Source: a bacterium (GTDB lineage Bacteria > Patescibacteriota > Minisyncoccia > UBA6257 > MFKM01). From it: DNA of 64,000 nucleotides. The position numbers were made by a program, and so were the translations under genes. Numbering within the stretch: the first letter of the stretch is position 1; the number at the start of each line of letters is the position of its first letter. Below the pieces are notes generated by a model. That model made no database searches. It was not told the DNA's origin and worked only from the letters and a program-made list of their open reading frames with translations. The DNA is taken from positions 1,368-65,367 of the forward strand of contig JAUYAV010000011.1 of assembly GCA_030693325.1 (NCBI GenBank), read 5' to 3'. Of the stretch, positions 1-64,000 are shown one piece after another.

Positions 1-1
1 G

Positions 2-475
2 AACGAAATTGAAGCGAGTGAAATTAATCAAGTGGCTACGGATATAAAAGTCAGTAAAAATGAAATGAAAATTGATAACGTGATAATAGTGGAGGCCACC
101 GGAAAAAGAATATTGCTTAACGTGGGGGACAGGCCGATAAGCGTGGAATCCAACGGGAGCATTGTCATTATTAAAGATAAAAATCTGGAAGTCACAACTG
201 ACAATGTTTCCATATCCGATAATTTACTGAAAATAGGAAATGTTGAAGTTAAGATGACGGCCAGCCAGGCGGCGGAAAAATTAAATATTGCGCCGACAGC
301 CGTCCAACTAACCACAGAGAATGACCAGCCGGTATATAAAATGGAAGTCAGCGAATCAAGAAACCTTTTCGGATTCATAAAAATAAATACCGGGAATACG
401 CAGACCGTCAGCGCTGACAACGGAAATTTAATAAGTGAAAAACGCCCCTGGTATTATTTCCTGACCACGAAATAG
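2..475 (+). CDS. hypothetical protein, 5' partial; the frame is open to the window edge upstream of the first GTG/ATG
   Basis: ORF track 32..475; no in-frame stop between position 2 and 32; no recognisable motif. Confidence 0.4.
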   Translation, partial: NEIEASEINQVATDIKVSKNEMKIDNVIIVEATGKRILLNVGDRPISVESNGSIVIIKDKNLEVTTDNVSISDNLLKIGNVEVKMTASQAAEKLNIAPTAVQLTTENDQPVYKMEVSESRNLFGFIKINTGNTQTVSADNGNLISEKRPWYYFLTTK

Positions 476-491
476 TTTTCCGCGCAAGTTT

Positions 492-1184
492 ATGAAAAAC
501 AAAAAGATTATTATTGTTTTGGCAATTATCGGCGTCATATTGGCGGTCTTAATCGGCGTTTATTTCCTATTTTTTCAGAAAACCGCGCAACTGAATTTGA
601 ACAACACGGCGGAAGAGACCGCGGATAACGCAACGGAAAATCAAACACCGACAACGAATCAAGGAAAAACAGAAAATGGCATTGTAACAGATAATCAGCC
701 CAGCCCCGAACAATCTCAAAATAAAATAATAACCGATGATTTTTCCATTAATCTTCCTCCGGGCTGGTCAAAAACCGAAGCCGCGGCCGGGGTTTCGGCA
801 ATGGCTTTTGACACGAATGAAATCATAAAAGATTCCGCGGCCCAAAAAATTAATTTCAAAAGTTATTTGGCGGTGGTTTTTGACGCGCTTCAGGGAAAAA
901 CTCTGGATGAATACCTGCAGAACCTTAAAAACTCGCTTCTGCAAACTATTCCGAATACTGTTTTCACTAAAGAACAGGATATGACAATAAGCGGCAAACT
1001 CGGCCATGCAATGGAAGTGGAACTTTCTCAACAAGGAGTAAATTTCAAAATTTTGACGGTATTCGTCAAGGATGAAAAAGAAGAAAATGTCTGGATTATA
1101 ACTTTCAACACGATTAAAAGCAGTTGGGATGGATATAAAGAATCTTTTTATAACACCGCGAATAGTTTTGTTTTGAAAAAATAA
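492..1184 (+). CDS. hypothetical membrane-anchored or secreted protein (N-terminal TM helix, then polar T/N/Q-rich linker)
   Basis: 230 aa ORF; N-terminus KKIIIVLAIIGVILAVLIGVYFLFF is a signal/anchor. Confidence 0.5.
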   Translation: MKNKKIIIVLAIIGVILAVLIGVYFLFFQKTAQLNLNNTAEETADNATENQTPTTNQGKTENGIVTDNQPSPEQSQNKIITDDFSINLPPGWSKTEAAAGVSAMAFDTNEIIKDSAAQKINFKSYLAVVFDALQGKTLDEYLQNLKNSLLQTIPNTVFTKEQDMTISGKLGHAMEVELSQQGVNFKILTVFVKDEKEENVWIITFNTIKSSWDGYKESFYNTANSFVLKK

Positions 1185-1303
1185 TTACCTCAGGGTTATC
1201 CACAATCCCACCGCGCTGTTTATTTAATGGATTTTTGCTATACTTAAATCAGTGAACAAAAAGGTCGAAAAAATATAATTTAGAAAATTAAAATTAAAAA
1301 ATT

Positions 1304-1996
1304 ATGGCACAATTATTACAAAGTTGGGGTGATGTTACCTTGCAGGCCTTGAGCAATCTTTGGATTCAGGTGTTGGGCGTTATTCCGATGATATTAGGAG
1401 CGTTGATAATTTTTGTTGTCGGTTTGATCGTCGCTTCGGTTTTGGACATGATAGTGATAAAAGTTGTCCGCTTGATAAAATTGGATAATCTTTTGATGCG
1501 CTCGGGATTGGAGGAGTACTTGAAACGGGGCGGTTGGAAGCTTGATACCGGAAAATTCCTGGGAAAGATTGTTTATTGGTTTGTGGTTATCGCGTTTGTC
1601 CTGGCTGCTTCCGATATTTTGAAATTTTACGCTTTCTCCGGTTTCCTCAGCTCAATTCTTAATTACATTCCCAACATCATTATAGCCGTTTTGATTTCAT
1701 TGACGGCCTTCATTATTGCCGGATTCCTCAAATCAATAGTTAAGGTTTCCGTTGCCGGCGCCCGGTTTGAAGTAGCGCACTTTTTAGGCGCTCTTGCCTG
1801 GTGGACAGTGGTGGTTTTCGGATCATTGGCCGCTTTGGCGCAATTGGGGATTGCCAGCAGTTTGTTCAATATAATCATTTCCGGTTTGGTGGCTATGTTT
1901 GCCTTGGCCGGCGGAATCGCTTTCGGCTTAGGAGGCAAAGATTATGCTTCTCATCTTCTTAATAAAATGAAAGATGAAATAGAGCATAAAAGATAA
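1304..1996 (+). CDS. MscS-like (mechanosensitive-channel TM-domain type) integral membrane protein
   Basis: multi-TM 230 aa ORF; LGIASS...LAGGIAFGLGG resembles the MscS TM3 pore helix; no cytoplasmic beta domain. Confidence 0.4.
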   Translation: MAQLLQSWGDVTLQALSNLWIQVLGVIPMILGALIIFVVGLIVASVLDMIVIKVVRLIKLDNLLMRSGLEEYLKRGGWKLDTGKFLGKIVYWFVVIAFVLAASDILKFYAFSGFLSSILNYIPNIIIAVLISLTAFIIAGFLKSIVKVSVAGARFEVAHFLGALAWWTVVVFGSLAALAQLGIASSLFNIIISGLVAMFALAGGIAFGLGGKDYASHLLNKMKDEIEHKR

Positions 1997-2010
1997 AAGT
2001 TAAGTTAATC

Positions 2011-2086
2011 AACCCCGCATCTTTTCTGGATTATTTCACGTACGAATTCGCGAAAGCGAAATTCGTATCCAGAAAAGATGCGGGGT
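2011..2086. terminator. long near-perfect nested hairpin after the membrane-protein gene (aaccccgcatcttttctggat...atccagaaaagatgcggggtt with inner acgaattcgcgaaagcgaaattcgt)
   Basis: inverted repeat read directly; no strong T-run; its 3' arm overlaps a TTGACA hexamer. Confidence 0.4.
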
Positions 2087-2113
2087 TGACAAAGTTTATA
2101 ATTTACCCAATAC
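2085..2113 (+). promoter_or_regulatory. candidate promoter for the 23S-5S rRNA transcript (-35 TTGACA, 17-nt spacer, -10 AATACT)
   Basis: hexamers read by eye ~280 nt upstream of the mature 23S 5' end. Confidence 0.3.
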
Positions 2114-2187
2114 TTTATACATATATGTATATTTTTCACTATAACGGGCGAGGTGAAAAACTTTATTAAGTTAAAGTTTGTTGTATA

Positions 2188-2220
2188 CCCCGCCTGAAAA
2201 CGGCGGGAATTTTATTTTTA
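2188..2220 (+). promoter_or_regulatory. GC hairpin (cccgcc-tgaaaac-ggcggg) plus T-rich run in the rRNA leader; processing or attenuator-like stem
   Basis: hairpin and following aattttatttttat read directly. Confidence 0.3.
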
Positions 2221-2631
2221 TAGCCGGACAATTTGCCCCCAGACCAATTAAGCATTAATGTCTACCGTAAAAAATAAATGCTCAATCGGTGTGTGGGTAA
2301 AGAAGAAAAGATTGAATCGGAAAGAAATTTAAAAAATTAATATGACCCCCGTGCCAAGTCTTTTTTTTGGCGCGGAATTAAATTAGACAATTTTTTGAGG
2401 TAGAGAATTAATAAGGGTATATGGTGGATGCCTTGACACAAAGTGGCGATGAAGGACGTGGCGTAGCTGCGATAAGCCTCGGTGAGGTGCCTAGCAACCT
2501 TTGACCCGGGGATTTCCGAATAGGGAAACCTATTTGCATAAAATGCAAATGATTCCAAATATAAATTTTGGAATAGCAGACCCGCTGAAGTGAAACATCT
2601 CAGTAAGCGGAGGAACAAAAAAAAGATTTTT

Positions 2632-2662
<31 letters not shown>

Positions 2663-2932
2663 GAGCCTAAATTTGTTAAAATTTTCGCAAGAAGATTTTA
2701 ATGAACGTTGCAAGATGGAAATTTTTCTTAAGTTTTAAAGCTTGAAACTTAAGATAAGAGTTACAAATTTGTTGGCTAGTCGAAACCGTTGGAAAGCGGT
2801 GCCAAAGAGAGTGATAGCCTCGTAGACAAAAGTCGGCAAACTCTTAGTTTTTCATTCTTAAGTACTCCGAGGCCAGACAACCTCGGAGGAATCCAGGAGT
2901 ACTATCTCCTAAGGCTAAATACACTTTGTGAT

Positions 2933-2968
<36 letters not shown>

Positions 2969-4938
2969 ATAGGCCGTTGAGGCCGGTGAAATAGAATCTG
3001 AAACCATATACTTACAAGGACTCGGAGCCTTACAATTTCGCAAGAAATAACGGGTGACGAGGTGCCTATTGAAGAATGAGCCAACGACTTTATTTGCATT
3101 GCAAGTTTAACCTCGCGAAGCGAGGGAAGCGAAGGGAAACCAAGTGTTAATAGCGCTAATAGCAGTGCGAGTAAGACCCGAAGCCAAGCGAGCTTGTCCT
3201 GGTCAGGATGAAGGCCGAAGAAATTCGGCTGGAGGTCCGAACCGGTGAGCCGTTCAACACTCTCGGATGAACTGGGATAAGAAGTGAAAAGCTAATCGAG
3301 CTTGGTAATAGCTGGTTCTCTCCAAAATAGTTTTAGGACTAGCGTCGGATAAATAGATTTCTGGGGGTAGAGCACTGGATGATTTGTAAAGGACGAAAGT
3401 TCGACAAATCAATCAAACTCCGAATACCAGATTTTGTTCTCCGGCAGTCAGACTACGGGGGCTAAGCTCCGTGGTCGCGAGGGAAAAAGCCCTGACCGCC
3501 GTCTAAGGTCCCAAAATGTATGCTAAGTGTTAAAGAAAGTCTCCAACCAGAGACAAATAGGAGGTTGGCTTAGAGGTAGCCATCCTTTAAAGAGTGTGTA
3601 ACAACTCACTATCCGATGGTTGGGGGCGTCTAAAATTTATCGGGGCTAAGCATACTACCGAAGACGCGGATTCGTTTTTTGTTTACAAAAAACGAGTGAT
3701 AGGAGAGCATTTCCAGCCGCTGTGAAGGTTGACCCGCGAGGGCGACTGGAGCGCTGGGAAGAGAGAATGTTGGCATGAGTAATCACAAATCAGATGAGAA
3801 ATCTGATCCCCGAAAATCCAAGGTTTCCTCCGCAACGAAAATCGACGGAGGGTTAGGCGGCCCTAAGGCAATGGCGAAAGCCGCAGCTGAAGGACAGTCG
3901 GTTGATATTCCGACCTGCCCATTAATTATCGATGGAGTGACAAAGAAAATAAAATCGCGCGCCTTAATGGTTTGGCGTCATTAATAATAAGATTGGGCAT
4001 CCAGGAAAATCCGGGTGCAAGCCTTTAGTGGCACCCAATCGTTTATCGAAGTAAGGCTAAGTTTTTACTTGGCTAATGCGATTGAAGAGTCTTTCAAGAA
4101 AACCTTCTAAGAGTTATGTTAATGGGCTCCGTACCGTAAACCGCCACAGGTGGGTGAGGCGAGGAGCCTCAGGGGAACGGGTAATTCTTCGTTAAGGAAC
4201 TCGGCAAAAAAGCAGACGTAAGTTCGCAATATGTCTTGGCTGACGCAAGTCAGCCCGCAGCGAAAGAATCTCTGGCGACTGTTTACCAAAAACACAGCTC
4301 CCTGCTAACTCGTAAGAGGATGTATAGGGGGTGACGCCTGACCGATGCGAGAAGGTTAACGGCGGGAGTGCTCTGACGCAAGTTGGAGTGCCCACTGCCC
4401 GAAGCCCTCGTCAATGTCCGCAGTAACTATAACTGTGTTAAAGTAGCGCAATTCCTTTTCAGGTAAGTTCTGAAGCGCACGAATGGCGTAACGATCGGAG
4501 AACTGTCTCAACGAAGAGCCCGATGAAAATGCGATTCCCGTGAAGACGCGGGGTACTGGCAGTAAGACGAAAAGACCCCGGGAGCTTTACTGCAGCTTGA
4601 TATTGTTTTTAGAACTTTAATGCGTAGTGTAGTGGGTAGGCTTTGAAGTTTCGCTTTCGGGCGGAATGGAGCCGACAATGAAACACCCATCTTTCGAGTT
4701 TTAAAATCTAATCTGAACGGCAAAAACGTTCGGAGACACTGTCTGGCGGGCAGTTTTAATGGGGCGTTATCCTCCTAAAGAGTAACGGAGGAGTTTATTA
4801 AGGTCGGCTTAGCCCGGATGGAAATCGGGCTGGACGCGTAAAGGCAAAAGCCGGCTTAACTGCAAGACTGACAAGTCGCGCAGATGCGAAAGCAGAACTT
4901 AGTGACCCGACGATTCTTTATAGAAAGGTCGGAGACAC

Positions 4939-4969
<31 letters not shown>

Positions 4970-5105
4970 GGTGGAGCCCGAGAGTCCATATCGACGGCTC
5001 CGCTCGGCACCTCGATGTCGGCTCACCCTATCCTGGGACTGAAGAAGGCCCCAAGGGTTTGGCTGTTCGCCAATTAAAAGGGTACGCGAGCTGGGTTCAA
5101 ACCGT

Positions 5106-5424
5106 TGAGTTCATAAACATAATTACGGTAATTGCCGTAATTACAGTAATTACTGTAATTTTTATGAATTGAACGGTTTGAATCCGAGGATTATGACATC
5201 AATCACGGCGGTTATAGAAAGTAATTTCTATATTCCAATAGTTTAATTAATTTAGCTAACTAATATCGGTGGAACCCTAATTGATGATTAGGGCAATACC
5301 GAGGGAATTCTTTATAAATTAAAGAAGCCCGTAGAGACTAAGCGTTAGCCTCCGCCAAAATTTTGTAAAAAAATGGGCGGATGAAGATATAGTCCAATAC
5401 ACTTAGTAATAAGTGACCAATATG
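5106..5424 (+). mobile_element. ORF-less group I intron in 23S rRNA at the I-CreI/I-CeuI-type site (exon CCGU|CGUGAGACAGG, about E. coli 2593-2596)
   Basis: exon homology breaks after gggttcaaaccgt and resumes at cgtgagacaggttggtctctatc; the 3' part has the group I P7/P3 signature ggcggatgaagatatagtcc; intron ends in G and the upstream exon in U. Confidence 0.7.
5121..5160. repeat. tandem array of the 8-bp palindrome GTAATTAC (9-bp period) inside the P1/P2 region of intron 1, embedded in a larger hairpin at 5097..5180
   Basis: aattacggtaattgccgtaattacagtaattactgtaatt; same array at 7511..7550 and 17545..17584. Confidence 0.8.
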
Positions 5425-5487
5425 CGTGAGACAGGTTGGTCTCTATCTACTGTCAGCGATGAATACTTGAGGGAAGTCGACTCTAGT

Positions 5488-6235
5488 AAACAAAATTTGC
5501 TACTTTCCGAAGTAATTCGGATTGAAAATTCGGCTAATAACGGTGAAATCTTACCATTTAATTATTACAATCGGTCTTGTGATAATTTACTTGAGGACCA
5601 AGAAATGCTAAGATAATACCGTGGGAAGTCAATCTAAAATCAACTTAGCTTATATAGCTGGATTTCTTGATGGCGATGGAAGCTTAATGCTTCAAATCAA
5701 AAAACGTAAAGAGGGGAATATATCCAAGAGGCGTTTCATGCTAACGATTTGTTTTTATCAAGATTCGCGCCATGATAAGCCCCTTTTATGGATTAGAAAA
5801 ATTTTGGGAATAGGTTATCTTTCCAAAAGAAAAGACGGAATGTCGGAATTAAGAATCAATGGCTTCCGCCAAACGGAAAAGATAATCAAATCTCTGTCGC
5901 CGTTCATTAAATTCAAGAAAGTCCAAGCTAAAATTCTTTTGGCATCGGCGAAGTTGCTTCAAAAAAGCAAACTAACCGGTAACGAATTAAAGAGATTGGT
6001 TGATAATATTCTGAAAATTCAATCAGAAAATTACACAACTAAAAGAAAGAAAACCAAAAGAGAATTGCTAAAAAATTTAGGTTTGACCCCGTAACGACTG
6101 AATTCCGCCGATTGGCGGATGAAGATAATATCAATTTTGATATTATAATACGCCGGCCCCGCTAAAATTTTATTTTTGTAAAAATTTAGGCGGGTGAAGA
6201 TATAGTCTGCGCACATAGTGATATGTGAATTCGTG
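5488..6235 (+). mobile_element. group I intron in 23S rRNA inserted in the sarcin-ricin loop region (exon CUCUAGU|ACGAGAGGACC), carrying a LAGLIDADG homing endonuclease ORF
   Basis: exon homology lost after ctctagt and regained at acgagaggaccgagttgaacg; 3' region has ggcgggtgaagatatagtctg (P7/P3-like); intron ends in G. Confidence 0.7.
5621..6094 (+). CDS. LAGLIDADG homing endonuclease (single-motif, I-CreI-like), intron-encoded, GTG start
   Basis: LAYIAGFLDGDGSL motif; lies wholly within intron 2. Confidence 0.8.
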   Translation: MGSQSKINLAYIAGFLDGDGSLMLQIKKRKEGNISKRRFMLTICFYQDSRHDKPLLWIRKILGIGYLSKRKDGMSELRINGFRQTEKIIKSLSPFIKFKKVQAKILLASAKLLQKSKLTGNELKRLVDNILKIQSENYTTKRKKTKRELLKNLGLTP

Positions 6236-6586
6236 ACGAGAGGACCGAGTTGAACGAACCTCTGGTCTACCGGCTTCAGCACCTGCTGAACCGCCGGGTA
6301 GCTATGTTCGGCCGGGATAAGCGTTGAAAGCATCTAAACGCGAAGCCCCTCCCAAGATTAAGTATCACTAAATAATTTATTATTTAGGTGGTCCCCAGAA
6401 GATTACTGGGTTGATAGGCCTTAGGTGTAAGCTCCGTAAGGAGTTCAGCCGAGAGGTACTAATAGACCATCTATTCTCTACCTCAAAAAGTTGTCTAAAA
6501 TCGTGCTTCACTATTGTTCGGCATAAATCGGCTTTATCAGCATTTATCAGCGTCAGTGGCGAGCGATAGCGAGGCACGAAAATATT

Positions 6587-6696
6587 CCTCGGTGATACAG
6601 TTTATGGTGTCCTACCCGTTCCCATTCCGAACACGGAAGTAAAAGCCATAAACGCCAATGATAGTCCTTCGGGGCGAAAGTAGGCTTTGCCGGGGA
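6587..6696 (+). rRNA. rrf: 5S rRNA
   Basis: CCCGTTCCCATTCCGAACACGGAAGT...GTAGG conserved core; terminal helix cctcgg/ccgggg; followed by a T-run. Confidence 0.8.
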
Positions 6697-6738
6697 TTTT
6701 TATTTTAATATTTTAGTATTTAGTTGTAATATTTATAT

Positions 6739-7521
6739 ATGACCCCTCGCTTGGTTAAACAACTGCTTTACGGCGCTTTCTATTTTTTAATAATATTTAT
6801 TATTTTTTGGCTGATTTATATTTTATTTTTGAAACCCGCGCCCACTTGTTCCGATGGACATCGGAATCAAAACGAAATCGGCATTGATTGTGGCGGATTT
6901 TGTCCGTCCTGTGAATTAACCCAATTGAAAAATTTGGCGGGTGATTGGGCTTTAGTTTTGCCGGCTGGAGAAAACGGGATAACGCTGTTGGCTGAGATTA
7001 CTAATCCCAATTTGAATTTCGGGGCTGAAAGTTTTTCTTACCAATTCAAAATCATCGGCCCTTTCGGCTTACTGAAAACCGTTGGAGGTCAGTCATCTAT
7101 TTACAGCGGCGAAATAAAATATTTAATAGCAACCGCCGTTCCGGTTAATCCTCAAGACGCAAAACGGGTGGAACTGGAAATATCTGCCTCCAGTACTGTT
7201 TGGCAATCGCAGGAAAAAATGCCCAAACCTGATTTAGCGAATCCCTCTCATCAAACAGTAATTTCAAACGGAAGCGTAATAGTGAAAGGTATTATTAGAA
7301 ATAAAAGTCCTCTTTTAATATCTCAAACAAAAATCATAGCCCTTATTTATAATTTTGATGGAAGCCAAATCCTAAACGCGTCTTACACAACCTTAGCTGG
7401 CCTCAAAGGGGATGAACAGCGGGCCTTTTCCATTGGATTCCCGAAAGGCGATTGGACCAAAAAAATAGATACAAACAGAACCAAGATTTTTATTGAACCC
7501 CAAATTACCAAATTACAGTAA
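6739..7521 (+). CDS. hypothetical membrane-anchored protein with a Cys-rich segment
   Basis: 260 aa ORF; N-terminal TM FYFLIIFIIFWLIYILFL; CSDG...CGGFCPSC. Confidence 0.5.
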   Translation: MTPRLVKQLLYGAFYFLIIFIIFWLIYILFLKPAPTCSDGHRNQNEIGIDCGGFCPSCELTQLKNLAGDWALVLPAGENGITLLAEITNPNLNFGAESFSYQFKIIGPFGLLKTVGGQSSIYSGEIKYLIATAVPVNPQDAKRVELEISASSTVWQSQEKMPKPDLANPSHQTVISNGSVIVKGIIRNKSPLLISQTKIIALIYNFDGSQILNASYTTLAGLKGDEQRAFSIGFPKGDWTKKIDTNRTKIFIEPQITKLQ

Positions 7522-7550
7522 TTACAGTAATTGCCGTAATTACGGTAATT
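7511..7550. repeat. GTAATTAC tandem palindrome array overlapping the TAA stop of the upstream gene
   Basis: aattacagtaattacagtaattgccgtaattacggtaatt. Confidence 0.8.
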
Positions 7551-7558
7551 AAATTTTT

Positions 7559-8623
7559 ATGTTTAAGAAACTTGATTGGTGGCTTATCGGCGCTTTGATT
7601 TTTATGGCCGCGGCCAGTTTAATATCGCTTTCGTCTACCAAACCGGCGCTTTTTCAAATCCAACTTATTTGGTACGCATTGAGCTTTTTGATTATTTTTT
7701 TTGCGGCAAAAATTAACTGGCGTTGGCTTATAACCCAAAATTGGTTTTTGCTGTCTTTCTATTGGCTGACGATCATTTTATTGATTGCCGCCTTTTTTTT
7801 CAGGCCTATCCGAGGCGCCCAAAGCTGGTTGATAATCGGAAATTTCCAGTTTCAGCCATCGGAATTGGCAAAAATTTCCCTGATTCTTATTTTCGCCAGT
7901 TTTTTCTCGCGCCGTTATCTTGAAGTTTCATTGATTAAAAACATAGCCGCTTCATTTTTTTATTTTTTTATTCCGGCGGCGCTGGTAGCGCTTCAACCGG
8001 CTTTGGGTATGGCTATAATTTTTTTCGGTATTTGGTTCAGTTTTTTGATAGTAAGCGGCTTGAAATGGCAGAGGATTTTCGCCAGTTTTTTAATTTTTAT
8101 TTTGGTATTTTCTTTTCTTTGGATGACTTTTCTGAGGCCCTACCAGAAAGAAAGGGTTTTGGGATTTATCTTTCCGGACCGGAATCCTTTGGGAACGAAT
8201 TATAATGTCATTCAGTCAAAAATCGCCATCGGTTCGGCGGGATTATTCGGAAAAGGCTTCCAGCAGGGGACGCAAAGCCGGCTGGGTTTTCTGCCTGAAG
8301 CCCAAACCGATTTTATTTTTTCCGCTTTCGTGGAAGAATGGGGATTGGTCGGCGGCCTTCTTTTGATTGCCGCTTTTTTGCTGATTATTTTCAGAATAAT
8401 TAAAATTGGCATCAAATCGGAAGGCAACTGCGCCAAATTTATTTGTTTGGGCGCCGCTATCGCCCTCGGTTCGCAATTTTTCTTTAATATCGGTTCTTGT
8501 CTGGGGCTTTCACCGGTGGTGGGGATAACTTTTCCTTTTTTCAGTTACGGAGGATCTAGCTTATTGACTAACGCTTTGCTCATCGGTATAATACAAAATA
8601 TTGCAATTGAATCCTCGTTTTAA
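7559..8623 (+). CDS. SEDS-family peptidoglycan glycosyltransferase (RodA/FtsW)
   Basis: 10-TM ORF with SEDS motifs QPSELAKISLIL, LPEAQTDFIFS, FSYGGSS. Confidence 0.85.
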   Translation: MFKKLDWWLIGALIFMAAASLISLSSTKPALFQIQLIWYALSFLIIFFAAKINWRWLITQNWFLLSFYWLTIILLIAAFFFRPIRGAQSWLIIGNFQFQPSELAKISLILIFASFFSRRYLEVSLIKNIAASFFYFFIPAALVALQPALGMAIIFFGIWFSFLIVSGLKWQRIFASFLIFILVFSFLWMTFLRPYQKERVLGFIFPDRNPLGTNYNVIQSKIAIGSAGLFGKGFQQGTQSRLGFLPEAQTDFIFSAFVEEWGLVGGLLLIAAFLLIIFRIIKIGIKSEGNCAKFICLGAAIALGSQFFFNIGSCLGLSPVVGITFPFFSYGGSSLLTNALLIGIIQNIAIESSF

Positions 8624-9653
8624 CAAAAGGGTGAGTTTTATTTTGGTTGGCGGAATAATACTGGCAGCAGTCCTGATTTTGTTTTCTGTTTTTTATTTTA
8701 ACGGGTTGAAGCCGATAGGTTCGGATATAAAATTTGAATTGAAAATTGAAAAAGGGCAGGGATTGAAAGAAATTTCCGCCGCTCTTTCTCAAGCCCGGAT
8801 AATCCGCTCAATAACTGTTTTTAAACTTTACGCTATTTTTACGGGCAAAGCCCGGCATTTGAAATCAGGCATTTATCAATTGAACGGCCGCTTGAGCGTT
8901 CCGGAAATAATTAATTTTTTGATTGATGATTCAAGCCAAGAAGTTTCCATCACTATCACTGAAGGCTCAACTCTTAAAGAAATAGACCGGATTTTGAGTT
9001 CGGCAAATATTATCCCAAAAAATTCATTAGTTAGTTTTTATTTTCCCGTCCATGGCGGGTCCGCCGCAGGCGGAAAAAATGACGAACTAATAAAAGCTTA
9101 TCCTTTCTTGGAAGGTATTGACAATTTAGAGGGTTTCCTTTATCCTGATACTTATCGTTTCAAAATTGACTCTTCAGTCGAAGAGGCAGCTAAAAAATTT
9201 TTTGATAATTTTCAGAACAAAGCTTGGCCGTTAATAAGCCAAAAAAATAATTGGTATCAAATTTTGATTTTAGCTTCTATTTTAGAGAAAGAAGTTCCGG
9301 TTTTTAACGATCAGCAACTGGTGGCGGGGATTCTCAATAAGCGGATAAAAGTGGGAATGCCTATCCAAGTTGACGCGACTGTTCTTTATACTAAATGCCA
9401 AGGGGATTTTTATTCCTGTTCTCAGCGTAAGTTATCAACGGGCGATTTGAAATTGGATTCGCCTTATAACACTTATTTGAATTTAGGCTTGCCGCCGACA
9501 CCCATTGCCAATCCTGGTCAGATGGCGATACAGGCCGCTTTAAGTCCTAAGGCTTCAAATTATTGGTTTTATCTTTCAGATTCCCAAACGAAAGAAACGA
9601 TTTTTTCCGAAACTCTGGAAGATCAAAACAAAAATCGTCAAAAATATCTATAA
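8601..9653 (+). CDS. mltG: endolytic murein transglycosylase MltG (YceG family), paralog 1
   Basis: N-terminal TM; YPDTYRF; VDATVLYT; NTYLNLGLPPTPIANPG. Confidence 0.85.
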   Translation: MQLNPRFNKRVSFILVGGIILAAVLILFSVFYFNGLKPIGSDIKFELKIEKGQGLKEISAALSQARIIRSITVFKLYAIFTGKARHLKSGIYQLNGRLSVPEIINFLIDDSSQEVSITITEGSTLKEIDRILSSANIIPKNSLVSFYFPVHGGSAAGGKNDELIKAYPFLEGIDNLEGFLYPDTYRFKIDSSVEEAAKKFFDNFQNKAWPLISQKNNWYQILILASILEKEVPVFNDQQLVAGILNKRIKVGMPIQVDATVLYTKCQGDFYSCSQRKLSTGDLKLDSPYNTYLNLGLPPTPIANPGQMAIQAALSPKASNYWFYLSDSQTKETIFSETLEDQNKNRQKYL

Positions 9654-9670
9654 AATTATTTAAGATTAAG

Positions 9671-12600
9671 ATGAATTCTTTAACAAAGAAAAATTTCTCT
9701 TCTTATCAAAAACCGTTTATTGAGGAGTCAAATCTAATAGAAATTCAAACTAAATCCTATAAGTGGCTTTTAACCGCCGGCTTAAAAGACCTTTTTGAAG
9801 AATTTTTTCCGATTAAGGACCGAACCGGAAAAGAACTGGAACTTCATTTTCTTGATTTTGATTTTGACGAACCCAAATATGATGAAATTCAAGCTCAGAA
9901 CAAAGAGCAAAGCTACGAAGCCACTCTCCGGGTTAAATTAAAATTAGTAAACAATCTCTCTAAAACCAGCAATACCCAAAAAATTTATTTCGGCGATTTC
10001 CCGATGATGACCGAGCGGGGAACGTTTATTATCAACGGCGTGGAAAGAGTGGTGATTTCCCAGTTAATCAGATCCGCCGGCGTTTATTTCTCGGCCGATA
10101 TTTTCCGGGGACGGAAATTTTTCGGCGCCAAAGTGATTCCTAATAGGGGCGCGTGGCTTGAAATAGAATCCGAACCCAACGGTTTCATCGGCGTAAAAAT
10201 AGACCGGAAAAGAAAAGTTCCGATTACCTGTCTTTTGAGAATTTTTGCCGCGGTTGCCGATAAAAAGAAATCGCTTACCAATGAAGAAATTCTTAAAATT
10301 TTCGGCAAAGCGATTGAACCGACTCTCCTGAAAGATACCGCCTCCAATGATGACGAATCTTTCGTGGAAATTTATAAAAGATTGCGTCCCGGCGATTTAG
10401 CTACGGCTGACAATGCCCGTTCTTTAATCCAGCCGATGTTTTCGCGATTTGACCGTTATGATATTTCTCCGGTTGGCCGTTTTAAAATTAATCAGCGGTT
10501 GGATCTTAAAAAAGAATCGCGACAACTTGATTTGGAAGATCTGATAGCAATTATCAAAGAAATTGTAAAACTTAATAACGAACCGATGGCCGAAGCCGAT
10601 GATATTGACCACCTCGGTAATCGCCGCGTGAGAGCGGTGGGAGAATTGGTTCAGAACAGATTGCGGGTCGGGTTCGCCAGAATGCGCAGGGTTATTCAGG
10701 ACAGGATGTCAACCTTAAACGCTATGGAAATATCAATGCCGACACAGTTGATTAATCCCAAAATTTTGATAGCGGTGGTAAAGGAATTCTTTATGCTTTC
10801 CCAGTTTTCTCAGTTTATGAACCAAGAAAATTTCTTGGCCGAACTTGAGCATAAGCGTTTGCTTTCGGTTTTGGGTCCCGGCGGATTGACTCGCGAGCGG
10901 GCCGGATTTGAAGTCCGCGATGTTCATCGTTCTTACTACGGACGTATTTGCCCGATTCAAACTCCCGAAGGAGCTAATATTGGATTGGTCAATCACTTAG
11001 CCAATCTCAGCCGGGTGAATGAATTCGGTTTCCTGGAGGCGCCATATTATAAAGTTAAAAATGGGATAGTCGGTTTGGAAGTGATCTGGCTTGACGCTTT
11101 TGAGGAAGAAAAATATAACATCGCTCACGCCGCCATTGATATTGATAAAAAAGGAAAAATTTTAGAATCCACGGTTGAAGCGAGAATTAAAGGCGAGCCG
11201 GCCACTTGTTTAAGAGAAGAACTTGATTTTATTGATGCCGCTCCGCATCAGGTTTTTTCCCCGGCCGCTTCCTTGATTCCTTTTATTGAACACGATGACG
11301 CCAACCGGGCGTTAATGGGTTCAAACATGCAACGACAAGCCGTTCCGCTGATTAAACCGGAAGCTCCGTTAGTAGGCACCGGGCTGGAAGGAAAAATCGC
11401 CGAGAATTCCCACCAAGTGATTACCGCTCCGGCTGACGGAGAAATTACCGTCGTTGACGCTAAACATATTGAGCTGAAAACTGCCGCGGGAACAAAAAAA
11501 TATGATTTGATTAAATTCAAACGGTCCAATCAATCAACCTGCATCTCTCAATATCCGGTTATCAAAAAAGGACAAAAAATAAAGAAAGGGGATTTTTTAA
11601 CCAGCGCCTCTTCAATAGACAATGGCCAGTTGGCATTAGGGCAGAATCTTTTAGTGGCTTTCACTCCGTGGGAAGGAGCCAATTTTGAAGATGCGGTTAT
11701 TCTTTCGGAGAGAGTAGTGAATGATGACCGTTTCACGTCCATACATATTGAAGATCACTACTGTGACGTCCGCGAAACCAAACTTGGCCCGGAAATTACT
11801 ACTCCTGATATTCCCAATGTATCCGAAGATAAATTAAGAAACCTTGATGAAGAGGGAACTGTTAGAATTGGAACCGAAGTTAACCCGGATGATATTTTGG
11901 TGGGAAAAATTTCTCCAAAAGGGGAATCTGAATTAACCTCCGAAGAACGTTTATTGAGGGCTATTTTTGGCGAAGAAGCCCGCGATGTTAAAGACACTTC
12001 TCTGGTAATGCCTCACGGAGAACAAGGGCGGGTTATTGGCATAAAAATTTCTTCCCGTGAAAAAGGAGACCAACTTGACCCGGGCGTCATAAAAAGAATC
12101 CAAATCCAGGTAGCCCAGTTAAGCAATATCCAGGTCGGCGATAAATTGACGGGCCGCCACGGAAATAAAGGCGTCATTTCTCAAATCAGACCGGTTGAAG
12201 ACATGCCTTATCTTGAAGATGGAACGCCGGTTGACGTGATTCTTAATCCTTTGGGCGTTGCTTCCCGGATGAATATCGGCCAAATTTTGGAAACCCATTT
12301 GGGTTTTGCCGCCAAAAAATTAGGATATCAGGCGGTTACTCCGATTTTCACCGGCGCTTCTGAAGACCAAATAAGAGAAGAACTCAAGAAAGCCGGTCTG
12401 CCGGAAGACGGAAAAGTAAAAATTTTTGACGGCCGGACCGGTGAAGCTTTCCGTAATCCGATAACGGTCGGCTACATATATGTAATGAAGCTTAACCACT
12501 TGGTTAAAGATAAAATTCACATGCGGTCTACCGGCCCCTACTCTCTTATCACTCAACAGCCCTTGGGCGGCAAAGCGCGTCTTGGCGGCCAGCGTTTCGG

Positions 12601-15600
12601 AGAAATGGAAGTCTGGGCCCTTGAAGGGTACGGCGCCAGTCATACGCTTCAGGAAATGCTTACTATTAAATCCGATGACGTAATGGGCCGTTCTTCAACT
12701 TTTGAATCCATAATCAAAGGAGAAAAAATCAAAAAACCCAGTTTACCGGCTTCCTTCAATGTTTTGGTAAGTGAAATTAAAAGCTTGGGATTGGACGTGG
12801 AAATAATAAAATCCAACGACCAAAAAGACAGGTTGGAAAAAGACCTTAAAGATATTCAGGCTATTTCCATAAAATTGGCCTCGCCGGAAAAAATTATTTC
12901 TTGGTCTTCAGGAGAAGTCACTAAAGCCGAAACCATCAACTACCGCACCCAACGACCCGAAAAAGACGGATTATTTTCCGAGAGAATTTTCGGACCGACC
13001 AAGGACTGGGAATGTTATTGCGGCAAATATAAAAAAATCCGTTACAAAGGCGTGGTCTGCGACAAGTGCGGCGTTGAAGTCACTCGCTCAATAGTCAGAC
13101 GCGAACGGATGGGGCACATTAATTTAGCCGCTCCGGTTGTTCATATTTGGTTTCTGAAAAGCGTCCCTTCAAGATTAAGTTTGATTCTTGACGCGCCCCT
13201 GCCGAAACTGGAAAAAGTCATTTATTACGCCTCCTATATTGTCACGGCTATTAATAAAGACAGCAAAGATTATGAATTTAAAAAGAAAGAACTGCTTGCC
13301 GAAAATATCAAACCAGGGACAATTTTGAACGAGAACGAATATCTTGATTTAAGCGAACGTTTTGAAAAAACCTTGGAAATTAAATCCGGCGCCGAGGCGA
13401 TTCGGAAAATTTTAGAGAACTTAGACCTTAAAACTCTGGTTCATCAGCTGGAAAAAGAACTAGAAGAGACCAAAGACGCCAATCGCCAAATACGAATTTT
13501 AAAACGGCTCAATTTGGTAAAATCCATGATAAAATCCGGCATCAGACCCGAATGGATGATTATGAATGTCTTGCCGGTTTTGCCTCCCGATTTAAGGCCG
13601 ATGGTCGCTTTAGACGGCGGTCGTTTCGCCACTTCCGACCTTAACGATCTTTATCGGAGAGTTATTAATCGCAATAATCGTTTGAAGAAACTGCTTGAAT
13701 TGAAAGCGCCGGAAGTGATTGTCACTAACGAAAAGCGAATGTTGCAGGAAGCCGTTGACGCTTTAATAGACAACGCCAGTTCCATCGGCGCCCAACAACT
13801 TTCCGCTCAGCGCCGTCCATTAAAATCCCTGGCTGATATGCTCCGGGGCAAACAGGGCCGTTTCCGCCAAAATCTTTTGGGCAAACGGGTTGATTATTCC
13901 GGCCGCTCCGTAATTGTCGTCGGCCCCGAATTAAAACTTGGCGAATGCGGTTTGCCTAAAAAAATGGCCTTGGAACTTTTTCGTCCTTTTATTATCCATA
14001 AAGTTATTGAACGCAGTTTGGCTCATAATATTAAAAACGCCAATAAATTTATTGACCAGGGTTCGGACGAGGTCTGGGCGATTTTAGAAGAAGTCATCGC
14101 GGACAAAAAAGTACTGCTTAACCGGGCGCCGACTCTCCACCGTTTGAGCATCCAGGCCTTTAAACCGATTCTTGTGGAAGGATTGGCTATTAAAATTCCG
14201 CCGCTGGTTTGCGCGGCTTTTAATGCCGACTTTGACGGCGACCAAATGGCCGTCCATCTGCCGCTTTCCGAAGAAGCTCAATATGAAGCCAGAGAACTCA
14301 TACTCTCTACGGTTAATCTCTTGAAACCGGCTTCAGGCCACCCGGTCGTCAGTCCTACTCAGGATATCGTCTTGGGCTGTTATTTCCTTACCAAACTCCA
14401 GCCGGAAGCGAAGGGAAAAAATTCAATCTTTTCAAGCTTTGCCGAAGCCACTTTGGCTTATGAGCGCGGTTTTCTTGACCTTAACGCGCCGATTAAAATC
14501 GCCCTTCCGAAAAGAAGCAAAAAACTCATAGATACAACTTATGGCCGTTTAATCTTCAATAATCAGCTTCCGAAAAATTTTGATTTTATCAACGAACTGC
14601 TCAATAAAACCGCTCTCTCAAAAATCAGTTCCTTGATTATAGAAAAAGTGGGCATCAATCAAGCCGCCGTTTATTTGGACAACATTAAAAATATCGGCTT
14701 TGAATACGCCACCATTTCCGGAATTACCTGGGGAATGGACGATTTGAAAATACCGGAACAAAAACCTCAAATCATTGAAAAAGCGGAAAAAGAAGTAGCC
14801 ACGGTCAATGACGAATTCCGCCAGGGATTATTAACTAACGAAGAAAGAAAAAATCAGGTTATTATTATTTGGGATAAAACCAATAAAGAAATCGCCAGTC
14901 TTGTTCCTAAAACATTCCATCCCGACAATCCTGTCTTTATTATTTTAGATTCCAAAGCCCGCGGCGGCTGGGCGCAAACGGCCCAGATGACCGGCATGAA
15001 AGGATTGGTTATCAACCCGAGTGGAGAAGTCATTGAATTGCCCGTTAAATCATCTTATAAAGAAGGATTGGACATTTTAGAATACTTTATTTCCATTCAC
15101 GGCGCCCGCAAAGGCCAGGCCGACACCGCGCTCAGAACGGCAGAAGCCGGATATTTGACCCGCCGTTTGATTGATGTAGCCCAGGACGTAATAATCCAGG
15201 AGGAGGATTGCCAAACAGAAGAAGGAATTGAAATTTTCAGAAAAGAAGGGGACGAATACGGTTATCATTTTGCCGAGCGGCTTTATTCGCGAACGGCTTT
15301 GGAAAATATAAAAATTAAAAGCAAAATTATCGTGAAAGCCGGTGAAGTTATCGGCCGCGAAGCCGCCGAGCTTATTGATAAATCAAAAGTGGAATCAGCT
15401 AAGGTCCGCTCGCCGATTACCTGTAAAACTCTTTACGGAATTTGTTCGCGCTGTTACGGCTTGGATTTAGGAACTAACCAGCCGATAAAACTGGGAGAAG
15501 CTGTCGGGATTATCGCCGCTCAATCAATCGGCGAGCCCGGAACTCAGCTTACTTTGAGAACCTTCCATTCCGGCGGCGTGGCCGGGATTGATATCACCCA

Positions 15601-16363
15601 CGGTTTGCCGCGGGTAGAAGAGGTTTTTGAAGCCCGTTCGCCTCGCGGGAAAGCCATCCTGGCCGAAACTGATGGCGTTGTTGAATCCATTAAAGAAGAT
15701 AATTCAATAAAAATCGTAAAAATAAAAAGTTCGGCTTCAAAAGGCAAAAAAGCCAAATATTTTGAATATACGATTCCTCGGACGACCATCCTTTTGGTAA
15801 AAACCAATGACAAAATCGTTAAGGGCCAGCAAGTCAGCGAAGGTTCAATTAATTTAAAAGAGCTTTTAATCGCCCAAAATAGCCGAGAAGTGGAGCGCTA
15901 TATCGTCAACGAAATTCAAAAAATTTATGTCCCCGAAGGAACTATTATCAATGACAAGCATATTGAAATAATCATCCGCCAAATGTTTTCTCGGGTAACA
16001 ATTAAAGAAGAAGGAGATACTAATTTTGTCATCGGCGATGTCATTGAAAAATCAAAATTCTTGGAAGTTAACCGGCAAACCAAAAAACTCAAAGGCGAAC
16101 CGGCAAAAGCCCAGCTTATTTTGATGGGCATCACCCAGGTCAGCTTAACCACTGAAAGTTTCCTCTCGGCGGCTTCTTTCCAGGAAACTTCTCGCGTCTT
16201 GGTAGGGGCGGCCATCAGCGGCAAGGTTGATAAACTCCGCGGCCTTAAAGAAAACGTGATTATCGGCCGCTTGATTCCGGCTGGCATCGGCTGGCGGGGA
16301 ATACCCGTGGAAGCCGTCAGCGACGAAGAAGAAAATAAAGAGATTGAAGAAGGCAACAAATAA
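9671..16363 (+). CDS. rpoBC: fused DNA-directed RNA polymerase beta-beta' (rpoB-rpoC) in one uninterrupted reading frame; junction near nt 12850
   Basis: RpoB motifs ([15 protein letters not shown], rif region [18 protein letters not shown]) run without a stop into RpoC motifs ([28 protein letters not shown]); ATG at 9671 begins [11 protein letters not shown]. Confidence 0.9.
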
Positions 16364-16365
16364 GT

Positions 16366-16393
16366 TTGACTTTGGGAAAAAGTTTGATATTCT
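16366..16393 (+). promoter_or_regulatory. weak candidate promoter for rpsF-ssb-rpsR (-35 TTGACT, about 16-nt spacer, -10 TATTCT)
   Basis: read by eye; weak -10. Confidence 0.25.
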
Positions 16394-16446
16394 AATGATG
16401 AAAGTGGATAAGCGCTAATAAATATCCGCATAAATCAGCGTACTTT

Positions 16447-16872
16447 ATGGAAGAAATTGAAAAAAGAAAATACGAGATTGGTTTCGTGATAAAAACCGAA
16501 GACGCGGCGATTATCTCTCAATCCTTGAAAAACAGGGGATTTGTTGTTTTGGCTGAAAATCCTTTAGAAAAGATTCAGCTGGCTTATCTCATAAAAAAAG
16601 AAAGTTACGCTTATTTCAGTTATTCCCATTTTGAAGGCGATCCGGCCGCTATTAAAGAGTTGAAAGAAGATCTTAAGCTCAACCCGGAAGTTCTGCGTTA
16701 TTTGATAATCACTCCGCCTTTCATAAAAAAACTCGCCTGGAGAAACCCCGCGTTTTCCGAAACATCCGGAGAAATGAAATTCACTCCGCCTGTCGCTAAA
16801 CGAAGTCCGGCTATTGAATCAATCTTAACCAATGAAGCGTTGGAAAAGAAAATTGAAGAAATATTAAAATAA
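16447..16872 (+). CDS. rpsF: 30S ribosomal protein S6 with C-terminal extension
   Basis: YEIGFVIKTED...LAYLIKK; conserved rpsF-ssb-rpsR order. Confidence 0.85.
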   Translation: MEEIEKRKYEIGFVIKTEDAAIISQSLKNRGFVVLAENPLEKIQLAYLIKKESYAYFSYSHFEGDPAAIKELKEDLKLNPEVLRYLIITPPFIKKLAWRNPAFSETSGEMKFTPPVAKRSPAIESILTNEALEKKIEEILK

Positions 16873-16876
16873 AAAT

Positions 16877-17335
16877 ATGAATTTAAACAAAGTATTTCTT
16901 ATCGGTAATTTAACCAGGAACCCGGAACTTAGAGCTCTGCCTTCAGGCGCGGCAGTTGCTTCTTTCGGGATAGCCACTAATCGGATTTGGAAAAATCAGC
17001 AAGGCGAACGGCAGGAAGATGTGCAGTTTCATAATGTTGTTGTTTTCGGCCGTCAAGCTGAAATCGTGAACCAATATTTAACAAAAGGAAGCTTGGCGTT
17101 GATTGAGGGCCGGATTCAAACCAGCTCATGGGACGGAAAAGATGGAACTAAGCAATACAAAACGGAAATCGTGGCAGAAAGAGTCCAGTTTGGTCCGCGA
17201 AGCGCCGCAAAACAGGAAGGATTTGTTAAAAATGAAACACCAAAAGTCGTGAATCAAAATCCGCCAATTCGCGAAGAATTGCCGGAAATTAATATTGACG
17301 AAGGCGAAATAAGACCGGAAGATTTACCATTTTAA
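16877..17335 (+). CDS. ssb: single-stranded DNA-binding protein
   Basis: OB-fold motif NKVFLIGNLTRNPELR; acidic C-terminal tail ending DLPF. Confidence 0.9.
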   Translation: MNLNKVFLIGNLTRNPELRALPSGAAVASFGIATNRIWKNQQGERQEDVQFHNVVVFGRQAEIVNQYLTKGSLALIEGRIQTSSWDGKDGTKQYKTEIVAERVQFGPRSAAKQEGFVKNETPKVVNQNPPIREELPEINIDEGEIRPEDLPF

Positions 17336-17339
17336 AATT

Positions 17340-17546
17340 ATGAATAAGAAACAGTGTTTTTTTTGTTCCCAAAATTTAAAAGACGTTGATTATAAAGAGA
17401 TTGAATTACTCCGGCGTTTTGTGTCCGGCCAAAGCAAAATCATTGACCCGCGATATTCCGGCATCTGCGCCAAACACCAGAGAAAACTGGCGCAAGCGAT
17501 AAAAAGAGCCCGGTATTTAGGATTATTGCCGTTTGTTTCAAGATAA
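17340..17546 (+). CDS. rpsR: 30S ribosomal protein S18
   Basis: CFFC...DYKEIELLRRFVSGQSKI...RKLAQAIKRARYLGLLPF. Confidence 0.9.
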   Translation: MNKKQCFFCSQNLKDVDYKEIELLRRFVSGQSKIIDPRYSGICAKHQRKLAQAIKRARYLGLLPFVSR

Positions 17547-17584
17547 TTACAGTAATTACTGTAATTACCGTAATTACGGTAATT
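17545..17584. repeat. GTAATTAC tandem palindrome array overlapping the rpsR TAA stop
   Basis: aattacagtaattactgtaattaccgtaattacggtaatt. Confidence 0.8.
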
Positions 17585-17593
17585 GAATAAAAA

Positions 17594-18124
17594 ATGTCTT
17601 TCGATTTTTATATTTTTCAAGCTTTCCATAATTTAGCCAATAAGTCTAATTTTTTTGATGGGCTGATTGTTTTTTTGGCCGGCTACCTCCAGTATGTTTT
17701 ATTAGCTTTGGCGATTTTTCTGTTGCTTGCGAAAATAAAAGATTGGCGCCATCAGCTTTATATCGTTTCGGTTTTTCTACTTTCGGCTATTATCAGCCGG
17801 GGATTGATTACGGAAATTATCCGATTTTTCTATCACCGATTAAGGCCATTTTTGGCTCTCAATCTTACGCCCCTAGTCAAAGATTTCAGCGGCTCTTTCC
17901 CTTCCGGCCATATGACTTTGTATTTCGCTCTGGCTTTAACTATTTTTTTGATAAGCCGAAAATGGACCTGGTTTTTTGTCGCCAGCGTTATTTTGATGGG
18001 CCTGGCAAGAATCGCCGCCGGCGTTCACTGGCCTTCGGATATTATAGGCGGAATTCTAATTGCTATTATCAGTTATTTTATTGTCAAAAAAATTCTTCCC
18101 TCAAACAATAAAACCGCCAATTAA
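17594..18124 (+). CDS. PAP2-family membrane phosphatase (undecaprenyl-diphosphatase or PgpB-like)
   Basis: PAP2 motifs RLRP, PSGH, ARIAAGVHWPSD. Confidence 0.8.
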   Translation: MSFDFYIFQAFHNLANKSNFFDGLIVFLAGYLQYVLLALAIFLLLAKIKDWRHQLYIVSVFLLSAIISRGLITEIIRFFYHRLRPFLALNLTPLVKDFSGSFPSGHMTLYFALALTIFLISRKWTWFFVASVILMGLARIAAGVHWPSDIIGGILIAIISYFIVKKILPSNNKTAN

Positions 18125-18142
18125 GCGGTTTTATTTTTCTTG

Positions 18143-18226
18143 TGCCCGAGGAGAGAGTCGAACTCTCACGACCTAAACGGTCAATGGATTTTGAGTCCAT
18201 CGCGTCTGCCATTCCGCCACCCGGGC
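18143..18226 (-). tRNA. tRNA-Leu (anticodon CAA), long variable arm
   Basis: hand-folded cloverleaf: acceptor gcccggg/ctcgggc, anticodon loop cuCAAaa, T-loop ttcgact. Confidence 0.75.
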
Positions 18227-18278
18227 TCCTTTTTAATTATAACGCATAAATTTTAACAGCCAACTCGCGAAATTCATA

Positions 18279-18423
18279 GCCAAACCAAACTTGTCTGAGA
18301 AAATATCCCGCAGGCACTGAAAGATTGGTTTCGCCGTAGGCGAATTTCAGCGCCGAGGGAAAAGAAAATTTTGCCGCTGGAGCAAAATTATTCTGGTTTT
18401 CGAAGGCAAGTTTGGTTTGGCTA
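18279..18423 (+). repeat. copy A of a ~145-bp structured repeat family (16-bp terminal inverted repeat AGCCAAACCAAACTTG, conserved cores, variable internal hairpin)
   Basis: direct comparison with copies at 20663..20801, 43333..43476 and 57606..57748. Confidence 0.85.
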
Positions 18424-18489
18424 AAACTAAAATCAATTCGGAAATGTATATTGATAATGCCATAATTTTTAGCTATAGTAAAGAAGAAT

Positions 18490-19299
18490 ATGGCCCGCGT
18501 TATTGCAATCTGTAATCAAAAAGGGGGAGTCGGAAAAACAACCACGGCGATGAACTTGGGCGCTTATTTAGCCGCTTTGGGACGGCGCTGTCTTTTGGTT
18601 GATTTTGACCCCCAAGCCAACGCCACTTCCGGTTTGGGGATAACGCCGCCACAAGAGTCAGTTTACACCGCTTTGATGAGCGGTCTAATCCCCAGCCATT
18701 TGATCAGAAGAACCGCCATTTTCGGCTACGAAGTTCTGCCGGCTTCCCAGGATTTAGCCGGCGCTTTGGTGGAATTAATTTCTTTGCCCGAGCGGGAATA
18801 TCAGTTAAGAAAAACTATCAATCAACTCCGGCATTTATACGATTTTATATTAATTGACTTGCCGCCCTCGCTTAATCTTCTGACTGTTAACGGGTTGATA
18901 GCCGCCGATGAAGTTTTGATGCCGATTCAATGCGAATATTACAGTTTGGAGGGGATAGGCCAGCTTTTAAAAACTATTGACCTTATTCGCGAAAATCTCG
19001 GCTATAAATTAAACGTGGCGGGTGCGGTTTTAACGATGTATAATAAAAAAGAACGGCTTTCTCGGGAAGTGGTTAAAGAAGTTAGAAGACATTTTCCTTA
19101 TCATGTTTTTAACTCTGAAATACCCCGAGCAGTCGCTTTGGCCGAAGCCCCAAGTTTCGGCAAACCCATTATTCTTTACGCTCCTAACACCCAAGCGGCT
19201 CGGGCTTATCTGCTTTTAACCAAAGAAATCATCAGCCAACAAGAGAAAGGCGCAAATAGTCAATTCGCTAATCAAGTTTTTGGTAACCTAATAACATAA
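18490..19299 (+). CDS. parA: ParA/Soj chromosome-partitioning ATPase
   Basis: deviant Walker A KGGVGKTT. Confidence 0.9.
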   Translation: MARVIAICNQKGGVGKTTTAMNLGAYLAALGRRCLLVDFDPQANATSGLGITPPQESVYTALMSGLIPSHLIRRTAIFGYEVLPASQDLAGALVELISLPEREYQLRKTINQLRHLYDFILIDLPPSLNLLTVNGLIAADEVLMPIQCEYYSLEGIGQLLKTIDLIRENLGYKLNVAGAVLTMYNKKERLSREVVKEVRRHFPYHVFNSEIPRAVALAEAPSFGKPIILYAPNTQAARAYLLLTKEIISQQEKGANSQFANQVFGNLIT

Positions 19300-19309
19300 T
19301 TTTTATAAT

Positions 19310-20344
19310 ATGCTCGGACGAGGTTTAGAATCTTTAATACCACGGAAAGATAATAAAGAAACGCCGGAAACCGAACAAAAAAATGCGTCTTCGGCGTCGG
19401 CGCCGGCTTCGGATTTTTTTTCATCCGATAGTCCGGAACTTAAAAAAGATTTAGCTGGTGTCTTACCTAAGCCGGAAGAAAATTTGAAATTAAACATCCA
19501 AGAACCTGCGCCGAAAAAAGATTTTCAGGAACTCCCCAGAAAACATCAGGAAGCCATATTTTTGATTGAAGTTGATGAAATCAAACCCAATCCTCATCAG
19601 CCAAGGCGCCATTTTGACGAAGAATCATTGAAAGAATTAGCCGCCTCCATTCAGGAATTCGGCATTCTCCAGCCGCTTCTCGTTTCCAAAATTGAAGAAG
19701 AAACCGAAAACGGCACCAAGGTAAGCTACCAATTGATAGCCGGTGAAAGAAGGTTTATGGCCGCCAAAATGCTCGGCCTGGAACGGGTGCCGGCAATTAT
19801 TAAAAAAATTGACCTTGAAACCAATAACCTGGAAATGGCGATCATTGAAAATATCCAGCGTGTTGACCTCAATCCGATAGAATCAGCCCGCGCTTTTGCC
19901 AAACTCCAGGACGAATTCCGCTTAACCCAGAGAGAAATCGCCCAAAGAGTGGGAAAAAGCCGGGAAGCGGTAGCCAATACTTTGCGGTTATTAAGCTTGC
20001 CCTCAAATATCCAGGATGCCCTGGCCCAAAAGAAAATAAACGAAAGCCAGGCCAGGATGCTTTTAACCGTCAGTGATTTAAACCAACAACAAGCGCTTTT
20101 TCAGGAATTAATAAACGGCGGCCTCAGTGTCAGAGATTTACGGGAAAAAATAAATCCCGAAGAAACAACCGGCCGTACCGAAGACCCGGAAAGTAAATAT
20201 ATGGAAAACCGGCTGGAAGAAGCGCTCGGCACTAAAGTCAATATCAGTAAAAATCAAAATAAAGGCAAAATCGTCATTAAATTTTTCTCACCGGAAGAAC
20301 TTGACGCCATTATCAAAAAAATCTGCCAGCCAGAGTCAGAATAA
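19310..20344 (+). CDS. parB: ParB/Spo0J partition protein
   Basis: ParB box LIAGERRFMAAKMLG; HTH; low-complexity N-terminus. Confidence 0.9.
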   Translation: MLGRGLESLIPRKDNKETPETEQKNASSASAPASDFFSSDSPELKKDLAGVLPKPEENLKLNIQEPAPKKDFQELPRKHQEAIFLIEVDEIKPNPHQPRRHFDEESLKELAASIQEFGILQPLLVSKIEEETENGTKVSYQLIAGERRFMAAKMLGLERVPAIIKKIDLETNNLEMAIIENIQRVDLNPIESARAFAKLQDEFRLTQREIAQRVGKSREAVANTLRLLSLPSNIQDALAQKKINESQARMLLTVSDLNQQQALFQELINGGLSVRDLREKINPEETTGRTEDPESKYMENRLEEALGTKVNISKNQNKGKIVIKFFSPEELDAIIKKICQPESE

Positions 20345-20356
20345 TTTTGTCCAGGA

Positions 20357-20383
20357 GCAAACCAAACTTGCCTTCGAAAACCA
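20357..20383. repeat. solo terminal fragment (gcaaaccaaacttgccttcgaaaacca) of the 145-bp repeat family
   Basis: matches the reverse complement of the family right end. Confidence 0.6.
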
Positions 20384-20400
20384 TACTTTTAATTAATGTG

Positions 20401-20630
20401 ATTTTTCACAAAACCTTTTCCGCCAGCAAATTTCCGTTCAGATAAATTATCTTCGCTCGTCCTCAGAAGGTAACGAAAAATATCGAACTCACCCAATCTT
20501 ACGAGGTTTAACCTCATAAGATTGGGATTCAGACAGCGAATATTTTTCTACTTCTTTCGTCCTCGCTCAGTAATTTATAACTTCACTTCAACAGGCTGGC
20601 TAAAAAAAGGTTTTGTGAAAAAAATCTTCC
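20401..20630. repeat. 230-bp imperfect long palindrome bounded by inverted repeats gatttttcacaaaacctttt / aaaaggttttgtgaaaaaaatc, centred on cgaggtttaacctca
   Basis: arms read on both strands; the central motif recurs at 22225 and 41424. Confidence 0.7.
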
Positions 20631-20662
20631 TTACAAAACTTTCCTGAAAAGAAATTCAGGAG

Positions 20663-20801
20663 CAAACCAAACTTGTCTGAGAAAATATCCCGCAACCCCG
20701 ACGGGCTGGGTCTCGCCGAAGGCGAGCCGTCGGGGCGAGGGCAAAGAAAATTTTGCCGCTGGAGCAAAATTATTCTGGTTTTCGAAGGCAAGTTTGGTTT
20801 G
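20663..20801 (+). repeat. copy C of the 145-bp structured repeat family
   Basis: same termini and cores as copy A; different but still base-paired internal hairpin (ccccgacgg...ccgtcgggg). Confidence 0.85.
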
Positions 20802-20834
20802 TTTATTATTTTTTCCTCAACAACCTTAGATTAA

Positions 20835-21248
20835 TTAATATCTAATCTTTTTAATCTTATAAATTATTTTTATCGGGGAATTGATTTCTATTTCATCGGA
20901 AACTTTGTGATTCAGGAGCGCTTTGCCTACCGGCGACTCCGAAGATATTCTTCCTTCGCTGGGACTGGCTTCCAGTGTTCCCACGATTTCATATTCTTTA
21001 ATTTTACCATCGGAATTTTCCAGGGTAACAGTGGCCCCTAAATTGACGGTATCTTGTTTTTCTTTAGAAGGAATTTTGATAAGTTCGGCGTTTTTAAAAA
21101 CGTATTCCAGTTCCGCTATTTTAGATTCCGACAAATCAAAATTTTCCTCGGCTTTGGCCAGCCGGATTATCTTTAAATTCTTTAAATCCTGGTATTCTTT
21201 TTTTATCCTTTCCAGTCCTTTTTTAGTTAAATAAATTTTTTCTGACAT
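20835..21248 (-). CDS. greA: transcription elongation factor GreA
   Basis: N-terminal coiled coil; C-terminal FKBP-like GATVTLE...YEIVG...SPVGKALL. Confidence 0.85.
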   Translation of the reverse strand: MSEKIYLTKKGLERIKKEYQDLKNLKIIRLAKAEENFDLSESKIAELEYVFKNAELIKIPSKEKQDTVNLGATVTLENSDGKIKEYEIVGTLEASPSEGRISSESPVGKALLNHKVSDEIEINSPIKIIYKIKKIRY

Positions 21249-21489
21249 ATATAGTTTATATTAAAAAACCTCCTTGGTTTCGGAGGTTCATCAGGTTTTT
21301 TATTTTTGTTTTTTATTTTTGGTTTATCCTGTTGAATCTCCGATGTAGGCCTTTGGTCGGGGTAATGACGCCGCCAAAAACCAAGCCGCGCATATAGCAG
21401 CCAGCGTGAAGATTCCAAAGATTGATTTTTGCTATTTTCTGACTCATTTTTATCTAATTTAATTATAGGCGGGCAAGAAAGGTTGTCAA

Positions 21490-21620
21490 CCCCGTTAGAA
21501 ACTGACTTAGAATTCCCTATTTTTTGTGTAAAACACTAATTTGACAAATAAATCAGATAAAGACAATGGTATAAGAAAAAATTACTCAAGTAATTTTTTC
21601 TTCAGAGGTTTCTAACGGGG
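21490..21620. repeat. ~130-bp AT-rich element bounded by inverted repeats CCCCGTTAGAAAC / GTTTCTAACGGGG; contains a TGgTATAAG extended -10-like box
   Basis: related element at 26627..26755. Confidence 0.6.
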
Positions 21621-21822
21621 GCAAGCGAGAACAAACAAAACCCCTCCGACTTGCGTCGGAGGGGAAACAGAATGGTTTTTCTTAGATTGGATAATATTGA
21701 TCCAACACAGAAAAACAATCACTCACTTAAAATTAAGTATAGCGTAAATTTCATAGAAAGTCAACCCCAATTTTCACCCCGTAAGATAAACCCTCGCAAC
21801 AGGCGCGAAAGGATAGACCTGC

Positions 21823-21862
21823 GTTCCCTCACTGATATACTTAAGTATATCAGTGAGGGAAC
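21823..21862. repeat. 40-bp perfect palindrome gttccctcactgatatacttaagtatatcagtgagggaac (core GATATACTTAAGTATATC)
   Basis: same core with different, still complementary flanks at 26281 and 26455. Confidence 0.85.
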
Positions 21863-22224
21863 TTATTACCCGGTGGCGGCGGTGAAAGTGCGGAGAGACT
21901 AAAGGAAGGGGAAATAACCATAGAAGACAAGAAATTCTATGAGGGATTTTTTGAGGAAATCGGGGAAGAACTAAGGAAATCAAAGGGAATGGGAGAGGGG
22001 AACAAAAAGCAGGATTAAATTATAGGCGGTAGGCTGTCCGCGCTAAAAGGCTTTGAGGGCAGATTCGTGGATGAGACGGCGATGAGTTTTGGGCTACCTA
22101 TAGATTCTAATTTCTCTTACTTGATATAGCCGCGAGCAAAGATTAAAATGGGCGGATAAAATCCCCAAAACTTTGCTTTAATATCGGAGGGATAATACTG
22201 TAAGAATTAATCTAGTATGAAGTA

Positions 22225-22247
22225 CTATCGAGGTTAAACCTCGATAG
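22225..22247 (-). terminator. hairpin ctatcgaggttaaacctcgatag immediately after the pilin-like gene stop
   Basis: palindrome read directly; position. Confidence 0.5.
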
Positions 22248-22273
22248 TCGGTAATCAGACATTCGTTTGCTCC

Positions 22274-24913
22274 TTAATTTGCCGCTTCATAAAAAAATTG
22301 GCCATAAGAATATTTATCTCCAGTAGCAGCAAAAGAACTACCATCCATATCTTTATTGAGAAGTATAATCGCTCCCCCTCCATTAGTTATATCTATTATT
22401 GCAATACGAGAAGCAGTATCATAAGTCCGCCCAAATGCCATTGAATTGGATGGCATTGAAATTGTGTAAGGAACTGTGAAGGATGTGACTGTACTATTGC
22501 TTACTCCAGTTAATTTATATTGAACAAACACTGTTTTTCCAATTTTCTTAGTCCAAATATATCCGACTGGAGTAACCCAACCTACCTTCGTAGAAATAGC
22601 AAAGTAATCCGCCCACACACCTTCTTCCGCCGGTTTCGGGCTAAACGCAAACGGCGTTGAGCCTTCTACTACCATACATCCGTCAAGGTAAGCAGTTACA
22701 GTCGTTCCAGCACCAAAAAAGATATAAGGACCAAAATTAGTTGAACCTCCATTATTAGACACCAGATGCGTAACAGTTAACCTTTGCCAAGTTGAATCTC
22801 CTGTATGGTAGGGTGAATAGTCTGCAATACCTGACCCAAATTCGTAAGCGACAACTCTTAATCTATCGGCTACATTACTCCAAGCCCAACAACCCATCGT
22901 TACTGTTTTACCTCTATAAGCCGCTATCCCCATAAGCTGATACAACCCATTAAAGTTTGCACCAGTCATTTTCGCAGAGTATGTTCCTAATTTAACAGTT
23001 GTTGATTCTCTAGATACAGCATCTCCACCAAATACCCACCCATCAGGGGCCGCACTTGTTCCTGCTGACCAGTTCTCAAAGTTGCCGTTAGAGAGGAGAT
23101 TGGTGGGGTTCATATTAGAGGCGTTCCAATTAATATTTCCACTTGCATTCACATTGCCAACATTCAAATCACTGGCAGTTATCACGCCGTAAGGCGCGGC
23201 GGGCGGAGTGAAATTGGAAGTCCAGCGGGCGATGCCTTTGGAGATGCGGAGTTCGTCGAGATAGCCGTTAAAATATCTAATTGAGCCACGCCATCCTATG
23301 GTCCAGTTACCTGTAAAATCAGGTATAGAATACGAAGCTGAAAAATCTCCAGTTGCTACCTGTATGCCATTGTAATACATTTTAAGATTATCTCCGTTAC
23401 GAACAACAGCAATGTGATACCAAGTATCTGCAACTATGGCTGTATCGGAAATAACATTTATTTTAACAACGCCTCCTTCTACAACCAAAAACCTAAATTT
23501 ACCCAAATCTGGACTCGTATTTCCATCTATAACTATAAGATTAGCTCCATCATTATACTGACTCCAAATAGGGGCATAATCATTTAGTGTTCCAGTAAAT
23601 CTCACCCAAGTATCAATAGTAAAATTCCCCGTTCCAAAAGCCCAATCTGCGGAATCTGGAACAGTAAGATAATCCGTGGTTCCGTTGAATAAGCCGCTCT
23701 TGGAACCAAGCTTGTATTGAGCCGTGGTTTGGGTGGCAGAGCCGACAGCGGTAACGGCTTTGCCGGTGGCCGAATCACTGAAGGAAGTTCCTGAACTCTC
23801 CATATGAAGCAATAACTTGTTGTAGCTATCTGTTGTCTGCAATCCTTGAGAAGCGTTTATCAATCCAGCAACGTCTAACATGAAACCTGGGCTCGCCGTC
23901 CCGATGCCGACGTTGCCGCCGTTTGGATTTAACGATAAATTATGATAAGCGCCAAGAGTTGCTCTGTTGGTAGATTGTATCCAGCCAGTAGGTCCACTTC
24001 CGTAATATCCAAAATCCATAACACCGTTATTTAATCCTTGCCCTATACGAAAACTTCCTGTTTGTGTTGAGCCAGTTGTTGCCGGAAGTCCGTTATCTCC
24101 TAAAATGTCTAATTTTAAACCCGGGTTCGCCGTCCCGATGCCGACCTTGCCGGCGTTGGTATTGTAGATATTGGTGGAGGAAGCGGCCCAACCAACGCCC
24201 AAATCAGCCCAGGAGCCACTCTTATAACCCCGGAAAGCATTACTCGCGGTGTTGTAGTAGATAGACCCGTTCTGGGCTCCGGCCACGGGGTCGATAGTCA
24301 ATTGTCCCACGTTAAGAAGATTAGAAATGTTTACATCTTTCCATTTGTAAGTGGCATCACCCAGGGAAAAAGAATTGTCGGCGTTGGGAATCAAACTATC
24401 GTCAAAGGTGGCAGCGCTCACTCTGCCGATGGCTATTTTGAGAGCTCGCGTTATCTGCTGATAGGGATTCTGGCTGTTATAGGTCAAAGCCAGGTTGATC
24501 TGGACAATGGCGTGGGCGTCGGGGTTCTCATACTTGGTGGCCTGGAACTGGGAAACCTTGACCTGGCTGTTGGTCAGAGGGGCGATGGCTCCGGTTCCCT
24601 GTTTGAGGTAGATGCCGTTAGCATCGGAGGAAATGATGGTGGGGTCTAAAGAGGAGGAAGCCATCCTCAAGACCAAACTGGACGAAGCGACTCCGGCCGG
24701 ATTTTCAATGTTGGCGCTTTCTCTGACCAACCTTTGAATAGTGGATTGGACAAAAGCCAACTGCTGGGTGAGCTCGGAATCAGCCGAGGTTTGGGTCTGA
24801 ACTCTGGTGAAGGTGATGAGGACGCCGGAAAAGACGCCGACGGAGATGGAGAAGATCACGGTATAGACTAACAATTCAATCAGAGTGAAACCTTTGTTGT
24901 TGGGGTGATCCAT
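22274..24913 (-). CDS. giant type IV pilin-like protein with lectin-like domains
   Basis: N-terminal prepilin signal (MDHPNNKG|FTLIELLV); repeated fibre-like VGIGTANPG/VGIGTASPG motifs; a LamG/concanavalin-like domain; a CBM-like region (NLLSNGNFENW); 879 aa. Confidence 0.8.
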   Translation of the reverse strand: MDHPNNKGFTLIELLVYTVIFSISVGVFSGVLITFTRVQTQTSADSELTQQLAFVQSTIQRLVRESANIENPAGVASSSLVLRMASSSLDPTIISSDANGIYLKQGTGAIAPLTNSQVKVSQFQATKYENPDAHAIVQINLALTYNSQNPYQQITRALKIAIGRVSAATFDDSLIPNADNSFSLGDATYKWKDVNISNLLNVGQLTIDPVAGAQNGSIYYNTASNAFRGYKSGSWADLGVGWAASSTNIYNTNAGKVGIGTANPGLKLDILGDNGLPATTGSTQTGSFRIGQGLNNGVMDFGYYGSGPTGWIQSTNRATLGAYHNLSLNPNGGNVGIGTASPGFMLDVAGLINASQGLQTTDSYNKLLLHMESSGTSFSDSATGKAVTAVGSATQTTAQYKLGSKSGLFNGTTDYLTVPDSADWAFGTGNFTIDTWVRFTGTLNDYAPIWSQYNDGANLIVIDGNTSPDLGKFRFLVVEGGVVKINVISDTAIVADTWYHIAVVRNGDNLKMYYNGIQVATGDFSASYSIPDFTGNWTIGWRGSIRYFNGYLDELRISKGIARWTSNFTPPAAPYGVITASDLNVGNVNASGNINWNASNMNPTNLLSNGNFENWSAGTSAAPDGWVFGGDAVSRESTTVKLGTYSAKMTGANFNGLYQLMGIAAYRGKTVTMGCWAWSNVADRLRVVAYEFGSGIADYSPYHTGDSTWQRLTVTHLVSNNGGSTNFGPYIFFGAGTTVTAYLDGCMVVEGSTPFAFSPKPAEEGVWADYFAISTKVGWVTPVGYIWTKKIGKTVFVQYKLTGVSNSTVTSFTVPYTISMPSNSMAFGRTYDTASRIAIIDITNGGGAIILLNKDMDGSSFAATGDKYSYGQFFYEAAN

Positions 24914-24965
24914 GTTTATTGATTAATATTTATTGGACGACCTTGGCTGGCCTGGGAAGGGGAAA

Positions 24966-24994
24966 TAAAAACCCCGCTCTGACGAGGCGGGTTG
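24966..24994 (-). promoter_or_regulatory. hairpin plus U-run (minus strand aacccgcctcgtcagagcggggtttttatttcc) in the leader ~50 nt upstream of the pilin ATG; terminator- or attenuator-like
   Basis: read from the sequence. Confidence 0.35.
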
Positions 24995-25104
24995 GCCAAA
25001 CTGTTGTTCAAATCAAAAACTACCTTGATTAAAAAGGCGACCGTAAGAATCAGGAGAAGATTGATGACCGCTAAGCGGCGGACTTGTTTACTGACTCCGC
25101 TTTT

Positions 25105-25163
<59 letters not shown>

Positions 25164-25231
25164 GACCCGATGGACAAAGATTGGAAGAAGTTAAATAGTT
25201 TCATAATAAAATTATAACATATTATATATTA

Positions 25232-25260
25232 ATGAAAATCAAAATAGATTTTGCTATAAT
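25232..25260 (+). promoter_or_regulatory. candidate murB promoter (-35 ATGAAA, 17-nt spacer, extended -10 TGcTATAAT)
   Basis: read by eye. Confidence 0.4.
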
Positions 25261-25331
25261 AAAAAAGGCAGGTAGCTGAGCACTCACTTAATAAAACAAA
25301 AAACGGAGGTCACCACTATCTGCCTTTTTCT

Positions 25332-26243
25332 ATGTTTCAGAAAAATATTCCTTTAAAAAAATACACCAGTTTCAAAATCGGCGGACCGGCCGATTATTTT
25401 TTTAAAGTTAGAAAAATAAAGAATCTTATTGAAGCCGTTAAAGAAGCAAAACAAAATAAAATACCAATTTTCATTTTTGCTGGAGGAACTAAAATATTAG
25501 TCAGTGATAAGGGCATCAAGGGGTTAGTTATAAAAATTCAAACTTCAAAAATTGAAATTAAAAAAAACAGAATCATCAGTGAAGCGGGAGTTAATTTAAA
25601 TAAATTAGTAGCCGCGTCAATTAAAAACGGCTTAACCGGCTTGGAATGGGCGATTGGCATTCCCGGCACAATCGGCGGCGCTATTCACGGCAACAGCGGG
25701 GCCTTCGGCGCTTCTATTTCCAACTCCGTAAAAAGCGTCACCGCCTTAAATCCGAAAAATTTTAAAATTAAAAAATATTCCGGCAAGCAATGCCGCTTCG
25801 GCTATCGGGACAGTATTTTTAAAAAAAATAAAAATATCATTCTTTCGGTGGAATTGCAGTTGAAACAAAACAAATCAAAAAATAATTTGGAAACGATTAG
25901 AGGATATTTAAAAAGAAGAAAAGAAAGAATCCCTGAATATTACTCGGCCGGAAGTGTTTTCAAAAATCTTAAATTCAAATCTTTAAACAAAGACATCCAA
26001 AAAATTATTCCCAAAAATAAAATCAAAGGCGGCATGGTGCCGGCGGGCTATCTTATTGAAAACTGCGGGCTAAAAGGAAAAAGTAGCGGTGGAGCGAAAA
26101 TTTCCGAACAACAAGCCAACATTATTATTAATTTTAATAAAGCCAGAGAAAAAGACGTTTCTTCGTTAATTGATTTAGCTAAAAAACAAGTCAAGAAAAA
26201 ATTCGGGGTTAAATTAGAAGAGGAAATAATTTATTTGGGCTAA
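25332..26243 (+). CDS. murB: UDP-N-acetylenolpyruvoylglucosamine reductase MurB
   Basis: YTSFKIGGPADYF; GIPGTIGGAIHGNSGAFG; GYRDS. Confidence 0.85.
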   Translation: MFQKNIPLKKYTSFKIGGPADYFFKVRKIKNLIEAVKEAKQNKIPIFIFAGGTKILVSDKGIKGLVIKIQTSKIEIKKNRIISEAGVNLNKLVAASIKNGLTGLEWAIGIPGTIGGAIHGNSGAFGASISNSVKSVTALNPKNFKIKKYSGKQCRFGYRDSIFKKNKNIILSVELQLKQNKSKNNLETIRGYLKRRKERIPEYYSAGSVFKNLKFKSLNKDIQKIIPKNKIKGGMVPAGYLIENCGLKGKSSGGAKISEQQANIIINFNKAREKDVSSLIDLAKKQVKKKFGVKLEEEIIYLG

Positions 26244-26280
26244 GCGAACCAAACTTGCCCTCGGCCTCGCTTTGTCCGAG

Positions 26281-26318
26281 ATCTTATACTGATATACTTA
26301 AGTATATCAGTATAAGAT
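26281..26318. repeat. 38-bp perfect palindrome atcttatactgatatacttaagtatatcagtataagat (GATATACTTAAGTATATC family)
   Basis: read directly. Confidence 0.85.
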
Positions 26319-26454
26319 TATCCTCTTGATTAGAATATCGGATTTAAAGCATTAGATTAGAGTATTAGTATCGGAACAAACCCGATATTTCCTATATTTT
26401 TATTTCCTATATTTACAATATTTTCATTTATTTCCATTTTACATTTCTTCCAAC

Positions 26455-26478
26455 AGCGATATACTTAAGTATATCGCT
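26455..26478. repeat. 24-bp palindrome agcgatatacttaagtatatcgct (same core family)
   Basis: read directly. Confidence 0.8.
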
Positions 26479-26626
26479 CCGGCAACATAGACTAAGCCCA
26501 ATGTACCCGTCGCAAAGGTTTATTTTATCTCCGATGTCTATCGGGGGACCCTGCCCGCCTTCGCGGTGCCGTAGCCCCGCTTCGGTGGGCGGAAGCCCGT
26601 ACCCGTCACATAGTTATCCCCATTTA

Positions 26627-26755
26627 CCCCGTTAGAAATCCTGAACAGAAAAAAATTTCTAATTTTTATCTGTTATAACAGATAAATCAAACATAAGCTT
26701 TTAATAATTATAGATAATGCTTGCTTAATAAGTATTTATCGGACTTCTGACGGGG
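26627..26755. repeat. second ~130-bp element bounded by CCCCGTTAGAAA / TTCTGACGGGG, with internal palindromes ttagaaat..atttctaa and atctgttataacagat
   Basis: compare 21490..21620. Confidence 0.55.
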
Positions 26756-26903
26756 TTTACTTTATTTCCCGATATGATAGAATAAACCTTATAGAAAAAA
26801 GAAGAGATGGTGAGGTTGTCTCTTCATAAAATCGCTCCGATAATTATCGGAGCGATTTTTATTCCGCCTTGCTCAACGGATTAGAAATTTGTATAATTAA
26901 GGC

Positions 26904-27272
26904 ATGAAAATAAACATTAAAGCCATTAATTTGGATTTAACGCCGGCCCTTAACCAATACATAGAAGATAAAATCGGCTCGCTTTCGAAATTTCTTAAAA
27001 ATTATGAAATTGAATCAGAAATCCAGGCCCGCGTGGAAGTCGCCCGAACTACGCGGCACCATCATAGCGGCAATGTATTTAAAGCCGAGGTCAACCTTGA
27101 CCTGCCTAAAAAAATCTTAAGAAGCGTCGCCGAAAAGGAAGACATCAGATTGGCTATCAACAAAGTCAGAGACGAATTACAGCAGGAAATAAAAAAACAT
27201 AATCAAAAATTAAACATTAAAAATGATAAAAAAGCTTATAGAGAAGTTCTTAGGCGGAAAGGGCAAATATAA
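26904..27272 (+). CDS. hpf: ribosome hibernation promoting factor (HPF/RaiA family)
   Basis: MKINIKAINLDLTPALNQYIEDKIGSLSKF; about 120 aa. Confidence 0.8.
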   Translation: MKINIKAINLDLTPALNQYIEDKIGSLSKFLKNYEIESEIQARVEVARTTRHHHSGNVFKAEVNLDLPKKILRSVAEKEDIRLAINKVRDELQQEIKKHNQKLNIKNDKKAYREVLRRKGQI

Positions 27273-29700
27273 AAATTTTGTTGCCGAAATTAACAGCCTG
27301 GAACCGGAACTGGAAAAATTAAGCGGCCAGGAATTAAAAGAGAAAAGCAACTACCTAAAAAAAATAATTCAGGAAAACGAGGAAAACCTGAATGATTTTA
27401 ATTTTATTTGCCAAAGTTTCGCTTTAATAAGAGAAGCCGCCAAAAGAACCTTAAATCAGCGCCATTTTGATGTTCAACTTATAGGCGGCTTGGTTTTACA
27501 CGAAGGAAAAATCGCCGAAATGTTAACCGGCGAAGGCAAAACTCTCGCCGCCACTCTGCCGGCTTATCTAAACGCTTTAAGCGGCAAAGGCGTTCATGTT
27601 ATCACAGTGAACGATTATTTGGCGCGCCGGGATGCCATTTGGATGGGGCAGGTATACCAGGCGCTTGGCCTTTCGGTCGCTTGCATAACACATGATGCGG
27701 CTTATTTATACGATTCCAATTTTACTGTTGAAAATGACAAAGCGCCCGAAATAAAAAATAATGAAAATAATTTAGACAAAGAACGCGATGTCTTGGGCGG
27801 CTTCAAAATAGTCCAGGAATTTCTGCGGCCGATTTCACGGAAAGAGGCCTATGCGGCTGATATTATTTACGGCACCAACCACGAATTTGGGTTTGATTAT
27901 TTAAGAGATAATTTAAGTTTAAGATTAATTGACCAATCCCAAAGGCCGCTTAATTACGCCATTATTGACGAGGTTGACAGCATTTTAATTGATGAAGCCC
28001 GAACACCACTGATTATCGCTTCGCCTGATGCCCAGTCAAGCGAATACTACAAAATTTTCGCCCGCATCGTTGACGACCTTAAACCGGAAGAAGATTATCT
28101 GGTTGAAGAAAAACAGAAAGCCGTAAATATCACCCAGGAAGGAATTAATAAAGTGGAAAAAAATCTCCAGCTGAAAAATCTTTACGGTCCGGAAAACTTC
28201 CAACTGGTTCATTATCTTGAAGTGTCTTTGAAAGCCAAAGCTCTTTTTCGCTGCGACAAACATTACCTTGTGAAAAACGGCGAAGTAATAATTATTGACG
28301 AGTTCACAGGGCACTTAATGCACGGCCGCCGTTATTCCGTCGGACTTCATCAGGCAATCGAAGCCAAAGAATGGCTCTTTGATAAAAGCGTGAATGTCCA
28401 ATTGGAATCCCGAACCCTGGCCCAAATTACCATTCAGAATTATTTCCGTTTGTACAAAAAAATTTCCGGAATGACCGGCACCGCTCAAACTTCAGCCGAA
28501 GAATTTCATAAAGTTTATAACTTGGAGGTAGTCAGCATCCCGTCAAATAAACCCCTGACGCGCAAAGATTTTCCCGATGCCATTTATAAAACCAGGGAAG
28601 CGAAATACCAGGCGGCGATTGAAGAAATAAAAAAATATCATGACCAGGGCCGGCCGATTTTAGTGGGAACGCCTTCCACTGACCAAAATGAAATACTTTC
28701 GGGTTTATTGTTCCAGAGCGGCATTCCTCATGAGGTTTTGAACGCTAAAAATAACGAACGGGAAGGCGCTATTATCGCTCAAGCCGGAAAATTGAAAGCG
28801 GTAACCGTGGCGACAAACCGCGCCGGTCGAGGAGTGGATATCGTGCTCGGAGGCAATCCCGTCAACCCGGAAGAAGCGGAAAAAGTCAGAAATTTGGGCG
28901 GACTTTGCATAATCGGCACGGAAAGACACGAAGCGCGCCGCATTGACAATCAGTTGCGAGGACGCGCCGGCCGCCAAGGAGATCCGGGCGCTTCCCGATT
29001 TTTCTTATCGCTGGAAGACGATTTATTGAAAATTTTCGGCGGCGACAAAATAAAAAATATTATGCAAGCTTTTAAATTGCCGGAAGATATGCCTATTGAA
29101 TCGGGTTTGGTTTCCAACGCCGTCAATCAGGCGCAGGCAAAAATTGAAGGATTTAATTTTGACATTCGCCGTCATCTTCTTGATTTTGACGATATTTTAA
29201 ACAAACAGCGAAGTTTTATTTACGGCCGGCGTCAGAAAATTTTAAACGCCATTGAAAAAGGCGATTTTGAATCTTTATTTAAAGAAACTACCAACAAAGA
29301 TTTGAGCGATGAAGAAAAAACCAAATTAAATCCCGAATTGAAAACTTTTCTCGGCCAACAGATGTTAAGAATTATGGATTTGCTTTGGATGGAAAATCTG
29401 GAAAATCTGGAATCATTGAGAGAATCAGTCAGTTTAAGGGCTTACGGCCAGCACGAGCCGATAGTTGAATACCGCCAGGAAAGTTATCGTTTATTCAAAA
29501 GTTTCCAAGCTAATTTTCAGGGGATGGTCGCAGAAATTACTTCCCAAATTTTAGCCAATCCCGCGGCAGTCGCTATGTCTGCGCCGACTCCTCCGCCTGA
29601 CGACACTCATAAAAAAATCGGCCGCAACGACCCCTGTTGGTGCGGGGCGAAAAAGCCAGACGGAACTCCGATAAAATACAAGCATTGCCATGGGAAATAA
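27223..29700 (+). CDS. secA: preprotein translocase ATPase SecA (compact form with C-terminal zinc-binding CWCG...CHGK)
   Basis: KNFVAEINSLEPELEKLS; DEAD-motor motifs LTGEGKTL, VTVNDYLARRD; overlaps the hpf 3' end by 50 nt. Confidence 0.9.
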   Translation: MIKKLIEKFLGGKGKYKNFVAEINSLEPELEKLSGQELKEKSNYLKKIIQENEENLNDFNFICQSFALIREAAKRTLNQRHFDVQLIGGLVLHEGKIAEMLTGEGKTLAATLPAYLNALSGKGVHVITVNDYLARRDAIWMGQVYQALGLSVACITHDAAYLYDSNFTVENDKAPEIKNNENNLDKERDVLGGFKIVQEFLRPISRKEAYAADIIYGTNHEFGFDYLRDNLSLRLIDQSQRPLNYAIIDEVDSILIDEARTPLIIASPDAQSSEYYKIFARIVDDLKPEEDYLVEEKQKAVNITQEGINKVEKNLQLKNLYGPENFQLVHYLEVSLKAKALFRCDKHYLVKNGEVIIIDEFTGHLMHGRRYSVGLHQAIEAKEWLFDKSVNVQLESRTLAQITIQNYFRLYKKISGMTGTAQTSAEEFHKVYNLEVVSIPSNKPLTRKDFPDAIYKTREAKYQAAIEEIKKYHDQGRPILVGTPSTDQNEILSGLLFQSGIPHEVLNAKNNEREGAIIAQAGKLKAVTVATNRAGRGVDIVLGGNPVNPEEAEKVRNLGGLCIIGTERHEARRIDNQLRGRAGRQGDPGASRFFLSLEDDLLKIFGGDKIKNIMQAFKLPEDMPIESGLVSNAVNQAQAKIEGFNFDIRRHLLDFDDILNKQRSFIYGRRQKILNAIEKGDFESLFKETTNKDLSDEEKTKLNPELKTFLGQQMLRIMDLLWMENLENLESLRESVSLRAYGQHEPIVEYRQESYRLFKSFQANFQGMVAEITSQILANPAAVAMSAPTPPPDDTHKKIGRNDPCWCGAKKPDGTPIKYKHCHGK

Positions 29701-29701
29701 A

Positions 29702-29731
29702 GCCAACGGCTCAACGCGTTGAGCCGTTGGC
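29702..29731. terminator. 30-bp perfect palindrome gccaacggctcaacgcgttgagccgttggc just after secA
   Basis: read directly; flanked by a duplicated secA-terminus-like 27-mer. Confidence 0.55.
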
Positions 29732-29772
29732 AAATGCAAGAAGTGTCATGGGAAATAAAAAAATGGTAAAAT

Positions 29773-30129
29773 TTGATTATGGTTATTAGAATAGTAAAAA
29801 CTACAATTAAAAAATCGGAGCTTTTGGAAATAGCAAGTGAAGGATTCGGCGATATTGTTAAAGCGGTTGTAGACATTGGGCAAGGAATTATGGCTGTTGG
29901 CGGAGAACTTCACGCCGATGAGGAAGTTTTACTGACAGAACAAGAAGATTCAAAACGAGAAAATACCTGGGGAATAAACATTTATCCCCAAAAATCAGAA
30001 AACAAATGGATTGAGTTTGATTCAATGGTTAATCTTAAGCCGCATTTTGGCAATCGTTCCCGCGATGTGGAAAATCCGGAAATAAGAGAAAAAATCAGAG
30101 ATATCGTCAAAAAATTAATTACCGTTTAA
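29773..30129 (+). CDS. hypothetical small protein (resembles DUF5674-type proteins)
   Basis: GIMAVGGELHADEE...WGINIYP; family assignment from memory only. Confidence 0.45.
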   Translation: MIMVIRIVKTTIKKSELLEIASEGFGDIVKAVVDIGQGIMAVGGELHADEEVLLTEQEDSKRENTWGINIYPQKSENKWIEFDSMVNLKPHFGNRSRDVENPEIREKIRDIVKKLITV

Positions 30130-30152
30130 ACCTAAGTACAATCAATTGGACT
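30124..30152. terminator. hairpin cctaagtacaatcaattggacttaggg (same family as 49608..49632)
   Basis: read directly; overlaps the stop of the preceding gene. Confidence 0.5.
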
Positions 30153-30191
30153 TAGGGTAATGGTTTTAAATATTTTAAAATATTTTCAAGA

Positions 30192-30521
30192 ATGGCTTTT
30201 CAACATAAAGAATTGGCAACGGGTCAATGGCAAAAACTTTCGCTGGTAGAGCAACTGGGCAATATCGGCAGTGAAATTCTAAGGGTTTCGCGCCAAGAAG
30301 GCAAAAACGAAAAATTATTTTGGGGAGCAGTGGAGCGAGCTTTGGAGCTTTTTGATTTGACGCTGGACGACCCTCGCTGGAAAGGTCGCTGTTGGGAAAT
30401 TGCCAGGGCCCGAGAAGTTTTTTGCGACGCCGTTTACGGCGGGAAGCTTTACAAAAGCTCACTTCAGGATTTGACGCGTTATTTTGATATTTTCGCTTTT
30501 GCCGCGAGAAATAAATATTAA
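30192..30521 (+). CDS. hypothetical protein
   Basis: 109 aa ORF, no motif recognised. Confidence 0.4.
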   Translation: MAFQHKELATGQWQKLSLVEQLGNIGSEILRVSRQEGKNEKLFWGAVERALELFDLTLDDPRWKGRCWEIARAREVFCDAVYGGKLYKSSLQDLTRYFDIFAFAARNKY

Positions 30522-30545
30522 TCCGCCATTGCCACGGAAAATAAT

Positions 30546-30848
30546 ATGAAATATAACAAATTAGTAAGAGATAAAATACCCGAATACATTCGCAAAAAAG
30601 GCGAAACGCCGATTACGCATATCGCGGATGAAACGGAATATTGGCAAAAACTGAAAGAAAAACTGATTGAGGAAATTGAGGAATTCAATAAAAATGAAAG
30701 TGTTGAAGAATTTGCCGATATCTTGGAAGTGCTGGACGCGATTGCCGACTATAAAAAATTTGATAAAAAAGAGATAGAAAAAATAAAGGCGGAAAAAGCG
30801 GAAGCAAAAGGAAAATTCAAAAAGCGGATAATTCTTGACGAATCATAG
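30546..30848 (+). CDS. MazG-like all-alpha nucleoside triphosphate pyrophosphohydrolase
   Basis: KLVRDKIPE...EEIEEF...EEFADILEVLDAIA pattern typical of MazG/HisE-type NTP-PPases. Confidence 0.6.
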   Translation: MKYNKLVRDKIPEYIRKKGETPITHIADETEYWQKLKEKLIEEIEEFNKNESVEEFADILEVLDAIADYKKFDKKEIEKIKAEKAEAKGKFKKRIILDES

Positions 30849-31464
30849 GGTCATGGAAAATAATCAGCCAAAATTTTATAAAAAAACAATGGATATTATC
30901 GGCGCTTCTTTAGGGCTGATAATTCTTGCGCCTTTTTATCCCTTTATTGCTTTGGCGATTAAATTGGAAAGCAAGGGGCCGATTATCGTCAAATTAGACA
31001 GAGTAAGTCAGGGAAAAGTAATTAAGGTTTATAAATTCCGTTCCATGATTAAAGACGCCCAAAAAATTAAACCGGATTTGGCGGGTCTCAACGAACGAAA
31101 AGACGGCTCATTTTTCAAAATAAAAAAAGACCCCAGAATAACAAAAGTAGGGAAGCTGTTCCGTAAATTTCGGATTGACGAATTTCCTCAATTAATCAAT
31201 GTTTTGAAGGGCGAGCTTTCTCTAGTGGGCCCGCGTCCCCATGAACCCGGAGAAGTTTCGGCTTACCCGACGGAATTCCAGCACCTTTTTTTGGCCAAAG
31301 CCGGCGTCACCGGCCTTTCCCAGGTTAATGGCGCTTCCAGTTTGCCTTTTTTAAAAGAATTAACATTGGACAATTATTATCTTAAAAACCAATCTCTCTG
31401 GTTAGATTTTAAAATCATCATCAAAACCATATTAATCTTATTTTTTGACCCAACAGCGGTATGA
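30835..31464 (+). CDS. undecaprenyl-phosphate sugar phosphotransferase (WbaP/PglC-type bacterial sugar transferase)
   Basis: KFRSM...DPRITKVGKLFRKFRIDEFPQLINVLKGELSLVGPRP. Confidence 0.85.
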   Translation: MTNHRVMENNQPKFYKKTMDIIGASLGLIILAPFYPFIALAIKLESKGPIIVKLDRVSQGKVIKVYKFRSMIKDAQKIKPDLAGLNERKDGSFFKIKKDPRITKVGKLFRKFRIDEFPQLINVLKGELSLVGPRPHEPGEVSAYPTEFQHLFLAKAGVTGLSQVNGASSLPFLKELTLDNYYLKNQSLWLDFKIIIKTILILFFDPTAV

Positions 31465-32585
31465 AGATAGCTTTAGCGCATGATTATTTAAACCAGTGCG
31501 GTGGAGCGGAAAACGTTCTGAAAGTTTTAGCCGAAATTTTTCCCGAAGCGCCCATTTATACTCTTTTCTACGACGAAAATAAAACCCGGAGTTATTTTAA
31601 AAACCGCGTCAAAAAAACCAGTTTCCTTGATTTTGGAATCGTCAGGAATCATCATCGGGCTTTTATCCCTTTACTGCCGTTGGCCAGCAGCAATTTAAAG
31701 ATTGAACCTGAATATGATTTGGTTATATCTTCCAGCGCCGGCTATGCCAAAGGTTTTAATTCCAAAAACGCCTTCCATATTTGTTATTGCCATACTCCGC
31801 TCCGCTATGCCTGGGAGGAAAATTATCTTCAAGGATTGGATTTATTCCATATACCCTTATTAAAAACTTTGGCTAAACCAGTACGCGCCGCTTTAAGAAG
31901 CTGGGATAAAAAAGCCAGCCGCCGAGTGGATGTATTTATCGCCAATTCTTATTTTATCGCCCAAAAAATCAAGAATTTCTATAATCGGGAAGCCGAAGTA
32001 ATCTATCCGCCGATTGATTTGAAAAAATTCTATCCCGAACCCTCTCAAAAAACCGGTGATTATTTTTTGATGGTAGGCCGACTGCTTCATTACAAACGTT
32101 TTGACCTCGGCATTGAGGCCTTTAATCAACTAGGGCTTCCTTTAAAAATAGTCGGTGAAGGTCCGGAACTTCAAAAATTAAAATCAATGGTTAAATCTCC
32201 TTTGATAGAATTTTGCTCTTATATTGAGAACCTGGACGAGCTCCGGAAAATTTATAGCGGAGCTAAAGCTTTAATATTCCCCCAGATTGAGGACTTTGGG
32301 ATGGTGGCGGCCGAAGCCCAAGCCTGCGGCTTGCCGGTAATAGGCTATAACACCGGAGGAGTTAAAGAGATTATTAAAGAAGGGAGAACCGGCTTATTAT
32401 TTAACGAGCAAACGCCGGAAGCCTTGATAAAGGCAGTTTATTTATTTGAAAAAACTGATTTTTCCAAATCGGAAATCATTGAAAATGCCCAACGATTTTC
32501 CAAAGAAAATTTTAAATCAAAATTTCAAGAAATAATCAATAAAATAAAAAATGAAGAAAACAAAATAAATCATTTACTATTGTAA
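31461..32585 (+). CDS. glycosyltransferase family 4
   Basis: GT-B C-terminal EDFGMVAAEAQACGLPVIG...GGVKE. Confidence 0.8.
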   Translation: MKIALAHDYLNQCGGAENVLKVLAEIFPEAPIYTLFYDENKTRSYFKNRVKKTSFLDFGIVRNHHRAFIPLLPLASSNLKIEPEYDLVISSSAGYAKGFNSKNAFHICYCHTPLRYAWEENYLQGLDLFHIPLLKTLAKPVRAALRSWDKKASRRVDVFIANSYFIAQKIKNFYNREAEVIYPPIDLKKFYPEPSQKTGDYFLMVGRLLHYKRFDLGIEAFNQLGLPLKIVGEGPELQKLKSMVKSPLIEFCSYIENLDELRKIYSGAKALIFPQIEDFGMVAAEAQACGLPVIGYNTGGVKEIIKEGRTGLLFNEQTPEALIKAVYLFEKTDFSKSEIIENAQRFSKENFKSKFQEIINKIKNEENKINHLLL

Positions 32586-32614
32586 TTCCGCGATCGTGGA
32601 ATTACAATAGTAAA
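32573..32614. repeat. 42-bp near-perfect palindrome tttactattgtaattccgcgatcgtggaattacaatagtaaa overlapping the GT4 stop codon
   Basis: second copy (perfect) at 59191..59232. Confidence 0.85.
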
Positions 32615-32642
32615 TTTATAATGACTAAAGAAAACAAAAAAT

Positions 32643-33788
32643 ATGAGAATTTTAATTGATCTTCGTGTTTTAACCCGGCCGCAATTTTCCGGCATCACCG
32701 AATATACCAAATCTTTAGTCAACCATCTGTTGTCGGCCGATAAAAAAAACGAATATATTCTTTTCTATAACGGTTTTCAAAAAGCCCCTCTTCCGGAAAA
32801 ATGGGTTAATAATCCCCAAATTAAAGTCATTAATTCGTCAATTCCGAACCGCCTTTGGAGTTTCAGCAATAAAATTTTCAATTTGCCGAAAATTGACAAA
32901 AAAATAAAAGCTGATGTCTTTTTCAGCCCTCATTTCAACATTTTGTCTTTGGCGAACCCGCGAAAAAGAATATTCACTTTTCACGACCTTTCTTTTATTC
33001 ACTATCCTAATTTTTTTTCCAACCGCGATAATTTTTGGCATTGGCTCCAGAATTACAAACGCCAAGCCCAAACCGCCGGCCATTTAATCGCCGTTTCCGA
33101 ATTTACCCGCCAAGACCTTATTGATAATCTTTTTATTTCGCCGGAACGGATAACTAAAATTTATTCGGGCATTAATCCAATTTATAAAAAACTTTCCCCT
33201 GAAGACAAAGGTTTAAAAGAATTTGAACAAAGCCATAATTTAGAAAAACCTTTTTTGTTTTATCTGGGAATGATTGAACCGAGAAAAAATATTCCGGCGA
33301 TTATCAGGGCTTTCAACATTTTAAAAACCGATAAAAATTTCAAAGATTTAAAACTTGTTATTGCCGGCTCCAATGGCTGGCTTTACGATAAAATTTTTAA
33401 GGAAGCCAAAAAATCAAAATTTCAGGATGAAATTGTATTCTGGGGACCGGCTACACCCGCAGAAGCTCTTTGTCTTTATAATTTGGCTGAGGTTTTTGTT
33501 TATCCGTCTTTTTTTGAGGGCTTTGGTTTCCCTCCATTGGAGGCCCAGGCCTGCGGTTTGCCGGTAATAACCAGCAATCGCTCTTCCTTGCCCGAAGTAA
33601 TGGGGGATTCCGCTTTAATGGTTGACCCCTGGCGTATTGATGATTTGGCAACCGCCATAGAAAAAATTTTAGCCAACGAACATTTCAGAAAAAATCTCCG
33701 AGAAGCTGGATTTCTTAACATCAAAAAATTCAATTGGGATAAAACCGCGCGGGAAACCATAGAGGTATTTTCTAAATTAGGTTATTAG
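32643..33788 (+). CDS. glycosyltransferase family 4
   Basis: EGFGFPPLEAQACGLPVITSN. Confidence 0.8.
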   Translation: MRILIDLRVLTRPQFSGITEYTKSLVNHLLSADKKNEYILFYNGFQKAPLPEKWVNNPQIKVINSSIPNRLWSFSNKIFNLPKIDKKIKADVFFSPHFNILSLANPRKRIFTFHDLSFIHYPNFFSNRDNFWHWLQNYKRQAQTAGHLIAVSEFTRQDLIDNLFISPERITKIYSGINPIYKKLSPEDKGLKEFEQSHNLEKPFLFYLGMIEPRKNIPAIIRAFNILKTDKNFKDLKLVIAGSNGWLYDKIFKEAKKSKFQDEIVFWGPATPAEALCLYNLAEVFVYPSFFEGFGFPPLEAQACGLPVITSNRSSLPEVMGDSALMVDPWRIDDLATAIEKILANEHFRKNLREAGFLNIKKFNWDKTARETIEVFSKLGY

Positions 33789-33822
33789 TGTTTTTGGGCA
33801 TTAGCTTTTATAATGAGAATCA

Positions 33823-35934
33823 ATGGCGAGAGTTCCCAAAAAAAATATCTCTCCGGTTCTTGCCGATATTAAGCATCCGGGCAAAAAAATCGCCTGCAAG
33901 CCGGTGAATTTTTGCCGACAAATCTTTCCTTTAAAGAAAATCGCCGGGGAAAGACCCCGCAAAATTTTGTTGCGCCGGCGGAATAAAATTCCTTTTCAAA
34001 AAATAATTTTGACTTTTTTGGGCATTATTGTTTTGACCCTGCTTATCGGCGGCTCCTTATTTTTCGCCAAATTCAACGCTTCTAAGCCGGTTATTTCGGC
34101 GAAAATTCATTCAATTATTGACAACTTCCAGGAAGCCGTTAGTTCATTAAATAATTTTGACCCGCAAAAAGCGATAGCTCTTTTTGACGAAAATAATTCC
34201 GAGCTAATTGCCGTCAAAAATTTATTTCAAAATTTTCTTTTAACAAAAATTTTAAATCTTGGCGGATTTTTTGAAAAATCCCTGAGTTTGAACCAATCGG
34301 CGCTGGCTATTTCCCGGAATCTGGAGACTCTTAAAACAAATGGGTTAAATCTTTTCTTAAACGGCGACGGCAAAGAATTGGTCGGAATAATCAAAAACCT
34401 TCAAAAAGAAATTGATAACATCCAACAGGACACCAATTTAATCCGCAATCAAATAGCTTCTGTCGGCGATAAAATGAATTTTTTACAAGGGAATTTATTT
34501 GATTTTAGTCAAATTAATAAAATAGCTACTGATGAATATATCAATTATGGCGCCAAACTTTATCAAACAGAAGATGTTTTAGCCGGCTTACTCAATATCC
34601 TGCAGTCAGTAAACGATGTTCATTGGCTGATTTTTTTCCAAAACCCGGCCGAAATCAGACCGGCGGGAGGATTTTTGGGAAGCTATGCCGATCTGACAAT
34701 CAGTTCCGGCTGGCTGGCCAATATTGATGTTCGGGATATTTATGACCCTGACGGTCAATTGGAATTAAAAGTGGTTCCGCCAATGCCGCTTCAAGCCATC
34801 ACCACTTCCTGGGGGGCCCGCGACGCCAACTGGTTTTTTGATTTTCCTTTGTCCGCCCAAAAAGTAATAAGTTTTTTGGAGGCCTCAAAAATTTATCAGG
34901 AAAAAAACATTAAATTTTCGGGAGTTATCGCTTTAAATATCAGAATTCTGGAAAGTATTCTGGGAATTACCGGGCCGATGAAACTTGCCGATTATCCGGA
35001 AATAAATAAAGACAATTTTATGGCAGAAATCCAAAGAGAAGTTGAAGCCGGGCCGGATAAGGCTAAGGGACAACCGAAACGTATTCTCCAGGTTTTGGCG
35101 CCGGCGCTGCTTGAAAAAATAAATAATTTTGACGAAATTCAAAAAAAAGAATTGACGGAAAAACTCAAATTTCATTTAGCCAATAAAGATATTATGCTTT
35201 TTGCCGAAGACCGGCGGCTCCAAAATTTCTTTTCTCAAAATAATTTCGCCGGTGAAGTTTATAAACTGCCGGACAATTTTTACGGCAGTTATCTGGCGGT
35301 CGTCAACGCCAATATCGCCGGGGGAAAAAGTGATTTTTTCATAAAACAAGAAACTGATCTTCAAATAAGTTTGGACAGCGACGGCAAAGCCGTCAGTCAG
35401 CTAAAAATAAAAAGAACCCATTACGGCAATACCGAAAAAGCGTCTTGGTGGCGGGCTACTAACAAAAATTTCCTTAAAATCTTTGCCTCGCCCGGATCGC
35501 GTCTTATAGAAATCAAAGGGAACAGTCAAAAAGTCGTCAATCCGCCGATAGACTACAAAAAACAAAATTATCAAAACGATTTTGTGGTCCAAGCAATTGA
35601 AAAAAACCAGCAATTTTCGGAAGATTCTAATGTCTGGTCGGGCGAAGAAGCCGGAAAAACGACCTGGTCAAGCTGGTTTAACGTGCCAGCTGGCGCAACT
35701 AAAACCCTGGAATTAGAATATGAAACATTAGCTAATGTTTATTCATCCGTCAAACCTGGCAAAACCTACCAATTTATTTTTGACAAACAATCCGGCGTGG
35801 ATGGAAAATTAAAGGTGAGTATTGAAACGCCGCCGGGATATAAATGGCAAGAAAGTAAAAATTATATTTATGAATACCAGAACGATAATCCGCCGTCTCG
35901 TCTGATTATAAATCTCACTTTATTAAGCGTATAA
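33823..35934 (+). CDS. large membrane-anchored extracytoplasmic protein in the glycosylation locus (possibly DUF4012-type)
   Basis: N-terminal TM; IFFQNPAEIRPAGGFLGSYADL segment; family assignment uncertain. Confidence 0.4.
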   Translation: MARVPKKNISPVLADIKHPGKKIACKPVNFCRQIFPLKKIAGERPRKILLRRRNKIPFQKIILTFLGIIVLTLLIGGSLFFAKFNASKPVISAKIHSIIDNFQEAVSSLNNFDPQKAIALFDENNSELIAVKNLFQNFLLTKILNLGGFFEKSLSLNQSALAISRNLETLKTNGLNLFLNGDGKELVGIIKNLQKEIDNIQQDTNLIRNQIASVGDKMNFLQGNLFDFSQINKIATDEYINYGAKLYQTEDVLAGLLNILQSVNDVHWLIFFQNPAEIRPAGGFLGSYADLTISSGWLANIDVRDIYDPDGQLELKVVPPMPLQAITTSWGARDANWFFDFPLSAQKVISFLEASKIYQEKNIKFSGVIALNIRILESILGITGPMKLADYPEINKDNFMAEIQREVEAGPDKAKGQPKRILQVLAPALLEKINNFDEIQKKELTEKLKFHLANKDIMLFAEDRRLQNFFSQNNFAGEVYKLPDNFYGSYLAVVNANIAGGKSDFFIKQETDLQISLDSDGKAVSQLKIKRTHYGNTEKASWWRATNKNFLKIFASPGSRLIEIKGNSQKVVNPPIDYKKQNYQNDFVVQAIEKNQQFSEDSNVWSGEEAGKTTWSSWFNVPAGATKTLELEYETLANVYSSVKPGKTYQFIFDKQSGVDGKLKVSIETPPGYKWQESKNYIYEYQNDNPPSRLIINLTLLSV

Positions 35935-36227
35935 TGATCAAAAACATACTGCGTTTTCTAAAAATATCCGCGTTGATTATTGTAATCGGTTTTTTGGGAT
36001 GGGGTCTTTTTAATCTAAGAAAACAAAGCCGCGGCCTGGAAACCAAAACCAAAAACCTGCAAACTAATGCCACGGCTGTTGAAAAAGAGAATCAAACCTT
36101 TAAAGATAATATTGAATACTACAGCCATCCGGAGAATCTGCTGAAAGAATCAAAATCGTTGTTCAATTATCGCCAACCCGGAGAAAAAATGATGATTATT
36201 ATTCCTTCCCAAAATGAAAATCATTAA
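35934..36227 (+). CDS. FtsB/DivIC-like septum formation initiator
   Basis: N-terminal TM, coiled coil, C-terminal YSHPENLLKESKSLFNYRQPGEKMMII. Confidence 0.6.
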   Translation: MIKNILRFLKISALIIVIGFLGWGLFNLRKQSRGLETKTKNLQTNATAVEKENQTFKDNIEYYSHPENLLKESKSLFNYRQPGEKMMIIIPSQNENH

Positions 36228-36756
36228 AATAATTATCAGTTCAATCGGATTGTTGATTCTGGCATTTTTTGTTCTTCTGAAATTAAATCTCTATCCGGTC
36301 GCTTTTACCTCAAATTGGCTTATTACCGAAAAGCAATTGGATAAAATTACGGCCGCTTCTTTGGTTTATTATCAAAAAACTCTTTCCGTTTATGCCGCCG
36401 GCACGCCAATAATTGGCGAGGAATTAAAAAAGGAAATCAAACGGGCGGCTCTGGATAAAATGATTGAGGATAAAATTATTGAGGATACCCTGACAAAAAA
36501 ATTAGGCGCTGAAAAATTGAAAAAATCAGTCAATGAGAAATTGGCGAATTTATCTCTTAACGGCGAAATTGCCAATGCCAGCCAAATTCTTTATAATTTA
36601 TCATTGAACGACTTCAGGGATCTGGTTTTAACGCCTGAAGCAAAAAGAGAAATCTTGAAAGAGCAGGGGATTGATCTCAGGGAAATTAAAAAATCCTGCC
36701 ACCCGATAATTTTAGCGCCAGGATTTTATTGGCAAGGCGGGGTTCTAGCGCGATAA
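36214..36756 (+). CDS. hypothetical membrane-anchored protein
   Basis: 180 aa ORF with N-terminal TM. Confidence 0.4.
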   Translation: MKIIKIIISSIGLLILAFFVLLKLNLYPVAFTSNWLITEKQLDKITAASLVYYQKTLSVYAAGTPIIGEELKKEIKRAALDKMIEDKIIEDTLTKKLGAEKLKKSVNEKLANLSLNGEIANASQILYNLSLNDFRDLVLTPEAKREILKEQGIDLREIKKSCHPIILAPGFYWQGGVLAR

Positions 36757-36766
36757 ATATATAAGC

Positions 36767-36837
36767 GCGGGTGTAGTATAGTGGCAATACGCGACCTTCC
36801 CAAGGTTGAATCGTGGGTCCAATTCCCATCACCCGCT
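36767..36837 (+). tRNA. tRNA-Gly (anticodon CCC)
   Basis: acceptor gcgggtg/cacccgc; D stem gtat/atac; anticodon loop ttCCCaa. Confidence 0.7.
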
Positions 36838-36845
36838 CAATAAAC

Positions 36846-36918
36846 GCCACCTTAGCTCAGCTGGTAGAGCAGCACTTCCGTAAAGTGAAGGTCCCGAGTT
36901 CGAATCTCGGAGGTGGCT
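36846..36918 (+). tRNA. tRNA-Thr (anticodon CGT), unusual C33
   Basis: acceptor gccacct/aggtggc; close to E. coli thrW (GGTAGAGCAGC...AAGGTC); anticodon loop tcCGTaa. Confidence 0.6.
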
Positions 36919-36923
36919 CAAAG

Positions 36924-37304
36924 TTAAAGAATAGCTGTGATATGAGGCCAGAAAACAAGAATGCCGATAACAATCGCCGCTAAAGAAACTACAAGGACGA
37001 TGGCCGCCAAAAGATCTTTGATAATTCGGACGCGCTGATCATCCGCCGGCTGAAGAAAATCTAAAAATCGCTCCATCACGGAGTTAATTAATTCCAGAAT
37101 TAAAACCGAAAAAATCATAACCAAAAGCGTGGCCTTTTCGTCCCGGCTGGTTGGAAAATAAAGCATCGCCCCGATAACTATCAAGGCAACCGCGAGCATA
37201 TACTTAAAAGCCGGCTCGTAAACCAAAACTGTCCAAATGCCTTTCCATGCGGTCTTAAAACTCAAAATAATATTTTTTTTTCTGTTATTTAAAAATTTAT
37301 TCAT
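36924..37304 (-). CDS. dgkA: diacylglycerol kinase / undecaprenol kinase DgkA
   Basis: AWKGIW..EPAF.., ILELINSVMERFLD align to E. coli DgkA; start chosen at MNKFLNN rather than the longer upstream ORF start. Confidence 0.75.
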   Translation of the reverse strand: MNKFLNNRKKNIILSFKTAWKGIWTVLVYEPAFKYMLAVALIVIGAMLYFPTSRDEKATLLVMIFSVLILELINSVMERFLDFLQPADDQRVRIIKDLLAAIVLVVSLAAIVIGILVFWPHITAIL

Positions 37305-37341
37305 TATTTTAAATCTAAAAATGAGAGTATAATAAGCATAT

Positions 37342-38037
37342 ATGATTAACCAAAATTCAACAACCATTTCTATTTATGCCGGTGTCGGAGGAGAAGACGC
37401 CAAGGACTGGGTGGAAATGCTTTTGAGAATGTATCAGAAATTCGCCCAGCGGAATAATTGGAAATTCCACCTGATTAGCAACAACGCCCTGGAAATAATA
37501 GGGGAGAATGTTTACGGCCTGCTTAAAAATGAATCCGGAGTTCACCGCTTAATCAGAATTTCTCCTTTTGACGCCAAAAAACTTCGCCATACTTCTTTCG
37601 CTTTGATTGAAGTTCTGCCGGAACTGCCGGAGCTGGAAGCAAAAAATTTGAATATTCCAGAAGAAGATTTAAAAATAGAACTCTGTCGTTCCAGCGGCCC
37701 GGGCGGCCAGAACGTCAATAAACGGGAAACGGCGGTAAAATTGATTCATTTGCCGACCGGTTTGTCCGCCGCTTCACAAATTGAACGCTCTCAGGGCCAA
37801 AATCGGGAAAAAGCCATGAAATTGCTTAAATCCAAAATTTTCAAATTAATGACCGAACGACAGGAAAAAGAGTTGAGTAATCTGCGAATCAAAGTGACTC
37901 CCGATTGGGGCCATCAAATCCGTTCCTATGTCCTTCACCCTTATCAGATGGTTAAAGACCACCGGACAGGCGTCAAAGTCAGTAATGCCAATGAAGTTTT
38001 AGAAGGAAATCTTGATAAATTCATCCAAAAAGGATAA
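37342..38037 (+). CDS. prfB: peptide chain release factor 2, N-terminally truncated form lacking domain 1
   Basis: SPF tripeptide (RISPFD), GGQ (SSGPGGQNVNKRETAV); only 231 aa; no room upstream for domain 1 or the +1 frameshift site. Confidence 0.75.
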   Translation: MINQNSTTISIYAGVGGEDAKDWVEMLLRMYQKFAQRNNWKFHLISNNALEIIGENVYGLLKNESGVHRLIRISPFDAKKLRHTSFALIEVLPELPELEAKNLNIPEEDLKIELCRSSGPGGQNVNKRETAVKLIHLPTGLSAASQIERSQGQNREKAMKLLKSKIFKLMTERQEKELSNLRIKVTPDWGHQIRSYVLHPYQMVKDHRTGVKVSNANEVLEGNLDKFIQKG

Positions 38038-38047
38038 TATTATTGTT

Positions 38048-38734
38048 ATGATAACTTTCCAAAACGTAACTAAAACCTATAGCAAAAATTCAACGGCTCT
38101 GGAAAATATCAGCTTCAAAATAAATCCCAAAGAATTCGTCTCTATTGTCGGCCGCTCCGGAGCCGGCAAATCAACCATCGTCAAACTTGTTGTCGGTGAA
38201 GAAAAACCAAGCGGGGGAAGAATCTTTTTTGATTCCCAGGAAGTCAATAAATTAAAATATTCCCAGCTTCCGCAATATCGCCGGCAAATCGGAACCATTT
38301 TCCAGGATTTCCGGCTTTTGACCGGAAAAACGGTTTTTGAAAACATCGCTTTTGCCCTGGAAGTGGAAGGCAGGCCTCAAAAAGAAATAAATAAGTTTGT
38401 TCCCGAGATTCTTGAACTGGTGGGATTAAAAGAAAAATTACAGAGTTTTCCATATGAATTGTCAGGCGGCGAAAAACAGCGGGTGGCTATCGCCCGGGCT
38501 ATGATCAACCAGCCCGAGGTGCTTGTCGCCGATGAACCGACGGGAAACCTTGATCCGTTTAATACCTGGGAAATAATCAAACTTCTGATGAAAATCAACG
38601 AAATGGGCAGTATCGTTATTCTGGCTACTCATAACAAAGAAATTATAAACACCTTGGGTCACCGGGTTATCACTTTGGACAAAGGGAAAATTATCAGGGA
38701 CGAAGAACACGGTCGCTTCATCCTTACTAACTAA
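38048..38734 (+). CDS. ftsE: cell division ATP-binding protein FtsE
   Basis: Walker A GRSGAGKST, ABC signature LSGGEKQR, Walker B LVADEP; adjacent ftsX. Confidence 0.85.
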   Translation: MITFQNVTKTYSKNSTALENISFKINPKEFVSIVGRSGAGKSTIVKLVVGEEKPSGGRIFFDSQEVNKLKYSQLPQYRRQIGTIFQDFRLLTGKTVFENIAFALEVEGRPQKEINKFVPEILELVGLKEKLQSFPYELSGGEKQRVAIARAMINQPEVLVADEPTGNLDPFNTWEIIKLLMKINEMGSIVILATHNKEIINTLGHRVITLDKGKIIRDEEHGRFILTN

Positions 38735-38746
38735 AAAATAAAATAA

Positions 38747-39655
38747 ATGTTTCTTACTCTTTCGCGGATAATTAAATACGGATTTAAAAATTTTTTAAGA
38801 AACGGATGGCTAAGCACGGCCACTATTGCGGTTATGTTTTTGGCTCTTTTTGTTTTACAAGGTTTGATAATTTTTAATGTCGTCGCCAAAACCGCCATCA
38901 CTTCCGTCCAGAATAAAATTGATATCAGCGTTTATTTCAAAAGCAATGTCGCCGAAGACGAAATTTTAAATCTCAAAAAATCCCTGGAAGGATTAAGCGA
39001 AGTCAAAAAAGTGGAATATATTTCCCAAGACCAGGCCTTAGCCGAATTTAAGGCCCGCCATCAAGAAAATTCAGCCGTCTCTCAGGCCATAGAGGTGATC
39101 GGGACAAATCCGCTTCTTTCTTCTCTTAATATAAAAGCCAATAATCCCAAAGAGTACGCCGCCATCGCCGACTATCTCAATAACCAATCCCTTTCGCCAA
39201 TAATTGAAAAAGTAAGTTACGCCCAGAACCAGGTAGTAATCAACCGGTTAATCAGTATTGTTGATACCGCAAAAAGCGGAGGCATAATCCTCTCAATTAT
39301 CGCCGCCATAATTGCCGTTTTAGTGGCTTTTAATACCATCCGGCTGGCGATCTACACCAACCGGGACGCCATTGGTATTATGAGAGTGGTAGGCGCTTCT
39401 AATAATTTTATTCGCGGCCCCTACATTGTTGAAGGAGTTCTTTATGGAATTTTAGCCGCCGTTTTAAGCTTTGCCGTGATAGTGCCTTTGATCACTTATG
39501 CCTCTCCTTATGTGAATAATTTCATTCCGGATATGAATCTTCAAACTTACTTTGCTTCAAATTTTTTACGTCTTTTGGGCTATCAGCTTCTTTTCGGAAT
39601 CATTCTAGGCACTGTTTCCAGCTTCATCGCCGTCCGCCGCCATTTGCAAATTTAA
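38747..39655 (+). CDS. ftsX: cell division permease FtsX
   Basis: 4-TM FtsX topology with large periplasmic loop; follows ftsE. Confidence 0.85.
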   Translation: MFLTLSRIIKYGFKNFLRNGWLSTATIAVMFLALFVLQGLIIFNVVAKTAITSVQNKIDISVYFKSNVAEDEILNLKKSLEGLSEVKKVEYISQDQALAEFKARHQENSAVSQAIEVIGTNPLLSSLNIKANNPKEYAAIADYLNNQSLSPIIEKVSYAQNQVVINRLISIVDTAKSGGIILSIIAAIIAVLVAFNTIRLAIYTNRDAIGIMRVVGASNNFIRGPYIVEGVLYGILAAVLSFAVIVPLITYASPYVNNFIPDMNLQTYFASNFLRLLGYQLLFGIILGTVSSFIAVRRHLQI

Positions 39656-39668
39656 TTTTTTCTTTTCC

Positions 39669-40637
39669 CTATTTTAGATATTTTTCAATATTTTTCAGAT
39701 GCTCCTCATAAGTTTTGGCAAGATGAATTTGCCCCGCGCTGTCGTGCAAATAATAAAGATAATCCGTTTTTTCCGGATTAATCACGGCATTAATTGCCGC
39801 TAACCCGGGATTGGAAATCGGCGCCGGCGGCCGGCCTTGATGAATATAAGTATTGTAAGGCGAATTAATTTTATAATCTTCCAATTTTACTTTTTTCCAC
39901 CAATTACCCGGCTCTCCCAGCGCGTATTGGACGGTGGCATCTATCTGGAAGGGGATGCTCTTCGTCCATCGGTTCCAAATAACGCTGGCGATTAACGGCA
40001 TTTCTTTTTCATTGGCTGCTTCCCGTTGAATCAGGGAAGCGAGGACGATTAGAGTGTCATTTCTGATATTTTTTACTTTAGCTTCTTTAATTGAATCGGC
40101 GGTTTTCTCGTTGAAATTATTTTCCATCTTTTTTATCGCGTCATCGCTTTTGTAAGCGAGGTCAAAAAGATAAGTGTCCGGAAATAAATATCCTTCTTTA
40201 CTGTTTTTAATGAATTTTTCTTTTTCGCTGTCAGGCCAGCCGATTTTATTTTGGATTATGTACGCAATTTCTTCTTTTCTTAATCCTTCCGGTATTACCG
40301 CCCATTTTTGATAAGGATGATTTACCAATATATCGGCCAACTGCCAAACACTCATGCTTTTTGATACAGTGTATCCCCCCGATTTTATTTTGCCCCGCCA
40401 ATTTTTTATTTTTAACGCGAAATTAAAAGCCCACTCGCTTCTGATATAACCCTGCTGTTTCAGTTTAGGAATAAGCTCGGCTTCGGTTGTGGCTAGATTA
40501 ACCACAATCCGTTCTTCTGCCGCTTTTCGCTGCGGCGCCGAAAATTGATTGAGAAAAATAATAACACTAACTGCTAAAACTAAAATTAATCCGGCCAGAA
40601 TCAGATTTTTTTTGTTTATATTATCAATTACTGCCAT
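39669..40637 (-). CDS. mltG: endolytic murein transglycosylase MltG (YceG family), paralog 2
   Basis: FPDTYLF, IDATVQYA, NSPYNTYIHQGRPPAPISNPG. Confidence 0.85.
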   Translation of the reverse strand: MAVIDNINKKNLILAGLILVLAVSVIIFLNQFSAPQRKAAEERIVVNLATTEAELIPKLKQQGYIRSEWAFNFALKIKNWRGKIKSGGYTVSKSMSVWQLADILVNHPYQKWAVIPEGLRKEEIAYIIQNKIGWPDSEKEKFIKNSKEGYLFPDTYLFDLAYKSDDAIKKMENNFNEKTADSIKEAKVKNIRNDTLIVLASLIQREAANEKEMPLIASVIWNRWTKSIPFQIDATVQYALGEPGNWWKKVKLEDYKINSPYNTYIHQGRPPAPISNPGLAAINAVINPEKTDYLYYLHDSAGQIHLAKTYEEHLKNIEKYLK

Positions 40638-40758
40638 TGGTTATTTTGATTTGACTACTATTAAGCCATATTACTTTTTGTCCGCGATTAAAGTTTAAGG
40701 CGGCATTGGCTTCATCGGTATCAATATAAAACACCGGCGAAAAATCTTTGATTCTCAT

Positions 40759-41367
40759 TTATAAAAGTTTTTTAATTTCTTTTATCATTTCCGGGAAGCT
40801 GGCCTGATTAAAATGACCTCGGTTTTTGAATATTCTCATTTTTGCCTGCGGCAAAGCTTTTTTGTATTTTAAGGCATTGACAAAAAGAACAACAGGGTCG
40901 TCTTGGCTTTGATAAATAAAAATATTTTCCGCTGCCTGCGATAATTTGCTTAATTTTTTGGGCAAAATAAAATCCGCCAAAGATTCACCGGTATCCTCAG
41001 TATCATAAGGAGCCGCCACCAAAAAAACCGCGCGTATCTTTTTAGAAAATTTATTTTCTGATAAATATTTCGCCAAAAAAATTCCTCCGAGCGAATGGCC
41101 TACTAAAATAACTCCGGTTTTTATATAAGGGATAAACTTTTCAAACCAAATTTTCCATTCGGCGTATTTGGCGTTTGCTTTGTTCGGCATATCCAAAGAA
41201 ATAACTTCAAATTTTTTGCCGAGTTTTCCGCCAAGCGTCTTTTTCCAGTCGCTTTTTGCATTTTTATACCTTTCAAAATCAATTTTCTTTTTCTTTAAGA
41301 AAGAAAGATATTCTCTGTAAGTTTTATAAGTATTGCCTCCGTGAATTAAAACAATTTGTTGTTTCAT
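40759..41367 (-). CDS. alpha/beta hydrolase (small serine hydrolase, YdeN/RBBP9-like)
   Basis: GHSLGG nucleophile elbow; about 200 aa. Confidence 0.6.
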   Translation of the reverse strand: MKQQIVLIHGGNTYKTYREYLSFLKKKKIDFERYKNAKSDWKKTLGGKLGKKFEVISLDMPNKANAKYAEWKIWFEKFIPYIKTGVILVGHSLGGIFLAKYLSENKFSKKIRAVFLVAAPYDTEDTGESLADFILPKKLSKLSQAAENIFIYQSQDDPVVLFVNALKYKKALPQAKMRIFKNRGHFNQASFPEMIKEIKKLL

Positions 41368-41423
41368 TTTTGATATTTTCCAGTTTCTTGCTATAAAACA
41401 AACTCGCCATTTTTTAAATTATC

Positions 41424-41444
41424 GAGGTTCGACCTCGATAATTT
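41424..41444. repeat. hairpin ttatcgaggttcgacctcgataa (CGAGGTTNNACCTCG family)
   Basis: similar to 22225..22247 and the centre of 20401..20630. Confidence 0.5.
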
Positions 41445-41564
41445 ACAGGTCTGATAATCTAACCTTGTAAATATTATAAATCTTTTTCCGTTGTTAGAGT
41501 AGCTATGGCGGTTGCTTATTATTTTGACTTTACCCGCCAAGGCGTTATTATTATTTCATACAAC

Positions 41565-41760
41565 TAAATATGAGACCTAACCCGTAGGGGCAACCTACGG
41601 CAGGGTTATAAAAACCAGTAACGGATAAAAAGCTCCTAGTCAGAGCTCCGTTACTGGTCATATGGGGAAACCCGTATGGGGGTCGCAAGACCTCGCTGGC
41701 TGGGAGCTTTGTGTTTTCATAAAGCTAAAATGTCGAACCCAGCTAGCGTTAGTTTCTTTA
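41565..41760 (+). ncRNA. GC-rich structured leader or candidate cis-regulatory RNA upstream of a secreted-protein gene
   Basis: stack of hairpins in AT-rich surroundings: cgtagg-GGCAA-cctacg (GNRA loop), accagtaacgga...tccgttactggt, ggtc-GCAA-gacc, repeated cccgtaNgggg; identity unknown. Confidence 0.3.
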
Positions 41761-41768
41761 ATAACTTT

Positions 41769-42935
41769 ATGAAAAATAAAATAATTTCTCTATTTCTAAT
41801 ATTTAGCTGTCTTTCGTTTTACTTAGTTTGGCCGGCTAATGCCTTAGCTGGTGTTTCTGATTTTACGGGCTGTCCAGCTTACAACGGCGGTTTGCAAGGA
41901 AGTGATGATTGTTATAAAGGATTGCGGGGCGATGGAGGTTCTTGTGAGTATGGAGTAGGAAGTATAAGGGGCACTGCAAATTTTTCCACGGCCGAACCAA
42001 AACTTCCCTTTCCGGAAGGAACAATTCTAAGGTGTAAAGGCATTTCTCGTACAGGTGGTTGGTCTCGTCATCGGATATACATGGATAGAATCTATCCCTA
42101 TACTAAAAGCAGAATTGCCGGTTTATCCGAAAATGGCTATGAGGTTATTTTAGAGAAAGGCGAAATGAAAAGAAAAAGTTTAGGATTTTATCCGGCAGCA
42201 GATGGAAGATATACGCATTGTACCCAATATACGGGCGGAGAATGCACGGGCGAAATAGTTTATTTAGATGAATATGAAAAAACTCTTTCTTCTGAAGATA
42301 TACCTTATCTGACAAAAGATTGTAATATTTGGGGTAGACTGGGAAAGTGTGTATATTGGGCTTCGGAAAAGAAAAATTTTGAGAATCTTATTACTAAAGA
42401 CGTAATGGAGGTGGTAGACAAAACCGAACGAACTTTTAGTTGGACCGATGAAGACGAAGATTGGTTTTCAACCACGGTCACTTCTCATGTTGACTATAAG
42501 GCCTATCTTTTAACCGCTTACGGTTCTATTTTTAGGTATCACAAATACCAAGAAGAAAGCAAAACTTCCTGGGGAGGATGGGGTTTTGCTATCATAGGAG
42601 CTGTTTTTGGAGCGTTTCTTACTCCTTTTCTTCCGGTTTTGGGAATTTTTGGCTCTTTTTTGGCTTCAGCAATGCCAGTGATAAGCGGCAGTATTTTTGC
42701 CAACCTGACAATGCTTGGGGGATATTTGACTTCGCAGGCCTTGGGGAAAACGACCAATCTTGACGGGGGAGAGCTTACTCTTGTTTATGTGCCGGATTAT
42801 TCTTATTCAACTTCAACAGACTCAACATTGACAATGCCGCCAATAGCGACCTCAACAATAGAGGGGTTTCAAACTCCGGCAGTACAACCGGCCCAGCCAA
42901 CGCCCGATTTCAAAATAAAAGAAATTAAACCGTAA
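41769..42935 (+). CDS. hypothetical secreted Cys-rich protein with C-terminal TM segments and Ser/Thr-rich tail
   Basis: signal peptide MKNKIISLFLIFSCLSFYLVWPANALA; the ORF track's earlier start at 41676 lies in the structured leader. Confidence 0.5.
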   Translation: MKNKIISLFLIFSCLSFYLVWPANALAGVSDFTGCPAYNGGLQGSDDCYKGLRGDGGSCEYGVGSIRGTANFSTAEPKLPFPEGTILRCKGISRTGGWSRHRIYMDRIYPYTKSRIAGLSENGYEVILEKGEMKRKSLGFYPAADGRYTHCTQYTGGECTGEIVYLDEYEKTLSSEDIPYLTKDCNIWGRLGKCVYWASEKKNFENLITKDVMEVVDKTERTFSWTDEDEDWFSTTVTSHVDYKAYLLTAYGSIFRYHKYQEESKTSWGGWGFAIIGAVFGAFLTPFLPVLGIFGSFLASAMPVISGSIFANLTMLGGYLTSQALGKTTNLDGGELTLVYVPDYSYSTSTDSTLTMPPIATSTIEGFQTPAVQPAQPTPDFKIKEIKP

Positions 42936-42986
42936 AACATTAAAAACTAAAGGTCAATAAATATAAAATAAAATTTACTAAATATT

Positions 42987-43292
42987 ATGGAAGATAAATT
43001 TAAATTAGGTAAAAAATGGTTTTGGATAGGAGCGGTTTCGGCTGTTATTTTCCCCTTGATTGGCTTGATTTACGGCATCGCTCTCTTGACCGAAAAAAAT
43101 TTCATTCAAAAAAAAGTCAAAGAGGCCTATCTGATTATTTTTTTGGCCGTAGTTTTGGGCGTCGTTTACGCTTTAATCGGCTCATCTCTTGTTTCCAAGG
43201 GCTATCAATTTTCTCCTACCGGAGAATTACAAAGTATTCCCATGAAAACCACAGGCGGCCCGAAAACAGGAGATGTTTTGCAGCAAAAATAA
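42987..43292 (+). CDS. small two-TM membrane protein, hypothetical
   Basis: 101 aa ORF. Confidence 0.4.
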   Translation: MEDKFKLGKKWFWIGAVSAVIFPLIGLIYGIALLTEKNFIQKKVKEAYLIIFLAVVLGVVYALIGSSLVSKGYQFSPTGELQSIPMKTTGGPKTGDVLQQK

Positions 43293-43332
43293 AAAGCCCC
43301 GGCTTAGTCAGGACTTTTTATTTTCTTGTTGA

Positions 43333-43476
43333 GGACTTACGCCGTTGCCTTGAAGAATATCCCGCAGGCGCTGAAAGCTTGGTTTCGCCGCAGGCGAATT
43401 TCAGTGCCGAGGGAAAAGAAATCCCGACCGCTGGAGTCGGAATATTCTGGTTCTGAAAGGCAATGGCGGAAGTCCT
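43333..43476 (+). repeat. copy D (divergent) of the 145-bp structured repeat family: different terminal stem (aggacttacgccgttgcc / ggcaatggcggaagtcct) but same internal cores
   Basis: conserved atatcccgcagg, gccgagggaaaagaaa, cgctgga loop and attctggtt; stems replaced by compensatory sequences. Confidence 0.75.
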
Positions 43477-43577
43477 GTTATCCGAACAAATTTTTTGAGC
43501 TAATGAATTGCGCCGAATATTTATAGAAAATTAACCGGTTCGTCTTAATCAAGATTTCATGTTAAAATATTCATAAC

Positions 43578-44879
43578 ATGGACCAACATTCAAATTTTCA
43601 CAATCTCGGCATTGCGCCGAATATTTTAGAGGCGCTTAATCGCCTTCACTTTATAACCCCCACGCCTATCCAGGTGAAGTCAATTCCTCCGGCGATTGAC
43701 GGGAAAGACCTCGTGGGCGTCGCGCAAACAGGAACAGGGAAAACCCTGGCTTTCGGTGTGCCTATGCTTCAGATGGCTCTTTGCGGTAAACAGGGGCTCG
43801 TTATCCTGCCGACCCGGGAGCTTGCTTTTCAGGTACATGATGTTCTTCGTAAAATTGGAGCGGCGTTCGGAATACGAACCGCGGTTTTAATCGGCGGAGA
43901 ATCAATCAGGGGCCAAATCCAAACGCTTCAAAAAAGACCGCACATTATTATCGGAACGCCTGGAAGAATTATTGACCATTTGGAACAAAAAACGCTTTCT
44001 TTGAAATCAGTGGAGGTTCTTGTGCTTGATGAAGCCGACCGGATGCTTGATATGGGCTTCGCTCCGCAACTGAAACGAATACTAAGCGTTCTTCCTCGCG
44101 AACGACAGACAATGCTTTTCTCGGCAACGATGCCCGAGGATATTGTTTTAATGGCAAGGGCCTATATGAAATTACCCCTTAGAGTTGAAATCGCCCCGTC
44201 CGGCACCACGGTTAAAGAAGTGACACAAGAACTTTTCTTTGTTGAAAAGCACGACAAGTCACGACTTTTAGAAAAACTTCTTTATGAATATCGGGGATCA
44301 ATTTTAGTATTTTCACGGACAAAATATGGCGCTAAACGTATTGCGCTAAACGTCCGAACGATGGGCCATACGGCGGCCGAAATTCACTCAAACCGTTCTC
44401 TTACCCAGCGCCGGGAAGCGCTTGAAGGTTTCAGAAACGGAAAATACCGCGTGCTTGTCGCAACTGATATTGCCGCCCGAGGCATTGATGTGAAGGGAAT
44501 TGAAGTTGTTTTAAATTACGATCTCCCGGAGAAACCAGAGGACTATATTCATCGCATTGGCCGCACCGCCCGGGCAGGCGGCGCAGGGCATGCGATTTCT
44601 TTCGCAACACCGGACCAGAAAGGCGACGTAAGAGGAATTGAGCGTCTTATCCGGGCAACGCTTCCGCTCTCAAAACTTCCCGAGCTTCCTCCGGCGCGTA
44701 AAAGCGAGCAAACAGCCGAAGATCGCGAGCCTCGTTTTGGTTACAGCCGCCGGCCTCAATCCAGCTCTCGCTTCAGCCCCGCTAAGCGGGACTTCGGACA
44801 TTCTTCGCGCCCGAGTTCTCGTTCCGGATCTTTTCGGCCAAAGCGATCCTCAAATAATAATGGGGGATATTTCCGATAA
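43578..44879 (+). CDS. DEAD-box ATP-dependent RNA helicase with Arg/Ser-rich C-terminal tail
   Basis: Q motif, AQTGTGKT, DEAD (VLDEAD), SAT, HRIGRTAR. Confidence 0.9.
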   Translation: MDQHSNFHNLGIAPNILEALNRLHFITPTPIQVKSIPPAIDGKDLVGVAQTGTGKTLAFGVPMLQMALCGKQGLVILPTRELAFQVHDVLRKIGAAFGIRTAVLIGGESIRGQIQTLQKRPHIIIGTPGRIIDHLEQKTLSLKSVEVLVLDEADRMLDMGFAPQLKRILSVLPRERQTMLFSATMPEDIVLMARAYMKLPLRVEIAPSGTTVKEVTQELFFVEKHDKSRLLEKLLYEYRGSILVFSRTKYGAKRIALNVRTMGHTAAEIHSNRSLTQRREALEGFRNGKYRVLVATDIAARGIDVKGIEVVLNYDLPEKPEDYIHRIGRTARAGGAGHAISFATPDQKGDVRGIERLIRATLPLSKLPELPPARKSEQTAEDREPRFGYSRRPQSSSRFSPAKRDFGHSSRPSSRSGSFRPKRSSNNNGGYFR

Positions 44880-44937
44880 TGATTTTTTAATAAAAGATTG
44901 ACTTTATCGGTCTTTTAGGTTATTATTTATCTATAAC

Positions 44938-44967
44938 GCCGCTTGCAATGCGGCACTTAATTTTTAT
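44938..44967 (+). terminator. hairpin gccgc-ttgcaat-gcggc plus T-run between the helicase and typA; also lies downstream of a TTGACT-17-TATTAT promoter-like pair at 44898..44926
   Basis: read directly. Confidence 0.45.
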
Positions 44968-44969
44968 CT

Positions 44970-46772
44970 ATGAATTCAATCAGAAACATCAGTATCATCG
45001 CTCACGTTGACCATGGCAAGTCCACTTTAGTTGACGCACTCTTGAAACAATCTGAGACTAATCTGGGTAAGCTCGTTAATGACGAGCTTATTATGGATTC
45101 AAACGAACTGGAGCGGGAACGCGGCATTACTATTTTTTCCAAAAACGCCGCGGTGATTTACCGGGAAACAAAAATTAATATTATTGATACGCCCGGCCAC
45201 GCCGATTTCGGCGGGGAAGTTGAGCGTGTCTTAAATATGGCGGACGGCTCGCTTCTGCTTGTTGACGCCCAGGAAGGGCCGATGCCCCAAACCCGTTTTG
45301 TGCTGAAAAAAGCGCTTGATGCTAAACATAAAATTATCGTAGTTATAAATAAAATTGACAAACCGAATGCCCGCGTAAATCACGTCCTTGAAAAAATAAT
45401 TGAGCTTTTCATGGAGCTTGGCGCGACAAACGAACAATTAAATTTTCCCATCATTTACGCGGCGGGCAGATTAGGAATGGCGGGCACATCGTCCGATCTC
45501 TCCGCTATGGAAAATATTGTACCTCTCTATGAAGCCATCCTTAAATATATTCCTGCTCCGAAAGGCGTGAGTGACGCGCCATTTCAAATGATTGTGGTCT
45601 CAATCCAGTATGATAATTTCCAGGGGAAAATCGCGGTGGGCCGGATTGAACGCGGCGTAGCGACAAACGGAATGCAAATCGCGCACATCCGAAGTAACGG
45701 AACAATAAAAAATTTCAAAATTACGGAGCTTATGACTTTTTTGGGGCTAAAACGCGTGCCGGTTCCTTCTGTGCAAACAGGGGATATTATAGCGCTTGCG
45801 GGAATACCGGAAGTGAATATCGGCGACACTTTGGCGGACGCGGAGCATCCCGAGGCCTTGCCATTAATTACCATTGAAAAACCGACAGTTAAAATGATTT
45901 TCTCGGTCAATAATTCTCCTTTCTCCGGCAAAGAAGGGGAATACTGCACCTCGCGCAATCTCCGCGAACGGCTTTTTAAAGAACTTGATAACGATGTGGC
46001 GCTTCGTGTAGAAGAAAGCGACTCATCCGATAGATTTTTAGTAAGCGGGCGCGGCGAACTGCACCTCGGGATCCTCATTGAGAAGATGCGGCGCGATGGT
46101 TATGAATTTCAGGTTTCAAGACCGGAAGTTATTTTTAAAGAAGAAAACGGCGTAATCTCGGAACCGGCGGAAGATGTTTGGATTGAAGTGCCAGAAAAAC
46201 ATTACGGCCTCATTCTCCAAAAAATGAGCGAACGGAAAGGCGAATTAAGAAATGTGAGTATTGAAAACGGCACGGTTTCATTTCATTTTTTTATTCCCAC
46301 CCGCGGTCTCATCGGCTTCCGAAATGAATTTATGATAGAAACCCGAGGTACCGGCATTATCAATTCGCTTTTCTCGGGTTATTTCCCGAAATTTGATTCT
46401 GTCCCGGGGAATCCCCACGGTTCACTTGTTGTTCACGAAGCAGGCGTGACCACCGCCTACGCGCTTTTGCGCGCCCAGGAAAGGGGAGTGATGTTTGTCG
46501 GGCCGGGTGAAAAAGTTTATGAAGGCCAAGTAGTGGGGCAAAACGCCAAGACGGAGGACATTTCGGTGAATGTCTGCCGGCAAAAACAGCTTACCAACTT
46601 CCGGGCAAAAACCGACGCGGTGACTGACGACTTAATCCCGCCGCGCGTTCTTTCATTGGAACAAGCGCTTGAGTACATCGGCGATGACGAGCTTTTAGAA
46701 GTAACGCCCAAAAGCATCAGAATCAGAAAATTATTCTTAACCGAAATTGAAAGAAAAAGACATAATAGATAA
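44970..46772 (+). CDS. typA: translational GTPase TypA/BipA
   Basis: IRNISIIAHVDHGKSTLVDALL; EF-G-like domains; 600 aa. Confidence 0.9.
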   Translation: MNSIRNISIIAHVDHGKSTLVDALLKQSETNLGKLVNDELIMDSNELERERGITIFSKNAAVIYRETKINIIDTPGHADFGGEVERVLNMADGSLLLVDAQEGPMPQTRFVLKKALDAKHKIIVVINKIDKPNARVNHVLEKIIELFMELGATNEQLNFPIIYAAGRLGMAGTSSDLSAMENIVPLYEAILKYIPAPKGVSDAPFQMIVVSIQYDNFQGKIAVGRIERGVATNGMQIAHIRSNGTIKNFKITELMTFLGLKRVPVPSVQTGDIIALAGIPEVNIGDTLADAEHPEALPLITIEKPTVKMIFSVNNSPFSGKEGEYCTSRNLRERLFKELDNDVALRVEESDSSDRFLVSGRGELHLGILIEKMRRDGYEFQVSRPEVIFKEENGVISEPAEDVWIEVPEKHYGLILQKMSERKGELRNVSIENGTVSFHFFIPTRGLIGFRNEFMIETRGTGIINSLFSGYFPKFDSVPGNPHGSLVVHEAGVTTAYALLRAQERGVMFVGPGEKVYEGQVVGQNAKTEDISVNVCRQKQLTNFRAKTDAVTDDLIPPRVLSLEQALEYIGDDELLEVTPKSIRIRKLFLTEIERKRHNR

Positions 46773-46786
46773 ATAATTTTATATAA

Positions 46787-47749
46787 CTATTTTTCCGATT
46801 TTATTTTATTCAGAATCTCTTTCACTTTTTCCAAACTGTCCCAATCATAAACGGAAATCGGGAGAACATTTTTGTTAATTTTTTTCAGGGCGGTGATTTT
46901 CTTTTTTATTTCTTTTGCCGGCATTGTGTCGCTTTTGCTCAAAAATACATATTCAATTTTCTTTATCAGCTCTTTACTGTATGTTTTGAGCTCATTTTTG
47001 ATTATTTTGTAATCTTTCACGGGATTTTCCGATTCCGCGGAAATTAAATGAAAAAGAATTTTTGTGCGTTCAATGTGGCGGAGAAATTTTATGCCCAAAC
47101 CTTTGCCGCCTGACGCGCCTTCAATAAGCCCTGGAATATCCGCGAGAATAAGTTCATAATATACTCCAAGATTCGGCTCTAATGTAGTAAAGGGATAATT
47201 CGCGACTTTGCTGTTTGCTTTTGTAAGTTCGTTTATCAAACTGGATTTTCCCGCGTTCGGCAATCCTATGAGACCCACGTCAGCTATGAGTTTGAGTTCT
47301 AATCTTAGAGTGAACTGCTCGCCGGGTATTCCTTCTAGAAATTGCTTCGGAGTGGTATTTTTGGGAGAACGAAACTTAAAATTTCCTTTTCCGCCGTGGC
47401 CGCCTTTTGCGATGAAAATTCTCTCGCCGATTTTTAATACTTCTTCGGTTTTCCCCGTCTCAATTTTTTGGATTATCGTTCCCACGGGAACTTTTAAAAC
47501 AATATCGCTTCCGTCAGGGCCGTCTCTGAATTGCCCTTGCCCGTTTGAGCCATCTATGGCCTTAATATTTTTTTTGTATCTGAACTGGCTCAAGGCATTT
47601 AAGTCGGAAACGCCTTCAAAATAAATACTGCCGCCGCGACCGCCGCTTCCGCCAACTGGGCCCAAACTCATCATATTTTTGTTGAAAGCCACGGCGCCTC
47701 TGCCACCGTTACCGGCTTCAACTTTAATTGTTACGTCGTCAATTAACAT
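46787..47749 (-). CDS. obg: GTPase Obg/CgtA
   Basis: Obg fold MLIDDVTIKVEAGNGGRGAVAF, GGRGG repeats; G1 GLPNAGKSS. Confidence 0.9.
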   Translation of the reverse strand: MLIDDVTIKVEAGNGGRGAVAFNKNMMSLGPVGGSGGRGGSIYFEGVSDLNALSQFRYKKNIKAIDGSNGQGQFRDGPDGSDIVLKVPVGTIIQKIETGKTEEVLKIGERIFIAKGGHGGKGNFKFRSPKNTTPKQFLEGIPGEQFTLRLELKLIADVGLIGLPNAGKSSLINELTKANSKVANYPFTTLEPNLGVYYELILADIPGLIEGASGGKGLGIKFLRHIERTKILFHLISAESENPVKDYKIIKNELKTYSKELIKKIEYVFLSKSDTMPAKEIKKKITALKKINKNVLPISVYDWDSLEKVKEILNKIKSEK

Positions 47750-47813
47750 AAAAACAGTATAAGCGTTCTTCGGAGGTTATCCTAACGGCCAAACTAGCCG
47801 CGTCTTGGTATTT

Positions 47814-48710
47814 TTAACCGATACGCTGGATTATCTCTTTTATGCTTTTAACTAAACCGTTCTCAAAATTTACCTTAGGTTCCCAGCCGAGATGTTTTTT
47901 TGCCTTGGTATAACTGCCCCAAAAGCCGGAAACATCGTAAGAACGCTCCGGAATATTAACTATTTTTGAGCGACTTTCCGTGATTTTTATTATGAGTTTT
48001 GCAAGATCATAGAGCGAGATAGGATTGTTGGCGCTTAGAGTGAAGTCATCGCAAAAGCCATTCGGCTTATTTTTAACATACCCGATAGTTTTATTCACTC
48101 CATTAATTACGTCATCAATATAAACAAAATCAAACATCTTCTTCTTGCCGTTGCCCTCAAGAGTTATCGGCTTATTCTTCAAGGCGAGAATTATGAAACG
48201 GGGGATAACCCGGTCCAGAATATCGTCGGCTCCGGTATAAACCCCGCAAAAGCGCAGAATGAGCGCGCGCAAGCCGTAATTACGGGCGTACTGTTGCATT
48301 AGATCTTCGCCGGCAACCTTGGAAACGGCGTAGGCGTTCAAAGGCAGACGCAAACTTTTTTCGGTTACTGGAAATTTGGTATGACCGCCATAAACCTCTC
48401 GGCTTGATGAAAATACCACCCATGCCTTCGGATTTTTCTTTCTTACCGCTTCAAGAACGTTTGCCGTCCCGCCGATATTCGTCGTAAGGCAAGTATGCGG
48501 ATCTATGAACGCAACCTTCGGCCGCGATATGGCCGCAAGATGAATAACTCCGGAAACGCCCCTGACCGCTCTCTCTAATCGCGCTAAGTCGCGAACGTCA
48601 TCTTTGGGATTATTTTTTATGTCGTAATTAATAAATGAATAAATATGGCCGAGCTTGCGCCTAAGGCAAGTGCCAACATATCCCGAACCGCCTGTAAGTA
48701 ATATTTTCAT
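47814..48710 (-). CDS. NAD-dependent epimerase/dehydratase (UDP-sugar 4-epimerase-like SDR)
   Basis: GGSGYVG Rossmann motif; YAVSK catalytic motif. Confidence 0.8.
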   Translation of the reverse strand: MKILLTGGSGYVGTCLRRKLGHIYSFINYDIKNNPKDDVRDLARLERAVRGVSGVIHLAAISRPKVAFIDPHTCLTTNIGGTANVLEAVRKKNPKAWVVFSSSREVYGGHTKFPVTEKSLRLPLNAYAVSKVAGEDLMQQYARNYGLRALILRFCGVYTGADDILDRVIPRFIILALKNKPITLEGNGKKKMFDFVYIDDVINGVNKTIGYVKNKPNGFCDDFTLSANNPISLYDLAKLIIKITESRSKIVNIPERSYDVSGFWGSYTKAKKHLGWEPKVNFENGLVKSIKEIIQRIG

Positions 48711-48721
48711 AAATTTAGCTG

Positions 48722-48790
48722 CGGGGCTAGGAATCGGACCTAGATTCCATGGTTCAGAGCCATGTTGCCTACCATTAGCAGACCCCGCAA
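48722..48790 (-). tRNA. tRNA-Gln (anticodon CTG), short D-arm
   Basis: acceptor gcggggt/gccccgc; anticodon loop ctCTGaa; T-arm ctagg-tccgatt-cctag. Confidence 0.55.
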
Positions 48791-48796
48791 TTACAT

Positions 48797-49495
48797 TTAA
48801 TATACTCTAAATTTAATCAATTTTCTAAATTTTTCAACCTCTAATTTTTTACGAAGTCTAGTTGAAGTTTTTCTAATCTCGGGATTATAACCAAGTAATT
48901 TTAACCCATTCTCAACATTTTTTAATAAACTTTGGTTTTTATTGGAAAATTGAAAGTTATAAGTACATGTCGGTTTATGAACCGATAAAGAACCCTCCGC
49001 TTCAAATAACCCTCTTAAATATCTGATTAAATAACTTTGGTTTTTTAAAATCCAATTAGGAGTTTTTATGTTTAAACGACCTCTATCGCCTGAAGGGATA
49101 CCTAATCTTTTTGAAATTTCTTTTTGATAAAGACCGATTCTTATATTGTTTTTATTGTAAACCTTGCTAACTGTTGGTTTCTTATTAAATATTTGTTTAG
49201 TTAATTTAGTATAACGATTAACAAAACCTAAATTATTAGAGTTTGCTGAAATTATAATTCTTTCTGTTCGTGGAAATTTACTAATATTGCCGTCGCCAAG
49301 AACAACTCCAATATATTCCGCTAAATTACCAGACAAGGAAAGGGGAGGATAATTTTGAGGAATTTTTCCAATTCTTCGCATTCTTTCCCGCCATTCCTTA
49401 AAATTATCAATTTTTTTCCGCTTCATTGTCCTAGCTGTCCTCAATACAGAGGGATGTGTATCTTTAGTGAATCCTTTATTCCAACTTGACTTCAT
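48797..49495 (-). CDS. free-standing double-motif LAGLIDADG homing endonuclease
   Basis: two motifs LAEYIGVVLGDGNIS and LRGLFEAEGSLS; not inside any recognisable intron or intein; ends 7 nt from tRNA-Gln. Confidence 0.75.
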   Translation of the reverse strand: MKSSWNKGFTKDTHPSVLRTARTMKRKKIDNFKEWRERMRRIGKIPQNYPPLSLSGNLAEYIGVVLGDGNISKFPRTERIIISANSNNLGFVNRYTKLTKQIFNKKPTVSKVYNKNNIRIGLYQKEISKRLGIPSGDRGRLNIKTPNWILKNQSYLIRYLRGLFEAEGSLSVHKPTCTYNFQFSNKNQSLLKNVENGLKLLGYNPEIRKTSTRLRKKLEVEKFRKLIKFRVY

Positions 49496-49607
49496 TACGT
49501 AGTAATTTTACCATAAAAAGTATAAAATTACTACCATTAGACGACTAGGCAATATCTATTAATCTAGCATAATACTGCCAAAATCTCCTTAGCTTCGCAA
49601 ATCTAAA

Positions 49608-49632
49608 AACTAAGTCCAATCGATTGGACTTA
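49608..49632 (-). terminator. hairpin ctaagtccaatcgattggacttagg overlapping the fmt stop (same family as 30124..30152)
   Basis: perfect palindrome. Confidence 0.55.
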
Positions 49633-50490
49633 GGGTATTATTTGAGGTTTTCCGCCTTCAAATTGGATTTTAGTCAATTTCAATTTTCCGTCAACCAATT
49701 CGGCCTCCAAAAGTTTTACCCGTTTTTTGTTTTGTATGGAACTATTCGCGCGAATTAGAGAAGATAACTCTTCCGGAATTAAAATAGTCCAAACTCCCGG
49801 CTCCGGATTAAGAGCGCAGATTTTTCTTTCAATAATTATAGGATCATCCTTTTCTAAATCAACATAGCCATCTTCGGTTTTGAATTTTTTCGTGTAAGTA
49901 GCCTGGCTTTCGTCTTGCGGAAGGGGAGTGATTTCGCTTTTTAAAAACTTCGGCAGGGTTTCAATCAGTAAATATCCAGCCAACTCCGCCAGTAATTGCT
50001 GTAATTTTGAAAATTGAAAATTAGAAATTGAAAATTCCAATTTTCGCTGGGCGAAAATTGGGCCATGGTCTACTTTCTCATCCACCAAAAACAAAGTGAC
50101 GCCGGTTTCGGATTCTCCGCTAAGAATAGCCGATTGAATAGGGGAGGAACCGCGGTATTTCGGCAAAAGCGAAGGGTGAACGCCGATAGTTCCCAGCCGC
50201 GACATTTCTAAAATTTCTTTGGGAATAATTTGGGCGTAAGCGGCGACGACAGCAAAATCTATTTCGCCAATTTCTAATTGGAAATTTCTAATTTCTAATT
50301 TTTCCGGCTGATAAACTTTAATCTCATATTTTTCGGCCAGAACTTTAGTCGGCGGGGGAGTGATGATTTTTTTCCTGCCAACCGGCCTATCGTGGTTGCA
50401 AACAACCGCCGCCGGCGGAAAACCGGATTTAATCAATTTTTCCAAAATAACAGCCGCAAAATCAGGCGTGCCGAAAAATGCGTATTTCAT
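49630..50490 (-). CDS. fmt: methionyl-tRNA formyltransferase
   Basis: MKYAFFGTPDFAAVILEKL...; conserved def-fmt order. Confidence 0.85.
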   Translation of the reverse strand: MKYAFFGTPDFAAVILEKLIKSGFPPAAVVCNHDRPVGRKKIITPPPTKVLAEKYEIKVYQPEKLEIRNFQLEIGEIDFAVVAAYAQIIPKEILEMSRLGTIGVHPSLLPKYRGSSPIQSAILSGESETGVTLFLVDEKVDHGPIFAQRKLEFSISNFQFSKLQQLLAELAGYLLIETLPKFLKSEITPLPQDESQATYTKKFKTEDGYVDLEKDDPIIIERKICALNPEPGVWTILIPEELSSLIRANSSIQNKKRVKLLEAELVDGKLKLTKIQFEGGKPQIIP

Positions 50491-50492
50491 AA

Positions 50493-50999
50493 TTATATTT
50501 TTGCCGTTTCCTCTAGGGCTTCTTTGAAAAGTTTATTAGTCCTGTCAACAAAAAGAATCCCGTTCAAGTGATCTATTTCGTGCTGAAATACCCGTGCCGG
50601 CAATGCCCAGGCCTTAATCTTTATTTTCTTTCCGTTTTTATCAAAACCCGCCAGCGTTATCTGTTCCGGCCTTTCCACTAAACCCCAAATCCCCGGCACG
50701 CTAAGACAACCCTCTTCAAGCTCAATCTTTTCTTTTGAAACCTTAACAATGCCGGGATTGAAAATAGCATAAAATTTCGGCTTGCCTTTATCGCTTGGGA
50801 TTTCCGCGATAAAAAGCCGCCAGTCAAAGCCGAGCTGATTAGCGCTCAAGCCGATGCCTTTTACTTTTTTTATCGCCGCTCGCATTTTTTTGATTATTTC
50901 TTTAATTTCTGCCTTTTTATGTTTGGCGAAATCAAAATCAGGCGTTTTTCGCCGTAAAAATTTTTCTTCTTTTTTATTGTTGACAGTTAAAATATTCAT
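50493..50999 (-). CDS. def: peptide deformylase
   Basis: GIGLSANQ, EGCLSVPG, HEIDHLNG. Confidence 0.9.
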   Translation of the reverse strand: MNILTVNNKKEEKFLRRKTPDFDFAKHKKAEIKEIIKKMRAAIKKVKGIGLSANQLGFDWRLFIAEIPSDKGKPKFYAIFNPGIVKVSKEKIELEEGCLSVPGIWGLVERPEQITLAGFDKNGKKIKIKAWALPARVFQHEIDHLNGILFVDRTNKLFKEALEETAKI

Positions 51000-51001
51000 T
51001 A

Positions 51002-51277
51002 TTATTTTTTGCTATTTTTTATTTCTTGATAAAAAACCTTCATAAAATAAGCGCCTTTATTTTCTATATTTTTTCTTTCGGCGACACTCTTGGCTGTGGT
51101 AATTAATTTATGCTCGTCATGTTTTTTAGCCATTTTAATATAAAGCGATTTATGTTTTTCATCGCCGAGTATTTGAGCGATTGTTAAACCGGTAAACTGA
51201 AATTTTTCATAAACCCGGCTGGTTTTTTTCCGTTCTTTGATGATATTCAGATAATCTTTGTCTATATTTATGGACAT
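51002..51277 (-). CDS. hypothetical small protein
   Basis: 91 aa ORF, Lys-rich. Confidence 0.35.
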   Translation of the reverse strand: MSINIDKDYLNIIKERKKTSRVYEKFQFTGLTIAQILGDEKHKSLYIKMAKKHDEHKLITTAKSVAERKNIENKGAYFMKVFYQEIKNSKK

Positions 51278-51280
51278 TTT

Positions 51281-51856
51281 ATGATAAAATTATACCGTAT
51301 GCGTCTCTTTATTGCCATAAATCTGCCTGAAAAAACAAAAAATGTCATAGAAGAAGCGGTTAATAAAATCAAGCCACTTTTTGATAATTATTCAGCCCAC
51401 TTTTCGCCGAAAAACAATTGGCATCTGACCATCACTTTTTTAGGATACCAGCCGCCGGAGGCCTTGGATTCTATTCTTAAATCAATCAAAGAAACCGCGG
51501 CACAATTTACCCACGTAAAAATAGATTTTGAAAGCATCAGCTACGGGCCGCCTGGCAAACCGGCTCGGATGGTCTGGCTGACCGGCGTTAAAAAAACTTC
51601 CGAAAAATTAAACGAACTGAAAATAAAATTAGACGAAACGCTTATTGAGAATGGCATAAAATTCAAGCAAGACAACCGGCGTTTTAACGCGCATCTTACT
51701 TTAGTGCGATTTCCCGATCCCTTGGGAAAATTGCCCGATAAACTAATAACTCCACTATCATTGTCTTTTGAAGCCGAAACTCTTGATTTAATGGAATCAC
51801 ATCTCAAGCAAACCGGCGCGGAATATGAAGTACTTTCTGAATTTGATTTTCATTAA
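51281..51856 (+). CDS. thpR: RNA 2',3'-cyclic phosphodiesterase (2H family, LigT/ThpR)
   Basis: two H-x-T/S motifs (HLTITFLG and HLTLVRF). Confidence 0.8.
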   Translation: MIKLYRMRLFIAINLPEKTKNVIEEAVNKIKPLFDNYSAHFSPKNNWHLTITFLGYQPPEALDSILKSIKETAAQFTHVKIDFESISYGPPGKPARMVWLTGVKKTSEKLNELKIKLDETLIENGIKFKQDNRRFNAHLTLVRFPDPLGKLPDKLITPLSLSFEAETLDLMESHLKQTGAEYEVLSEFDFH

Positions 51857-51915
51857 TTTTTAATATAAAATTTATAAATCATGGACAAGAGATAGATTCT
51901 TGGCAAATTTCAAAA

Positions 51916-53127
51916 ATGGAAAACAAAAAAACATCCAATAAAAATTACGGTTTAATCCTCGGGATTGCTTTGCTAGTCAGCGTTTCCTATTCTTTTGGTT
52001 TCCAAGGCGGGCTTCGTAATGCCGAACCGAAAACCGTATACAAAGATAATCCGGAAATCGCCGCTGATTTTTCTACATTCTGGAAGGCCTGGGATACTTT
52101 TAAACAAAACTTCGTTCATAGCAAGGATATAACCGACCAGGATATGCTTTACGGAGCCATCTCCGGCCTGGTAAACGCGGGCAACGACCCTTACACTGTT
52201 TTTCTTAAGCCCAGCGATGCCAATAAATTCGAAGAGGATTTAAACGGAAACTTTGGAGGAATCGGCGCCCAAATTGATATCCGCAATAGTCAATTAATGG
52301 TCGTTGCTCCTTTGAAAGATTCGCCGGCTGAACGAGTGGGCCTGAAAAGCGGTGATAAAATCCTGAAAATTAATAGTACCTCCACCGACACTCTCGCCAC
52401 GATTGAAGAAGCGGTAAAACTGATTCGCGGAACAAAAGGAACGACGGTTGTCCTCACAATTTTAAGAGACGGCTGGGCATTGCCTAAAGAGATATCTATT
52501 ATCAGAGACACCATCGCCGTGCCTACTCTTGACTGGGAAATGAAATCAGACAATATCGCTTACATTCAGCTTTATAGTTTCAACGAAAACGCTCCCCTGG
52601 CATTTTATAAAGCCGCCCTGCCGGCTCTTATAAGCGGTGCTAAAGGTATAATCTTAGACCTTCGCAACAATCCCGGCGGCTATTTAGACGCGGCGACTAA
52701 TATCGCCGGCTGGTTCTTGAAAAGCGGGGATGTGGTCGTAAGAGAAGAATTCAGTTCCGGTAAACAGGATGTTCTTAAAGCCCAAGGCAACAGCGCCTTA
52801 GCCGATTTACCGGTGGTTGTTTTAGTCAATGGCGGTTCAGCTTCGGCTTCTGAAATTTTAGCCGGTGCCTTGCGGGACAACCGTCATGTCAAAATCATCG
52901 GCGAGACCACTTTCGGCAAAGGAACGGTTCAGGAACTTAAAAGATTTACTGACGGCTCGGAAATGAAAGTTTCAATTGCCCAATGGCTTTTGCCTAACGG
53001 CGAAACAATTGACAAAAAAGGCATAACTCCAGATATTGTCGTTGAATTAACCGAGGAAGACGCTACGGCCGGAAAAGACCCCCAACTGGACAAAGCAATG
53101 GAAATTATAAAAGCAGAAATTAAATAA
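51916..53127 (+). CDS. C-terminal processing peptidase (S41 family, PDZ domain)
   Basis: PDZ (GLKSGDKILKIN); LDLRNNPGGYL; catalytic Ser/Lys region. Confidence 0.85.
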   Translation: MENKKTSNKNYGLILGIALLVSVSYSFGFQGGLRNAEPKTVYKDNPEIAADFSTFWKAWDTFKQNFVHSKDITDQDMLYGAISGLVNAGNDPYTVFLKPSDANKFEEDLNGNFGGIGAQIDIRNSQLMVVAPLKDSPAERVGLKSGDKILKINSTSTDTLATIEEAVKLIRGTKGTTVVLTILRDGWALPKEISIIRDTIAVPTLDWEMKSDNIAYIQLYSFNENAPLAFYKAALPALISGAKGIILDLRNNPGGYLDAATNIAGWFLKSGDVVVREEFSSGKQDVLKAQGNSALADLPVVVLVNGGSASASEILAGALRDNRHVKIIGETTFGKGTVQELKRFTDGSEMKVSIAQWLLPNGETIDKKGITPDIVVELTEEDATAGKDPQLDKAMEIIKAEIK

Positions 53128-53134
53128 TCTAATT

Positions 53135-53617
53135 ATGAAAATAATTTTATCAGAAGACATCAAGGGACTGGGTAAAAAATTTGAAATCAAGGAAGTCAAG
53201 GACGGATACGCCAAAAATTTTTTAATACCCGGAAAATTAGCCAAAGCGGCAAACGAAGCCAATCTTAAAATTCTTACTCAGCAAAAAACAGTTTGGGAAA
53301 ATAAAGAAAAAGAGATTCTCGAGCACTTTGAGAAAATCGCCGATCAGCTTAAAAGCGCCGTCTTGGATTTTCCCATGAAAGTAAGCCTGCCTGCGCAGGC
53401 AGGGGAGAAAGTATCAATTTTCGGTTCAGTCAGCGCCGCGGAAATCATAAAGGCCATTAAAGACTTGGATACTTTAAAAAAGTATTCCGAAGAAATAAAA
53501 AATTTTGAAGTAATACTGGAGAAACCGATTAAAGAATTAGGAGAACACTTGGTGGAAATAAACCTCGGAAAAGGAATTAAATCAAAAGTTAAAATTAAAG
53601 TACACTCACAACCTTAA
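53135..53617 (+). CDS. rplI: 50S ribosomal protein L9
   Basis: [32 protein letters not shown]. Confidence 0.9.
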
Positions 53618-53867
53618 CTGACCGGTTGACGCCGTCAAAACGAGTGTGTCTTTTATGAGCAAACTTAACTTTCCCCGCTTTAAGAGAGTAAAGCGTGTCG
53701 TCATTCGCGCGGCGGACATTAAGACCGGGGAAATAATTAGTACCCCGCTGGCGAACAATGATGTCGCCTATTTTCACTATCTGGCCGTCGGTCACTTTAA
53801 TACCCAATCGTTGAGCCGCTGAATCTCTGCCTAATTTTGTTGAGCCTTTTGCTTTTGTATGTGCCAT
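53595..53867 (-). CDS. rpmA: 50S ribosomal protein L27
   Basis: [24 protein letters not shown]...IIVRQRGT. Confidence 0.9.
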
Positions 53868-53910
53868 ATTAAAAAATCAAAATCAGATTAAATTCTAATT
53901 TATATAATAT

Positions 53911-54069
53911 ATGTTGTCAAGTTTCAAAAATTTAATTCAGGAAAATAAAAGAAATATCATAATAACTTTTCTGTTGATTCTTGTAATCTCTTTAAGCTTC
54001 GGTTTGGGTTATCTTTTCGCCAAAGAGAACAACCACGCCCCGATTATTATTGAAAAATGCTCGGGATAA
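53911..54069 (+). CDS. possible 52-aa single-TM peptide (MLSSFKNLIQENKRNIIITFLLILVISLSFGLGYLF...)
   Basis: ATG..TAA ORF below the ORF-track cutoff; TATATAAT box upstream; weak support. Confidence 0.25.
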   Translation: MLSSFKNLIQENKRNIIITFLLILVISLSFGLGYLFAKENNHAPIIIEKCSG

Positions 54070-54076
54070 AAGAAAT

Positions 54077-54147
54077 TTTGCGACGATATTTATAGCGTTG
54101 CAAAATCTCTTTGGGGTTTTGCGACGAATAATTTATTCGTTGCAACA
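54077..54147. promoter_or_regulatory. two operator-like imperfect palindromes 40 bp apart: ttttgcgacgatatttatagcgttgcaaaa and ttttgcgacgaataatttattcgttgcaacaa (half-site TTGCGACGA / TCGTTGCAA)
   Basis: read directly; sits upstream of a consensus promoter. Confidence 0.55.
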
Positions 54148-54171
54148 ACCCTTATTTTACGACAGATAGAT

Positions 54172-54200
54172 TTGCTAAAATTAAAACGATGTATTATAAT
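54172..54200 (+). promoter_or_regulatory. near-consensus sigma70 promoter (-35 TTGCTA, 17-nt spacer, -10 TATAAT) driving the two small SD-bearing genes
   Basis: hexamers and spacing read directly; followed by AAAAAGGAGGG SD and ATG at 54264. Confidence 0.55.
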
Positions 54201-54263
54201 AATTTTATATTTGAATAATTTGTTCTTTAAAAAAAGAAATATAAAAAAGGAGGGATAAATACC

Positions 54264-54539
54264 ATGAAGGGTAATCATATAAAATATTATCCGAATGTAA
54301 TAGGATTCATATCCAAACGATTGAGAGAAAAGTTTCCGAAAGTTAAGCCGAGGAAAAATCTGAAAAACACCCCGGCATATCTTCTTTGGATGATGCAAGA
54401 GATGCAAAAATTCGATGATTCAGTGAAAGCTGGCAGATGGATTGGCTGGATAATGGCACATGCGGAAATGCTCGGAATTATGACGAACGAAAAGTCACGG
54501 AAATTAGCTAGAATGGATTGCCGACAAGGATTTACTTAA
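54264..54539 (+). CDS. small hypothetical protein with strong SD; weak resemblance to phage MazG/DUF550-type NTP-pyrophosphohydrolase helices
   Basis: AAGGAGGG 9 nt upstream; AYLLWMMQEMQKFDD...GWIMAHAEMLGI. Confidence 0.5.
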   Translation: MKGNHIKYYPNVIGFISKRLREKFPKVKPRKNLKNTPAYLLWMMQEMQKFDDSVKAGRWIGWIMAHAEMLGIMTNEKSRKLARMDCRQGFT

Positions 54540-54585
54540 ATAATCCCGAAAATTAATAACGCAAATCTATCAAAGGAGGTGCAAA

Positions 54586-54876
54586 ATGAGCAAGAAAGAA
54601 ACTCTTGGAAAAGCAATGACCCCGGAAGAAATAATGAAACAGGCCGAATATACAGCACAGAAAGCCATAAAACGGCTCCAAGAATCAATCGACCATGGAT
54701 TTATGACCTATCCGGAGCTTATCGAAGTCCTTAAGTCTCATCTCAAGAAATCAATAGACGAGATGATAATTTTTAGGCCGGACAATCTTCCGTTTTCTCT
54801 GAAAAAAATTGGGCTAAATAAAATCTATAAAGCCCTCATAGAAAAAGAAAAAAGAGAGGAAAAACGGCGAAACTAA
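54586..54876 (+). CDS. small hypothetical protein with strong SD
   Basis: AAAGGAGGTG upstream; 96 aa, Lys/Glu-rich C-terminus. Confidence 0.5.
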   Translation: MSKKETLGKAMTPEEIMKQAEYTAQKAIKRLQESIDHGFMTYPELIEVLKSHLKKSIDEMIIFRPDNLPFSLKKIGLNKIYKALIEKEKREEKRRN

Positions 54877-54921
54877 AGAAATATTAATTATAATAGCCCG
54901 TAAAATTTTACGGGCTATTTT

Positions 54922-55737
54922 TTATGATATATATCCGGTCTGTTTCAGCCAGTATTCATTTTCCCATTCCCAAAGTTTCTTGGCGCCCAAAAACGCCTTA
55001 AAATCTTCCTGCCAATAAGGAAATTCCTTTAGTTCGATGTCGCCTTTGAGTTCCGACCACTGGTGTTCGCAATTTCTGGCTTTTGCGCTGTAGCCGCCGT
55101 TAAGCCACGGCAATTTTATTTTTTCCCGGCCGCCTTTTTGGCGTAAAGTGGCGCCGCAGTTAAGGCAAGTTTTAATCTGGTCAATTCTTAAAATCCAGCG
55201 TGTCTGAATATTTTTAAAATCATTTTGGACGGCCGCTATGTAAGCGGATGTTTGGAGATTATAATCGCGATAAATCGCCTGGGAAGTTTTAATGTCTAAA
55301 ACTCCGAATTTGCCGTCAATAAGGGCCAAGGCGTCAATAGTGCCGGCGTAGCGTTCATCAAAATTAATAATTTGTTTTTCCACGAACTGTTCATCAACCT
55401 GGATGTTTTTGGCTTCTTTAAATTTTAAAAATGCGTCAACCGCCGGAGCAATTGTCGGGTCAACAACGGGGGACTGACCGATAAGAAACTGCTCAACTGT
55501 TTCGTGCATTAAAGTGCCTTCGGCGGCTGATGCATTTTTGACCGCTTCCCCTGCGTTAAAATTATTCATTTCGGCGTAAAAGCGATAAAGCGCCGGCTTG
55601 GCTTTGATTTCAATGATTTTAGTCACGCGAGGATACCAAGCACCGTCAATTTCATAGCCGCTTGAATCTTTGAACTGCCCCAAATTGGAATAATACATAA
55701 TATCTCCATATCTTAGCAGGGAAGCCAAGATATTCAA
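54922..55737 (-). CDS. PD-(D/E)XK nuclease (Cas4/RecB/phage-exonuclease-like) with C-terminal Zn-ribbon
   Basis: GTIDALALIDGKFGVLDIKTS (D...D-x-K), QTSAYIAAV (QxxxY), CLNCG...C-x-H; GGAG SD. Confidence 0.65.
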   Translation of the reverse strand: MNILASLLRYGDIMYYSNLGQFKDSSGYEIDGAWYPRVTKIIEIKAKPALYRFYAEMNNFNAGEAVKNASAAEGTLMHETVEQFLIGQSPVVDPTIAPAVDAFLKFKEAKNIQVDEQFVEKQIINFDERYAGTIDALALIDGKFGVLDIKTSQAIYRDYNLQTSAYIAAVQNDFKNIQTRWILRIDQIKTCLNCGATLRQKGGREKIKLPWLNGGYSAKARNCEHQWSELKGDIELKEFPYWQEDFKAFLGAKKLWEWENEYWLKQTGYIS

Positions 55738-55861
55738 GGGTTATATCTGTCGTACAAGATACCTTTTGCGTCAGATAATAAAAATCTAACGCAAAAGGTT
55801 GCGGTTATTTTACAACAATTCTTTAAATAATATAAAGAACTATCGTAAAATAACCTTACTT

Positions 55862-56272
55862 TTATTTTATAAAAGATAATCCGGCTTTGATTAGATTCGC
55901 GATTCCCTGGAAAATCCAGACAAAAAATTCCCCCACTTTTTGAAATACCAAAACGATATTAAGCCCGATATGGGTCTTTAGCCATTCATTCGTATTCCCC
56001 AGGCCCCGAGTAAGCCACCTGAAGCCATTTGCCACATCCTCGCCCGACTTAGGAATGGCTCCGACAACCTGGTTGAGAAATGAAAATTTGGAAAAATCAA
56101 TATTTATATTGCTGAAGGTTTTGAATAAATCGGTTAAGGGCTGCGGGATAAAACTCTGAATTTTTTCCGGCGTCGGTATATCTGAAATATTAACTTCAGC
56201 CAAAGAAATTTTAGACGCTGACAAAATGAATGCCGATAGTAAAATTAATAGAAACAAACGCTTGTAATTCAT
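55862..56272 (-). CDS. hypothetical secreted protein
   Basis: signal peptide MNYKRLFLLILLSAFILSASKISLA. Confidence 0.45.
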   Translation of the reverse strand: MNYKRLFLLILLSAFILSASKISLAEVNISDIPTPEKIQSFIPQPLTDLFKTFSNINIDFSKFSFLNQVVGAIPKSGEDVANGFRWLTRGLGNTNEWLKTHIGLNIVLVFQKVGEFFVWIFQGIANLIKAGLSFIK

Positions 56273-56293
56273 ATTTTTATAATAAAATAAATT

Positions 56294-57757
56294 TTATAAA
56301 TAGTCAAGAGGATTCAAAGTCGCTCCATAGGGCTGGAGGCCGCAAGTGTTGCTGTTTTTTATTTCGGGTGAAAGCAAGGTCTGGCCTCCGCCGTAGATAT
56401 TCGCATAAACCGTAAAATGGAGATGCGAGCCGGTAGAAAAACCTGTATTACCACTATAACCAATCCGGACTCCCCTATTTACGATATCGCCGACTTTCAC
56501 CTCTTGCAAAGAAAGATGAGTATATAATGTTGAAAGATTATTGTCGTGTTTAATCACGATATATTTTCCATAAGAACCGCCGTATTTCTTTTTACCATAC
56601 CAAACCGGAGGACAATATTTATCGGTATTCCCGACAGCTATCACCCGGCCGTTTTCGGCCGCGAAAACCTCCGTCGAGACAGGTACGCCGATATCAATTC
56701 CGTTATGAAATCCGCCATTGCCCGTGCCTTCATTGCAGGCCGGATAAGATTTTCTGGCAAAAGAATCGACAATACAGCCGTATCCCTGGGTTAAATTCGC
56801 TTTCAAATCTAAATTCAAGGGCATGGCTAAAACTCCAGACCGCGGTACAGGCAGGATATTCGGATCAATTTTTGCTCTTAATTCGGATTCAATTTTGTCA
56901 ATTTCGGCGCCGACTGCCTGTTGTATTTTTTCCAGCTCATCAATTCTTTGCTGATAGGCGCTTCCTTGTTTTTTATTGACGGCCAAAAGATTTTGTTGCT
57001 CTGCTTTTTGATCTTGAACTATAAGTTTTCTATTCTGCGAATCGGCTTTTGCCGCTTCCTGATTTTGCTCTTTCTGCGAAACATCGCCTAATTTCTGGAA
57101 ACGTTCGTCGTGGAGCTGCCGAAGCGTGGCTACTTCCGTGGCTAAATTAGTATTAAGGTCAAGCAAGTTTTGAGTTTCGGAAATAGTGTCAGTCAAGCTT
57201 TTATTTTTCAACAAAATATTTAAAATCCCTTCGCCTTCTTTTTCATTAAGCTCTCTTAATAAATTAATGATGGCCTGTTTCTCAATATCGGACTTATTTC
57301 CTATATCTTTGATTTCACTATTCAAAGATTCAATTTCCAAGCCAAGTTTTTCAATAGTGATTCCGCTGGATTTAATTGACAAATTTAACTGGCTGATTTG
57401 ATAATCGTTCTTTTTAATATCTTTTTGAATAGTGGCGCTTTCTTTGTTTAATTCGTTGAGATTATCAAGAATTTTTTGGCGCTCGGAATCAATCTGTTGA
57501 AGCTCGGCGCTTTTCTGGTTGATAGCATCTCTGAGATCTTGAGGAGTGGAAGCCTGAACGGTAGAAAATAGAAAATAGAAAATAGAAAATAGAAAGATAA
57601 AAACAATCCAACCAAACTTGTTTGAGAAAATATCCCGCAGGCGTCCAAAGATTGGTCTCCGCGAAGCGGAGTTTGGACGCCGAGGGAAAAGAAAATTTTG
57701 CCGCTGGAGCAAAATTATTCTGGTTTTTGAAAACAAGTTTGGTTGGATGCTATTCAT
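56294..57757 (-). CDS. M23/LytM-family peptidoglycan metalloendopeptidase with long coiled-coil (EnvC-like); the N-terminal 48 codons are read through a copy of the 145-bp repeat
   Basis: coiled coil; M23 motifs HNGIDIG and GNTGFSTGSHLHF; ATG overlaps the gltX stop (ATGAATAG). Confidence 0.8.
   Translation of the reverse strand: MNSIQPNLFSKTRIILLQRQNFLFPRRPNSASRRPIFGRLRDIFSNKFGWIVFIFLFSIFYFLFSTVQASTPQDLRDAINQKSAELQQIDSERQKILDNLNELNKESATIQKDIKKNDYQISQLNLSIKSSGITIEKLGLEIESLNSEIKDIGNKSDIEKQAIINLLRELNEKEGEGILNILLKNKSLTDTISETQNLLDLNTNLATEVATLRQLHDERFQKLGDVSQKEQNQEAAKADSQNRKLIVQDQKAEQQNLLAVNKKQGSAYQQRIDELEKIQQAVGAEIDKIESELRAKIDPNILPVPRSGVLAMPLNLDLKANLTQGYGCIVDSFARKSYPACNEGTGNGGFHNGIDIGVPVSTEVFAAENGRVIAVGNTDKYCPPVWYGKKKYGGSYGKYIVIKHDNNLSTLYTHLSLQEVKVGDIVNRGVRIGYSGNTGFSTGSHLHFTVYANIYGGGQTLLSPEIKNSNTCGLQPYGATLNPLDYL
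57563..57596. repeat. heptanucleotide tandem repeat (AGAAAAT)x4.5 inside the peptidase N-terminal TM-coding region
   Basis: tagaaaatagaaaatagaaaatagaaaatagaaag. Confidence 0.8.
57606..57748 (+). repeat. copy E of the 145-bp structured repeat family (termini atccaaccaaacttgtt / aacaagtttggttggat)
   Basis: internal hairpin ggcgtccaaa..ctccgcgaagcggag..tttggacgcc is fully compensatory relative to copy A. Confidence 0.85.
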
Positions 57758-59144
57758 TAAACTTTTGAATGGCTATTTTTATTCTTTTCAAACTTTCGTC
57801 ACGACCCAAAACTCCCAAAATTTCAAAAGGTCCCGGCGAGGCGGTCTGGCCGGAAAGGGCCACTCTCAAAGGCCAAAAAACCTCGCCCCGGCCCCGACTT
57901 TCGGCCAAAGCCATAATTTTATTATTAGCATTGTCAAAATCTTCCACTAAAGGCAAAATTGATTGAAGATTATCAAGAATCTTTTCCTTTGGCGTTTTAT
58001 CCCAAATCAAAAGATTAGCCGGATAATCGGGCAATTCAAAAAAGAAACCGACCAATTTTACGAAATCAGTCAATTTTTTGACTCTTTCCTTTTCAATCTT
58101 AACAACTTTTATCAAAAATTCCTCGTCCTTCAGCCATTCGTGAGGAATAAAATTTTTCAGACGCTCAATTAACTCTTCCGGTTCCAATTGCATAATATAT
58201 TGGCTATTGAGCCAATCCAATTTTTCCAAATTGAAAACCGCTCCTCCTTTCTGAATGCGTTTTAAGTTGAATTGTTTTATTAATTCTTCCAAAGCGAATA
58301 CTTCCCTGTCGTCTTCCTCCGGGTGCCAACCCAGCAAAGCCAAAAAATTCATCATAGCCTCCGGCAAATAACCTTCATTTCGGTAATCTGCAATTGAGGT
58401 TTCAATATAACGCTTGGAGAGTTTGCTTCGGTCAGCTGACAGAATTAAGGGCAAATGGGCATAAACCGGTTCGTCAAAACCCAGGGCTCCTTGGATCATA
58501 ATTTGTTTCGGTGTATTGGAAATATGATCTTCGCCGCGGATAATATGGCTGATTTTCATTTCAAAATCATCAACCACCACTGCTAGATTATAAAGCGGCG
58601 TCCGCAAATTTTTGGCGATAACAATATCTCCGATAAGCCCGGTGTTAAATTTTACTTTACCTCGGATTAAATCGTTGAAAACCACTTCCGTTTCCGGCAT
58701 TTTAAAACGGATGACCGAGGGTCTTTCAGAATCCGGTTCGCGATTATTCCGGCAACGGCCGCTGTATTTCGGCGCTAAACCCTGGGAAAGCATCGCCTGT
58801 TTATCGGCTTCAATTTCTTCTTTGGTACAAAAACAATAATAAGCCCGGCCTTCTTCAAGAAGTTTTTTGATATATTTTTCATAAATATCCAATCTATCGG
58901 TTTGCCGGAAAGGACCTTCGTCCCAATTCAATCCCAGCCATTGAAGGCTCTCAATAATATCCTTTTCATACTTTTGGTCGGAACGCTCCAAATCCGTGTC
59001 CTCTATCCGTAAAATAAAGCTCCCGCCCTGATTTTTGGCAAAAAGCCAGTTAAACAGAGCGGTCCGGGCCGTGCCCATGTGCAAAAGACCGGTTGGCGAG
59101 GGCGCAATCCGCACCCGAATGTCTTTTTTGGGACTATCAGCCAT
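57750..59144 (-). CDS. gltX: glutamyl-tRNA synthetase
   Basis: HIGH (APSPTGLLHMGTART), KMSKS-like KLSKR; 464 aa. Confidence 0.9.
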   Translation of the reverse strand: MADSPKKDIRVRIAPSPTGLLHMGTARTALFNWLFAKNQGGSFILRIEDTDLERSDQKYEKDIIESLQWLGLNWDEGPFRQTDRLDIYEKYIKKLLEEGRAYYCFCTKEEIEADKQAMLSQGLAPKYSGRCRNNREPDSERPSVIRFKMPETEVVFNDLIRGKVKFNTGLIGDIVIAKNLRTPLYNLAVVVDDFEMKISHIIRGEDHISNTPKQIMIQGALGFDEPVYAHLPLILSADRSKLSKRYIETSIADYRNEGYLPEAMMNFLALLGWHPEEDDREVFALEELIKQFNLKRIQKGGAVFNLEKLDWLNSQYIMQLEPEELIERLKNFIPHEWLKDEEFLIKVVKIEKERVKKLTDFVKLVGFFFELPDYPANLLIWDKTPKEKILDNLQSILPLVEDFDNANNKIMALAESRGRGEVFWPLRVALSGQTASPGPFEILGVLGRDESLKRIKIAIQKFNE

Positions 59145-59190
59145 AATATTTGATTATAAATCAAAATAAGCTTTTTGGCTATCAAGCAAA

Positions 59191-59232
59191 TTTACTATTG
59201 TAATTCCACGATCGTGGAATTACAATAGTAAA
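59191..59232. repeat. 42-bp perfect palindrome tttactattgtaattccacgatcgtggaattacaatagtaaa between murG and gltX
   Basis: second copy at 32573..32614. Confidence 0.85.
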
Positions 59233-59253
59233 TTCAAAATTCAATTTTTCTAA

Positions 59254-60396
59254 TCAAAATGACTTTAAAATTTCTTCCGCGATTTTTTGGGCGGCTTCGG
59301 GTTCGGCGAAATTTTTGGCCGCCTGACTCATTTTATTTTGCGATTCCGGGTCGGTTAAAATCTTTTTTGCCTGGCTTATAAAAATACTAGACTTAAAATT
59401 GGCTTCTTCCATTACTACCGCCGCTCCGGTTTTGGCATATTCATACGCATTTACTTTCTGATGGTCGCTGGCTGATTCTTCCAAGGGAATTAAGATACTC
59501 GGCTTGCCGAAAGCGGCAATTTCAAAAATACTGCCACTACCGGCACGGGAAAGAACCAAATCCGCCGCCGCAAATGCTTCTCTTATGGCTTTGGCGTCTT
59601 GCAAGTAGCCGACTAATTGATAACGATTTTTATAAAAATCTCCCAAGGTCTTAAGCAGAAAATCGGAATCTTTTTTGGTCTCCGAATAATTAATCGGGCC
59701 GGATTGATGAATAACTTGAGCGAAATCAAGAATTTCTCCCAAATTATCCAGAATGAAATTATTGACTGACAAAGCGCCTTGCGAACCGCCGATAACCAAA
59801 ATCACCGGTTCGGCGGAATTGAAGCCCAAAGTTTTTTTCGCCGTTTCCTTGTCGGGAATTTCTCTTATAATCTCCGGCCGGATGGGATTGCCGACCAGAA
59901 TTGTTTTATCAGCGGGAAAATATTGCGCCGCTTTTTCAAAAGATATGAGAATTTTCCCGGCAAAACGGGTAGCCCAAAGATTAGTCAAGCCCGGAATTGT
60001 GTCTGATTCGTGAATGATTATCGGTATCCGGTAAAATCTGGAAGCCAAAATGACGGCCATTGGAACTCCTGTCCCCCCTTTGGAAAAAACCACGTCTGGC
60101 ATAAACCGAAAAATTTTAAAAAGCGCCTGAAAAAAACTGAAAACAAATTTAGGAGCGTCAATGAAATTATTTAAAGAAAAATAACGCCGCAGTTTGCTGG
60201 AGATAATCTTTTCGATTTTTATTCCCCTACCCTCAAATTCGTTGTTCAAAACGCCAGCCGGCCCGAAATATTTTATTTCTATATTGCGATTTTGTTCTGC
60301 GGCTAAGCGATAAATTGCTTCAGCCACCGCGACCAAGGGATAGATATGCCCTCCCGTGCCGCCGGCGGTTAAAAGTATTCTGGTTTTATCTTTCAT
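59254..60396 (-). CDS. murG: UDP-GlcNAc:undecaprenyl-PP-MurNAc-pentapeptide GlcNAc transferase MurG
   Basis: ILLTAGGTGGHIYPLVAV; GT28 C-terminal GGSQGA. Confidence 0.85.
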   Translation of the reverse strand: MKDKTRILLTAGGTGGHIYPLVAVAEAIYRLAAEQNRNIEIKYFGPAGVLNNEFEGRGIKIEKIISSKLRRYFSLNNFIDAPKFVFSFFQALFKIFRFMPDVVFSKGGTGVPMAVILASRFYRIPIIIHESDTIPGLTNLWATRFAGKILISFEKAAQYFPADKTILVGNPIRPEIIREIPDKETAKKTLGFNSAEPVILVIGGSQGALSVNNFILDNLGEILDFAQVIHQSGPINYSETKKDSDFLLKTLGDFYKNRYQLVGYLQDAKAIREAFAAADLVLSRAGSGSIFEIAAFGKPSILIPLEESASDHQKVNAYEYAKTGAAVVMEEANFKSSIFISQAKKILTDPESQNKMSQAAKNFAEPEAAQKIAEEILKSF

Positions 60397-60399
60397 AAT

Positions 60400-61389
60400 C
60401 TATCGTTTTTTTATGACTCTTTTCACCGCTTCTTTAATGGCGTCCACTCCCATTCCGTATTTTTCAAGCAAGTCGTTCATATTGCCGGATTCGCCGAAAG
60501 TGTCCTGCATCCCGATAAATTCCATCGGTGTCGGATAATTTTTGGCTAAAATTTCCGCTACCGCGCCGCCCAAACCGCCTTTAACCTGATGCTCTTCAAC
60601 GGTAACTACTGCCCGGCATTTTTTGGCAACATCTATTATGATTTTCTCGTCCATTGGTTTTAAAGTGTGATTATTGACCACGATGGTATTAATCCCCTCT
60701 TCGGCTAAATCTTTAGCCGCCAATAAAGCGTTATAAACCAACGGCCCACAGCCGATAATGGCGCATTGCGGTTTTGAAGAATCCCAAAAAATTTCCGCTT
60801 TGCCTGGGATAAAGGGCGTTTGGTCGGTGGTGAACACCGGCGTTTTCTCCCGCGTCAAACGAATATAATCCGGCCCCCAAATTTTAGCCGCGGCCACCGT
60901 CGCCTTTTTTGCCTCAAGGGAATCGCAGGGAACAAAAATCCTCATGCCGGGCAAAACTCTCATAATAGCCAAATCTTCGGTTGCTTGGTGAGTGGCGCCG
61001 TCAGGCCCGGTGGAAATTCCGGCGTGAGCTCCGGCGATATTGACATTAGTGTTGCCGTAAGCGATAAAAGACCTGATTTGCTCCCAATTGCGTCCCGGGG
61101 AAAAAGTGGCGTAAGAAGAAATAAAGGGAATTTTCCCGCTTAAAGCCAAGCCCGCGGCCACCACCGCCATATTCTGTTCGGCAATGCCCATTTCAAAAAA
61201 TCTTTCGGGAAATTTATCCCGGAATCCGGAACAACGGGTGGAATCGGTGATGTCGGCGCACAAAACCACGACATTGGGGTCGGCTTCGCCGGCGATAATC
61301 AAACCCTCGCCGAATCCGAAACGGGTCGGCTCCTGTTTGATTTCTTTATTAAAAATTTCTGAAGAAAGTTTTACTTGGGGATTTAACAT
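60400..61389 (-). CDS. transketolase, C-terminal (pyrimidine-binding) subunit
   Basis: split-transketolase architecture; GMAEQNMAVVAAGLA. Confidence 0.85.
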   Translation of the reverse strand: MLNPQVKLSSEIFNKEIKQEPTRFGFGEGLIIAGEADPNVVVLCADITDSTRCSGFRDKFPERFFEMGIAEQNMAVVAAGLALSGKIPFISSYATFSPGRNWEQIRSFIAYGNTNVNIAGAHAGISTGPDGATHQATEDLAIMRVLPGMRIFVPCDSLEAKKATVAAAKIWGPDYIRLTREKTPVFTTDQTPFIPGKAEIFWDSSKPQCAIIGCGPLVYNALLAAKDLAEEGINTIVVNNHTLKPMDEKIIIDVAKKCRAVVTVEEHQVKGGLGGAVAEILAKNYPTPMEFIGMQDTFGESGNMNDLLEKYGMGVDAIKEAVKRVIKKR

Positions 61390-61396
61390 ATATTTA

Positions 61397-62251
61397 TTAT
61401 TCTTCTTTAATTTTTCCGCACAAAGTCCGCAACTCTTTTAAAGCCAAATCGGCTTCGTCTTTTGTCGGTGGCACGCCGTGATATTTAAATTCGCATTCCA
61501 TGAAACCCACTCCCTTGCCGGGGATGGTGTGGGCGATAATTATTGTCGGTTTTTCATAAATCGCTTTGGCTTCGTTGGTGGCGTCAATTATCGCTTCAAT
61601 GTTGTGGCCGTCAACTTCAAGCACGTGCCAATTGAAGGCCTCGTATTTTTCCCGCAACGGTTCCAAGGGCATCACGTTTTCGGTATAGCCGTCAATCTGG
61701 ATATTATTGCGATCTAAAATAGCGGTGACATTACTCAAGCGATTCTTACCCGCAAACAACATCGCCTCCCAGACATTTCCTTCGTTCTGCTCGCCGTCCG
61801 AGGTGACGCAATAAATCCGATGCTTCTTCTTATCCATCCGGGCCGCCAAAGCCATACCGATGGACTGGGAAAGGCCGGCGCCCAAAGGGCCGGAAGTGGC
61901 TTCAATGCCCGGCAGGGCCCCATAATGGGGATGACCCTGAAGACGGGAATTGATTTTTCTCAAGGTTTTCAATTCTTCCAAAGGAAAATAGCCGGCATAG
62001 GCCATCGCCACGTACTGAACCGGGCAATAATGGCCACAGGATAAAATCAGTCGATCCCGTTCCGGCCATTCGGGATTTTTCGGGTCGTGATTAAGGATAT
62101 GGAAATAAAGAGCCGTGAAAATATCGGCGCTGCCCAAAGTGGAAGCAGAATGGCCGGAGCCCGCTTCAAGCAAGGTCTCAATTATTTTCTGGCGAATTTT
62201 ATTCGCCATCTCCTCAAGAAATTTTATTTTTTTGTCGTAGGATTCAGCCAT
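61397..62251 (-). CDS. transketolase, N-terminal (thiamine-diphosphate-binding) subunit
   Basis: GSGHSASTLGSADI; GDGEQNEG. Confidence 0.85.
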   Translation of the reverse strand: MAESYDKKIKFLEEMANKIRQKIIETLLEAGSGHSASTLGSADIFTALYFHILNHDPKNPEWPERDRLILSCGHYCPVQYVAMAYAGYFPLEELKTLRKINSRLQGHPHYGALPGIEATSGPLGAGLSQSIGMALAARMDKKKHRIYCVTSDGEQNEGNVWEAMLFAGKNRLSNVTAILDRNNIQIDGYTENVMPLEPLREKYEAFNWHVLEVDGHNIEAIIDATNEAKAIYEKPTIIIAHTIPGKGVGFMECEFKYHGVPPTKDEADLALKELRTLCGKIKEE

Positions 62252-62258
62252 TTTATTT

Positions 62259-62930
62259 TTAGATGTTTAAAAAATCTTCATACGCTTTTTGCGGATTCGG
62301 ACTACCGAAAATATACGATGCCGAAACAATAATATCCACTCCGGCTTCTTTGGCTAATTTGGCGGTTTCCAAATCAATTCCGCCGTCTGCTTCTATAATA
62401 ACACCCGGATAATAATTCTTCAAAAATTTAATTTTTTCCAAAACATTTTCATTTAATTTTTGCCCCGCCAAACCGGGACTTACCCCCAAAACCAGCACGA
62501 ATTTTATAAGACGCTGATTTACGCCGATTTCGGGCTGATTAATGCTGATAAATGGAATTAGTTTTTCAACTGACGTTTCCGGATTAATCGCCAAACCAAT
62601 TTCACAATTTTTATCAAATAAATTTTGAATTTTAAATTGTAATTTTGATTTTTCCAATGCTTCCAGAGAAATAATTATTCGTTTGGCGCCGGCTGAAACC
62701 CAGTCCTTAATTACGACTTCGGGATTTTCCACCATTAAATGAACTTCAATATCGGCTTTCAGCCCGGAATTTATAGCTTTTAAGTCGCCGGGATTGTTCC
62801 AAGTGGTATTGGCGGCGAATTTGCCGTCAACAACGTCAAGATGAATCCACCGGCTGAATTCGCCGGCGATATTGATTTTTTTTAAAACCTCGCTAAATTC
62901 AATTTCGTTAATGGCCGGGATTACTAACAT
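62259..62930 (-). CDS. rpe: ribulose-phosphate 3-epimerase
   Basis: IHLDVVDGKF; HLMVENP; GVSPGLAGQ. Confidence 0.85.
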   Translation of the reverse strand: MLVIPAINEIEFSEVLKKINIAGEFSRWIHLDVVDGKFAANTTWNNPGDLKAINSGLKADIEVHLMVENPEVVIKDWVSAGAKRIIISLEALEKSKLQFKIQNLFDKNCEIGLAINPETSVEKLIPFISINQPEIGVNQRLIKFVLVLGVSPGLAGQKLNENVLEKIKFLKNYYPGVIIEADGGIDLETAKLAKEAGVDIIVSASYIFGSPNPQKAYEDFLNI

Positions 62931-62955
62931 AAAATTATAATTTACTGACTAGTGG

Positions 62956-63408
62956 CTAATTACTCGCTTCTATTTCGGCAATTTTTTTTAATCGTCTTTT
63001 ATGGCGTTCTTCTTTAGAAAAAGGCGTCTGCAGCCAAACGCTTAAGATTTTTTTAGCTTGTTCTTCGTCCAAAAAATCGGCCGCCAAACATAAAACATTA
63101 GCGTCAACATCATTACGGCTGGAAAAGGCCTGGTCGGGATTATTGGCCAAAGCCGAGCGAATGCGGCTAAATTTATTAGCCGTTACGTCTATGCCCACGC
63201 CTGAACCGCAAATCAAAATCCCCCGCCTGTTGTCCGGGTCCTGGGCCACTTCCTGAGCCACTGCGGCGACAAAATCGGGATAATCATCAACCTCGTCGTA
63301 ATGGTCGTTACCCTTGTCGTCCACGGTGTACCCCCGATTTGAAATAAATTGTTTTAATTTTTCCTTAAGATTGAAACCCCGATGGTCGGCGCCGATAAAA
63401 ATTATCAT
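62956..63408 (-). CDS. rpiB: ribose-5-phosphate isomerase B
   Basis: IFIGADHRGFNLKEKL; ICGSGVGI. Confidence 0.85.
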   Translation of the reverse strand: MIIFIGADHRGFNLKEKLKQFISNRGYTVDDKGNDHYDEVDDYPDFVAAVAQEVAQDPDNRRGILICGSGVGIDVTANKFSRIRSALANNPDQAFSSRNDVDANVLCLAADFLDEEQAKKILSVWLQTPFSKEERHKRRLKKIAEIEASN

Positions 63409-63414
63409 ATGTTT

Positions 63415-64000
63415 TTATAATGCTTCCGCCGCTCTCAAAACGTGTTTTATCAAAATAGAACAATAGCCCCATTCATTTTCGTACCAAACCAGAACCTTTA
63501 CCAAATCTCCGTCAACTACTTTAGTGAAGGACAAATCCACAATCGCGCCGGTTTCTTTTCCGATAATATCCGAAGAAACCAACGGCTCTTCGCTGACTTC
63601 CAGAATTCCTTTCATTTCGGGGTTAGCCGCGGCCTTTTTTAAAATTTCATTAATTTCTTCAACCGAGGTTTTCCGCTTTGCCAAAAAAGTAATATCAGCC
63701 AGAGACCCGCAAACCACCGGCGTCCTTATGGCGATGCCGTCAAACTTGCCGTCCAATTCTTTAATCACCCGGCCAACCGTTAAAGCCGCTCCGGTTGTTG
63801 AAGGAATCAAATTCTGGGCTCCGGCTCGGCCCCGCAAAAAATCTTTGCCTTTAACCGGCCCGTCAACCAAACTCTGGGTAGCGGTGTAGGCGTGAGTGGT
63901 ATTTAAAATTGCTTTGCTGATGCCTGGATTTTTCGCCAAAACCGCCATTACCGGCGCGACAGCATTGGTGGTGCAAGACCCGTTGGAAGTTAAATTAGTA
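63415..64000 (-). CDS. gap: glyceraldehyde-3-phosphate dehydrogenase, C-terminal catalytic-domain part (N-terminus beyond window)
   Basis: TTHAYTATQ; WYENEWGY; ORF runs off the window edge. Confidence 0.8.
   Translation of the reverse strand, partial: TNLTSNGSCTTNAVAPVMAVLAKNPGISKAILNTTHAYTATQSLVDGPVKGKDFLRGRAGAQNLIPSTTGAALTVGRVIKELDGKFDGIAIRTPVVCGSLADITFLAKRKTSVEEINEILKKAAANPEMKGILEVSEEPLVSSDIIGKETGAIVDLSFTKVVDGDLVKVLVWYENEWGYCSILIKHVLRAAEAL

Follow-up and report, generated by a model that had tools for sequence, protein, structure and literature searches.

The genomes of Patescibacteria are tiny and compact, and convergent neighbours in them often touch or overlap. In the genome studied here, 490 bp separate parB from greA. 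The window, that is, the whole stretch of 64,000 nucleotides that was analysed, carries this spacer at 20345-20834. An initial annotation had described it as made of repeats, and every piece described there was recovered at essentially the same coordinates: a stub at 20354-20383, a palindrome at 20400-20626 and a full element at 20659-20805. What fills the spacer is a lineage-specific mosaic, built of structured, non-coding repeats that are common across Patescibacteria. An imperfect 9-nt direct repeat (8/9), read from the sequence and with no strand assigned, encloses the whole mosaic and may be a target duplication. Its left copy (ATTTTGTCC, 20344-20352) overlaps the parB stop codon, and its right copy (ATTTTTTCC, 20808-20816) lies inside an ancestral spacer (20806-20834) that is common to the window and a relative, L005. 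The same pair of motifs also brackets a different insert at the orthologous site of L005. The neighbours of the mosaic are ordinary housekeeping genes, and neither a transposase nor a reverse transcriptase was found among the ten neighbouring genes scanned.

The full element belongs to a family that we call F1, defined by the covariance model R1, which was built from the four F1 copies of the window. Copy C (20659-20805, + strand, 147 nt) matches the model over its full length (156.9 bits, E = 2e-38), which extends slightly the 20663-20801 first annotated. Its predicted fold is a three-way junction composed of P1, UCCC/GGGA plus P2, and P3. The other three copies, all on the + strand, are copy A (18277-18423, 168 bits) upstream of parA, copy D (43331-43477), in which P1 and the P3 "allele" differ, and copy E (57604-57750), located between two - strand genes and antisense to both. 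Copies A and C thus form a direct repeat that brackets parAB. A total of 30 F1 members from 26 sources were retrieved at E <= 1e-16, and their hosts comprise Paceibacterota, Saccharibacteria, and Jorgensen-, Azam-, Harrison- and Colwellbacteria. Across these 30 sequences 95.5% of pair cells were paired, as opposed to 34-53% in slid controls, double changes were present in 52/58 pairs, and the U.G pair closing P1 was kept in 26/30. The sense strand provides the stabler fold in 29/30 members, copy C included (-73.4 on the + strand versus -63.3 on the - strand).

Conservation within F1 is concentrated in a core of about 50 invariant nucleotides, and the invariant junctions AAUAUCCCGCA, CGAGGGAAAAGAAA, and UAUUCUGGUU are all present in copy C. 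The outer half of P1 varies from copy to copy with complementarity retained, and the P3 loop is replaceable, as in L120 and L013. The tips of P2b are often C(GNA)G mini-hairpins, among them GCGAAGC, which is a very stable DNA hairpin. We found no conserved promoter-like sequence upstream of F1 and no consistent T-run in the 3' flanks of 26 copies. An extra outer stem was considered as a universal feature of F1 and discarded, as a flank-against-flank search detected one in some copies only (e.g., L059). Nonetheless, the outer-stem motif is enriched right beside F1 in L013, L047, L059, L069, and L085, where it is the motif AAAACCTTTTCCGCCAG of the second family that adjoins the F1 copies.

This second family, F2, is represented in the window by the palindrome (20400-20626, 227 nt), a long modular hairpin that folds better on the - strand. 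The bounding inverted repeats reported for it are perfect over 18 nt (20402-20419 / 20605-20622) and continue imperfectly out to 20400/20626. It had also been described as an imperfect palindrome throughout. The palindromy was confirmed, with 83 matches over 110/117 nt between the left half and the reverse complement of the right half and a half-to-half alignment score of 33 (shuffles, -15.8 +/- 4.8), but the non-complementary blocks are conserved internal loops and not decay. The centre hairpin is formed by 20492-20508 / 20510-20526, and folding gave z = -7.5 for the + strand versus z = -10.4 for the - strand.

On the - strand, the left arm of the outer stem (20402-20426) pairs with 20598-20622 and consists of the copy-specific TTTTTCAC followed by the family motif AAAACCTTTTCCGCCAG, also found at the ends of other F2 members. 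Likewise, the outermost 4-15 bp of F2 stems are copy-specific with complementarity kept. The conserved base (20440-20464, - strand, partner 20551-20581) comprises AGATAAATTATC plus TTCGCTCGTCCTC, the latter an internal loop whose - strand is rich in purines, and the stem of the base is invariant (helix 7 of the alignment). The signature of the F2 family, present in the window, is AGATAAATTATC-YTCGCTC ... TCGCTYRGTAATTTAT inside the outer stem AAAAYCTTTT..GCCAG / CTGGC..AAAAGRTTTT. An exact 19-mer of the base is common to 35 metagenome loci, of which about 25 are true members. Although the terminus, proposed earlier as a probe for further copies, has no second copy in the window, about 20 distinct members of the family were identified in public Patescibacteria metagenome contigs. 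Nhmmer profiles of F2 ends match 20408-20462 (E = 4.6e-12) and 20558-20616 (E = 3.2e-15). An alignment of the window copy with L089, L087, L108, L118, and L119 had 94.5% of cells paired (38-52% in slid controls) and double changes in 23/65 pairs (1-6 in slid controls), figures that describe six sequences of one subtype and a structure derived from that same alignment. The consensus energy was -53.7 for the - strand versus -28.8 for the + strand, and the strand opposite to the AGAT orientation was the stabler one in 18/19 members.

The apical hairpin of F2 (20492-20526, - strand), centred on CGAGGTTTAACCTC, is a variable tip, and L089 carries another tip on the same scaffold. Its centre had been reported as a stand-alone hairpin at 22225 and 41424. 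The recurrence holds, since the centre 14-mer is found again at 22229-22243 and 41423-41437 with 1-2 mismatches (6 strand-hits versus 0.4 expected, a number reached by 0/100 shuffles), but the label of terminator is unproven and one of the sites lies upstream of a gene. These stand-alone sites are perfect palindromes of 21-23 bp and were found in this genome only. The possibility that the F2 core is a decayed F1 was rejected, as model R1 with filters off gave generic hairpin matches only. A resemblance of 20389-20415 to the end of the gene that follows parB in L008 (a 14-mer, AT-rich, E about 0.5, order inconsistent) was treated as chance.

The stub (AGGAGCAAACCAAACTTGCCTTCGAAAACCA, 20354-20383, - strand) corresponds to an ideal F1 3' end once reverse-complemented. 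What had been noted as a solo repeat end is indeed one: 20358-20383 is complementary in 26/26 positions to the 3' arm of copy C (20776-20801), and the stub reaches 30 nt once the AGGAG lead-in is counted. It is the sole arm fragment outside full copies in the window, and it is of the 3'-arm type. It differs from the 5' arm of copy C exactly at the wobble and G.A mismatch positions of the family, and its duplex with the 3' arm is predicted at -49.0 kcal/mol, as opposed to -34.7 for copy C's own 5' arm. Its origin is ambiguous: it may be what is left of the 3' end of an inverted (- strand) F1 copy, or a 5' arm that template switching has converted. Further remnants or inverted arrangements are a 41-nt 5' stub in L114/L120, an inverted partial copy in L013 and a complete head-to-head F1 pair in L071.

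Since the preferred strands of F2 and F1 in the mosaic are opposite, the two units lie head-to-head, with the 3' end of F2 facing the parB stop codon and the 3' end of F1 facing the greA stop codon. Between them, 20627-20658 (no strand assigned) contains ACAAAACTTTCC, a degenerate form of the outer-stem motif, together with GAAATTCA, which usually flanks F1 copies on their 5' side and is also present at copy A, L069, and L013. In L120 this 5' flank runs directly on from the 3' outer stem of F2. The topology of the window, i.e., stop of a + strand gene, F2 (-), F1 (+), stop of a - strand gene, recurs at unrelated loci of other genomes. Specifically, there are four independent composites (window, L059, L097, and L114/L120), 4/4 between convergent genes, with the spacer between the two 5' ends down to 15-32 nt. 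A long inverted repeat around every composite was considered and dismissed, being true of the window and L059 only. According to a survey based on crude ORF calls, the gene on the 3' side of F1 is on the opposite strand in 18/28 cases and usually 0-42 nt off; on the 5' side the median gap to a gene is about 150 nt and 10/22 genes are on the other strand. The placement of F2 is similar. Other members of the F2 family adjoin murB, fmt-like, ABC-transporter, and further genes, and in other genomes the family is not linked to parAB. Several F1 copies misfit a 3'-UTR picture, copy E, with its antisense position, being an example.

Comparison with relatives pointed to a variable junction. In a relative with 82% ParB identity (three contigs), parB and greA overlap by 4 nt without any spacer, and in two further lineages the parB stop is followed immediately by the next gene. 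Moreover, in a relative with 80% ParB identity this position, with identical flanking genes, is occupied by a third element family, F3, and the conserved parA leader of L002, L005, and L008 lacks copy A. Because these compact relatives have no spacer, the elements are likely to have come by insertion or recombination, although at ParB identities of 80-86% insertion here and deletion there are not strictly separable. The nested insertions or hotspot suggested by the initial annotation are therefore upheld as regards acquired repeat DNA at a variable junction but not as a random pile, for F2 is followed by F1 in L059, L097, and L114/L120 as well. Recombination is also apparent between L114 and L120, whose flanks and P1 are 100% identical and in which a P2-P3 segment of about 85 nt has been swapped wholesale.

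The explanation that we favour, and consider somewhat better than even, is that the spacer is a BIME-like mosaic of structured, recombining repeats that probably act as RNA at the 3' ends of convergent transcripts. The function of F1 and F2 and their mode of spread are, in this account, inferred. Elements would arrive at the spacer through insertion or recombination, and copies would then swap parts via gene conversion. Either gene conversion or the decay of an inverted head-to-head F1 partner could yield the perfectly complementary stub. With low confidence, we place F1 and F2 at the far ends of two convergent mRNAs, F1 sense to parB and F2 sense to greA, where their folds would act at the 3' ends. 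The folded elements may define or protect these ends and may stop transcription from running antisense into the neighbour gene, as REP/BIME units do; unlike the latter, they would do so by means of a structured core that is specific to one orientation and is probably bound by a factor. There is no U-tract after P1, and F1 and F2 are therefore not intrinsic terminators. A scan for terminators (G+C-rich hairpin plus U-tract) returned only two minor - strand matches, at chance level. The termination signals of Patescibacteria are poorly known.

The likeness to REP/BIME sequences of Enterobacteria and Pseudomonas is one of arrangement. These are extragenic, non-coding and hairpin-forming. They stand alone or are combined into mosaics whose units alternate in orientation and are joined by conserved linker motifs, they are over-represented between convergent genes, and they differ among strains and have links to recombination and to the stability of mRNA 3' ends (PMC3184786). 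The alternating orientation, extragenic position and convergent gene pairs of a BIME mosaic are all found here. The units themselves are another matter. Whereas REP units are simple G+C-rich palindromes of 20-40 nt, F1 and F2 have a GC of 0.36-0.61, measure 147-230 nt (147 and 227 nt in the mosaic) and fold with several helices into a three-way junction or a long modular hairpin, with invariant unpaired cores and a strand preference. The host phylum also differs, and no RAYT was found among the neighbour genes scanned here.

A more ambitious version, which we put forward only tentatively, holds that F1 and F2 are two undescribed classes of Patescibacteria structured RNA whose head-to-head arrangement forms an orientation-specific 3'-end or insulator module between convergent genes. 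F1 would be factor-binding or catalytic and would spread as an exchangeable cassette, and the stub might switch it off: it could outcompete the 5' arm of F1 (-49 versus -35 kcal/mol) and disable the fold in transcripts that read through from parB. With Rfam-type structured non-coding RNAs, the elements have in common helices backed by covariation, nucleotides conserved in junctions and loops, and specificity for one strand. They differ from riboswitches and housekeeping RNAs in that their copy number, variable position, and cassette-like exchange of helices are atypical of those. A gathering scan of the window against Rfam 15 returned rRNA, tRNA, a group I intron and LOOT only, leaving F1 and F2 unmatched, and at E <= 10 over 18100-21000 and the F2 copy of L002 the matches were chance hits to miRNA/sRNA. 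A likeness of CUGAGGACGAGCGAA/GAGGACGAAAG to the hammerhead core, seen by eye, was not supported. In the literature on structured RNAs, MITEs, palindromic elements, ncRNAs, and ribozymes of Patescibacteria/CPR, we found no description of F1 or F2.

It is unlikely, in our judgement, that F1 and perhaps F2 are instead independent small-RNA genes, trans-acting or catalytic and with their own promoter, that cluster in spacers where they are tolerated. On the one hand, the tight three-way junction with its invariant core, U.G pair and covarying helices is the classical signature of a structured RNA, copy E is not readable from either neighbour gene, and the divergent 5' ends within composites fit outward transcription. 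On the other hand, no conserved promoter-like sequence was found upstream, and as little as 15-32 nt lie between the two 5' ends. Furthermore, an RNA gene of a single function would not usually be present four times within 64 kb of a small genome, nor have P2/P3 alleles that are interchangeable and a P3 loop that is replaceable.

Nor do we give much credence to selfish DNA, that is, nested or adjacent MITE-type insertions moved in trans by a transposase, without host function and with folds that are a by-product of terminal inverted repeats. Such elements (Correia/NEMIS, RUP, ERIC, BOX, RPE) are likewise 100-400 bp long, inverted-repeat-bounded, multi-copy, intergenic, co-transcribed with their neighbours, and polymorphic for presence/absence, and BOX is modular in build as well (PMC3184786, PMC2229807). 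F1 and F2 fit this description in being multi-copy, non-coding, bounded by inverted repeats and variable in presence among relatives, as well as in having truncated remnants and, around the mosaic, an imperfect 9-nt direct repeat. However, the pattern of MITEs, with constant terminal inverted repeats and target duplications, is reversed here: it is the outer inverted repeats that change from copy to copy, and the unpaired junctions inside that stay invariant over phylum-level distances. Consistent target duplications or direct repeats were not found around 19 F2 copies, strand asymmetry is strong in both families, no transposase lies among the ten neighbouring genes, and a parent IS is known for neither. 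The 145-bp repeat and the palindrome of the initial annotation behave as structured, strand-specific elements in which unpaired cores are conserved and stems covary, and not as classical MITEs. Carriage by phages was discarded too, as the scans of viral contigs gave one chance match apiece and no true member.

Still less probable is a role as folded single-stranded DNA, in which the elements would become exposed in replication and serve, for example, as signals for priming or recombination or as REP/RAYT-like signals. G-T wobble favours the same strand in single-stranded DNA too, a counterpoint to any reading as RNA, and strand-specific folding is equally compatible with both. The P2b mini-hairpins, GCGAAGC included, suit the folding of single-stranded DNA, and template switching at DNA hairpins is consistent with the complementary, copy-specific extensions of outer stems and with a stub whose complementarity has been made perfect. 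Against this, no Y1/RAYT-type gene was seen among the ten neighbouring genes, and F1 and F2 lie on opposite strands within 30 nt, so that one replication-strand logic does not hold for the two of them. An origin of replication close to parAB was also considered; the window has neither a turn in skew nor an origin signal.

An assembly artefact, i.e., a chimeric join or a collapsed palindrome in a short-read MAG, is very improbable. Independent Logan contigs do break within the repeats, at 20569 and near 20772, and 20570-20771 are covered by the MAG assembly only. However, Logan contigs of SRR13727537 agree with window 18390-20569 at every position, a stretch that takes in the stub, the left arm, the apex and the first 60 nt of the right arm. 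The right arm, with the architecture of its junctions, is also matched by independent family members of other samples. Another Logan contig carries an exact GreA (protein-level match) plus 63 nt downstream, a length that would reach about 20772 of the window. The joins from parB through the stub to the palindrome apex, and from the 3' arm of copy C to greA, are therefore not peculiar to one assembly. Finally, the reading of the palindrome as a partition site (a parS-like centromere or another ParB loading site), for which the sole support is that it lies close to parB and that its outer inverted repeat contains two 6-nt look-alikes of half-sites (TTTCAC/GTGAAA), is effectively refuted and the resemblance coincidental, since the 16-bp palindromic pattern TGTTNCACGTGAAACA has one match in the window, elsewhere and at 3 mismatches, as expected by chance, the half-sites stand 200 bp apart in the outermost copy-specific stem where other members read CCCCC/GGGGG, GTAG/CTAC, etc., F2 members adjoin unrelated genes, and relatives with 82% ParB identity have no such region.

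F1 and F2 are kept in several copies of 150-230 nt despite the compactness of Patescibacteria genomes, and their cores are more conserved across the phylum than ParB. In practical terms, the elements break short-read assemblies, and direct repeats such as those bracketing parAB could drive rearrangements. If they are mobile DNA, they would be of an unusual kind, in which the interior is conserved over the termini and helices are exchanged like cassettes. If they act as RNA, they would represent new classes of structured RNA and provide a handle on how transcripts are ended and insulated in a large uncultivated branch of the bacteria.

The spacer between the convergent genes parB (19310-20344, + strand) and greA (20835-21248, - strand) lies in a Patescibacteria MAG (Paceibacterota, near Jorgensenbacteria) with a GC content of 41%. 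A repeat search bore out the three-part layout proposed in the initial annotation, in which a solo repeat end is followed by a long palindrome and a full-length element. Specifically, positions 20358-20383 are complementary to 20776-20801 (26/26), a 227-bp unit with a 17-bp hairpin at its centre is bounded by a perfect 18-nt inverted repeat (20402-20419 / 20605-20622), and a complete copy of a family of about 147 nt occupies 20659-20805. Comparison of the two halves of the 227-bp unit gave 83 matches over 110/117 positions (score 33 versus -15.8 +/- 4.8 for shuffles), and the entire spacer folded with z = -10.5. The mosaic is flanked by a direct repeat with an 8/9 match (20344-20352 / 20808-20816). 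Positions 18390-20569 were matched exactly by the Logan assembly of SRR13727537, and a second Logan contig contains the exact GreA protein plus 63 nt beyond its stop, reaching about position 20772. Both contigs break off at repeats, and the MAG assembly is the sole source for 20570-20771.

On the evidence of covariation, the "145-bp repeat" (F1, with helices P1, P2, and P3) is a structured element. Besides copy C in the spacer, the window holds copies A (18277-18423), D (43331-43477), and E (57604-57750), all four on the + strand, and these alone display compensatory changes in 28 of 58 predicted pairs. A covariance model trained on the four copies retrieved 26 more full-length members (E 1e-16 to 1e-37) from Paceibacterota, Saccharibacteria, and Jorgensen-, Azam-, Harrison-, and Colwellbacteria. 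Across the 30 sequences, 95.5% of pair cells were paired, as opposed to 34-53% when the partner column was slid, and two-sided changes occurred in 52/58 pairs. The U.G pair closing P1 was retained in 26/30, the unpaired junctions are near-invariant (AAUAUCCCGCA, the GMUUGGU bulge, CGAGGGAAAAGAAA, and UAUUCUGGUU) with CCGCUGGAG as the usual loop, and the sense strand gave the better fold in 29/30 members. Rfam 15 yielded zero F1 matches, even at E <= 10. Copy E is antisense between two - strand genes, its 3' end touching the stop codon of a 464-aa gene and its 5' side abutting about five tandem AAAATAG units (57560-57600).

No second copy of the palindrome termini was found within the window, but the palindrome belongs to a family (F2). 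Short BLAST matches beside F1 copies from other genomes pointed to a conserved 19-mer, AGATAAATTATCYTCGCTC; when metagenomes were scanned for this sequence, 35 loci came back, of which about 25 are true members, about 20 of these being distinct. In the AGAT orientation, F2 consists of an outer stem (AAAAYCTTTT..GCCAG with CTGGC..AAAAGRTTTT, or the covarying variant CCAAAACTTCCC..CAGCC / GGCTG..GGGAAGTTTGG), a 13-nt spacer, an invariant basal stem (AGATAAATTATC / GTAATTTAT), internal loops on each side that are rich in pyrimidines (YTCGCTC), and a variable core. The window copy is of a long-hairpin subtype shared with L089/L100, L087, L108, L118, and L119, in which one scaffold bears differing tips, so the "centre" singled out in the initial annotation is the most variable part of the family. 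In this subtype 94.5% of cells were paired, with double changes in 23/65 pairs versus 1-6 in slid controls. The consensus energy was -53.7 on the window's - strand versus -28.8 on the opposite strand; single sequences folded better on the equivalent of the - strand in 18/19 members (mean margin 10.8 kcal/mol), and the internal loops are purine-rich on this preferred strand. Nested extra hairpins in the core, or two F2 copies per contig, were seen in L094 (124-331 and 964-1197), L117 (414-663), L101, and L111, and minimal forms with the whole core shrunk to a short loop in L088 and L116.

When F2 precedes F1 in the same written orientation, their preferred strands are opposite, and the two units are therefore head-to-head. 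This composite was found in the window spacer, in L059 (1674-1841, then 1926-2075), in L097 (60-244, then 251-393), and in L114/L120. Among 169 kb of loci fetched for F2 alone, three of four F1 matches fell within 170 nt of an F2 on the composite side, for which we estimate a chance probability of about 1e-4. In each of the four composites the flanking genes are convergent, and the 3' ends of F2 and F1 are placed at opposite stop codons. For F1 copies in general, the gene on the 3' side was on the opposite strand in 18/28 cases, typically 0-42 nt away, and the median 5'-side gap was near 150 nt. The neighbouring genes have housekeeping roles (S9, AlaRS, PolA, CCA enzyme, histidine kinase, ABC transporter), and no transposase or reverse transcriptase was seen among them. 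Directly 5' of P1, many F1 copies (A and C among them) have GAAATTCA; since in L120 this motif runs on unbroken from the F2 3' outer stem, its presence hints that lone F1 copies may derive from composites. F1 and F2 are widespread, strand-specific structured families with a recurring head-to-head architecture, apparently uncatalogued; literature searches found no account of such elements in Patescibacteria.

In each family, it is transcription from the far gene rather than the adjacent one that would read the strand carrying the conserved structure. We favour a reading in which each element would be the distal, sense-oriented end of one convergent transcript, where it would form a folded 3' end recognised by a factor and stop transcription from running antisense into the neighbour. 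Alternatively, F1 and F2 may be independent sRNA genes, may act as single-stranded DNA, or may be purely selfish DNA. The closest parallels in the literature are the REP/BIME mosaic and, together with it, MITE-like "small mobile sequences" (PMC3184786, PMC2229807). The simplest REP-like reading, a hairpin after the stop codon that stabilises the mRNA of that gene, falls short because it leaves this strand preference unexplained. For the spacer elements, an intrinsic terminator and an Rfam family (no match) were rejected, as was a parS site, the hint of one in the palindrome being wrong. They were not carried on the viral contigs scanned, and no skew turn was detectable near the mosaic.

The solo end, or stub (AGGAGCAAACCAAACTTGCCTTCGAAAACCA, 20354-20383), opens as members of this F1 subfamily do at their 5' end and differs from the 5' arm of copy C exactly at F1's non-Watson-Crick positions. 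The changes (T to C at the wobble, GA to TC at the tandem G.A, TAT to CCA into the junction) make it a perfect complement of the 3' arm. In a motif scan it was typed as a - strand 3' arm. One possible origin is an inverted F1 of which just the 3' terminus is left, from a former head-to-head pair, an arrangement that is complete in L071 and partial in L013; the other is a 5' arm turned into a perfect complement through template switching. A nest of similar kind in L114/L120 has a different stub, made up of the first 41 nt of an F1. The duplex with the copy C 3' arm was computed at -49.0 kcal/mol for the stub versus -34.7 for copy C's own 5' arm, and the whole spacer at -170.1 when the stub was allowed to pair versus -149.8 when it was kept single-stranded. 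In + strand RNA, the stub would thus be predicted to outcompete F1's own arm; a switch function is speculation, since this is a single case.

Distinct intergenic palindromes abound in this genome. Two perfect examples, CTATCGAGGTTAAACCTCGATAG (22225-22247) and AAATTATCGAGGTTCGACCTCGATAATTT (41416-41444), were seen in no other genome across 850 kb of related loci; one is about 30 nt past the stop of an 879-aa pilin-like gene, and the other, just upstream of a - strand gene start, for that reason looks more like an operator than a terminator. A LOOT RNA (92 bits, 41574-41694) directly precedes the ORF at 41676. The palindrome CTGATATACTTAAGTATATCAG occurs at 21824-21865, 26281-26322, and 26448-26489, a 51-nt palindrome pair (94% identity) at 32572-32622 and 59190-59240, and a 32-nt hairpin-repeat pair (91% identity) at 30128-30159 and 49606-49637. 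Clusters of 4-6 tandem 9-bp units AATTACNGT with palindromic core GTAATTAC (5112-5173, 7502-7563, 17536-17606) could be arrays of protein-binding sites; two surround the 23S-5S rRNA region, and one is just upstream of the PAP2 gene preceding tRNA-Leu and parA. A group I intron match (5190-5416) overlaps the 3' end of the 23S rRNA match.

Nested insertions or a hotspot had also been proposed, an interpretation that is partly right. Its supported part is that the spacer is probably acquired DNA at a variable site, empty or differently filled in relatives. parB and greA overlap by 4 nt in three contigs of one relative (ParB 82%), and in two lineages (ParB 86% and 73%) a different gene follows the parB stop immediately, leaving no spacer. 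A further relative (ParB 80%) keeps the window flanks (TAATTTTGT(T)CC ... TATTTTTTCC(C)TC) with a third family, F3, between them (L005 3969-4111, also L006). F3, absent from the window, has inverted repeats CCAAGGAAAGAAATCTCCTT / AAGGAAATTCCTTTCCTTGG at its ends and CGCTCGCTCC-rich arms; an exact 22-mer of it also lies beside a window-type F2 in L100 (F3 at 1-90). Sister contigs L002 (1-6668) and L009 (1-6115) each have one called gene of about 2230 aa that combines RpoB (Rpb2) with RpoC (Rpb1) domains, suggestive of a fusion between the beta and beta' subunits of RNA polymerase. Against nested insertion, the head-to-head layout recurs and the pattern is opposite to that of a MITE: towards their outer ends, the F2 outer stem and F1 P1 vary between copies but keep their complementarity, and no consistent target duplications were found at F2 copies. 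L114 8418-8565 and L120 2952-3107 represent one locus in two metagenomes, with flanks and F1 P1 100% identical and the P2-P3 interior of about 85 nt a wholly different allele, delimited sharply by the conserved junctions. This swap shows that F1 copies exchange segments like cassettes, probably by gene conversion. Copy A takes the place of part of the parA leader conserved in three relatives, and both A and C are missing in relatives. These copies are direct repeats with 83% identity and nearly identical P1 and P3; spaced 2382 bp start to start, they bracket the whole parAB operon and are a potential substrate for its deletion or duplication.

Follow-up and report, generated by a model that had tools for sequence, protein, structure and literature searches.

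Two regions of the window, i.e., the whole 64,000-nt stretch of DNA analysed here, had been singled out in a first-pass annotation as gene-free islands with a common palindromic core, GATATACTTAAGTATATC, which was read as either a protein-bound DNA site or a hairpin RNA. These are island 1 (21250-22270) and island 2 (26245-26900). Neither contains credible genes: no ORF exceeds 83 aa in island 1, where Pfam gave nothing for the ORFs of 83 and 69 aa, or 44 aa in island 2. What acts on the palindrome, and how it came to lie in both islands, are the questions raised by this locus. Very few transcription factors can be recognised in CPR/Patescibacteria, whose gene regulation is almost unexplored.

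A palindrome that brackets a TrpR-like gene

The core was located in three exact copies, at 21834-21851 in island 1 and at 26291-26308 and 26458-26475 in island 2, where shuffles predict 0.01, and no further copies are present in the window at up to two mismatches. Site 1 (21823..21862), a perfect palindrome of 40 nt whose flank fits the CPR consensus cACT-core-AGTg, is a putative binding site for a TrpR-like protein; sites 2 (26281..26318) and 3 (26455..26478) are perfect over 38 and 24 nt, respectively, and none of the three is assigned to a strand. Far from being confined to these three places, as had initially been considered possible, the core is widespread in CPR genomes: within the species-representative genome set, the 18-mer is found in 52 contigs, about 32 of which belong to Patescibacteria MAGs, several of these with 3-6 copies. 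The CPR copies are mostly intergenic, and the non-CPR matches mostly lie within ORFs.

In all nine intact type-1 loci, the palindrome brackets a gene of the Trp_repressor family (PF01371; 117-131 aa). It ends 8 nt before the ATG in six loci and 17, 30 or 37 nt before it in the others, a second palindrome lies 7-11 nt past the gene end in 8/9, and arrays reach six sites in ~600 bp; two more loci are pseudogenes with an unchanged layout. In L067, L069, and L070, the site reaches up to or into -10 boxes of the TATAAT type and, judged by position only, an operator is found at the regulator's own promoter in 9/9 loci. A metagenome scan for the gene yielded four loci, while the contexts of distant members were taken from exact-protein look-ups.

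In the window itself, neither tblastn nor a six-frame hmmsearch found a TrpR-like gene. The window proteins (MDP3052473-478) and the TrpR-like protein P0004 (MDP3052817.1) come from the same sample, SRR13727537, and their accession numbers are close, so that the MAG of the window most likely encodes P0004 on another contig; a tandem repeat, AATTACNGT, is also common to L053 and the window. As the protein is absent from the window and probably encoded elsewhere in the MAG, the three sites are 'orphan' sites.

The proteins of L009 and L052 match PF01371 with 41.0 and 48.9 bits (range given as 41-49; cut-off 27), the assignment to this family having been precomputed for P0001-P0020. With 16-26 bits to the TrpR equivalog TIGR01321 (cut-off 67) and 23 bits to YerC/YecD TIGR02531 (cut-off 42), the CPR proteins fall below both NCBIfam cut-offs and are a separate subfamily. 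Clustered at 50% identity, this subfamily has at least 153 clusters; its basic C-terminal tail is conserved and ends in YKGAQSII or YKGKGRW. The AF2 monomer, of moderate quality (pLDDT 70), has five helices; its top Foldseek matches, 3kor and 3frw, reach probabilities of 0.91-0.99, but are weak in terms of E (0.1-0.5) and TM (0.4-0.5) values. By sequence profile, the nearest solved structures are 3kor, 3frw, and 3g1c (E 1e-5 to 4e-4), which are YerC/HisR-like.

None of the other known operator motifs considered (LexA, NrdR, Fur, CIRCE, Rex, and others) fits the sequence. TrpR and HisR/YerC bind 20-bp palindromes, frequently with autoregulation (PMC9413887), and the CPR site, a perfect palindrome of 18 bp that is flanked symmetrically by 3 nt on each side (18-24 bp in other classes), is of the size expected of such an operator (18-20 bp). 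As for E. coli TrpR, which acts at trpO (GTACTAGTTAACTAGTAC), aroH, and trpR, a small HTH protein of PF01371, predicted to be all-helical, is associated with an 18-20-bp palindrome that is centred on TTAA and present at its own promoter; tandem or multiple binding is known for TrpR. Unlike in E. coli, the CPR sites flank the gene at both ends, form arrays of up to six, and are scattered beside unrelated housekeeping genes, while the proteins differ from TrpR by their equivalog score and their basic tail. Tryptophan synthesis is not known from CPR bacteria. HisR (YerC/YecD), from Firmicutes and other phyla, is nearest by profile and gives the top fold matches; it binds a 20-bp palindromic motif, cacTTTAnnnnnnTAAAgtg, that precedes hisR in about half of the genomes (PMC9413887). 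The CPR motif differs from it, his genes are absent nearby, there is no coherent regulon, and bracketing and arrays are undescribed for HisR. An incomplete literature search returned no paper describing sites for the CPR proteins, whose novelty is provisional.

The main evidence for a cognate binding site comes from protein-site co-variation. Five specificity classes were found, each with a different recognition helix and its own bracketing palindrome (in order, GATATACTTAAGTATATC, TGTCCAGTTAACTGGACA, TGGTCTCATTAATGAGACCA, TGGTCTCGTTAACGAGACCA, and TGTATGGTATATACCATACA), and in all five the palindrome type is confined to the loci of its own protein class; TGGTCTCATTAATGAGACCA and TGGTCTCGTTAACGAGACCA, only 2 nt apart, cross-match at the 2-mismatch threshold used. 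TGTCCAGTTAACTGGACA looks like the TrpR consensus operator, TGTAcTnGTnnACnAgTACA (PMC9413887). Bracketing in every intact locus examined and class-specific palindromes in divergent members both argue strongly for the protein-bound DNA site that the first-pass annotation had proposed. On these sequence-based grounds, GATATACTTAAGTATATC is likely to be the cognate site of the CPR TrpR-like protein and island 2 a deleted paralogous locus.

The binder would be a Trp-repressor-family HTH protein of ~129 aa, predicted to be CPR/Patescibacteria-specific, and each palindrome would be occupied, as in the analogous cases of TrpR and HisR, by a dimer, over a 24-bp symmetric site, R-S-Y GATATACTTAAGTATATC R-S-Y, that extends the 18-bp core. 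At its own gene, one site covers the core promoter or start region, mostly ending 8 nt before the ATG, which points to autorepression; further sites are found in the upstream array and just past the stop codon. Binding, dimer symmetry, and autorepression are all what we infer. Elsewhere, dispersed sites are found beside tpiA, rpiB, ruvB, ileS, a GNAT gene, a DNA glycosylase gene, and others, and an all-against-all comparison of the site-flanking genes revealed no recurrent family besides the trpR-like gene. The distance from a dispersed site to the downstream promoter ranges from overlapping to >100 nt, and some sites lie between convergent genes; this, together with the lack of a coherent regulon, is unlike a classical repressor regulon.

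The predicted protein and its palindrome form a directly testable protein-DNA pair. The five natural variants, which tie changes in the recognition helix to changes in the operator, provide a system for the evolution of HTH specificity, and the five class pairs can be used for DAP-seq or EMSA on uncultured organisms.

A gene-less relic in island 2

The second island contains, at 26281-26503 (26286..26503 on the plus strand), a gene-less paralogue of the TrpR-like locus: pal2 is followed by a spacer of 149 nt, which is conserved, by a hybrid of pal3 and pal5, and by 28 nt of conserved flank from behind the gene. By blastn, island 2 matches L053 in two stretches, of 130 nt (78%) and 46 nt (85%), and L009 in one of 192 nt (69%); positions 26286-26414 pair with L053 198-324 (78%), and 26458-26503 with L053 825-870 (85%). 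Site 2 is the counterpart of pal2 of the trpR-like locus (alignment A5 with L053, L054, and L009). The flanks of site 3 resemble pal3 on the left and pal5 on the right, and in alignments A5 and A6 they match pal3 and the sequence that follows pal5, respectively; these hybrid flanks mark the junction of the deletion that took out the gene. As judged from these comparisons, which show the homology of the relic to the trpR-like locus, island 2 is what remains of such a locus without its gene. Recombination between two palindromes would have removed the gene from a paralogous locus, leaving a palindrome-embedded promoter that now faces hpf.

This promoter-like site, TTTACA-16-TATACT (26438..26465, plus strand), is a consensus match only; the left half of palindrome 3 serves as its -10 box. 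The counterpart in L053, TTTATA-16-TATACT with a TG, is directed at the trpR-like gene, and the -10 box lies within the palindrome in both cases. The pal2-pal3 spacer also includes a conserved hairpin followed by a T-run (26367..26389, plus strand), kept in alignment A5.

Upstream of the relic, a partial 5' end of the 150-nt repeat family of the window (AACCAAACTTG..., 26245..26280, plus strand) accounts for the partial copy of a 145-bp family noticed at first; nhmmer over the compared loci gave no additional copies of this family. Downstream, the exact end of homology to the trpR-like locus coincides with the onset of a GC-rich patch (26503..26607, no strand), bounded by a 9-bp direct repeat, GTACCCGTC, whose two copies, also seen initially, lie at 26503-26511 and 26599-26607. 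The patch was considered as a structured RNA and rejected, its fold z-scores of -1.2 and -0.6 not being significant and no homologue having been found. Upstream of hpf lies a perfect 32-nt palindrome, AAAATCGCTCCGATAATTATCGGAGCGATTTT (26828..26859, no strand), which is terminator-like on both strands, and then TGTATAAT (26889..26906, plus strand), 6 nt before the hpf ATG, a position that suggests a leaderless hpf promoter. The 15-mer TATAATTAAGGCATG also precedes a gene in L054.

Alternatives to a regulator and its operator

Long arms, as found in 16/74 palindrome copies, are not accounted for by a dimer-binding site. It is conceivable, if doubtful, that the TrpR-like gene and its private palindrome are instead a self-contained protein-repeat module, or that the protein serves as an architectural or insulator factor throughout the genome. 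As a module, each lineage would evolve a new protein-palindrome pair that spreads and diversifies within CPR genomes; the palindromes would seed intergenic regions, lengthen their arms through hairpin-templated repair, and be hot spots of recombination, from which gene-less relics (island 2, for example) and breaks in synteny would result. The module would then be a nuclease-free analogue of REP/RAYT. As an architectural or insulator factor of minimal genomes, the protein would not be a metabolite-sensing repressor.

We regard as unlikely that the palindromes are dispersed self-propagating repeats, REP/MITE-like or in a mobile cassette, in which the 'autonomous' unit would be the TrpR-like gene together with its flanking palindromes, and island 2 would derive from it as a non-autonomous form; the protein would serve the element (copy control, recruitment of host recombination) and not host gene regulation. 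Such a unit would fit the identical inverted and direct repeats that bracket the gene, the presence of full and internally deleted copies in what is probably the same MAG, the single point (..CCCAWTG) at which homology between the window, L053, and L054 stops, and the longer flanks common to separate loci, e.g., TTTTTGATTnAATTCCnCnCT in L009, L011, and L054. Gene neighbourhoods that vary by genome (serS; recA with ParE; a ribosomal cluster; dnaG; rpe), toxin-antitoxin modules that adjoin in relatives, and dispersed sites without a coherent regulon go in the same direction. However, the unit has no transposase, recombinase, or nuclease, movement cannot be catalysed by a 129-aa HTH protein, and neither target-site duplications nor clean empty/filled-site pairs were found; protein-site co-variation would be expected equally of an ordinary regulator. 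With REP/RAYT, the CPR system shares short dispersed intergenic palindromes and a gene for the cognate protein that is flanked by repeats, but this gene encodes a PF01371 HTH protein, not a Y1 (IS200/IS605-like) transposase, and the palindromes are perfect, with a conserved centre, variable outer arms, and no GTAG-type guide. The palindromes account for assembly breaks at such sites in these genomes and mark rearrangement-prone, repeat-rich islands.

A role of the palindromes as RNA hairpins, i.e., terminators, processing sites or sRNA stems whose arms are kept by selection on stem stability, is very unlikely. The co-varying arms on which the first-pass annotation had relied are real close to the core, where the three adjacent positions form a degenerate symmetric flank, R-S-Y ... 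R-S-Y, among 74 distinct CPR copies; further out, perfect arms of at least 8 nt are found in about 20% of these copies, which is far over chance, but arms are short in the other 58/74. Perfect hairpins of 38-40 nt are possible, 5' flanks are G-poor and 3' flanks C-poor, A-runs precede and T-runs follow the hairpin in several copies (e.g., L030, L004, and L059), and some copies can qualify as Rho-independent terminators (L059). A copy follows the stop of the trpR-like gene in most intact loci, and copies between convergent genes could be read in the same way. By contrast, the window copies lack U-tracts, and a terminator scan of the window listed none of the three palindromes, whose core stem is AT-rich without a following T-run. 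In addition, the central CTTAAG is palindromic and conserved despite being the would-be loop, many copies lie upstream of promoters, and an RNA-only role does not predict co-variation with the recognition helix. Rfam gave no match in either island at gathering thresholds over the whole window, and at E <=10 only sub-threshold microRNA-like hairpin matches in the two islands; riboswitches and the raiA motif, as well as the 6S, SRP, RNase P, and tmRNA models initially suggested, gave nothing credible. The initial interpretation is thus partly supported, the protein-bound site being retained while the hairpin RNA, which is possible for long-armed copies, is not required by the data.

There is next to no chance that the palindrome is the parS centromere of the lineage, bound by the ParB encoded 1.5 kb off (19310-20344): parA and parB do adjoin island 1, canonical parS (TGTTNCACGTGNAACA) was not found in the window, and the sites are clustered palindromes of which each genome has few, but the palindrome changes with the TrpR-like class, brackets that gene in loci without parB, and lies on many contigs of a MAG and not in one origin-proximal cluster.

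Two other origins were rejected separately. Near the islands, the GC skew does not switch in the way expected of a replication origin. Matches in six viral contigs, none with a trpR-like gene, were taken as coincidence; 5/6 correspond to the variable arm of a phage tRNA-Ser(GCU)-like gene.

Inverted-repeat elements and the mosaic of island 1

Independent of the palindrome, the CCCCGTTAGAAA inverted pairs represent another conserved intergenic element of CPR genomes. Element 1 (21490..21620, no strand) has 13-nt arms, CCCCGTTAGAAAC at 21490-21502 and GTTTCTAACGGGG at 21608-21620, an AT-rich interior with a 14-bp hairpin (21573-21602), and TGgTATAAG at 21567-21575. Element 2 (26627..26755, no strand; CCCCGTTAGAAAT ... 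ACTTCTGACGGGG) abuts with its right end a promoter-like site at 26756-26783. Both correspond to the ~130-bp AT-rich elements described initially, except that the right arm of the second, TTCTGACGGGG, is imperfect. When compared as potential MITEs, seven elements (the two of the window and those of L008, L020, L032, L054, and L059) proved to have unrelated interiors, and they are therefore not copies of one mobile element. Accordingly, the idea of landing pads for small mobile repeats holds for the islands as repeat mosaics and for the relic of island 2, but not for the CCCCGTTAGAAA elements. No pair was found in viral contigs. An attC-like nature was rejected, since the interiors do not form global hairpins, but only terminal stems and local hairpins.

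The elements share some features with invertons, i.e., invertible promoter segments: beside gene starts, 75-110 bp of AT-rich and promoter-like but unrelated DNA lie between conserved inverted repeats of 10-13 bp, and the arms remain complementary past their invariant part (AAA/TTT, ATA/TAT, and AAG/CTT). The elements were seen in a single orientation only, identical in three assemblies of one locus and between the window and Logan (assemblies only); unlike in invertons, their best promoters are just outside the repeats, and there is no gene for a recombinase close by.

Island 1 is a mosaic in which the promoter and leader of greA are combined with a candidate sRNA, a single palindrome, the remains of a small ORF, and a block of conserved sequence. 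It would be the variable region downstream of the pilin-like gene, where relatives keep the regulator gene; the window has one site left there, beside the decayed small ORF. The promoter, TTGACA-16-TATAAT (21462..21489, minus strand), a perfect consensus (12/12), abuts element 1 and is directed at greA. The putative greA 5' leader of ~200 nt (21249..21461, minus strand; fold z -3.6) may form mutually exclusive hairpins, CGGAG...CCUCCG versus a terminator-like GAACCUCCG...AAGGAGGUUUUUU.

On the same strand, the hairpin noticed at 21641-21664 and its T-tract were confirmed; they form the GC-rich terminator (21664->21641) of a candidate sRNA of ~95 nt (21630..21766; fold z -7.3) with two hairpins and a promoter, TTGACT-17-TATACT (21764->21736). 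Unannotated sRNAs had been suggested for both islands, and this one, running from ~21730 to 21630, is a plausible candidate, but it is unrelated to the motifs common to the islands; it is conserved in none of the compared loci.

Adjoining palindrome 1, the decayed small ORF (21852..22020, plus strand) is homologous, with 79% over 77 nt, to the stretch beside 'pal6' in L054 (MSGYGGESAEKL... there); in the window, TTA stands in place of the ATG and a stop lies upstream. The conserved non-coding block that follows (22021..22169, plus strand) matches L036 with 85% over 104 nt, at the equivalent position between the palindrome and the pilin-like gene, and nhmmer gave no additional copies over the compared loci. 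Finally, the 879-aa pilin-like gene is followed, directly past its stop, by a hairpin, ACTATCGAGGTTaAACCTCGATAGT (22224..22248, no strand); this motif adjoins palindromes in L009, L053, L054, and L056, and is also found at position 41422 of the window.

Palindromes in gene-free islands and in other Patescibacteria

The window genome is of the Patescibacteria (CPR) type, with about 41% GC, a 23S rRNA gene carrying a group I intron, and a LOOT RNA. Two of its stretches, island 1 (21249-22273, between greA at 20835-21248 and the gene for an 879-aa pilin-like LamG protein at 22274-24913, both on the minus strand) and island 2 (26244-26903, between murB and hpf/raiA, with secA downstream), contain no ORF matching Pfam, the longest being 83 aa and 44 aa. 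They share an 18-nt palindromic core, GATATACTTAAGTATATC, found in three exact copies in the window (sites 1, 2, and 3, at 21834, 26291, and 26458) where shuffles predict 0.01, so that the shared palindrome described by the first-pass annotation is real. No extra copy is present in the window even when up to two mismatches are allowed, and perfect palindromy around the three cores extends over 40, 38, and 24 nt, respectively. Three more features of that annotation were confirmed as well: the hairpin at 21641-21664, the inverted repeats of CCCCGTTAGAAA, and a GC-rich patch in which GTACCCGTC is duplicated.

The same annotation proposed either a hairpin RNA or a protein-bound DNA site, and sequence comparisons point to the latter. 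Neither island gives a gathering-level match in Rfam; permissive scans return sub-threshold eukaryotic microRNA hairpin models only, which reflect no more than the palindromes themselves. The core is also not confined to its three window positions: a scan of one genome per species (596 Gb) found the 18-mer in 52 contigs, about 32 of them Patescibacteria MAGs (Paceibacterota, Wolfebacteria, Colwellbacteria, Saccharibacteria, and unclassified). In several MAGs, three to six exact copies are spread over different contigs, and near-copies form groups of two or three with spacings of 80-420 bp. Within CPR genomes, the copies are mainly intergenic, whereas those in other phyla are mostly single and within ORFs, as chance matches would be.

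Across 74 distinct CPR sites, the core is flanked on either side by three degenerate positions in a symmetric arrangement (R-S-Y ... R-S-Y, most commonly ACT...AGT), which defines a 24-bp site. The complementary arms proposed earlier thus hold for these flanks and for the 16 of 74 sites with perfect arms of at least 8 nt, far above chance; otherwise, complementarity outside the 24 bp is only modestly over background. In five IMG/VR contigs (L071, L072, L074, L075, and L076), the 18-mer, in the context ..GGATTGCTAATCCCCC-GATATACTTAAGTATATC-CGTTGGTTCAAATCC.., resembles the long variable arm of a phage tRNA-Ser(GCU)-like gene; kinship with the CPR element was rejected and the likeness judged a sequence coincidence. 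Long perfect palindromes fragment de Bruijn assemblies, and two Logan contigs (L063 and L064, run SRR13727537) accordingly stop inside them, at 21852 and 26830.

trpR-like genes bracketed by palindromes

Four of the 18-mer loci contain a small gene with a palindrome on each side, and its product matches Pfam Trp_repressor (PF01371) with 41-49 bits, for a cut-off of 27. With homologues added, nine intact loci are available; in all of them the distance from the upstream palindrome to the ATG is 8 nt (six loci), 17, 30, or 37 nt, and a second palindrome begins 7-11 nt past the gene end in eight of them, within arrays of up to six sites in about 600 bp. Loci L038 and L041 carry trpR-like pseudogenes in the same layout. 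trpR-like loci are often located at contig ends (L009, L053, and L054).

A profile search of 1.84 billion representatives (E <= 1e-10) recovered 153 TrpR-like clusters, most of them full-length (120-135 aa) and most sharing a conserved C-terminal YKG motif. Loci of five divergent members were compared for their recognition-helix segments and palindromes. P0027 (locus L065; TLKTISF) has GATATAC..GTATATC ending 6 nt 5' of the ATG, and P0040 (L068; SRTTINFVKRGF) has TGTCCAGTTAACTGGACA, four times upstream and once past the stop. For P0120 (L067; SSNTISKVRD), TGGTCTCATTAATGAGACCA lies 14 nt 5' of the ATG and 28 nt past the stop, with one extra copy; for P0169 (L069; SSNTLSYVRD), TGGTCTCGTTAACGAGACCA lies 26 nt 5' of the ATG and 3 nt past the stop; and for P0099 (L070; NKSTVAFVKRGL), TGTATGGTATATACCATACA lies 24 nt 5' of the ATG and 13 nt past the stop, again with one extra copy. 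Each palindrome type was found only at the loci of its own protein class, save that those of P0120 and P0169, only 2 nt apart, cross-match at the threshold used. In L067, L069, and L070, a TATAAT box 5-9 nt 5' of the ATG is directly adjoined or closely preceded by the upstream palindrome, a layout that fits an operator covering the core promoter where the leader is absent or short.

This pattern agrees with the known behaviour of the family, as TrpR and HisR/YerC bind 20-bp palindromes and are frequently autoregulated (PMC9413887); TGTCCAGTTAACTGGACA is moreover close to the TrpR consensus (PMC9413887). The CPR proteins would form a CPR-specific branch of the TrpR family, with putative lineage-specific palindromic sites that, unusually, bracket the gene and form arrays. 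No description of such a branch was found in the searchable literature.

Each palindrome is most likely bound by a dimer of the TrpR-like protein. The protein's own gene would be repressed through occupancy of its core promoter, while extra sites might allow cooperativity or looping and the downstream site would close the unit. Several features argue against a simple regulon: dispersed sites adjoin unrelated genes, at variable distances from promoters and sometimes between convergent genes, and about a fifth of the sites have long arms. Such arms could arise without selection through hairpin-templated correction of quasi-palindromes, an established mutational mechanism, or could reflect a terminator role of some copies. 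That the palindromes are instead a mobile cassette or a dispersed-repeat family appears improbable.

No TrpR-like homologue is encoded in the window (tblastn; six-frame hmmsearch). However, the accession of the TrpR-like protein P0004 (MDP3052817.1, 203,842-nt contig) neighbours those of the window proteins (MDP3052473-478, 186,611-nt contig), both recur in Logan assemblies of the single run SRR13727537, and an unusual AATTACNGT tandem repeat is common to the window and the P0004 locus, L053; P0004 is thus most likely encoded by the same MAG. Its locus has five palindromes, four with the exact window core and one off by a single base. Both contigs carry, upstream of genes, arrays of four to five 9-bp units in tandem, (G)TAATTACNG, every unit being a short palindrome (window 5112-5173, 7502-7563, and 17536-17606; L053 10465-10504), possibly another putative binding-site array.

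Origin and content of the two islands

Island 2 aligns with L053 at both ends: 26286-26414 matches L053 198-324 (78% identity), covering the second palindrome of that locus (pal2) and a conserved spacer, and 26458-26503 matches 825-870 (85%), covering the post-gene palindrome and 28 nt, while to the left of site 3 the sequence aligns with the left flank of pal3. Island 2 is therefore a paralogous copy of the regulator locus that lacks the pal3-pal5 segment (pal4 and the gene), and its divergence of more than 15% from L053 speaks against an assembly collapse. A promoter-like TTTACA-16-TATACT, with its -10 box within site 3, is directed into the GC-rich patch and onward to hpf, its L053 counterpart being directed at the trpR-like gene. 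L053 homology stops exactly at the start of the GTACCCGTC-flanked patch, which shows no significant fold and for which no homologue was found. The 15-mer TATAATTAAGGCATG (-10 box, 6 nt, ATG) lies 5' of hpf at 26889-26906 and, identical, precedes an HTH_25 gene in another MAG (L054 3310-3327, minus strand). TATAAT also lies 5-9 nt 5' of the ATG at the trpR-like genes of L067, L069, and L070 and at gatB of L008, and this recurrence suggests that leaderless transcripts are frequent in these genomes.

Island 1 is the syntenic, rearrangement-prone site. At its position, L009 and L056 have a pilin-like gene, a hairpin, a palindrome array, and a trpR-like gene, in that order, and relatives have toxin-antitoxin modules inserted nearby, a sign of a variable island (HicB and a broken HicA at about 600-1210 of L009, minus strand, and an antitoxin with ParE at 1184-1635 of L054, both beside palindrome arrays). 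In the window, greA has a perfect minus-strand promoter (12/12 consensus, 21489->21462) and a putative structured leader of about 200 nt (21461->21249), whose CCUCCG has two possible partners, an upstream CGGAG, which gives a long hairpin, and a downstream AAGGAGG that precedes a U-run, an attenuator-like arrangement. E. coli greA likewise has a terminating leader. Beyond the inverted-repeat element at 21490-21620 lies a candidate minus-strand sRNA of about 95 nt (about 21730->21630, within 21630-21766; fold z -7.3), with a TTGACT-17-TATACT promoter, two hairpins, and a GC-rich terminator with T-tract; it is not conserved in any collected locus. Site 1 (palindrome at 21823-21862) is followed by a stretch, 21852-22020, that is homologous to a small ORF next to pal6 of L054 and has lost the start codon, and by a non-coding block (22021-22169, plus strand) with 85% identity to L036 1085-1225. 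The two blocks come from different MAGs, have unalignable flanks, and occupy equivalent positions, with a palindrome on one side and a pilin-like gene on the other; in this comparison of two sequences, the consensus folds better on the plus strand (-14.5 kcal/mol), with several pair-keeping substitutions. The hairpin TATCGAGGTTaAACCTCGATA (22224-22248) comes directly after the pilin-like gene. It belongs to a recurrent second palindrome, TATCGAGGT(N2-3)ACCTCGATA, also found at 41418-41442 and in L009 (1184 and about 640), L053 (about 45), L054 (1125), and L056 (181), often right after pilin-like/LamG genes or adjoining TrpR-type palindromes; this second palindrome may serve as a terminator or as a site for another protein.

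Other repeats

The CCCCGTTAGAAA element is independent of the palindrome; their presence in the same islands reflects a preference of each for long intergenic regions. L008, L020, L032, L054, and L059 also contain CCCCGTTAGA(A/T)(A/G) as inverted pairs spaced by 96-131 nt; the interiors of the pairs are unrelated, which rules out copies of one mobile element. Arm complementarity runs slightly past the invariant part (AAA/TTT, ATA/TAT, AAG/CTT), and in four cases one arm directly adjoins a core promoter (TTGACA of greA, TTTACT at 26756, TTTACT before gatB in L008, and TATAAT before a leaderless gene in L054). The nearby genes are unrelated housekeeping genes, and orientation is the same wherever several assemblies exist. 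These elements may be paired protein sites, a promoter-insulating RNA/DNA stem, or invertible segments.

A repeat of about 150 nt, which looks like a structured RNA or a MITE, is present in four copies (18269-18419, 20651-20801, 43323-43473, and 57596-57746) and as partial 5' ends at 11772, 20352, and 26245. It is closed by CAAACCAAACTTG...CAAGTTTGGTTTG and contains a hairpin whose sequence varies with complementarity kept (GCACTGAAAG..CTTTCAGCGC vs CCCCGACGG..CCGTCGGGG); it has no Rfam match and no copy among the collected loci. parA and parB are present at 18490-20344, and canonical parS (TGTTNCACGTGNAACA, up to two mismatches) is absent from the entire 64-kb window. Two more long palindromes occur twice each, ATTTACTATTGTAATTCCnCGATCGTGGAATTACAATAGTAAAT at 32572-32622 and 59190-59240 and AAAnCTAAGTnCAATCnATTGGACTTAGGGTA at 30128-30159 and 49606-49637.

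Follow-up and report, generated by a model that had tools for sequence, protein, structure and literature searches.

What holds a homing endonuclease gene against the front of a tRNA gene, and is that tRNA its target or a bystander? Homing endonucleases normally spare their host through self-splicing introns, inteins, or an intergenic location. In the window, by which we mean the whole 64,000-nucleotide stretch of patescibacterial DNA that was analyzed, a preliminary description had recognized a monomeric endonuclease with two LAGLIDADG motifs, encoded between fmt and a sugar epimerase gene and ending 7 nt before an intact tRNA-Gln(CUG); it had sought the target of the enzyme elsewhere or in a lost intron. 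The gene layout that it gave is borne out by ARAGORN and Rfam for the tRNA, by Pfam matches for the neighboring genes, and by the terminator hairpin of fmt (Table 1). Comparison of related loci leads to another view of the tRNA: the cassette appears to have entered an essential RNA gene without an intron or intein, restoring the tRNA by its own copy.

Table 1. Features of the endonuclease cassette and its surroundings in the window
Feature	Position	Strand	Basis or remark
LAGLIDADG homing endonuclease gene, 232 aa	48797..49495	minus	Pfam, alignment, structure model
Complete tRNA-Gln(CUG), D-stem TGCT/GGCA	48718..48789	minus	ARAGORN; Rfam 48719-48789, 53.9 bits
Spacer from endonuclease stop codon to tRNA 5' end, 7 nt	48790..48796	minus	Read from sequence
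Extended -10 promoter-like element TGGTAAAAT, 9 nt before ATG	49505..49513	minus	Sequence motif
Relic of tRNA-Gln 5' part, ~21 nt, TGCCTAGTCGTCTAATGGTAG, left end of cassette	49531..49551	minus	Direct repeat
Intrinsic terminator hairpin of fmt, outside the cassette, upstream boundary of the cassette region	49610..49633	minus	Sequence
Block tRNA-Gly(CCC)-tRNA-Thr(CGT)-prfB-ftsE-ftsX	36767..39655	plus	Directly precedes tRNA-Gln(CUG) in many relatives, with or without the cassette

Endonuclease gene and its predicted product

The ORF matches the Pfam family LAGLIDADG_3 (9e-10; 39 bits against a cutoff of 22.5), and alignment with 20 homologs places its two motifs at GVVLGDG and GLFEAEGS. In an alignment of 79 homologs, D68 of the first motif (LGDG) is present in all 79, and G63, G67, and G69 are invariant; in the second motif (EAEGS), E165 is found in 79 of 79 sequences and E167 in 78, the single exception having D at position 167. 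D68 and E167, one acidic residue closing each motif, are the predicted catalytic residues, and with both in place and the gene intact, the decayed pseudogene that had been considered earlier is not what this locus holds. In the public annotation, the start of the gene is placed 38 codons too far downstream.

A conserved N-terminal extension of about 55 aa, consisting of two helices, precedes the two LAGLIDADG domains. An AlphaFold model built on the homolog alignment (mean pLDDT, 90) contains two alpha-beta-beta-alpha-beta-beta-alpha units, and Foldseek ranks chains of I-DmoI as its best PDB matches (E = 4e-8; TM score of 0.67 on the target), ahead of intein endonuclease domains, I-SceI, I-AniI, the bI3 maturase, and WhiA. 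A sequence search of the PDB returned marginal I-AniI matches only, a PHROGs search with the endonuclease gave no match, the WhiA Pfam models scored under their own cutoffs, and no added helix-turn-helix (HTH) or RNA-binding domain was detected with Pfam or in the structure model. We read the ORF as encoding an intact monomeric two-domain LAGLIDADG homing endonuclease with a predicted I-DmoI-like fold and predicted cleavage activity. The likeness to I-DmoI lies in that predicted fold, with the two domains in one compact chain; sequence identity between the two is only about 20%, the N-terminal segment is extra in the window protein, and I-DmoI resides in an archaeal rRNA intron, whereas the window gene is free-standing in a bacterial tRNA locus.

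Intactness is the rule in the family. Single full-length matches without frameshifts or internal stops make up 84 of 86 endonuclease copies, a count in which intact copies are favored, since the genome loci were retrieved through patterns that need intact motifs; the set sampled through FtsX (see below) is unbiased but small. One of the two other copies is ended by the contig end, and one has a divergent tail.

Pairing with tRNA-Gln(CUG)

A search of 5.8 billion proteins yielded 375 homologs. The best 120 of these share 53 to 100% identity with the endonuclease over the full length, and the named ones among them all belong to the Patescibacteria. Of 80 homologous genome loci, 75 have tRNA-Gln(CUG) immediately downstream in the same orientation, and in the other five the contig ends before a complete tRNA is possible; this linkage rules out chance adjacency of the two genes. 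The spacer from stop codon to tRNA measures 0 to 39 nt overall and 0 to 7 nt in 58 of 70 measurable loci. As a control, none of 120 listed viral contigs with a tRNA-Gln(CUG) DNA pattern (phage tRNAs) carried an endonuclease homolog.

The endonuclease-linked tRNAs are canonical (U1:A72, G73), and the compensatory stem changes that distinguish them rule out recent copying from a single sequence. Their similarity correlates with neither that of the endonuclease nor that of FtsX (rho, -0.04 and 0.02), saturation of the tRNA signal being the cause; tRNA identity rises only where endonuclease identity is at least 65%, a behavior predicted whether or not the tRNA travels with the endonuclease gene. 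Outside the endonuclease ORF, the tRNA has no room for an upstream promoter of its own, and two weak promoter-like sites lie in the 3' end of the endonuclease gene. Judging from this layout, tRNA-Gln must be transcribed together with the endonuclease gene or from inside its 3' end.

The surroundings of the pair vary. About half of the loci have tRNA-Gly(CCC), tRNA-Thr(CGT), prfB, ftsE, and ftsX upstream, sometimes followed by pyrG, and the region downstream of the tRNA is highly variable, many contigs ending at the tRNA. The usual setting, prfB-ftsE-ftsX next to tRNA-Gln, is probably also the ancestral one, and the setting in the window, between fmt (Formyl_trans_N and Formyl_trans_C) and a gene for an NAD-dependent epimerase that begins 7 nt after the tRNA, is specific to this genome. 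The ftsX block is present in the window, 9 kb from the cassette-tRNA pair and on the opposite strand; the endonuclease gene and tRNA thus stay together through rearrangement.

Relic of the tRNA 5' part and anatomy of the cassette

Upstream of the ORF lies a relic made up of the acceptor 5' strand, D-stem 5' strand, and D-loop of tRNA-Gln. A repeat finder reports it in the window as a direct repeat of positions 49531-49566 and 48769-48804, and the 64 kb contain CTAATGGTAG exactly twice, once in each of these two elements, where 0.02 occurrences would be expected. Many homologous loci have the relic upstream of the ORF as TTGCGGGRTCGTCTAATGGTAG(G). Its core, TCTAATGGTAG, is found there with at most one mismatch in 60 of 85 loci (71%) versus 0.1% of control windows and with at most two mismatches in 80% of loci versus 1.4% of controls. 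Among 11 distinct relic-bearing loci with ftsX upstream (L214 is a duplicate of L017), the relic begins 0 to 6 nt past the ftsX stop codon in 10, which is the spacing of the tRNA in many sites that are empty of the cassette.

The anatomy of the cassette is solid. From left to right it consists of the relic of about 21 nt, 5 to 7 or 14 to 17 nt, an extended -10 element, 6 to 9 nt, the ATG, ORF, and stop codon, 0 to 7 nt, and the complete tRNA-Gln(CUG); in the window the whole cassette measures 834 bp and has a single ORF. Together with the break of homology in the D-arm described below, the relic strongly implies that the cassette was founded by insertion into a tRNA-Gln gene, where D-loop and D-stem meet near position 21-23. 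It is likewise strongly implied by this arrangement that the complete tRNA downstream of the ORF supplies the functional gene, with no intron needed. Since the pairing with the tRNA is constant and the 5' relic lies beyond the ORF, the cassette sits within the tRNA-Gln locus, and tRNA-Gln(CUG) is the most likely target of the endonuclease; the earlier view of the tRNA as a bystander to a target elsewhere or in a lost intron is not supported. The extent given for the feature in the preliminary description (48722-49495) starts 4 nt inside the tRNA, and the feature continues upstream to 49551.

The relic is often more uniform than expected of a neutral scar, and its core near the junction is better preserved than its distal part, which suggests selection on it, perhaps for a role in transcription (promoter or operator) or in recombination (left homology arm). 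In L076, the acceptor part of the relic is unlike the tRNA of its own lineage, which indicates that, in some cases at least, the relic comes with the cassette and is not newly made. In genome annotation, such relics could mislead the calling of tRNAs or pseudogenes.

Between relic and ORF, the motif TGnTAnnnT is present in 51 of 66 loci, at a distance from the relic of 5 to 7 nt in 16 loci and 14 to 17 nt in 32; 36 loci have the next ATG 6 nt farther on, and another 7 have it 7 nt farther on. The more frequent of the two relic spacings puts the D-loop portion of the relic near -35. We regard the extended -10 element as the putative promoter of the endonuclease gene, which would produce an mRNA with almost no leader. 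This conserved motif, the location between genes, and the lack of an intron or intein are features of free-standing endonucleases with intronless homing, as in the Seg and Mob enzymes of T4. An inverted repeat overlapping the -10 element (49533-49523/49510-49500) is not conserved in other loci and was set aside. The 'R-K-Y' C termini shared by FtsX and the endonuclease were considered as a common promoter or a duplicated gene end; this was rejected, as the two termini lie at different distances from the tRNA and a similar tail is also seen in outgroup endonucleases.

Presence and absence among relatives

Metagenome contigs sampled through FtsX, independently of the endonuclease, show how the ftsX/tRNA-Gln junction looks in relatives. 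In 36 of these loci, ftsX is followed directly by tRNA-Gln(CUG) with no endonuclease gene, the spacer being only 2 to 5 nt in 17 of the 36; five loci are occupied, one of them by a copy that is ended by the contig end. About 90% of the ftsX-sampled relatives thus have a normal junction without the endonuclease. Empty sites with ftsX-tRNA spacers of 30 to 3,000 nt contained nothing convincing in the way of decayed endonuclease genes or relic motifs. This distribution is equally solid: the cassette is a presence/absence element at an otherwise conserved ftsX/tRNA-Gln junction, a possibility that had been raised earlier for the fmt/tRNA-Gln neighborhood.

On a neighbor-joining FtsX tree with 80 tips, a sample that mixes endonuclease-selected genome loci and FtsX-selected metagenome loci, presence and absence need at least 16 changes, compared with a mean of 26 and a minimum of 19 for shuffled labels. 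The tree thus has phylogenetic signal plus many transitions, and the nearest FtsX relatives of several carriers have no endonuclease gene. The closest pair that differs, L023 (with the gene) and L273 (without), is 89% identical in nucleotides over 2.4 kb. The two sequences remain alignable past ftsX through the first ~21 nt of the tRNA, and homology is lost where the D-loop meets the D-stem; the endonuclease-linked tRNA of L023 is only 66% identical to that of L273. No co-conversion tract is visible in ftsX of this pair, where identity is even, at 84 to 94 per 100 nt, up to the junction. A second pair, L005 (with) and L204 (without), has tRNAs that are 99% identical, so the tRNA is not always replaced, and a third, L076 (with) and L223 (without), differs by a compensatory D-stem pair.

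D-stem types and a possible basis of immunity

Relics and tRNAs differ in the types of D-stem that they carry. The GTCT/GGAC type is represented by 37 of 66 relics (a further 15 have ATCT) and by 18 of 47 empty-site tRNAs. Among endonuclease-linked tRNAs it is found in 5 of 78 by the strict motif or 8 of 79 by stem type, the others being mostly TGCT/GGCA, GTGT/GCAC, or GGCT/GGCC. By Fisher's test, calculated without correction for phylogeny, the depletion in linked relative to empty-site tRNAs (5/78 versus 18/47) has a P value of 1.9e-5. About 10% of carriers are still of the GTCT/GGAC type. The differences lie at positions 23-25, next to the relic boundary, the expected place of the central bases of a LAGLIDADG target. 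The pattern fits an enzyme that cuts GTCT/GGAC alleles, with carriers having putative resistant alleles.

Proposed mode of spread and alternatives

From these observations we infer a mode of spread, including what is cut, how carriers escape, and what the relic does. On balance, we think it rather likely that a free-standing LAGLIDADG cassette entered a tRNA-Gln gene in a founding insertion, that the gene was restored by the copy which the cassette brought, and that the enzyme cuts cassette-free alleles. The cassette would bring a replacement for the 5' part, or a whole tRNA, so that the host keeps a working tRNA-Gln. The endonuclease would cut cassette-free tRNA-Gln(CUG) genes with a D-arm of the GTCT...GGAC type near the relic boundary, and the break would be repaired from an incoming cassette-bearing copy; this presupposes DNA uptake by Patescibacteria, which is assumed here. 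Carriers may be protected by the compensatory D-stem variant of their linked tRNA. The endonuclease gene would be transcribed from its own promoter into the tRNA, whose release by RNase P would also define the 3' end of the mRNA. The relic, which would overlap the -35 region, may be kept because it serves expression, as operator or promoter element, or because it provides a left homology arm that travels with the cassette.

Part of the data speaks against this mode of spread. In the same genomes, mean pairwise identity is 57% for the endonuclease, 59% for FtsE, and 42% for FtsX, and endonuclease distances are correlated with FtsX distances (Mantel rho, 0.46; P = 0.0005), which indicates partial codivergence. 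The maximum endonuclease identity between species is 84%, and no species pair has a near-identical copy. Such conservation and codivergence, with neither near-identical nor decayed copies, fit long vertical residence under selection better than a rapid cycle of gain and decay. The uniformity of the relic, the acceptor part of the L076 relic, the nearly identical tRNAs of L005 and L204, the even identity in ftsX of L023, and the carriers that keep the GTCT/GGAC type also count against it.

The same observations lend themselves to a different explanation, namely, that a LAGLIDADG protein entered the tRNA-Gln locus once, long ago, and was domesticated, a host function linked to the cotranscribed tRNA or to the locus keeping it in place and the absences being losses. 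It might serve as a transcription regulator that binds the relic, as a guard that keeps integrating elements out of the tRNA-Gln site, or as a maturase-like RNA-binding factor. Conservation equal to that of FtsE and far above that of FtsX would be expected of such a protein, as would the partial codivergence with FtsX, the intactness of all 84 complete copies, the lack of pseudogenes in empty sites, the conservation of the relic core at a fixed distance from the promoter, and the presence of WhiA and the bI3 maturase among the structural neighbors. A domesticated protein is hard to reconcile, however, with a normal junction lacking the gene in most ftsX-sampled relatives, with presence/absence differences between close relatives, with the retention of both catalytic acidic residues, unlike in WhiA-type domesticated proteins, and with the failure to detect an HTH or RNA-binding domain. 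WhiA-like regulators have lost the catalytic acidic residues, have a C-terminal HTH, and are universal in their clades, and the endonuclease has none of these properties. We therefore hold domestication to be unlikely; the patchy distribution, empty sites, insertion anatomy, and invariant putative catalytic residues speak for a selfish homing element.

It is very improbable that the gene traveled as cargo in a larger integrative element attaching at tRNA-Gln, with the serine recombinase elements at this tRNA as its carriers and the relic as an att-site repeat. Genes for large serine recombinases, convergent to the tRNA and overlapping its 3' half, do occur in several loci, and the variability of the region past the tRNA and the many contigs that end there would suit such elements. 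The recombinase, however, is on the 3' side of the tRNA, opposite to the endonuclease gene and relic on its 5' side; about 10% of carriers have it next to the tRNA, and so, equally, do cassette-free loci such as L207, L213, L226, and L229. In the window there is none beside the tRNA, the epimerase gene starting 7 nt after it, and the repeat is of the 5' part of the tRNA and not of the 3' part that integrases restore. Integrase-type tRNA islands resemble the cassette in being flanked by a direct repeat of part of a tRNA that itself remains functional, but in the islands the 3' part is duplicated and a recombinase is encoded, while in the cassette the 5' part is duplicated and a LAGLIDADG nuclease is the only product.

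Least probable of all is that the endonuclease gene once resided in a group I intron in the D-arm of tRNA-Gln, with the relic as 5' exon and the ribozyme decayed: the relic does end within the tRNA body, as a 5' exon would, and group I introns are common in tRNA genes of Patescibacteria (PMC13011429), but no group I or group II intron, and no Rfam family besides that of the tRNA, scores anywhere in 47500-51000 at E ≤ 10, the ~30 to 35 nt from relic to ATG and 0 to 7 nt from stop codon to tRNA are too short to hold a ribozyme, the downstream tRNA has its full sequence from position 1 on and needs no splicing, and the known patescibacterial tRNA introns are in the anticodon loop of tRNA-Asn and tRNA-Asp and have HNH-type endonucleases (PMC13011429). 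With the host tRNA complete and the flanking DNA too short, the earlier statement that the gene lies in neither an intron nor an intein stands, as does the earlier failure to see a group I core.

Related systems and the wider family

Insertion with restoration of the host gene is known from fungal mitochondria. In the rps3 and atp6 cases, an endonuclease gene that inserts into another gene carries along a second copy of the end that it displaces; this copy makes the host gene whole again, and a nonfunctional remnant stays on the other side. Those cases concern the 3' ends of protein-coding genes, whereas the cassette proposed here involves the 5' end of a tRNA gene in a bacterial chromosome.

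The closest functional analog of the behavior proposed here is SegB of phage T4, a free-standing GIY-YIG endonuclease in a cluster of phage tRNA genes; its recognition site contains a conserved tRNA stem-loop motif, and it drives the inheritance of itself and neighboring tRNA genes (PMC2330249). In both systems, a free-standing endonuclease gene lies beside tRNA genes. SegB differs in its enzyme family, its phage genome, and its spread during coinfection, and neither a split-tRNA relic nor one-to-one pairing with a single tRNA species has been described for it. In CPR bacteria and archaea, LAGLIDADG_3 proteins with variable N-terminal regions have been reported (PMC11270868). The LAGLIDADG genes in CPR rRNA genes (e.g., I-ShaI; PMC11270868) share the host phylum and enzyme superfamily with the window gene, but they lie inside 16S and 23S rRNA genes, often in group I introns, whereas the window family has no ribozyme and is paired with tRNA-Gln. 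The main text of that survey of CPR rRNA insertions never uses the term tRNA (PMC11270868), and a survey of tRNA introns in Patescibacteria describes HNH genes in tRNA-Asn introns and never mentions Gln (PMC13011429). The literature that we searched contains no description of a free-standing LAGLIDADG gene paired with tRNA-Gln, and a widespread patescibacterial endonuclease family at the front of tRNA-Gln(CUG) has apparently gone undescribed.

Beyond this family, a profile search of 1.84 billion cluster representatives found 56 clusters at E ≤ 1e-30 and 1,151 at E ≤ 1e-10. Ten more distant relatives were looked up for their tRNA context. Four lie 6 to 15 nt upstream of a tRNA-Gln (two CUG and two UUG), one of these in a context that does not look patescibacterial and with a D-arm relic of its own. 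Three, of about 340 aa, lie upstream of a tRNA-Ser (two UGA and one CGA, the CGA case read by eye at a contig end), and the other three, in archaeal-looking contexts, have no tRNA nearby. Small as it is, this sample suggests a broader class of tRNA-linked free-standing endonuclease genes.

A tentative generalization, which we regard as possible rather than probable, is that free-standing LAGLIDADG_3 genes of Patescibacteria and some other bacteria are each tied to one tRNA gene (Gln-CUG, Gln-UUG, Ser-UGA, or Ser-CGA). They would colonize it without an intron by bringing a replacement tRNA segment or allele, use the tRNA for 3' processing of their transcript, and keep the displaced half-site as an operator or homology arm, acting as gene drives for tRNA alleles. 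If true, this would explain why the similarity of tRNA-Gln(CUG) is uncoupled from the adjacent ftsX. If the proposed target is right, the enzyme would be a natural meganuclease directed at a tRNA gene and would promote the replacement of tRNA alleles in bacteria whose genomes are very small. Intron-free tRNA genes would then be a third kind of target for the rich selfish elements of Patescibacteria, besides rRNA genes and introns in tRNA anticodon loops. The cassette is marked by a conserved relic of the old tRNA 5' part beside its putative promoter. Within the homolog set, a subset of proteins carries a further Cys/His segment with a subthreshold resemblance to Ros/MucR.

Endonuclease gene and its surroundings

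In the public annotation, the endonuclease of the window (P0001) is a protein of 194 aa that begins at Met39. Because the first 38 codons (MKSSWNKGFTKDTHPSV...; 49382-49495) are conserved throughout the endonuclease family, the true start is at 49495. In part of the family, the N terminus is extended by a further 64 aa containing a CxxC...HxxxH pattern (homologous proteins P0082 and P0094 and the ORFs of loci L023, L060, L076, and L242, the latter four long, about 296 aa); in loci with this extension, the relic and promoter are placed directly upstream from the longer ORF. The extension resembles the Ros/MucR zinc finger below threshold only (E values of 0.13 to 0.17), and it may be a DNA-binding module added to the endonuclease.

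The tRNA-Gln(CUG) gene of the window seems to be embedded in an operon, since at 48710-48718 only 7 nt separate its 3' end from the ATG of the epimerase gene, which is followed by obg on the same strand. Transcription of both genes may also come from the putative endonuclease promoter. Immediately before the endonuclease ATG, a perfect inverted repeat of 11 bp (49500-49533; TAGTAATTTTA ... TAAAATTACTA) reaches across the relic end and the -10 element; it is not conserved in the other loci inspected.

Variation at tRNA-Gln(CUG) and related loci

Among empty sites, the similarity of tRNA-Gln(CUG) was almost uncoupled from that of the adjacent ftsX (Spearman coefficient of 0.14): in the empty-site loci L203 and L205, FtsX is 89% identical and the tRNAs just 58%, and empty L273 versus carrier L023 provides a second example. 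This weak coupling hints that the tRNA-Gln(CUG) allele is often replaced, even at sites that have no endonuclease gene at present.

Large serine recombinase genes (Resolvase, Recombinase, and Zn_ribbon_recom domains) lie convergent to tRNA-Gln(CUG) in L021, L022, L075, L207, L213, L226, and L229, and they were found both with and without an endonuclease in the locus. In several loci (L021, L075, L207, and L213), their 3' ends overlap the 3' half of the tRNA gene. They look like integrative elements with this 3' half as the attachment site, which would account both for the variable DNA downstream from tRNA-Gln(CUG) and for the many contigs that stop there.

Distant LAGLIDADG_3 relatives likewise have a tRNA gene a few to 40 nt downstream, suggesting that tRNA-linked free-standing endonuclease genes form a wider class; three relatives in archaeal-looking contexts (L286-288, L290/291, and L293/294) are without such tRNA placement.

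Recombinase genes and distant endonuclease relatives at tRNA genes
Feature	Locus and position	Strand	Setting
Large serine recombinase gene	L021:4715-6361	-	Convergent to tRNA-Gln(CUG)
Large serine recombinase gene	L022:1383-2996	-	Convergent to tRNA-Gln(CUG)
Large serine recombinase gene	L075:4715-6238	-	Convergent to tRNA-Gln(CUG)
Distant LAGLIDADG_3 relatives	L281, L282, L283, L284	Same as tRNA	Upstream of tRNA-Gln (UUG or CUG)
Distant LAGLIDADG_3 relatives	L289, L292, L285	Same as tRNA	Upstream of tRNA-Ser (UGA or CGA)

As a separate observation, the release factor 2-like ORF that follows tRNA-Thr in the window (37342-38037) may be either a prfB with a frameshift or a shorter version characteristic of these bacteria. 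It encodes only 231 aa, against a median of about 274 aa for its homologs from related loci, and apparently lacks the usual N-terminal domain.

Follow-up and report, generated by a model that had tools for sequence, protein, structure and literature searches.

An in-frame copy of a candidate Patescibacteria-wide structured repeat at the 5' end of an M23 peptidase gene

Introduction

In the stretch of 64,000 nucleotides analysed here (the window), a gene for an M23 peptidase begins on top of the stop codon of gltX and then runs through a copy of a short repeat before it reaches a hydrophobic segment. This raises the question of where translation of the peptidase starts and what the repeat-encoded residues mean for the protein. 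The original prediction offered two readings: either the element was exapted as an N-terminal type II anchor extension, or the gene really starts at a non-ATG codon (ATT, GTT or ATC) further downstream and the element is a 5' untranslated region. Based on orthologous loci and on other copies of the repeat we consider it likely that M23 is translated from its ancestral ATG through the element, and that the extension is tolerated, not adaptive. The element family itself is a more interesting result than the M23 extension. The coordinates of all features are collected in Table 1.

Table 1. Features of the window around the M23 start and the copies of the repeat
Feature	Position	Strand	Description
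M23 (LytM-type) peptidase gene	56294–57757	−	487 aa; coiled-coil region and PF01551 domain
gltX (glutamyl-tRNA synthetase)	57750–59144	−	Pfam PF00749/PF19269 on orthologous genes; element abuts gltX stop
8-nt overlap ATGAATAG	57750–57757	−	M23 ATG 57757–57755 and gltX TAG 57752–57750
M23 codons 1–50, MNSIQPNLFSKTRIILLQRQNFLFPRRPNSASRRPIFGRLRDIFSNKFGW	57608–57757	−	basic extension, almost wholly element-encoded
Hydrophobic core and VQA↓S end, codons 51–69, IVFIFLFSIFYFLFSTVQA	57551–57607	−	ancestral part of the putative M23 signal peptide
7-nt tandem repeat, TAGAAAA on +, 4.9 units	57562–57595		encodes the hydrophobic core
Element copy E	57606–57748	+	143 nt; outer stem P1, P2 arm, P3 hairpin; 165.9 bits against model R1
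Element copy	18279–18421	+	intergenic, tRNA-Leu (−) / parA (+); 171.9 bits
Element copy (copy C)	20661–20803	+	intergenic; 3' end about 28 nt from the greA (−) stop; 161.9 bits
Element copy	43339–43475	+	intergenic, upstream of a DEAD-box helicase gene; 139–145 bits

Results

The M23 start codon and its orthologues

The host gene encodes a Peptidase_M23 domain (profile match to PF01551, 88 bits) with an N-terminal export signal and an EnvC-like coiled coil. The HxxxD (HNGID) and HxH (HLH) motifs can be read directly from the sequence, and with both retained M23 appears to be an active enzyme, in contrast to E. coli EnvC. A homology search with M23 recovers the window protein as a 487-aa model in NCBI; this entry (P0001) has one member on one contig, and its source genome is a single metagenome assembly.

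On the minus strand the 3' end of gltX reads …AAT GAA TAG, and the M23 ATG lies inside this string. As originally predicted, the ATG overlaps the gltX TAG, lies 9 nt beyond the outermost base pair of copy E (57606/57748) and is the only one available to M23: there is no in-frame ATG, GTG or TTG between the repeat and the hydrophobic segment. The prediction was also correct in that the frame is free of stops through all 143 nt of the repeat, yielding the peptide that it quoted, and continues into the hydrophobic segment.

Many M23 orthologues are 429–452 aa long and cover only about 87–93% of the query in the homology search. Proteins P0002–P0005 are 72–80% identical to the window protein, have 435–445 aa and begin with MNKF… or MNNRF…, with no element. 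At their loci (L078, L004, L007 and L079, respectively) the gltX stop and the M23 ATG share the same overlap of 8 nt, as ATGAATAA, and gltX followed by M23 is a syntenic pair in all relatives examined. Over the 30 nt that precede the M23 ATG the window and L078 match almost perfectly, and the two sequences diverge straight after ATGAATA. Since four element-free relatives keep the same 8-nt overlap and start there, the comparison indicates that ATG 57757 is the ancestral M23 start and that the element was inserted in frame some two codons downstream of it. In the comparison of orthologues that had been suggested as a check, the extension is missing from P0002 to P0022, and the start codon with its gltX overlap is shared by P0002–P0005. 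Among the relatives compared, the gltX/M23 site is filled in the window only.

Copies of the repeat in the window and their fold

A covariance model finds four copies of the element in the window, all on the plus strand, with scores of 139–172 bits. Five had been proposed; the next-best candidate in an unfiltered model search (2004–2094, 30 bits) is an unrelated hairpin. The other copies are 58–81% identical to copy E and each keeps 55–57 of the 58 model pairs, with 57 intact in copy E, while the copy at 43339–43475 represents a subtype with a different, covarying outer stem. Rfam 15 gives no family match for the whole window at the gathering threshold, and no credible family for 57500–57850 at E values up to 10.

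Repeats of about 145 nt can mislead assemblers, and the gltX/M23 junction is present on one contig only, as might be expected if two contigs had been joined through the repeat during metagenome assembly. Such an artefact is extremely unlikely, as both flanks are syntenic in every relative examined and the within-genome copies are too divergent to collapse.

The four window copies by themselves already yield a three-way-junction fold, and 25 of its 57 pairs carry compensatory changes. For 28 distinct sequences, 95.3% of the cells are paired and double changes are found at 45 of 58 pairs. None of 500 shuffles reaches the observed covariation values, and sliding the partners by 1–3 columns leaves 37–53% paired; the covariation score is 0.56, compared with 0.15 for shuffled and at most 0.13 for slid controls. 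This is support at the level used to define Rfam families. The scan pattern fixed parts of the P3 hairpin, and invariance in these parts is therefore search bias. In the outer stem the sequence differs between subtypes with pairing kept. Strong conservation is seen at unpaired or junction nucleotides, among them GAAUAUCCCGCAGG, UUGG, CGAGGGAAAAGAAA, CCGCUGGAG and UAUUCUGGUU.

Wobble pairs and mismatches are distributed asymmetrically between the strands. G-U/U-G pairs outnumber A-C/C-A by 75:14 in the genome set and by 100:23 in an independent metagenome set, and A·G mismatches outnumber C·U by 37:5 and 46:8, respectively. Of 56 copies, 54 are also more stable when folded as the model strand, with a mean margin of 9.4 kcal/mol. 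Asymmetry and stability together indicate that the folded strand is the plus strand of the window, i.e. antisense to both gltX and M23. No consistent promoter or terminator was found in the flanks of the copies; a common motif of about 25 nt is present in the 5' flanks of only some A-type copies. The covariation-supported structure, the antisense folded strand and the usual site just after a stop codon (see below) are aspects that the original prediction had missed.

The open reading frame through the element

It had further been proposed to examine whether the element frame is open in all copies. The M23 frame is indeed open in copy C, within ORF 20600..20791, as the prediction stated. A TGA is present in two of the four window copies (18279–18421 and 43339–43475), and among 26 family members the frame is open in 7 and has stops in 19; of the remaining antisense frames, one is open in 6 members and one in 14. 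An open M23 frame is not a property of the element. An in-phase, stop-free insertion at this site would occur by chance in about 1 of 10 cases (frame about 1 in 4, phase 1 in 3), so that the open frame is no proof of selection. Any insertion here that was out of phase or carried a stop would have ruined the gene, and the allele would have disappeared. Copy E lacks the TGA owing to a stem variant that is also found in the unrelated genome L020, which carries the closest known copy to copy E (88% identity).

The M23 extension is hydrophilic, with 10 K/R against one D/E, and codons 4–51 are element-encoded and arginine-rich. The hydropathy maximum of the protein falls over residues 49–66, and orthologue P0010 carries a FLFSIFYFLFSTVQA identical to that of the window hydrophobic core. 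The TAGAAAA tandem repeat also occurs in L001. Orthologue N-termini are short Sec-type signal peptides, e.g. MNKFQFKFAFILALSFSVYFLTSAVQA↓S, with the layout of n-, h- and c-region ending in AxA. Applied to VQA↓S as in the orthologues, the −3/−1 rule argues for a cleavable Sec signal peptide and not for the predicted type II anchor. The same rule, together with the positive-inside rule, suggests that the extension is cytoplasmic and leaves with the cleaved signal peptide, and that the mature enzyme is probably unchanged. The signal peptide would comprise 69 residues in the window compared with 27 in P0002, i.e. 42 extra codons; either the insertion seems to have removed 13–17 nt of the ancestral sequence, or the two hydrophobic cores are of unequal length. 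An n-region of 50 residues is unusually long for a Sec signal peptide.

If the element were instead an untranslated leader, M23 would start at a non-canonical ATT, ATC or GTT just before the hydrophobic core. The element is non-coding in most copies, and the open frame may be a chance event at the frequency given above. However, starts of that kind are very rare, the signal peptide would begin with IVFIF… and lack the positively charged n-region present in every orthologue, and the ancestral ATG that the orthologues share is retained in phase. We therefore regard this second reading of the original prediction as very unlikely. Two TTG codons within the element, codon 8 (57736) and codon 16, are further candidates, and a start at either would shorten the extension and leave the element partly coding. 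TTG is a valid bacterial start and both codons lie in the M23 frame, but they are buried in the P1 and P3 stems, neither is preceded by a Shine-Dalgarno motif when the sequence is read directly, and it is the ATG that has the conserved orthologous coupling geometry, which makes a TTG start improbable.

A HMMER search with the 50-residue extension against 1.84 billion representative proteins yielded no more than two weak matches, one to a 61-aa ORF and the other to a giant protein of low complexity, and a protein word-index search with the commonest open antisense frame of copy 18279–18421 returned no candidates. As the frame is shut in most copies, the peptide does not recur elsewhere and other hosts use other frames and orientations, the element-encoded peptide is most simply seen as incidental, a tolerated by-product and not a selected module. 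Thus the N-terminal extension of the original prediction is upheld by the ancestral ATG in four relatives, while exaptation is not, and the VQA↓S end speaks against a type II anchor.

The mRNA-sense strand at the M23 start also has a strong calculated fold (−69.4 kcal/mol, z −8.8), in which the outer stem begins about 10 nt past the AUG; this stem may severely reduce initiation and lower expression of M23. The insertion could thus have crippled initiation or export and left a young pseudogene in which the ORF is still preserved, which would fit the strong stem, the 50-residue n-region and the presence of the allele in one genome only. We consider this unlikely, since neither the 487-codon ORF nor the catalytic motifs are disrupted, copy E is at its distance from the window copies and from its nearest relative in L020 probably not a very recent arrival, and essential-type genes (cysteine desulfurase) tolerate the element in frame in many lineages.

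Distribution, position and mobility of the family

A pattern of the conserved core was scanned against three collections comprising one genome per species, metagenomes and viral contigs. The first yielded 24 loci, 22 of them real, and all 22 are from Patescibacteria (Azambacteria, Saccharibacteria, Berkelbacteria, Jorgensenbacteria, Harrisonbacteria and Paceibacterota); two pattern matches in Acidobacteria (L017, L028) give no match by the covariance model. A further 45 loci were found in the metagenomes, whereas neither the viral contigs scanned with the core pattern nor a phage database search gave any. The element measures 143–150 nt, contains no transposase ORF and is found in four copies in 64 kb, and single MAGs hold 3–4 matches. 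These data point to a structured repeat family distributed across the Patescibacteria (CPR). A search of the accessible literature on CPR/Patescibacteria repeats or RNA motifs found no description of this family.

We then surveyed the position of 64 non-redundant copies, 50 of which overlap no called ORF by more than 40 nt; of these 50, 41 have an informative 3' neighbour. In 34 of these 41 the 3' neighbour is the stop codon of a gene on the opposite strand, at −10 to 62 nt (median about 11), and in the remaining 7 it is the start of a gene on the same strand; spacing on the 5' side is looser. The usual distance after the opposite-strand stop is 0–16 nt, and copy E lies at −2 relative to gltX. 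That copy E falls inside M23 is due solely to the overlap of the M23 start with the gltX stop.

Occupancy of such sites varies between relatives. Downstream of a 257-aa ORF the element is present in L001, L004 and L078, whereas L007 and the window have an empty site, and comparison of filled and empty alleles places the unit between the stop codon and its terminator. Together with the gltX/M23 site this suggests that the element is mobile, or at least polymorphic. Neither a conserved target motif nor a duplication is seen at the stop-codon junctions; the ends of the element pair as a stem of 13–19 bp, and filled and empty sites reveal no duplication, though these sites have diverged. GC skew gave no answer on the orientation of the element with respect to replication. 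Copies at the same site in different genomes differ by compensatory changes, and diverged copies with intact pairs would fit either in-place selection on the fold or repeated re-insertion from diverse active sources.

In-frame copies in other genes

The element is also found in frame and free of stops in cysteine desulfurase genes (L025, L040, L081, L082 and L083). In L025, a Saccharibacteria MAG, and in L040 it is antisense, in frame and in the same loop, and residues 92–145 of the L025 protein stand in for 5 residues of the solved enzyme 9wep_A. At the DNA level the model scores are 113 bits for L081 (sense), 95 bits for L082 and 91 bits for L083 (divergent subtype). Among 120 CPR homologues inspected, a list that is biased as the query itself carried the element, at least 17 carry it in frame: 16 have it in that loop in the frame …FRNQN-F-PAAK-S-PS… and one (P0140) in sense orientation. 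The divergent subtype is found in about 9 of the same 120 homologues, and many have loops of 21–44 residues, some of which resemble remnants. In a quick tree of the cysteine desulfurases presence, absence and type are scattered between sister sequences, suggesting that this loop is a hot spot with turnover.

A second shared site is found in O-antigen-ligase-like (Wzy_C) genes, where L027 carries the element in sense and L032 in antisense orientation. In L032, one element is nested in another. All gene-internal copies checked in DNA are open in frame, and all loop peptides from the protein search are uninterrupted. The host genes make use of all three antisense frames and of two or more sense frames, and they share no peptide. 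That every gene-internal copy is in frame and stop-free argues for translation and not for removal, and on the same grounds an intron- or intein-like removal was set aside for the copies examined.

Discussion

The data can be combined into the following scenario for the M23 gene. A copy of the Patescibacteria-wide repeat would have inserted right after the gltX stop, the usual site of the family, which by virtue of the ATGAATAA overlap lies just after codon 2 of M23. The inserted copy happened to be stop-free in the M23 frame and kept the ATG in phase, and M23 would still be read from the ancestral ATG, probably by termination-reinitiation coupling with gltX. A ribosome that terminates on gltX would by then have unwound the foot of the mRNA-sense stem, so that such coupling, the ancestral arrangement, is the most plausible route for use of the ATG. 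Reading through the element, the ribosome would produce a signal peptide 42 residues longer than that of P0002, in which the extension precedes an unchanged hydrophobic core and VQA↓S and would be removed with the signal peptide. For annotation this means that the public 487-aa M23 model is probably right on the start codon, and that residues 1–50 derive from the repeat and are not to be taken as a domain or a type II anchor.

A more speculative reading, which we hold to be possible but doubtful, is that the element has a function of its own as a strand-specific single strand, be it antisense RNA or a signal formed by folded ssDNA, that it is long maintained at gene 3' ends and even inside essential genes such as that of cysteine desulfurase, and that it couples the expression of gltX and M23 or exerts antisense control of the M23 start. 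If so, host proteins would be forced to carry whatever peptide the element encodes. Very strong strand-asymmetric covariation, a near-fixed position after stop codons and recurrent occupation of the cysteine desulfurase loop are unusual for a repeat. The family makes several questions testable: how an element moves without a recognisable transposase, whether it acts as RNA or as a DNA single strand, and what share of protein length variation in CPR is repeat-derived.

The family shares with integron attC sites a structured form, a location directly after the stop of the preceding ORF and a folded (bottom) strand that is antisense to this ORF. In contrast to attC, the RYYYAAC/GTTRRRY core sites are not conserved (A-type ends have one mismatch, B-type ends show none of the core), and the CPR copies have neither cassette arrays nor a nearby integrase, their neighbours being housekeeping genes. 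Along with attC, REP/REPIN, omega-RNA/bridge-RNA, hammerhead and group II intron were set aside on structure or context. Unlike Rfam families, the CPR family, which has no Rfam 15 match, is multi-copy and polymorphic in position.

MITEs and other small repeats (ERIC, BOX, Correia, QMITE; PMC10969869, PMC2229807) are likewise small, with pairing inverted-repeat ends and stable predicted folds, and they are mostly intergenic, with occasional in-frame intragenic copies and insertion polymorphism between relatives (PMC10969869, PMC2229807). However, neither a target-site duplication nor a parent IS was found for the CPR element, its terminal stem is conserved as structure and not as sequence and covaries between subtypes, and the low identity of copies that keep 55–57 of 58 pairs does not resemble a recent burst of MITE copies.

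By description, the closest analogue would be the Rickettsia palindromic element (RPE). RPEs are repeats of about 150 bp that are often found in frame in unrelated genes (PMC10969869, summarising Ogata et al. 2000, Science 290:347; see also PMC2229807), and each encodes a conserved peptide (PMC10969869). Both kinds of element are hairpin-forming repeats of about 100–150 bp without a transposase, dispersed in the reduced genome of a host-dependent bacterium, and both are repeatedly in frame and stop-free in unrelated genes, giving extra peptide segments. Unlike RPEs, the CPR element has no single conserved peptide and uses different frames and both orientations; it folds into a three-way junction in which unpaired nucleotides are conserved, shows strand-asymmetric covariation, spans phylum-level lineages and prefers the post-stop site in antisense orientation. 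Its copies within a genome have also diverged to 58–81% identity yet retain nearly all pairs. The family, which was found neither in Rfam nor in the searchable literature, is a structured repeat of about 145 nt that appears to extend across Patescibacteria and to lead an RPE-like life inside coding genes. Rickettsia and the CPR hosts both have reduced genomes, and both depend on other cells.

Features in and around the M23 peptidase gene

In the M23 signal peptide, the hydrophobic core is encoded by a 7-nt tandem repeat, and because the period is 7, an identical FYFLFSI-type peptide is obtained from all three frames. Slippage within this repeat would change the reading frame. The same hydrophobic core is found in the orthologue P0010, which is free of the element, and a GGAG precedes an out-of-frame TTG at 57648. 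Further into the gene, residues about 325-346 (about 56700-56790) read CIVDSFARKSYPACNEGTGNGG in the window protein and ATAFAKGIYVNN in orthologues, i.e. a segment about 10 residues longer than its counterpart and directly N-terminal to the HNGIDIG motif. A sigma-70-like site precedes copy E, the 143-nt structured repeat in the 5' end of this gene, by about 200 nt; an antisense transcript across copy E could be driven from it, but the count is no more than chance would give.

Flanks, nesting and a second insertion site of the repeat family

Some copies of the A-type, which differs from the B-type in the sequence of its outer stem, are extended on their 5' side by a semi-conserved stretch about 25 nt long (YTTTYC…AGCC…AAWTTM). 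It belongs to the inserted unit in the family loci L001 and L004, and none is present at copy E. Nested elements also occur. At L032 4758-4908 (L039 holds the same sequence) a B-type copy sits within the shell of an A-type copy, while at L076 155-303 a B-type copy is immediately preceded by A-type 5' sequence, the 5' side being the one inspected. In the copy at L004 12653-12871 the loops contain two additional palindromic hairpins, each about 30 nt long.

The cysteine desulfurase genes of CPR bacteria harbour a second insertion hot spot, at L025 3358-3522, L081 2165-2323 and L083 2148-2304. In the L025 protein it corresponds to residues 225-279, compared to 4 residues in the solved cysteine desulfurase 9wep_A. 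This hot spot matches the same covariance model of the family more weakly (43 bits for L081, 23 bits for L083).

Other repeats and structured RNAs in the window

The second copy of the 46-nt palindrome lies in the gap that separates the stop of murG from the start of gltX. The 9-nt unit arrays, whose relative orientation is partly inverted, flank the 23S rRNA 3' end, the group I intron and the 5S rRNA with their first two loci; the third comes after rpsR. The LOOT RNA overlaps the beginning of ORF 41676-42935.

Positions of the repeats, RNAs and sites (window positions unless a locus is named)
Feature	Position	Strand	Details
Near-identical 46-nt perfect palindrome	32572-32617; 59188-59233 (murG-gltX)		ATTTACTATTGTAATTCCRCGATCGTGGAATTACAATAGTAAAT
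Three palindromes, common core	21824-21865; 26281-26322; 26448-26489		GATATACTTAAGTATATC
9-nt unit arrays	5112-5173; 7502-7563; 17536-17606		AATTAC(A/C/G)GT
Group I intron RF00028	5190-5416		78 bits; 3' end of 23S rRNA gene
LOOT RNA RF03000	41574-41694	+	92 bits
A-type 5' extension, examples	18250-18278; 20635-20660; L001 12896-12925
Sigma-70-like site	57376-57405	+	TTGACA-18-GATAAT, 11/12 matches; antisense within M23
7-nt tandem repeat	57562-57595		TAGAAAA, 4.9 units
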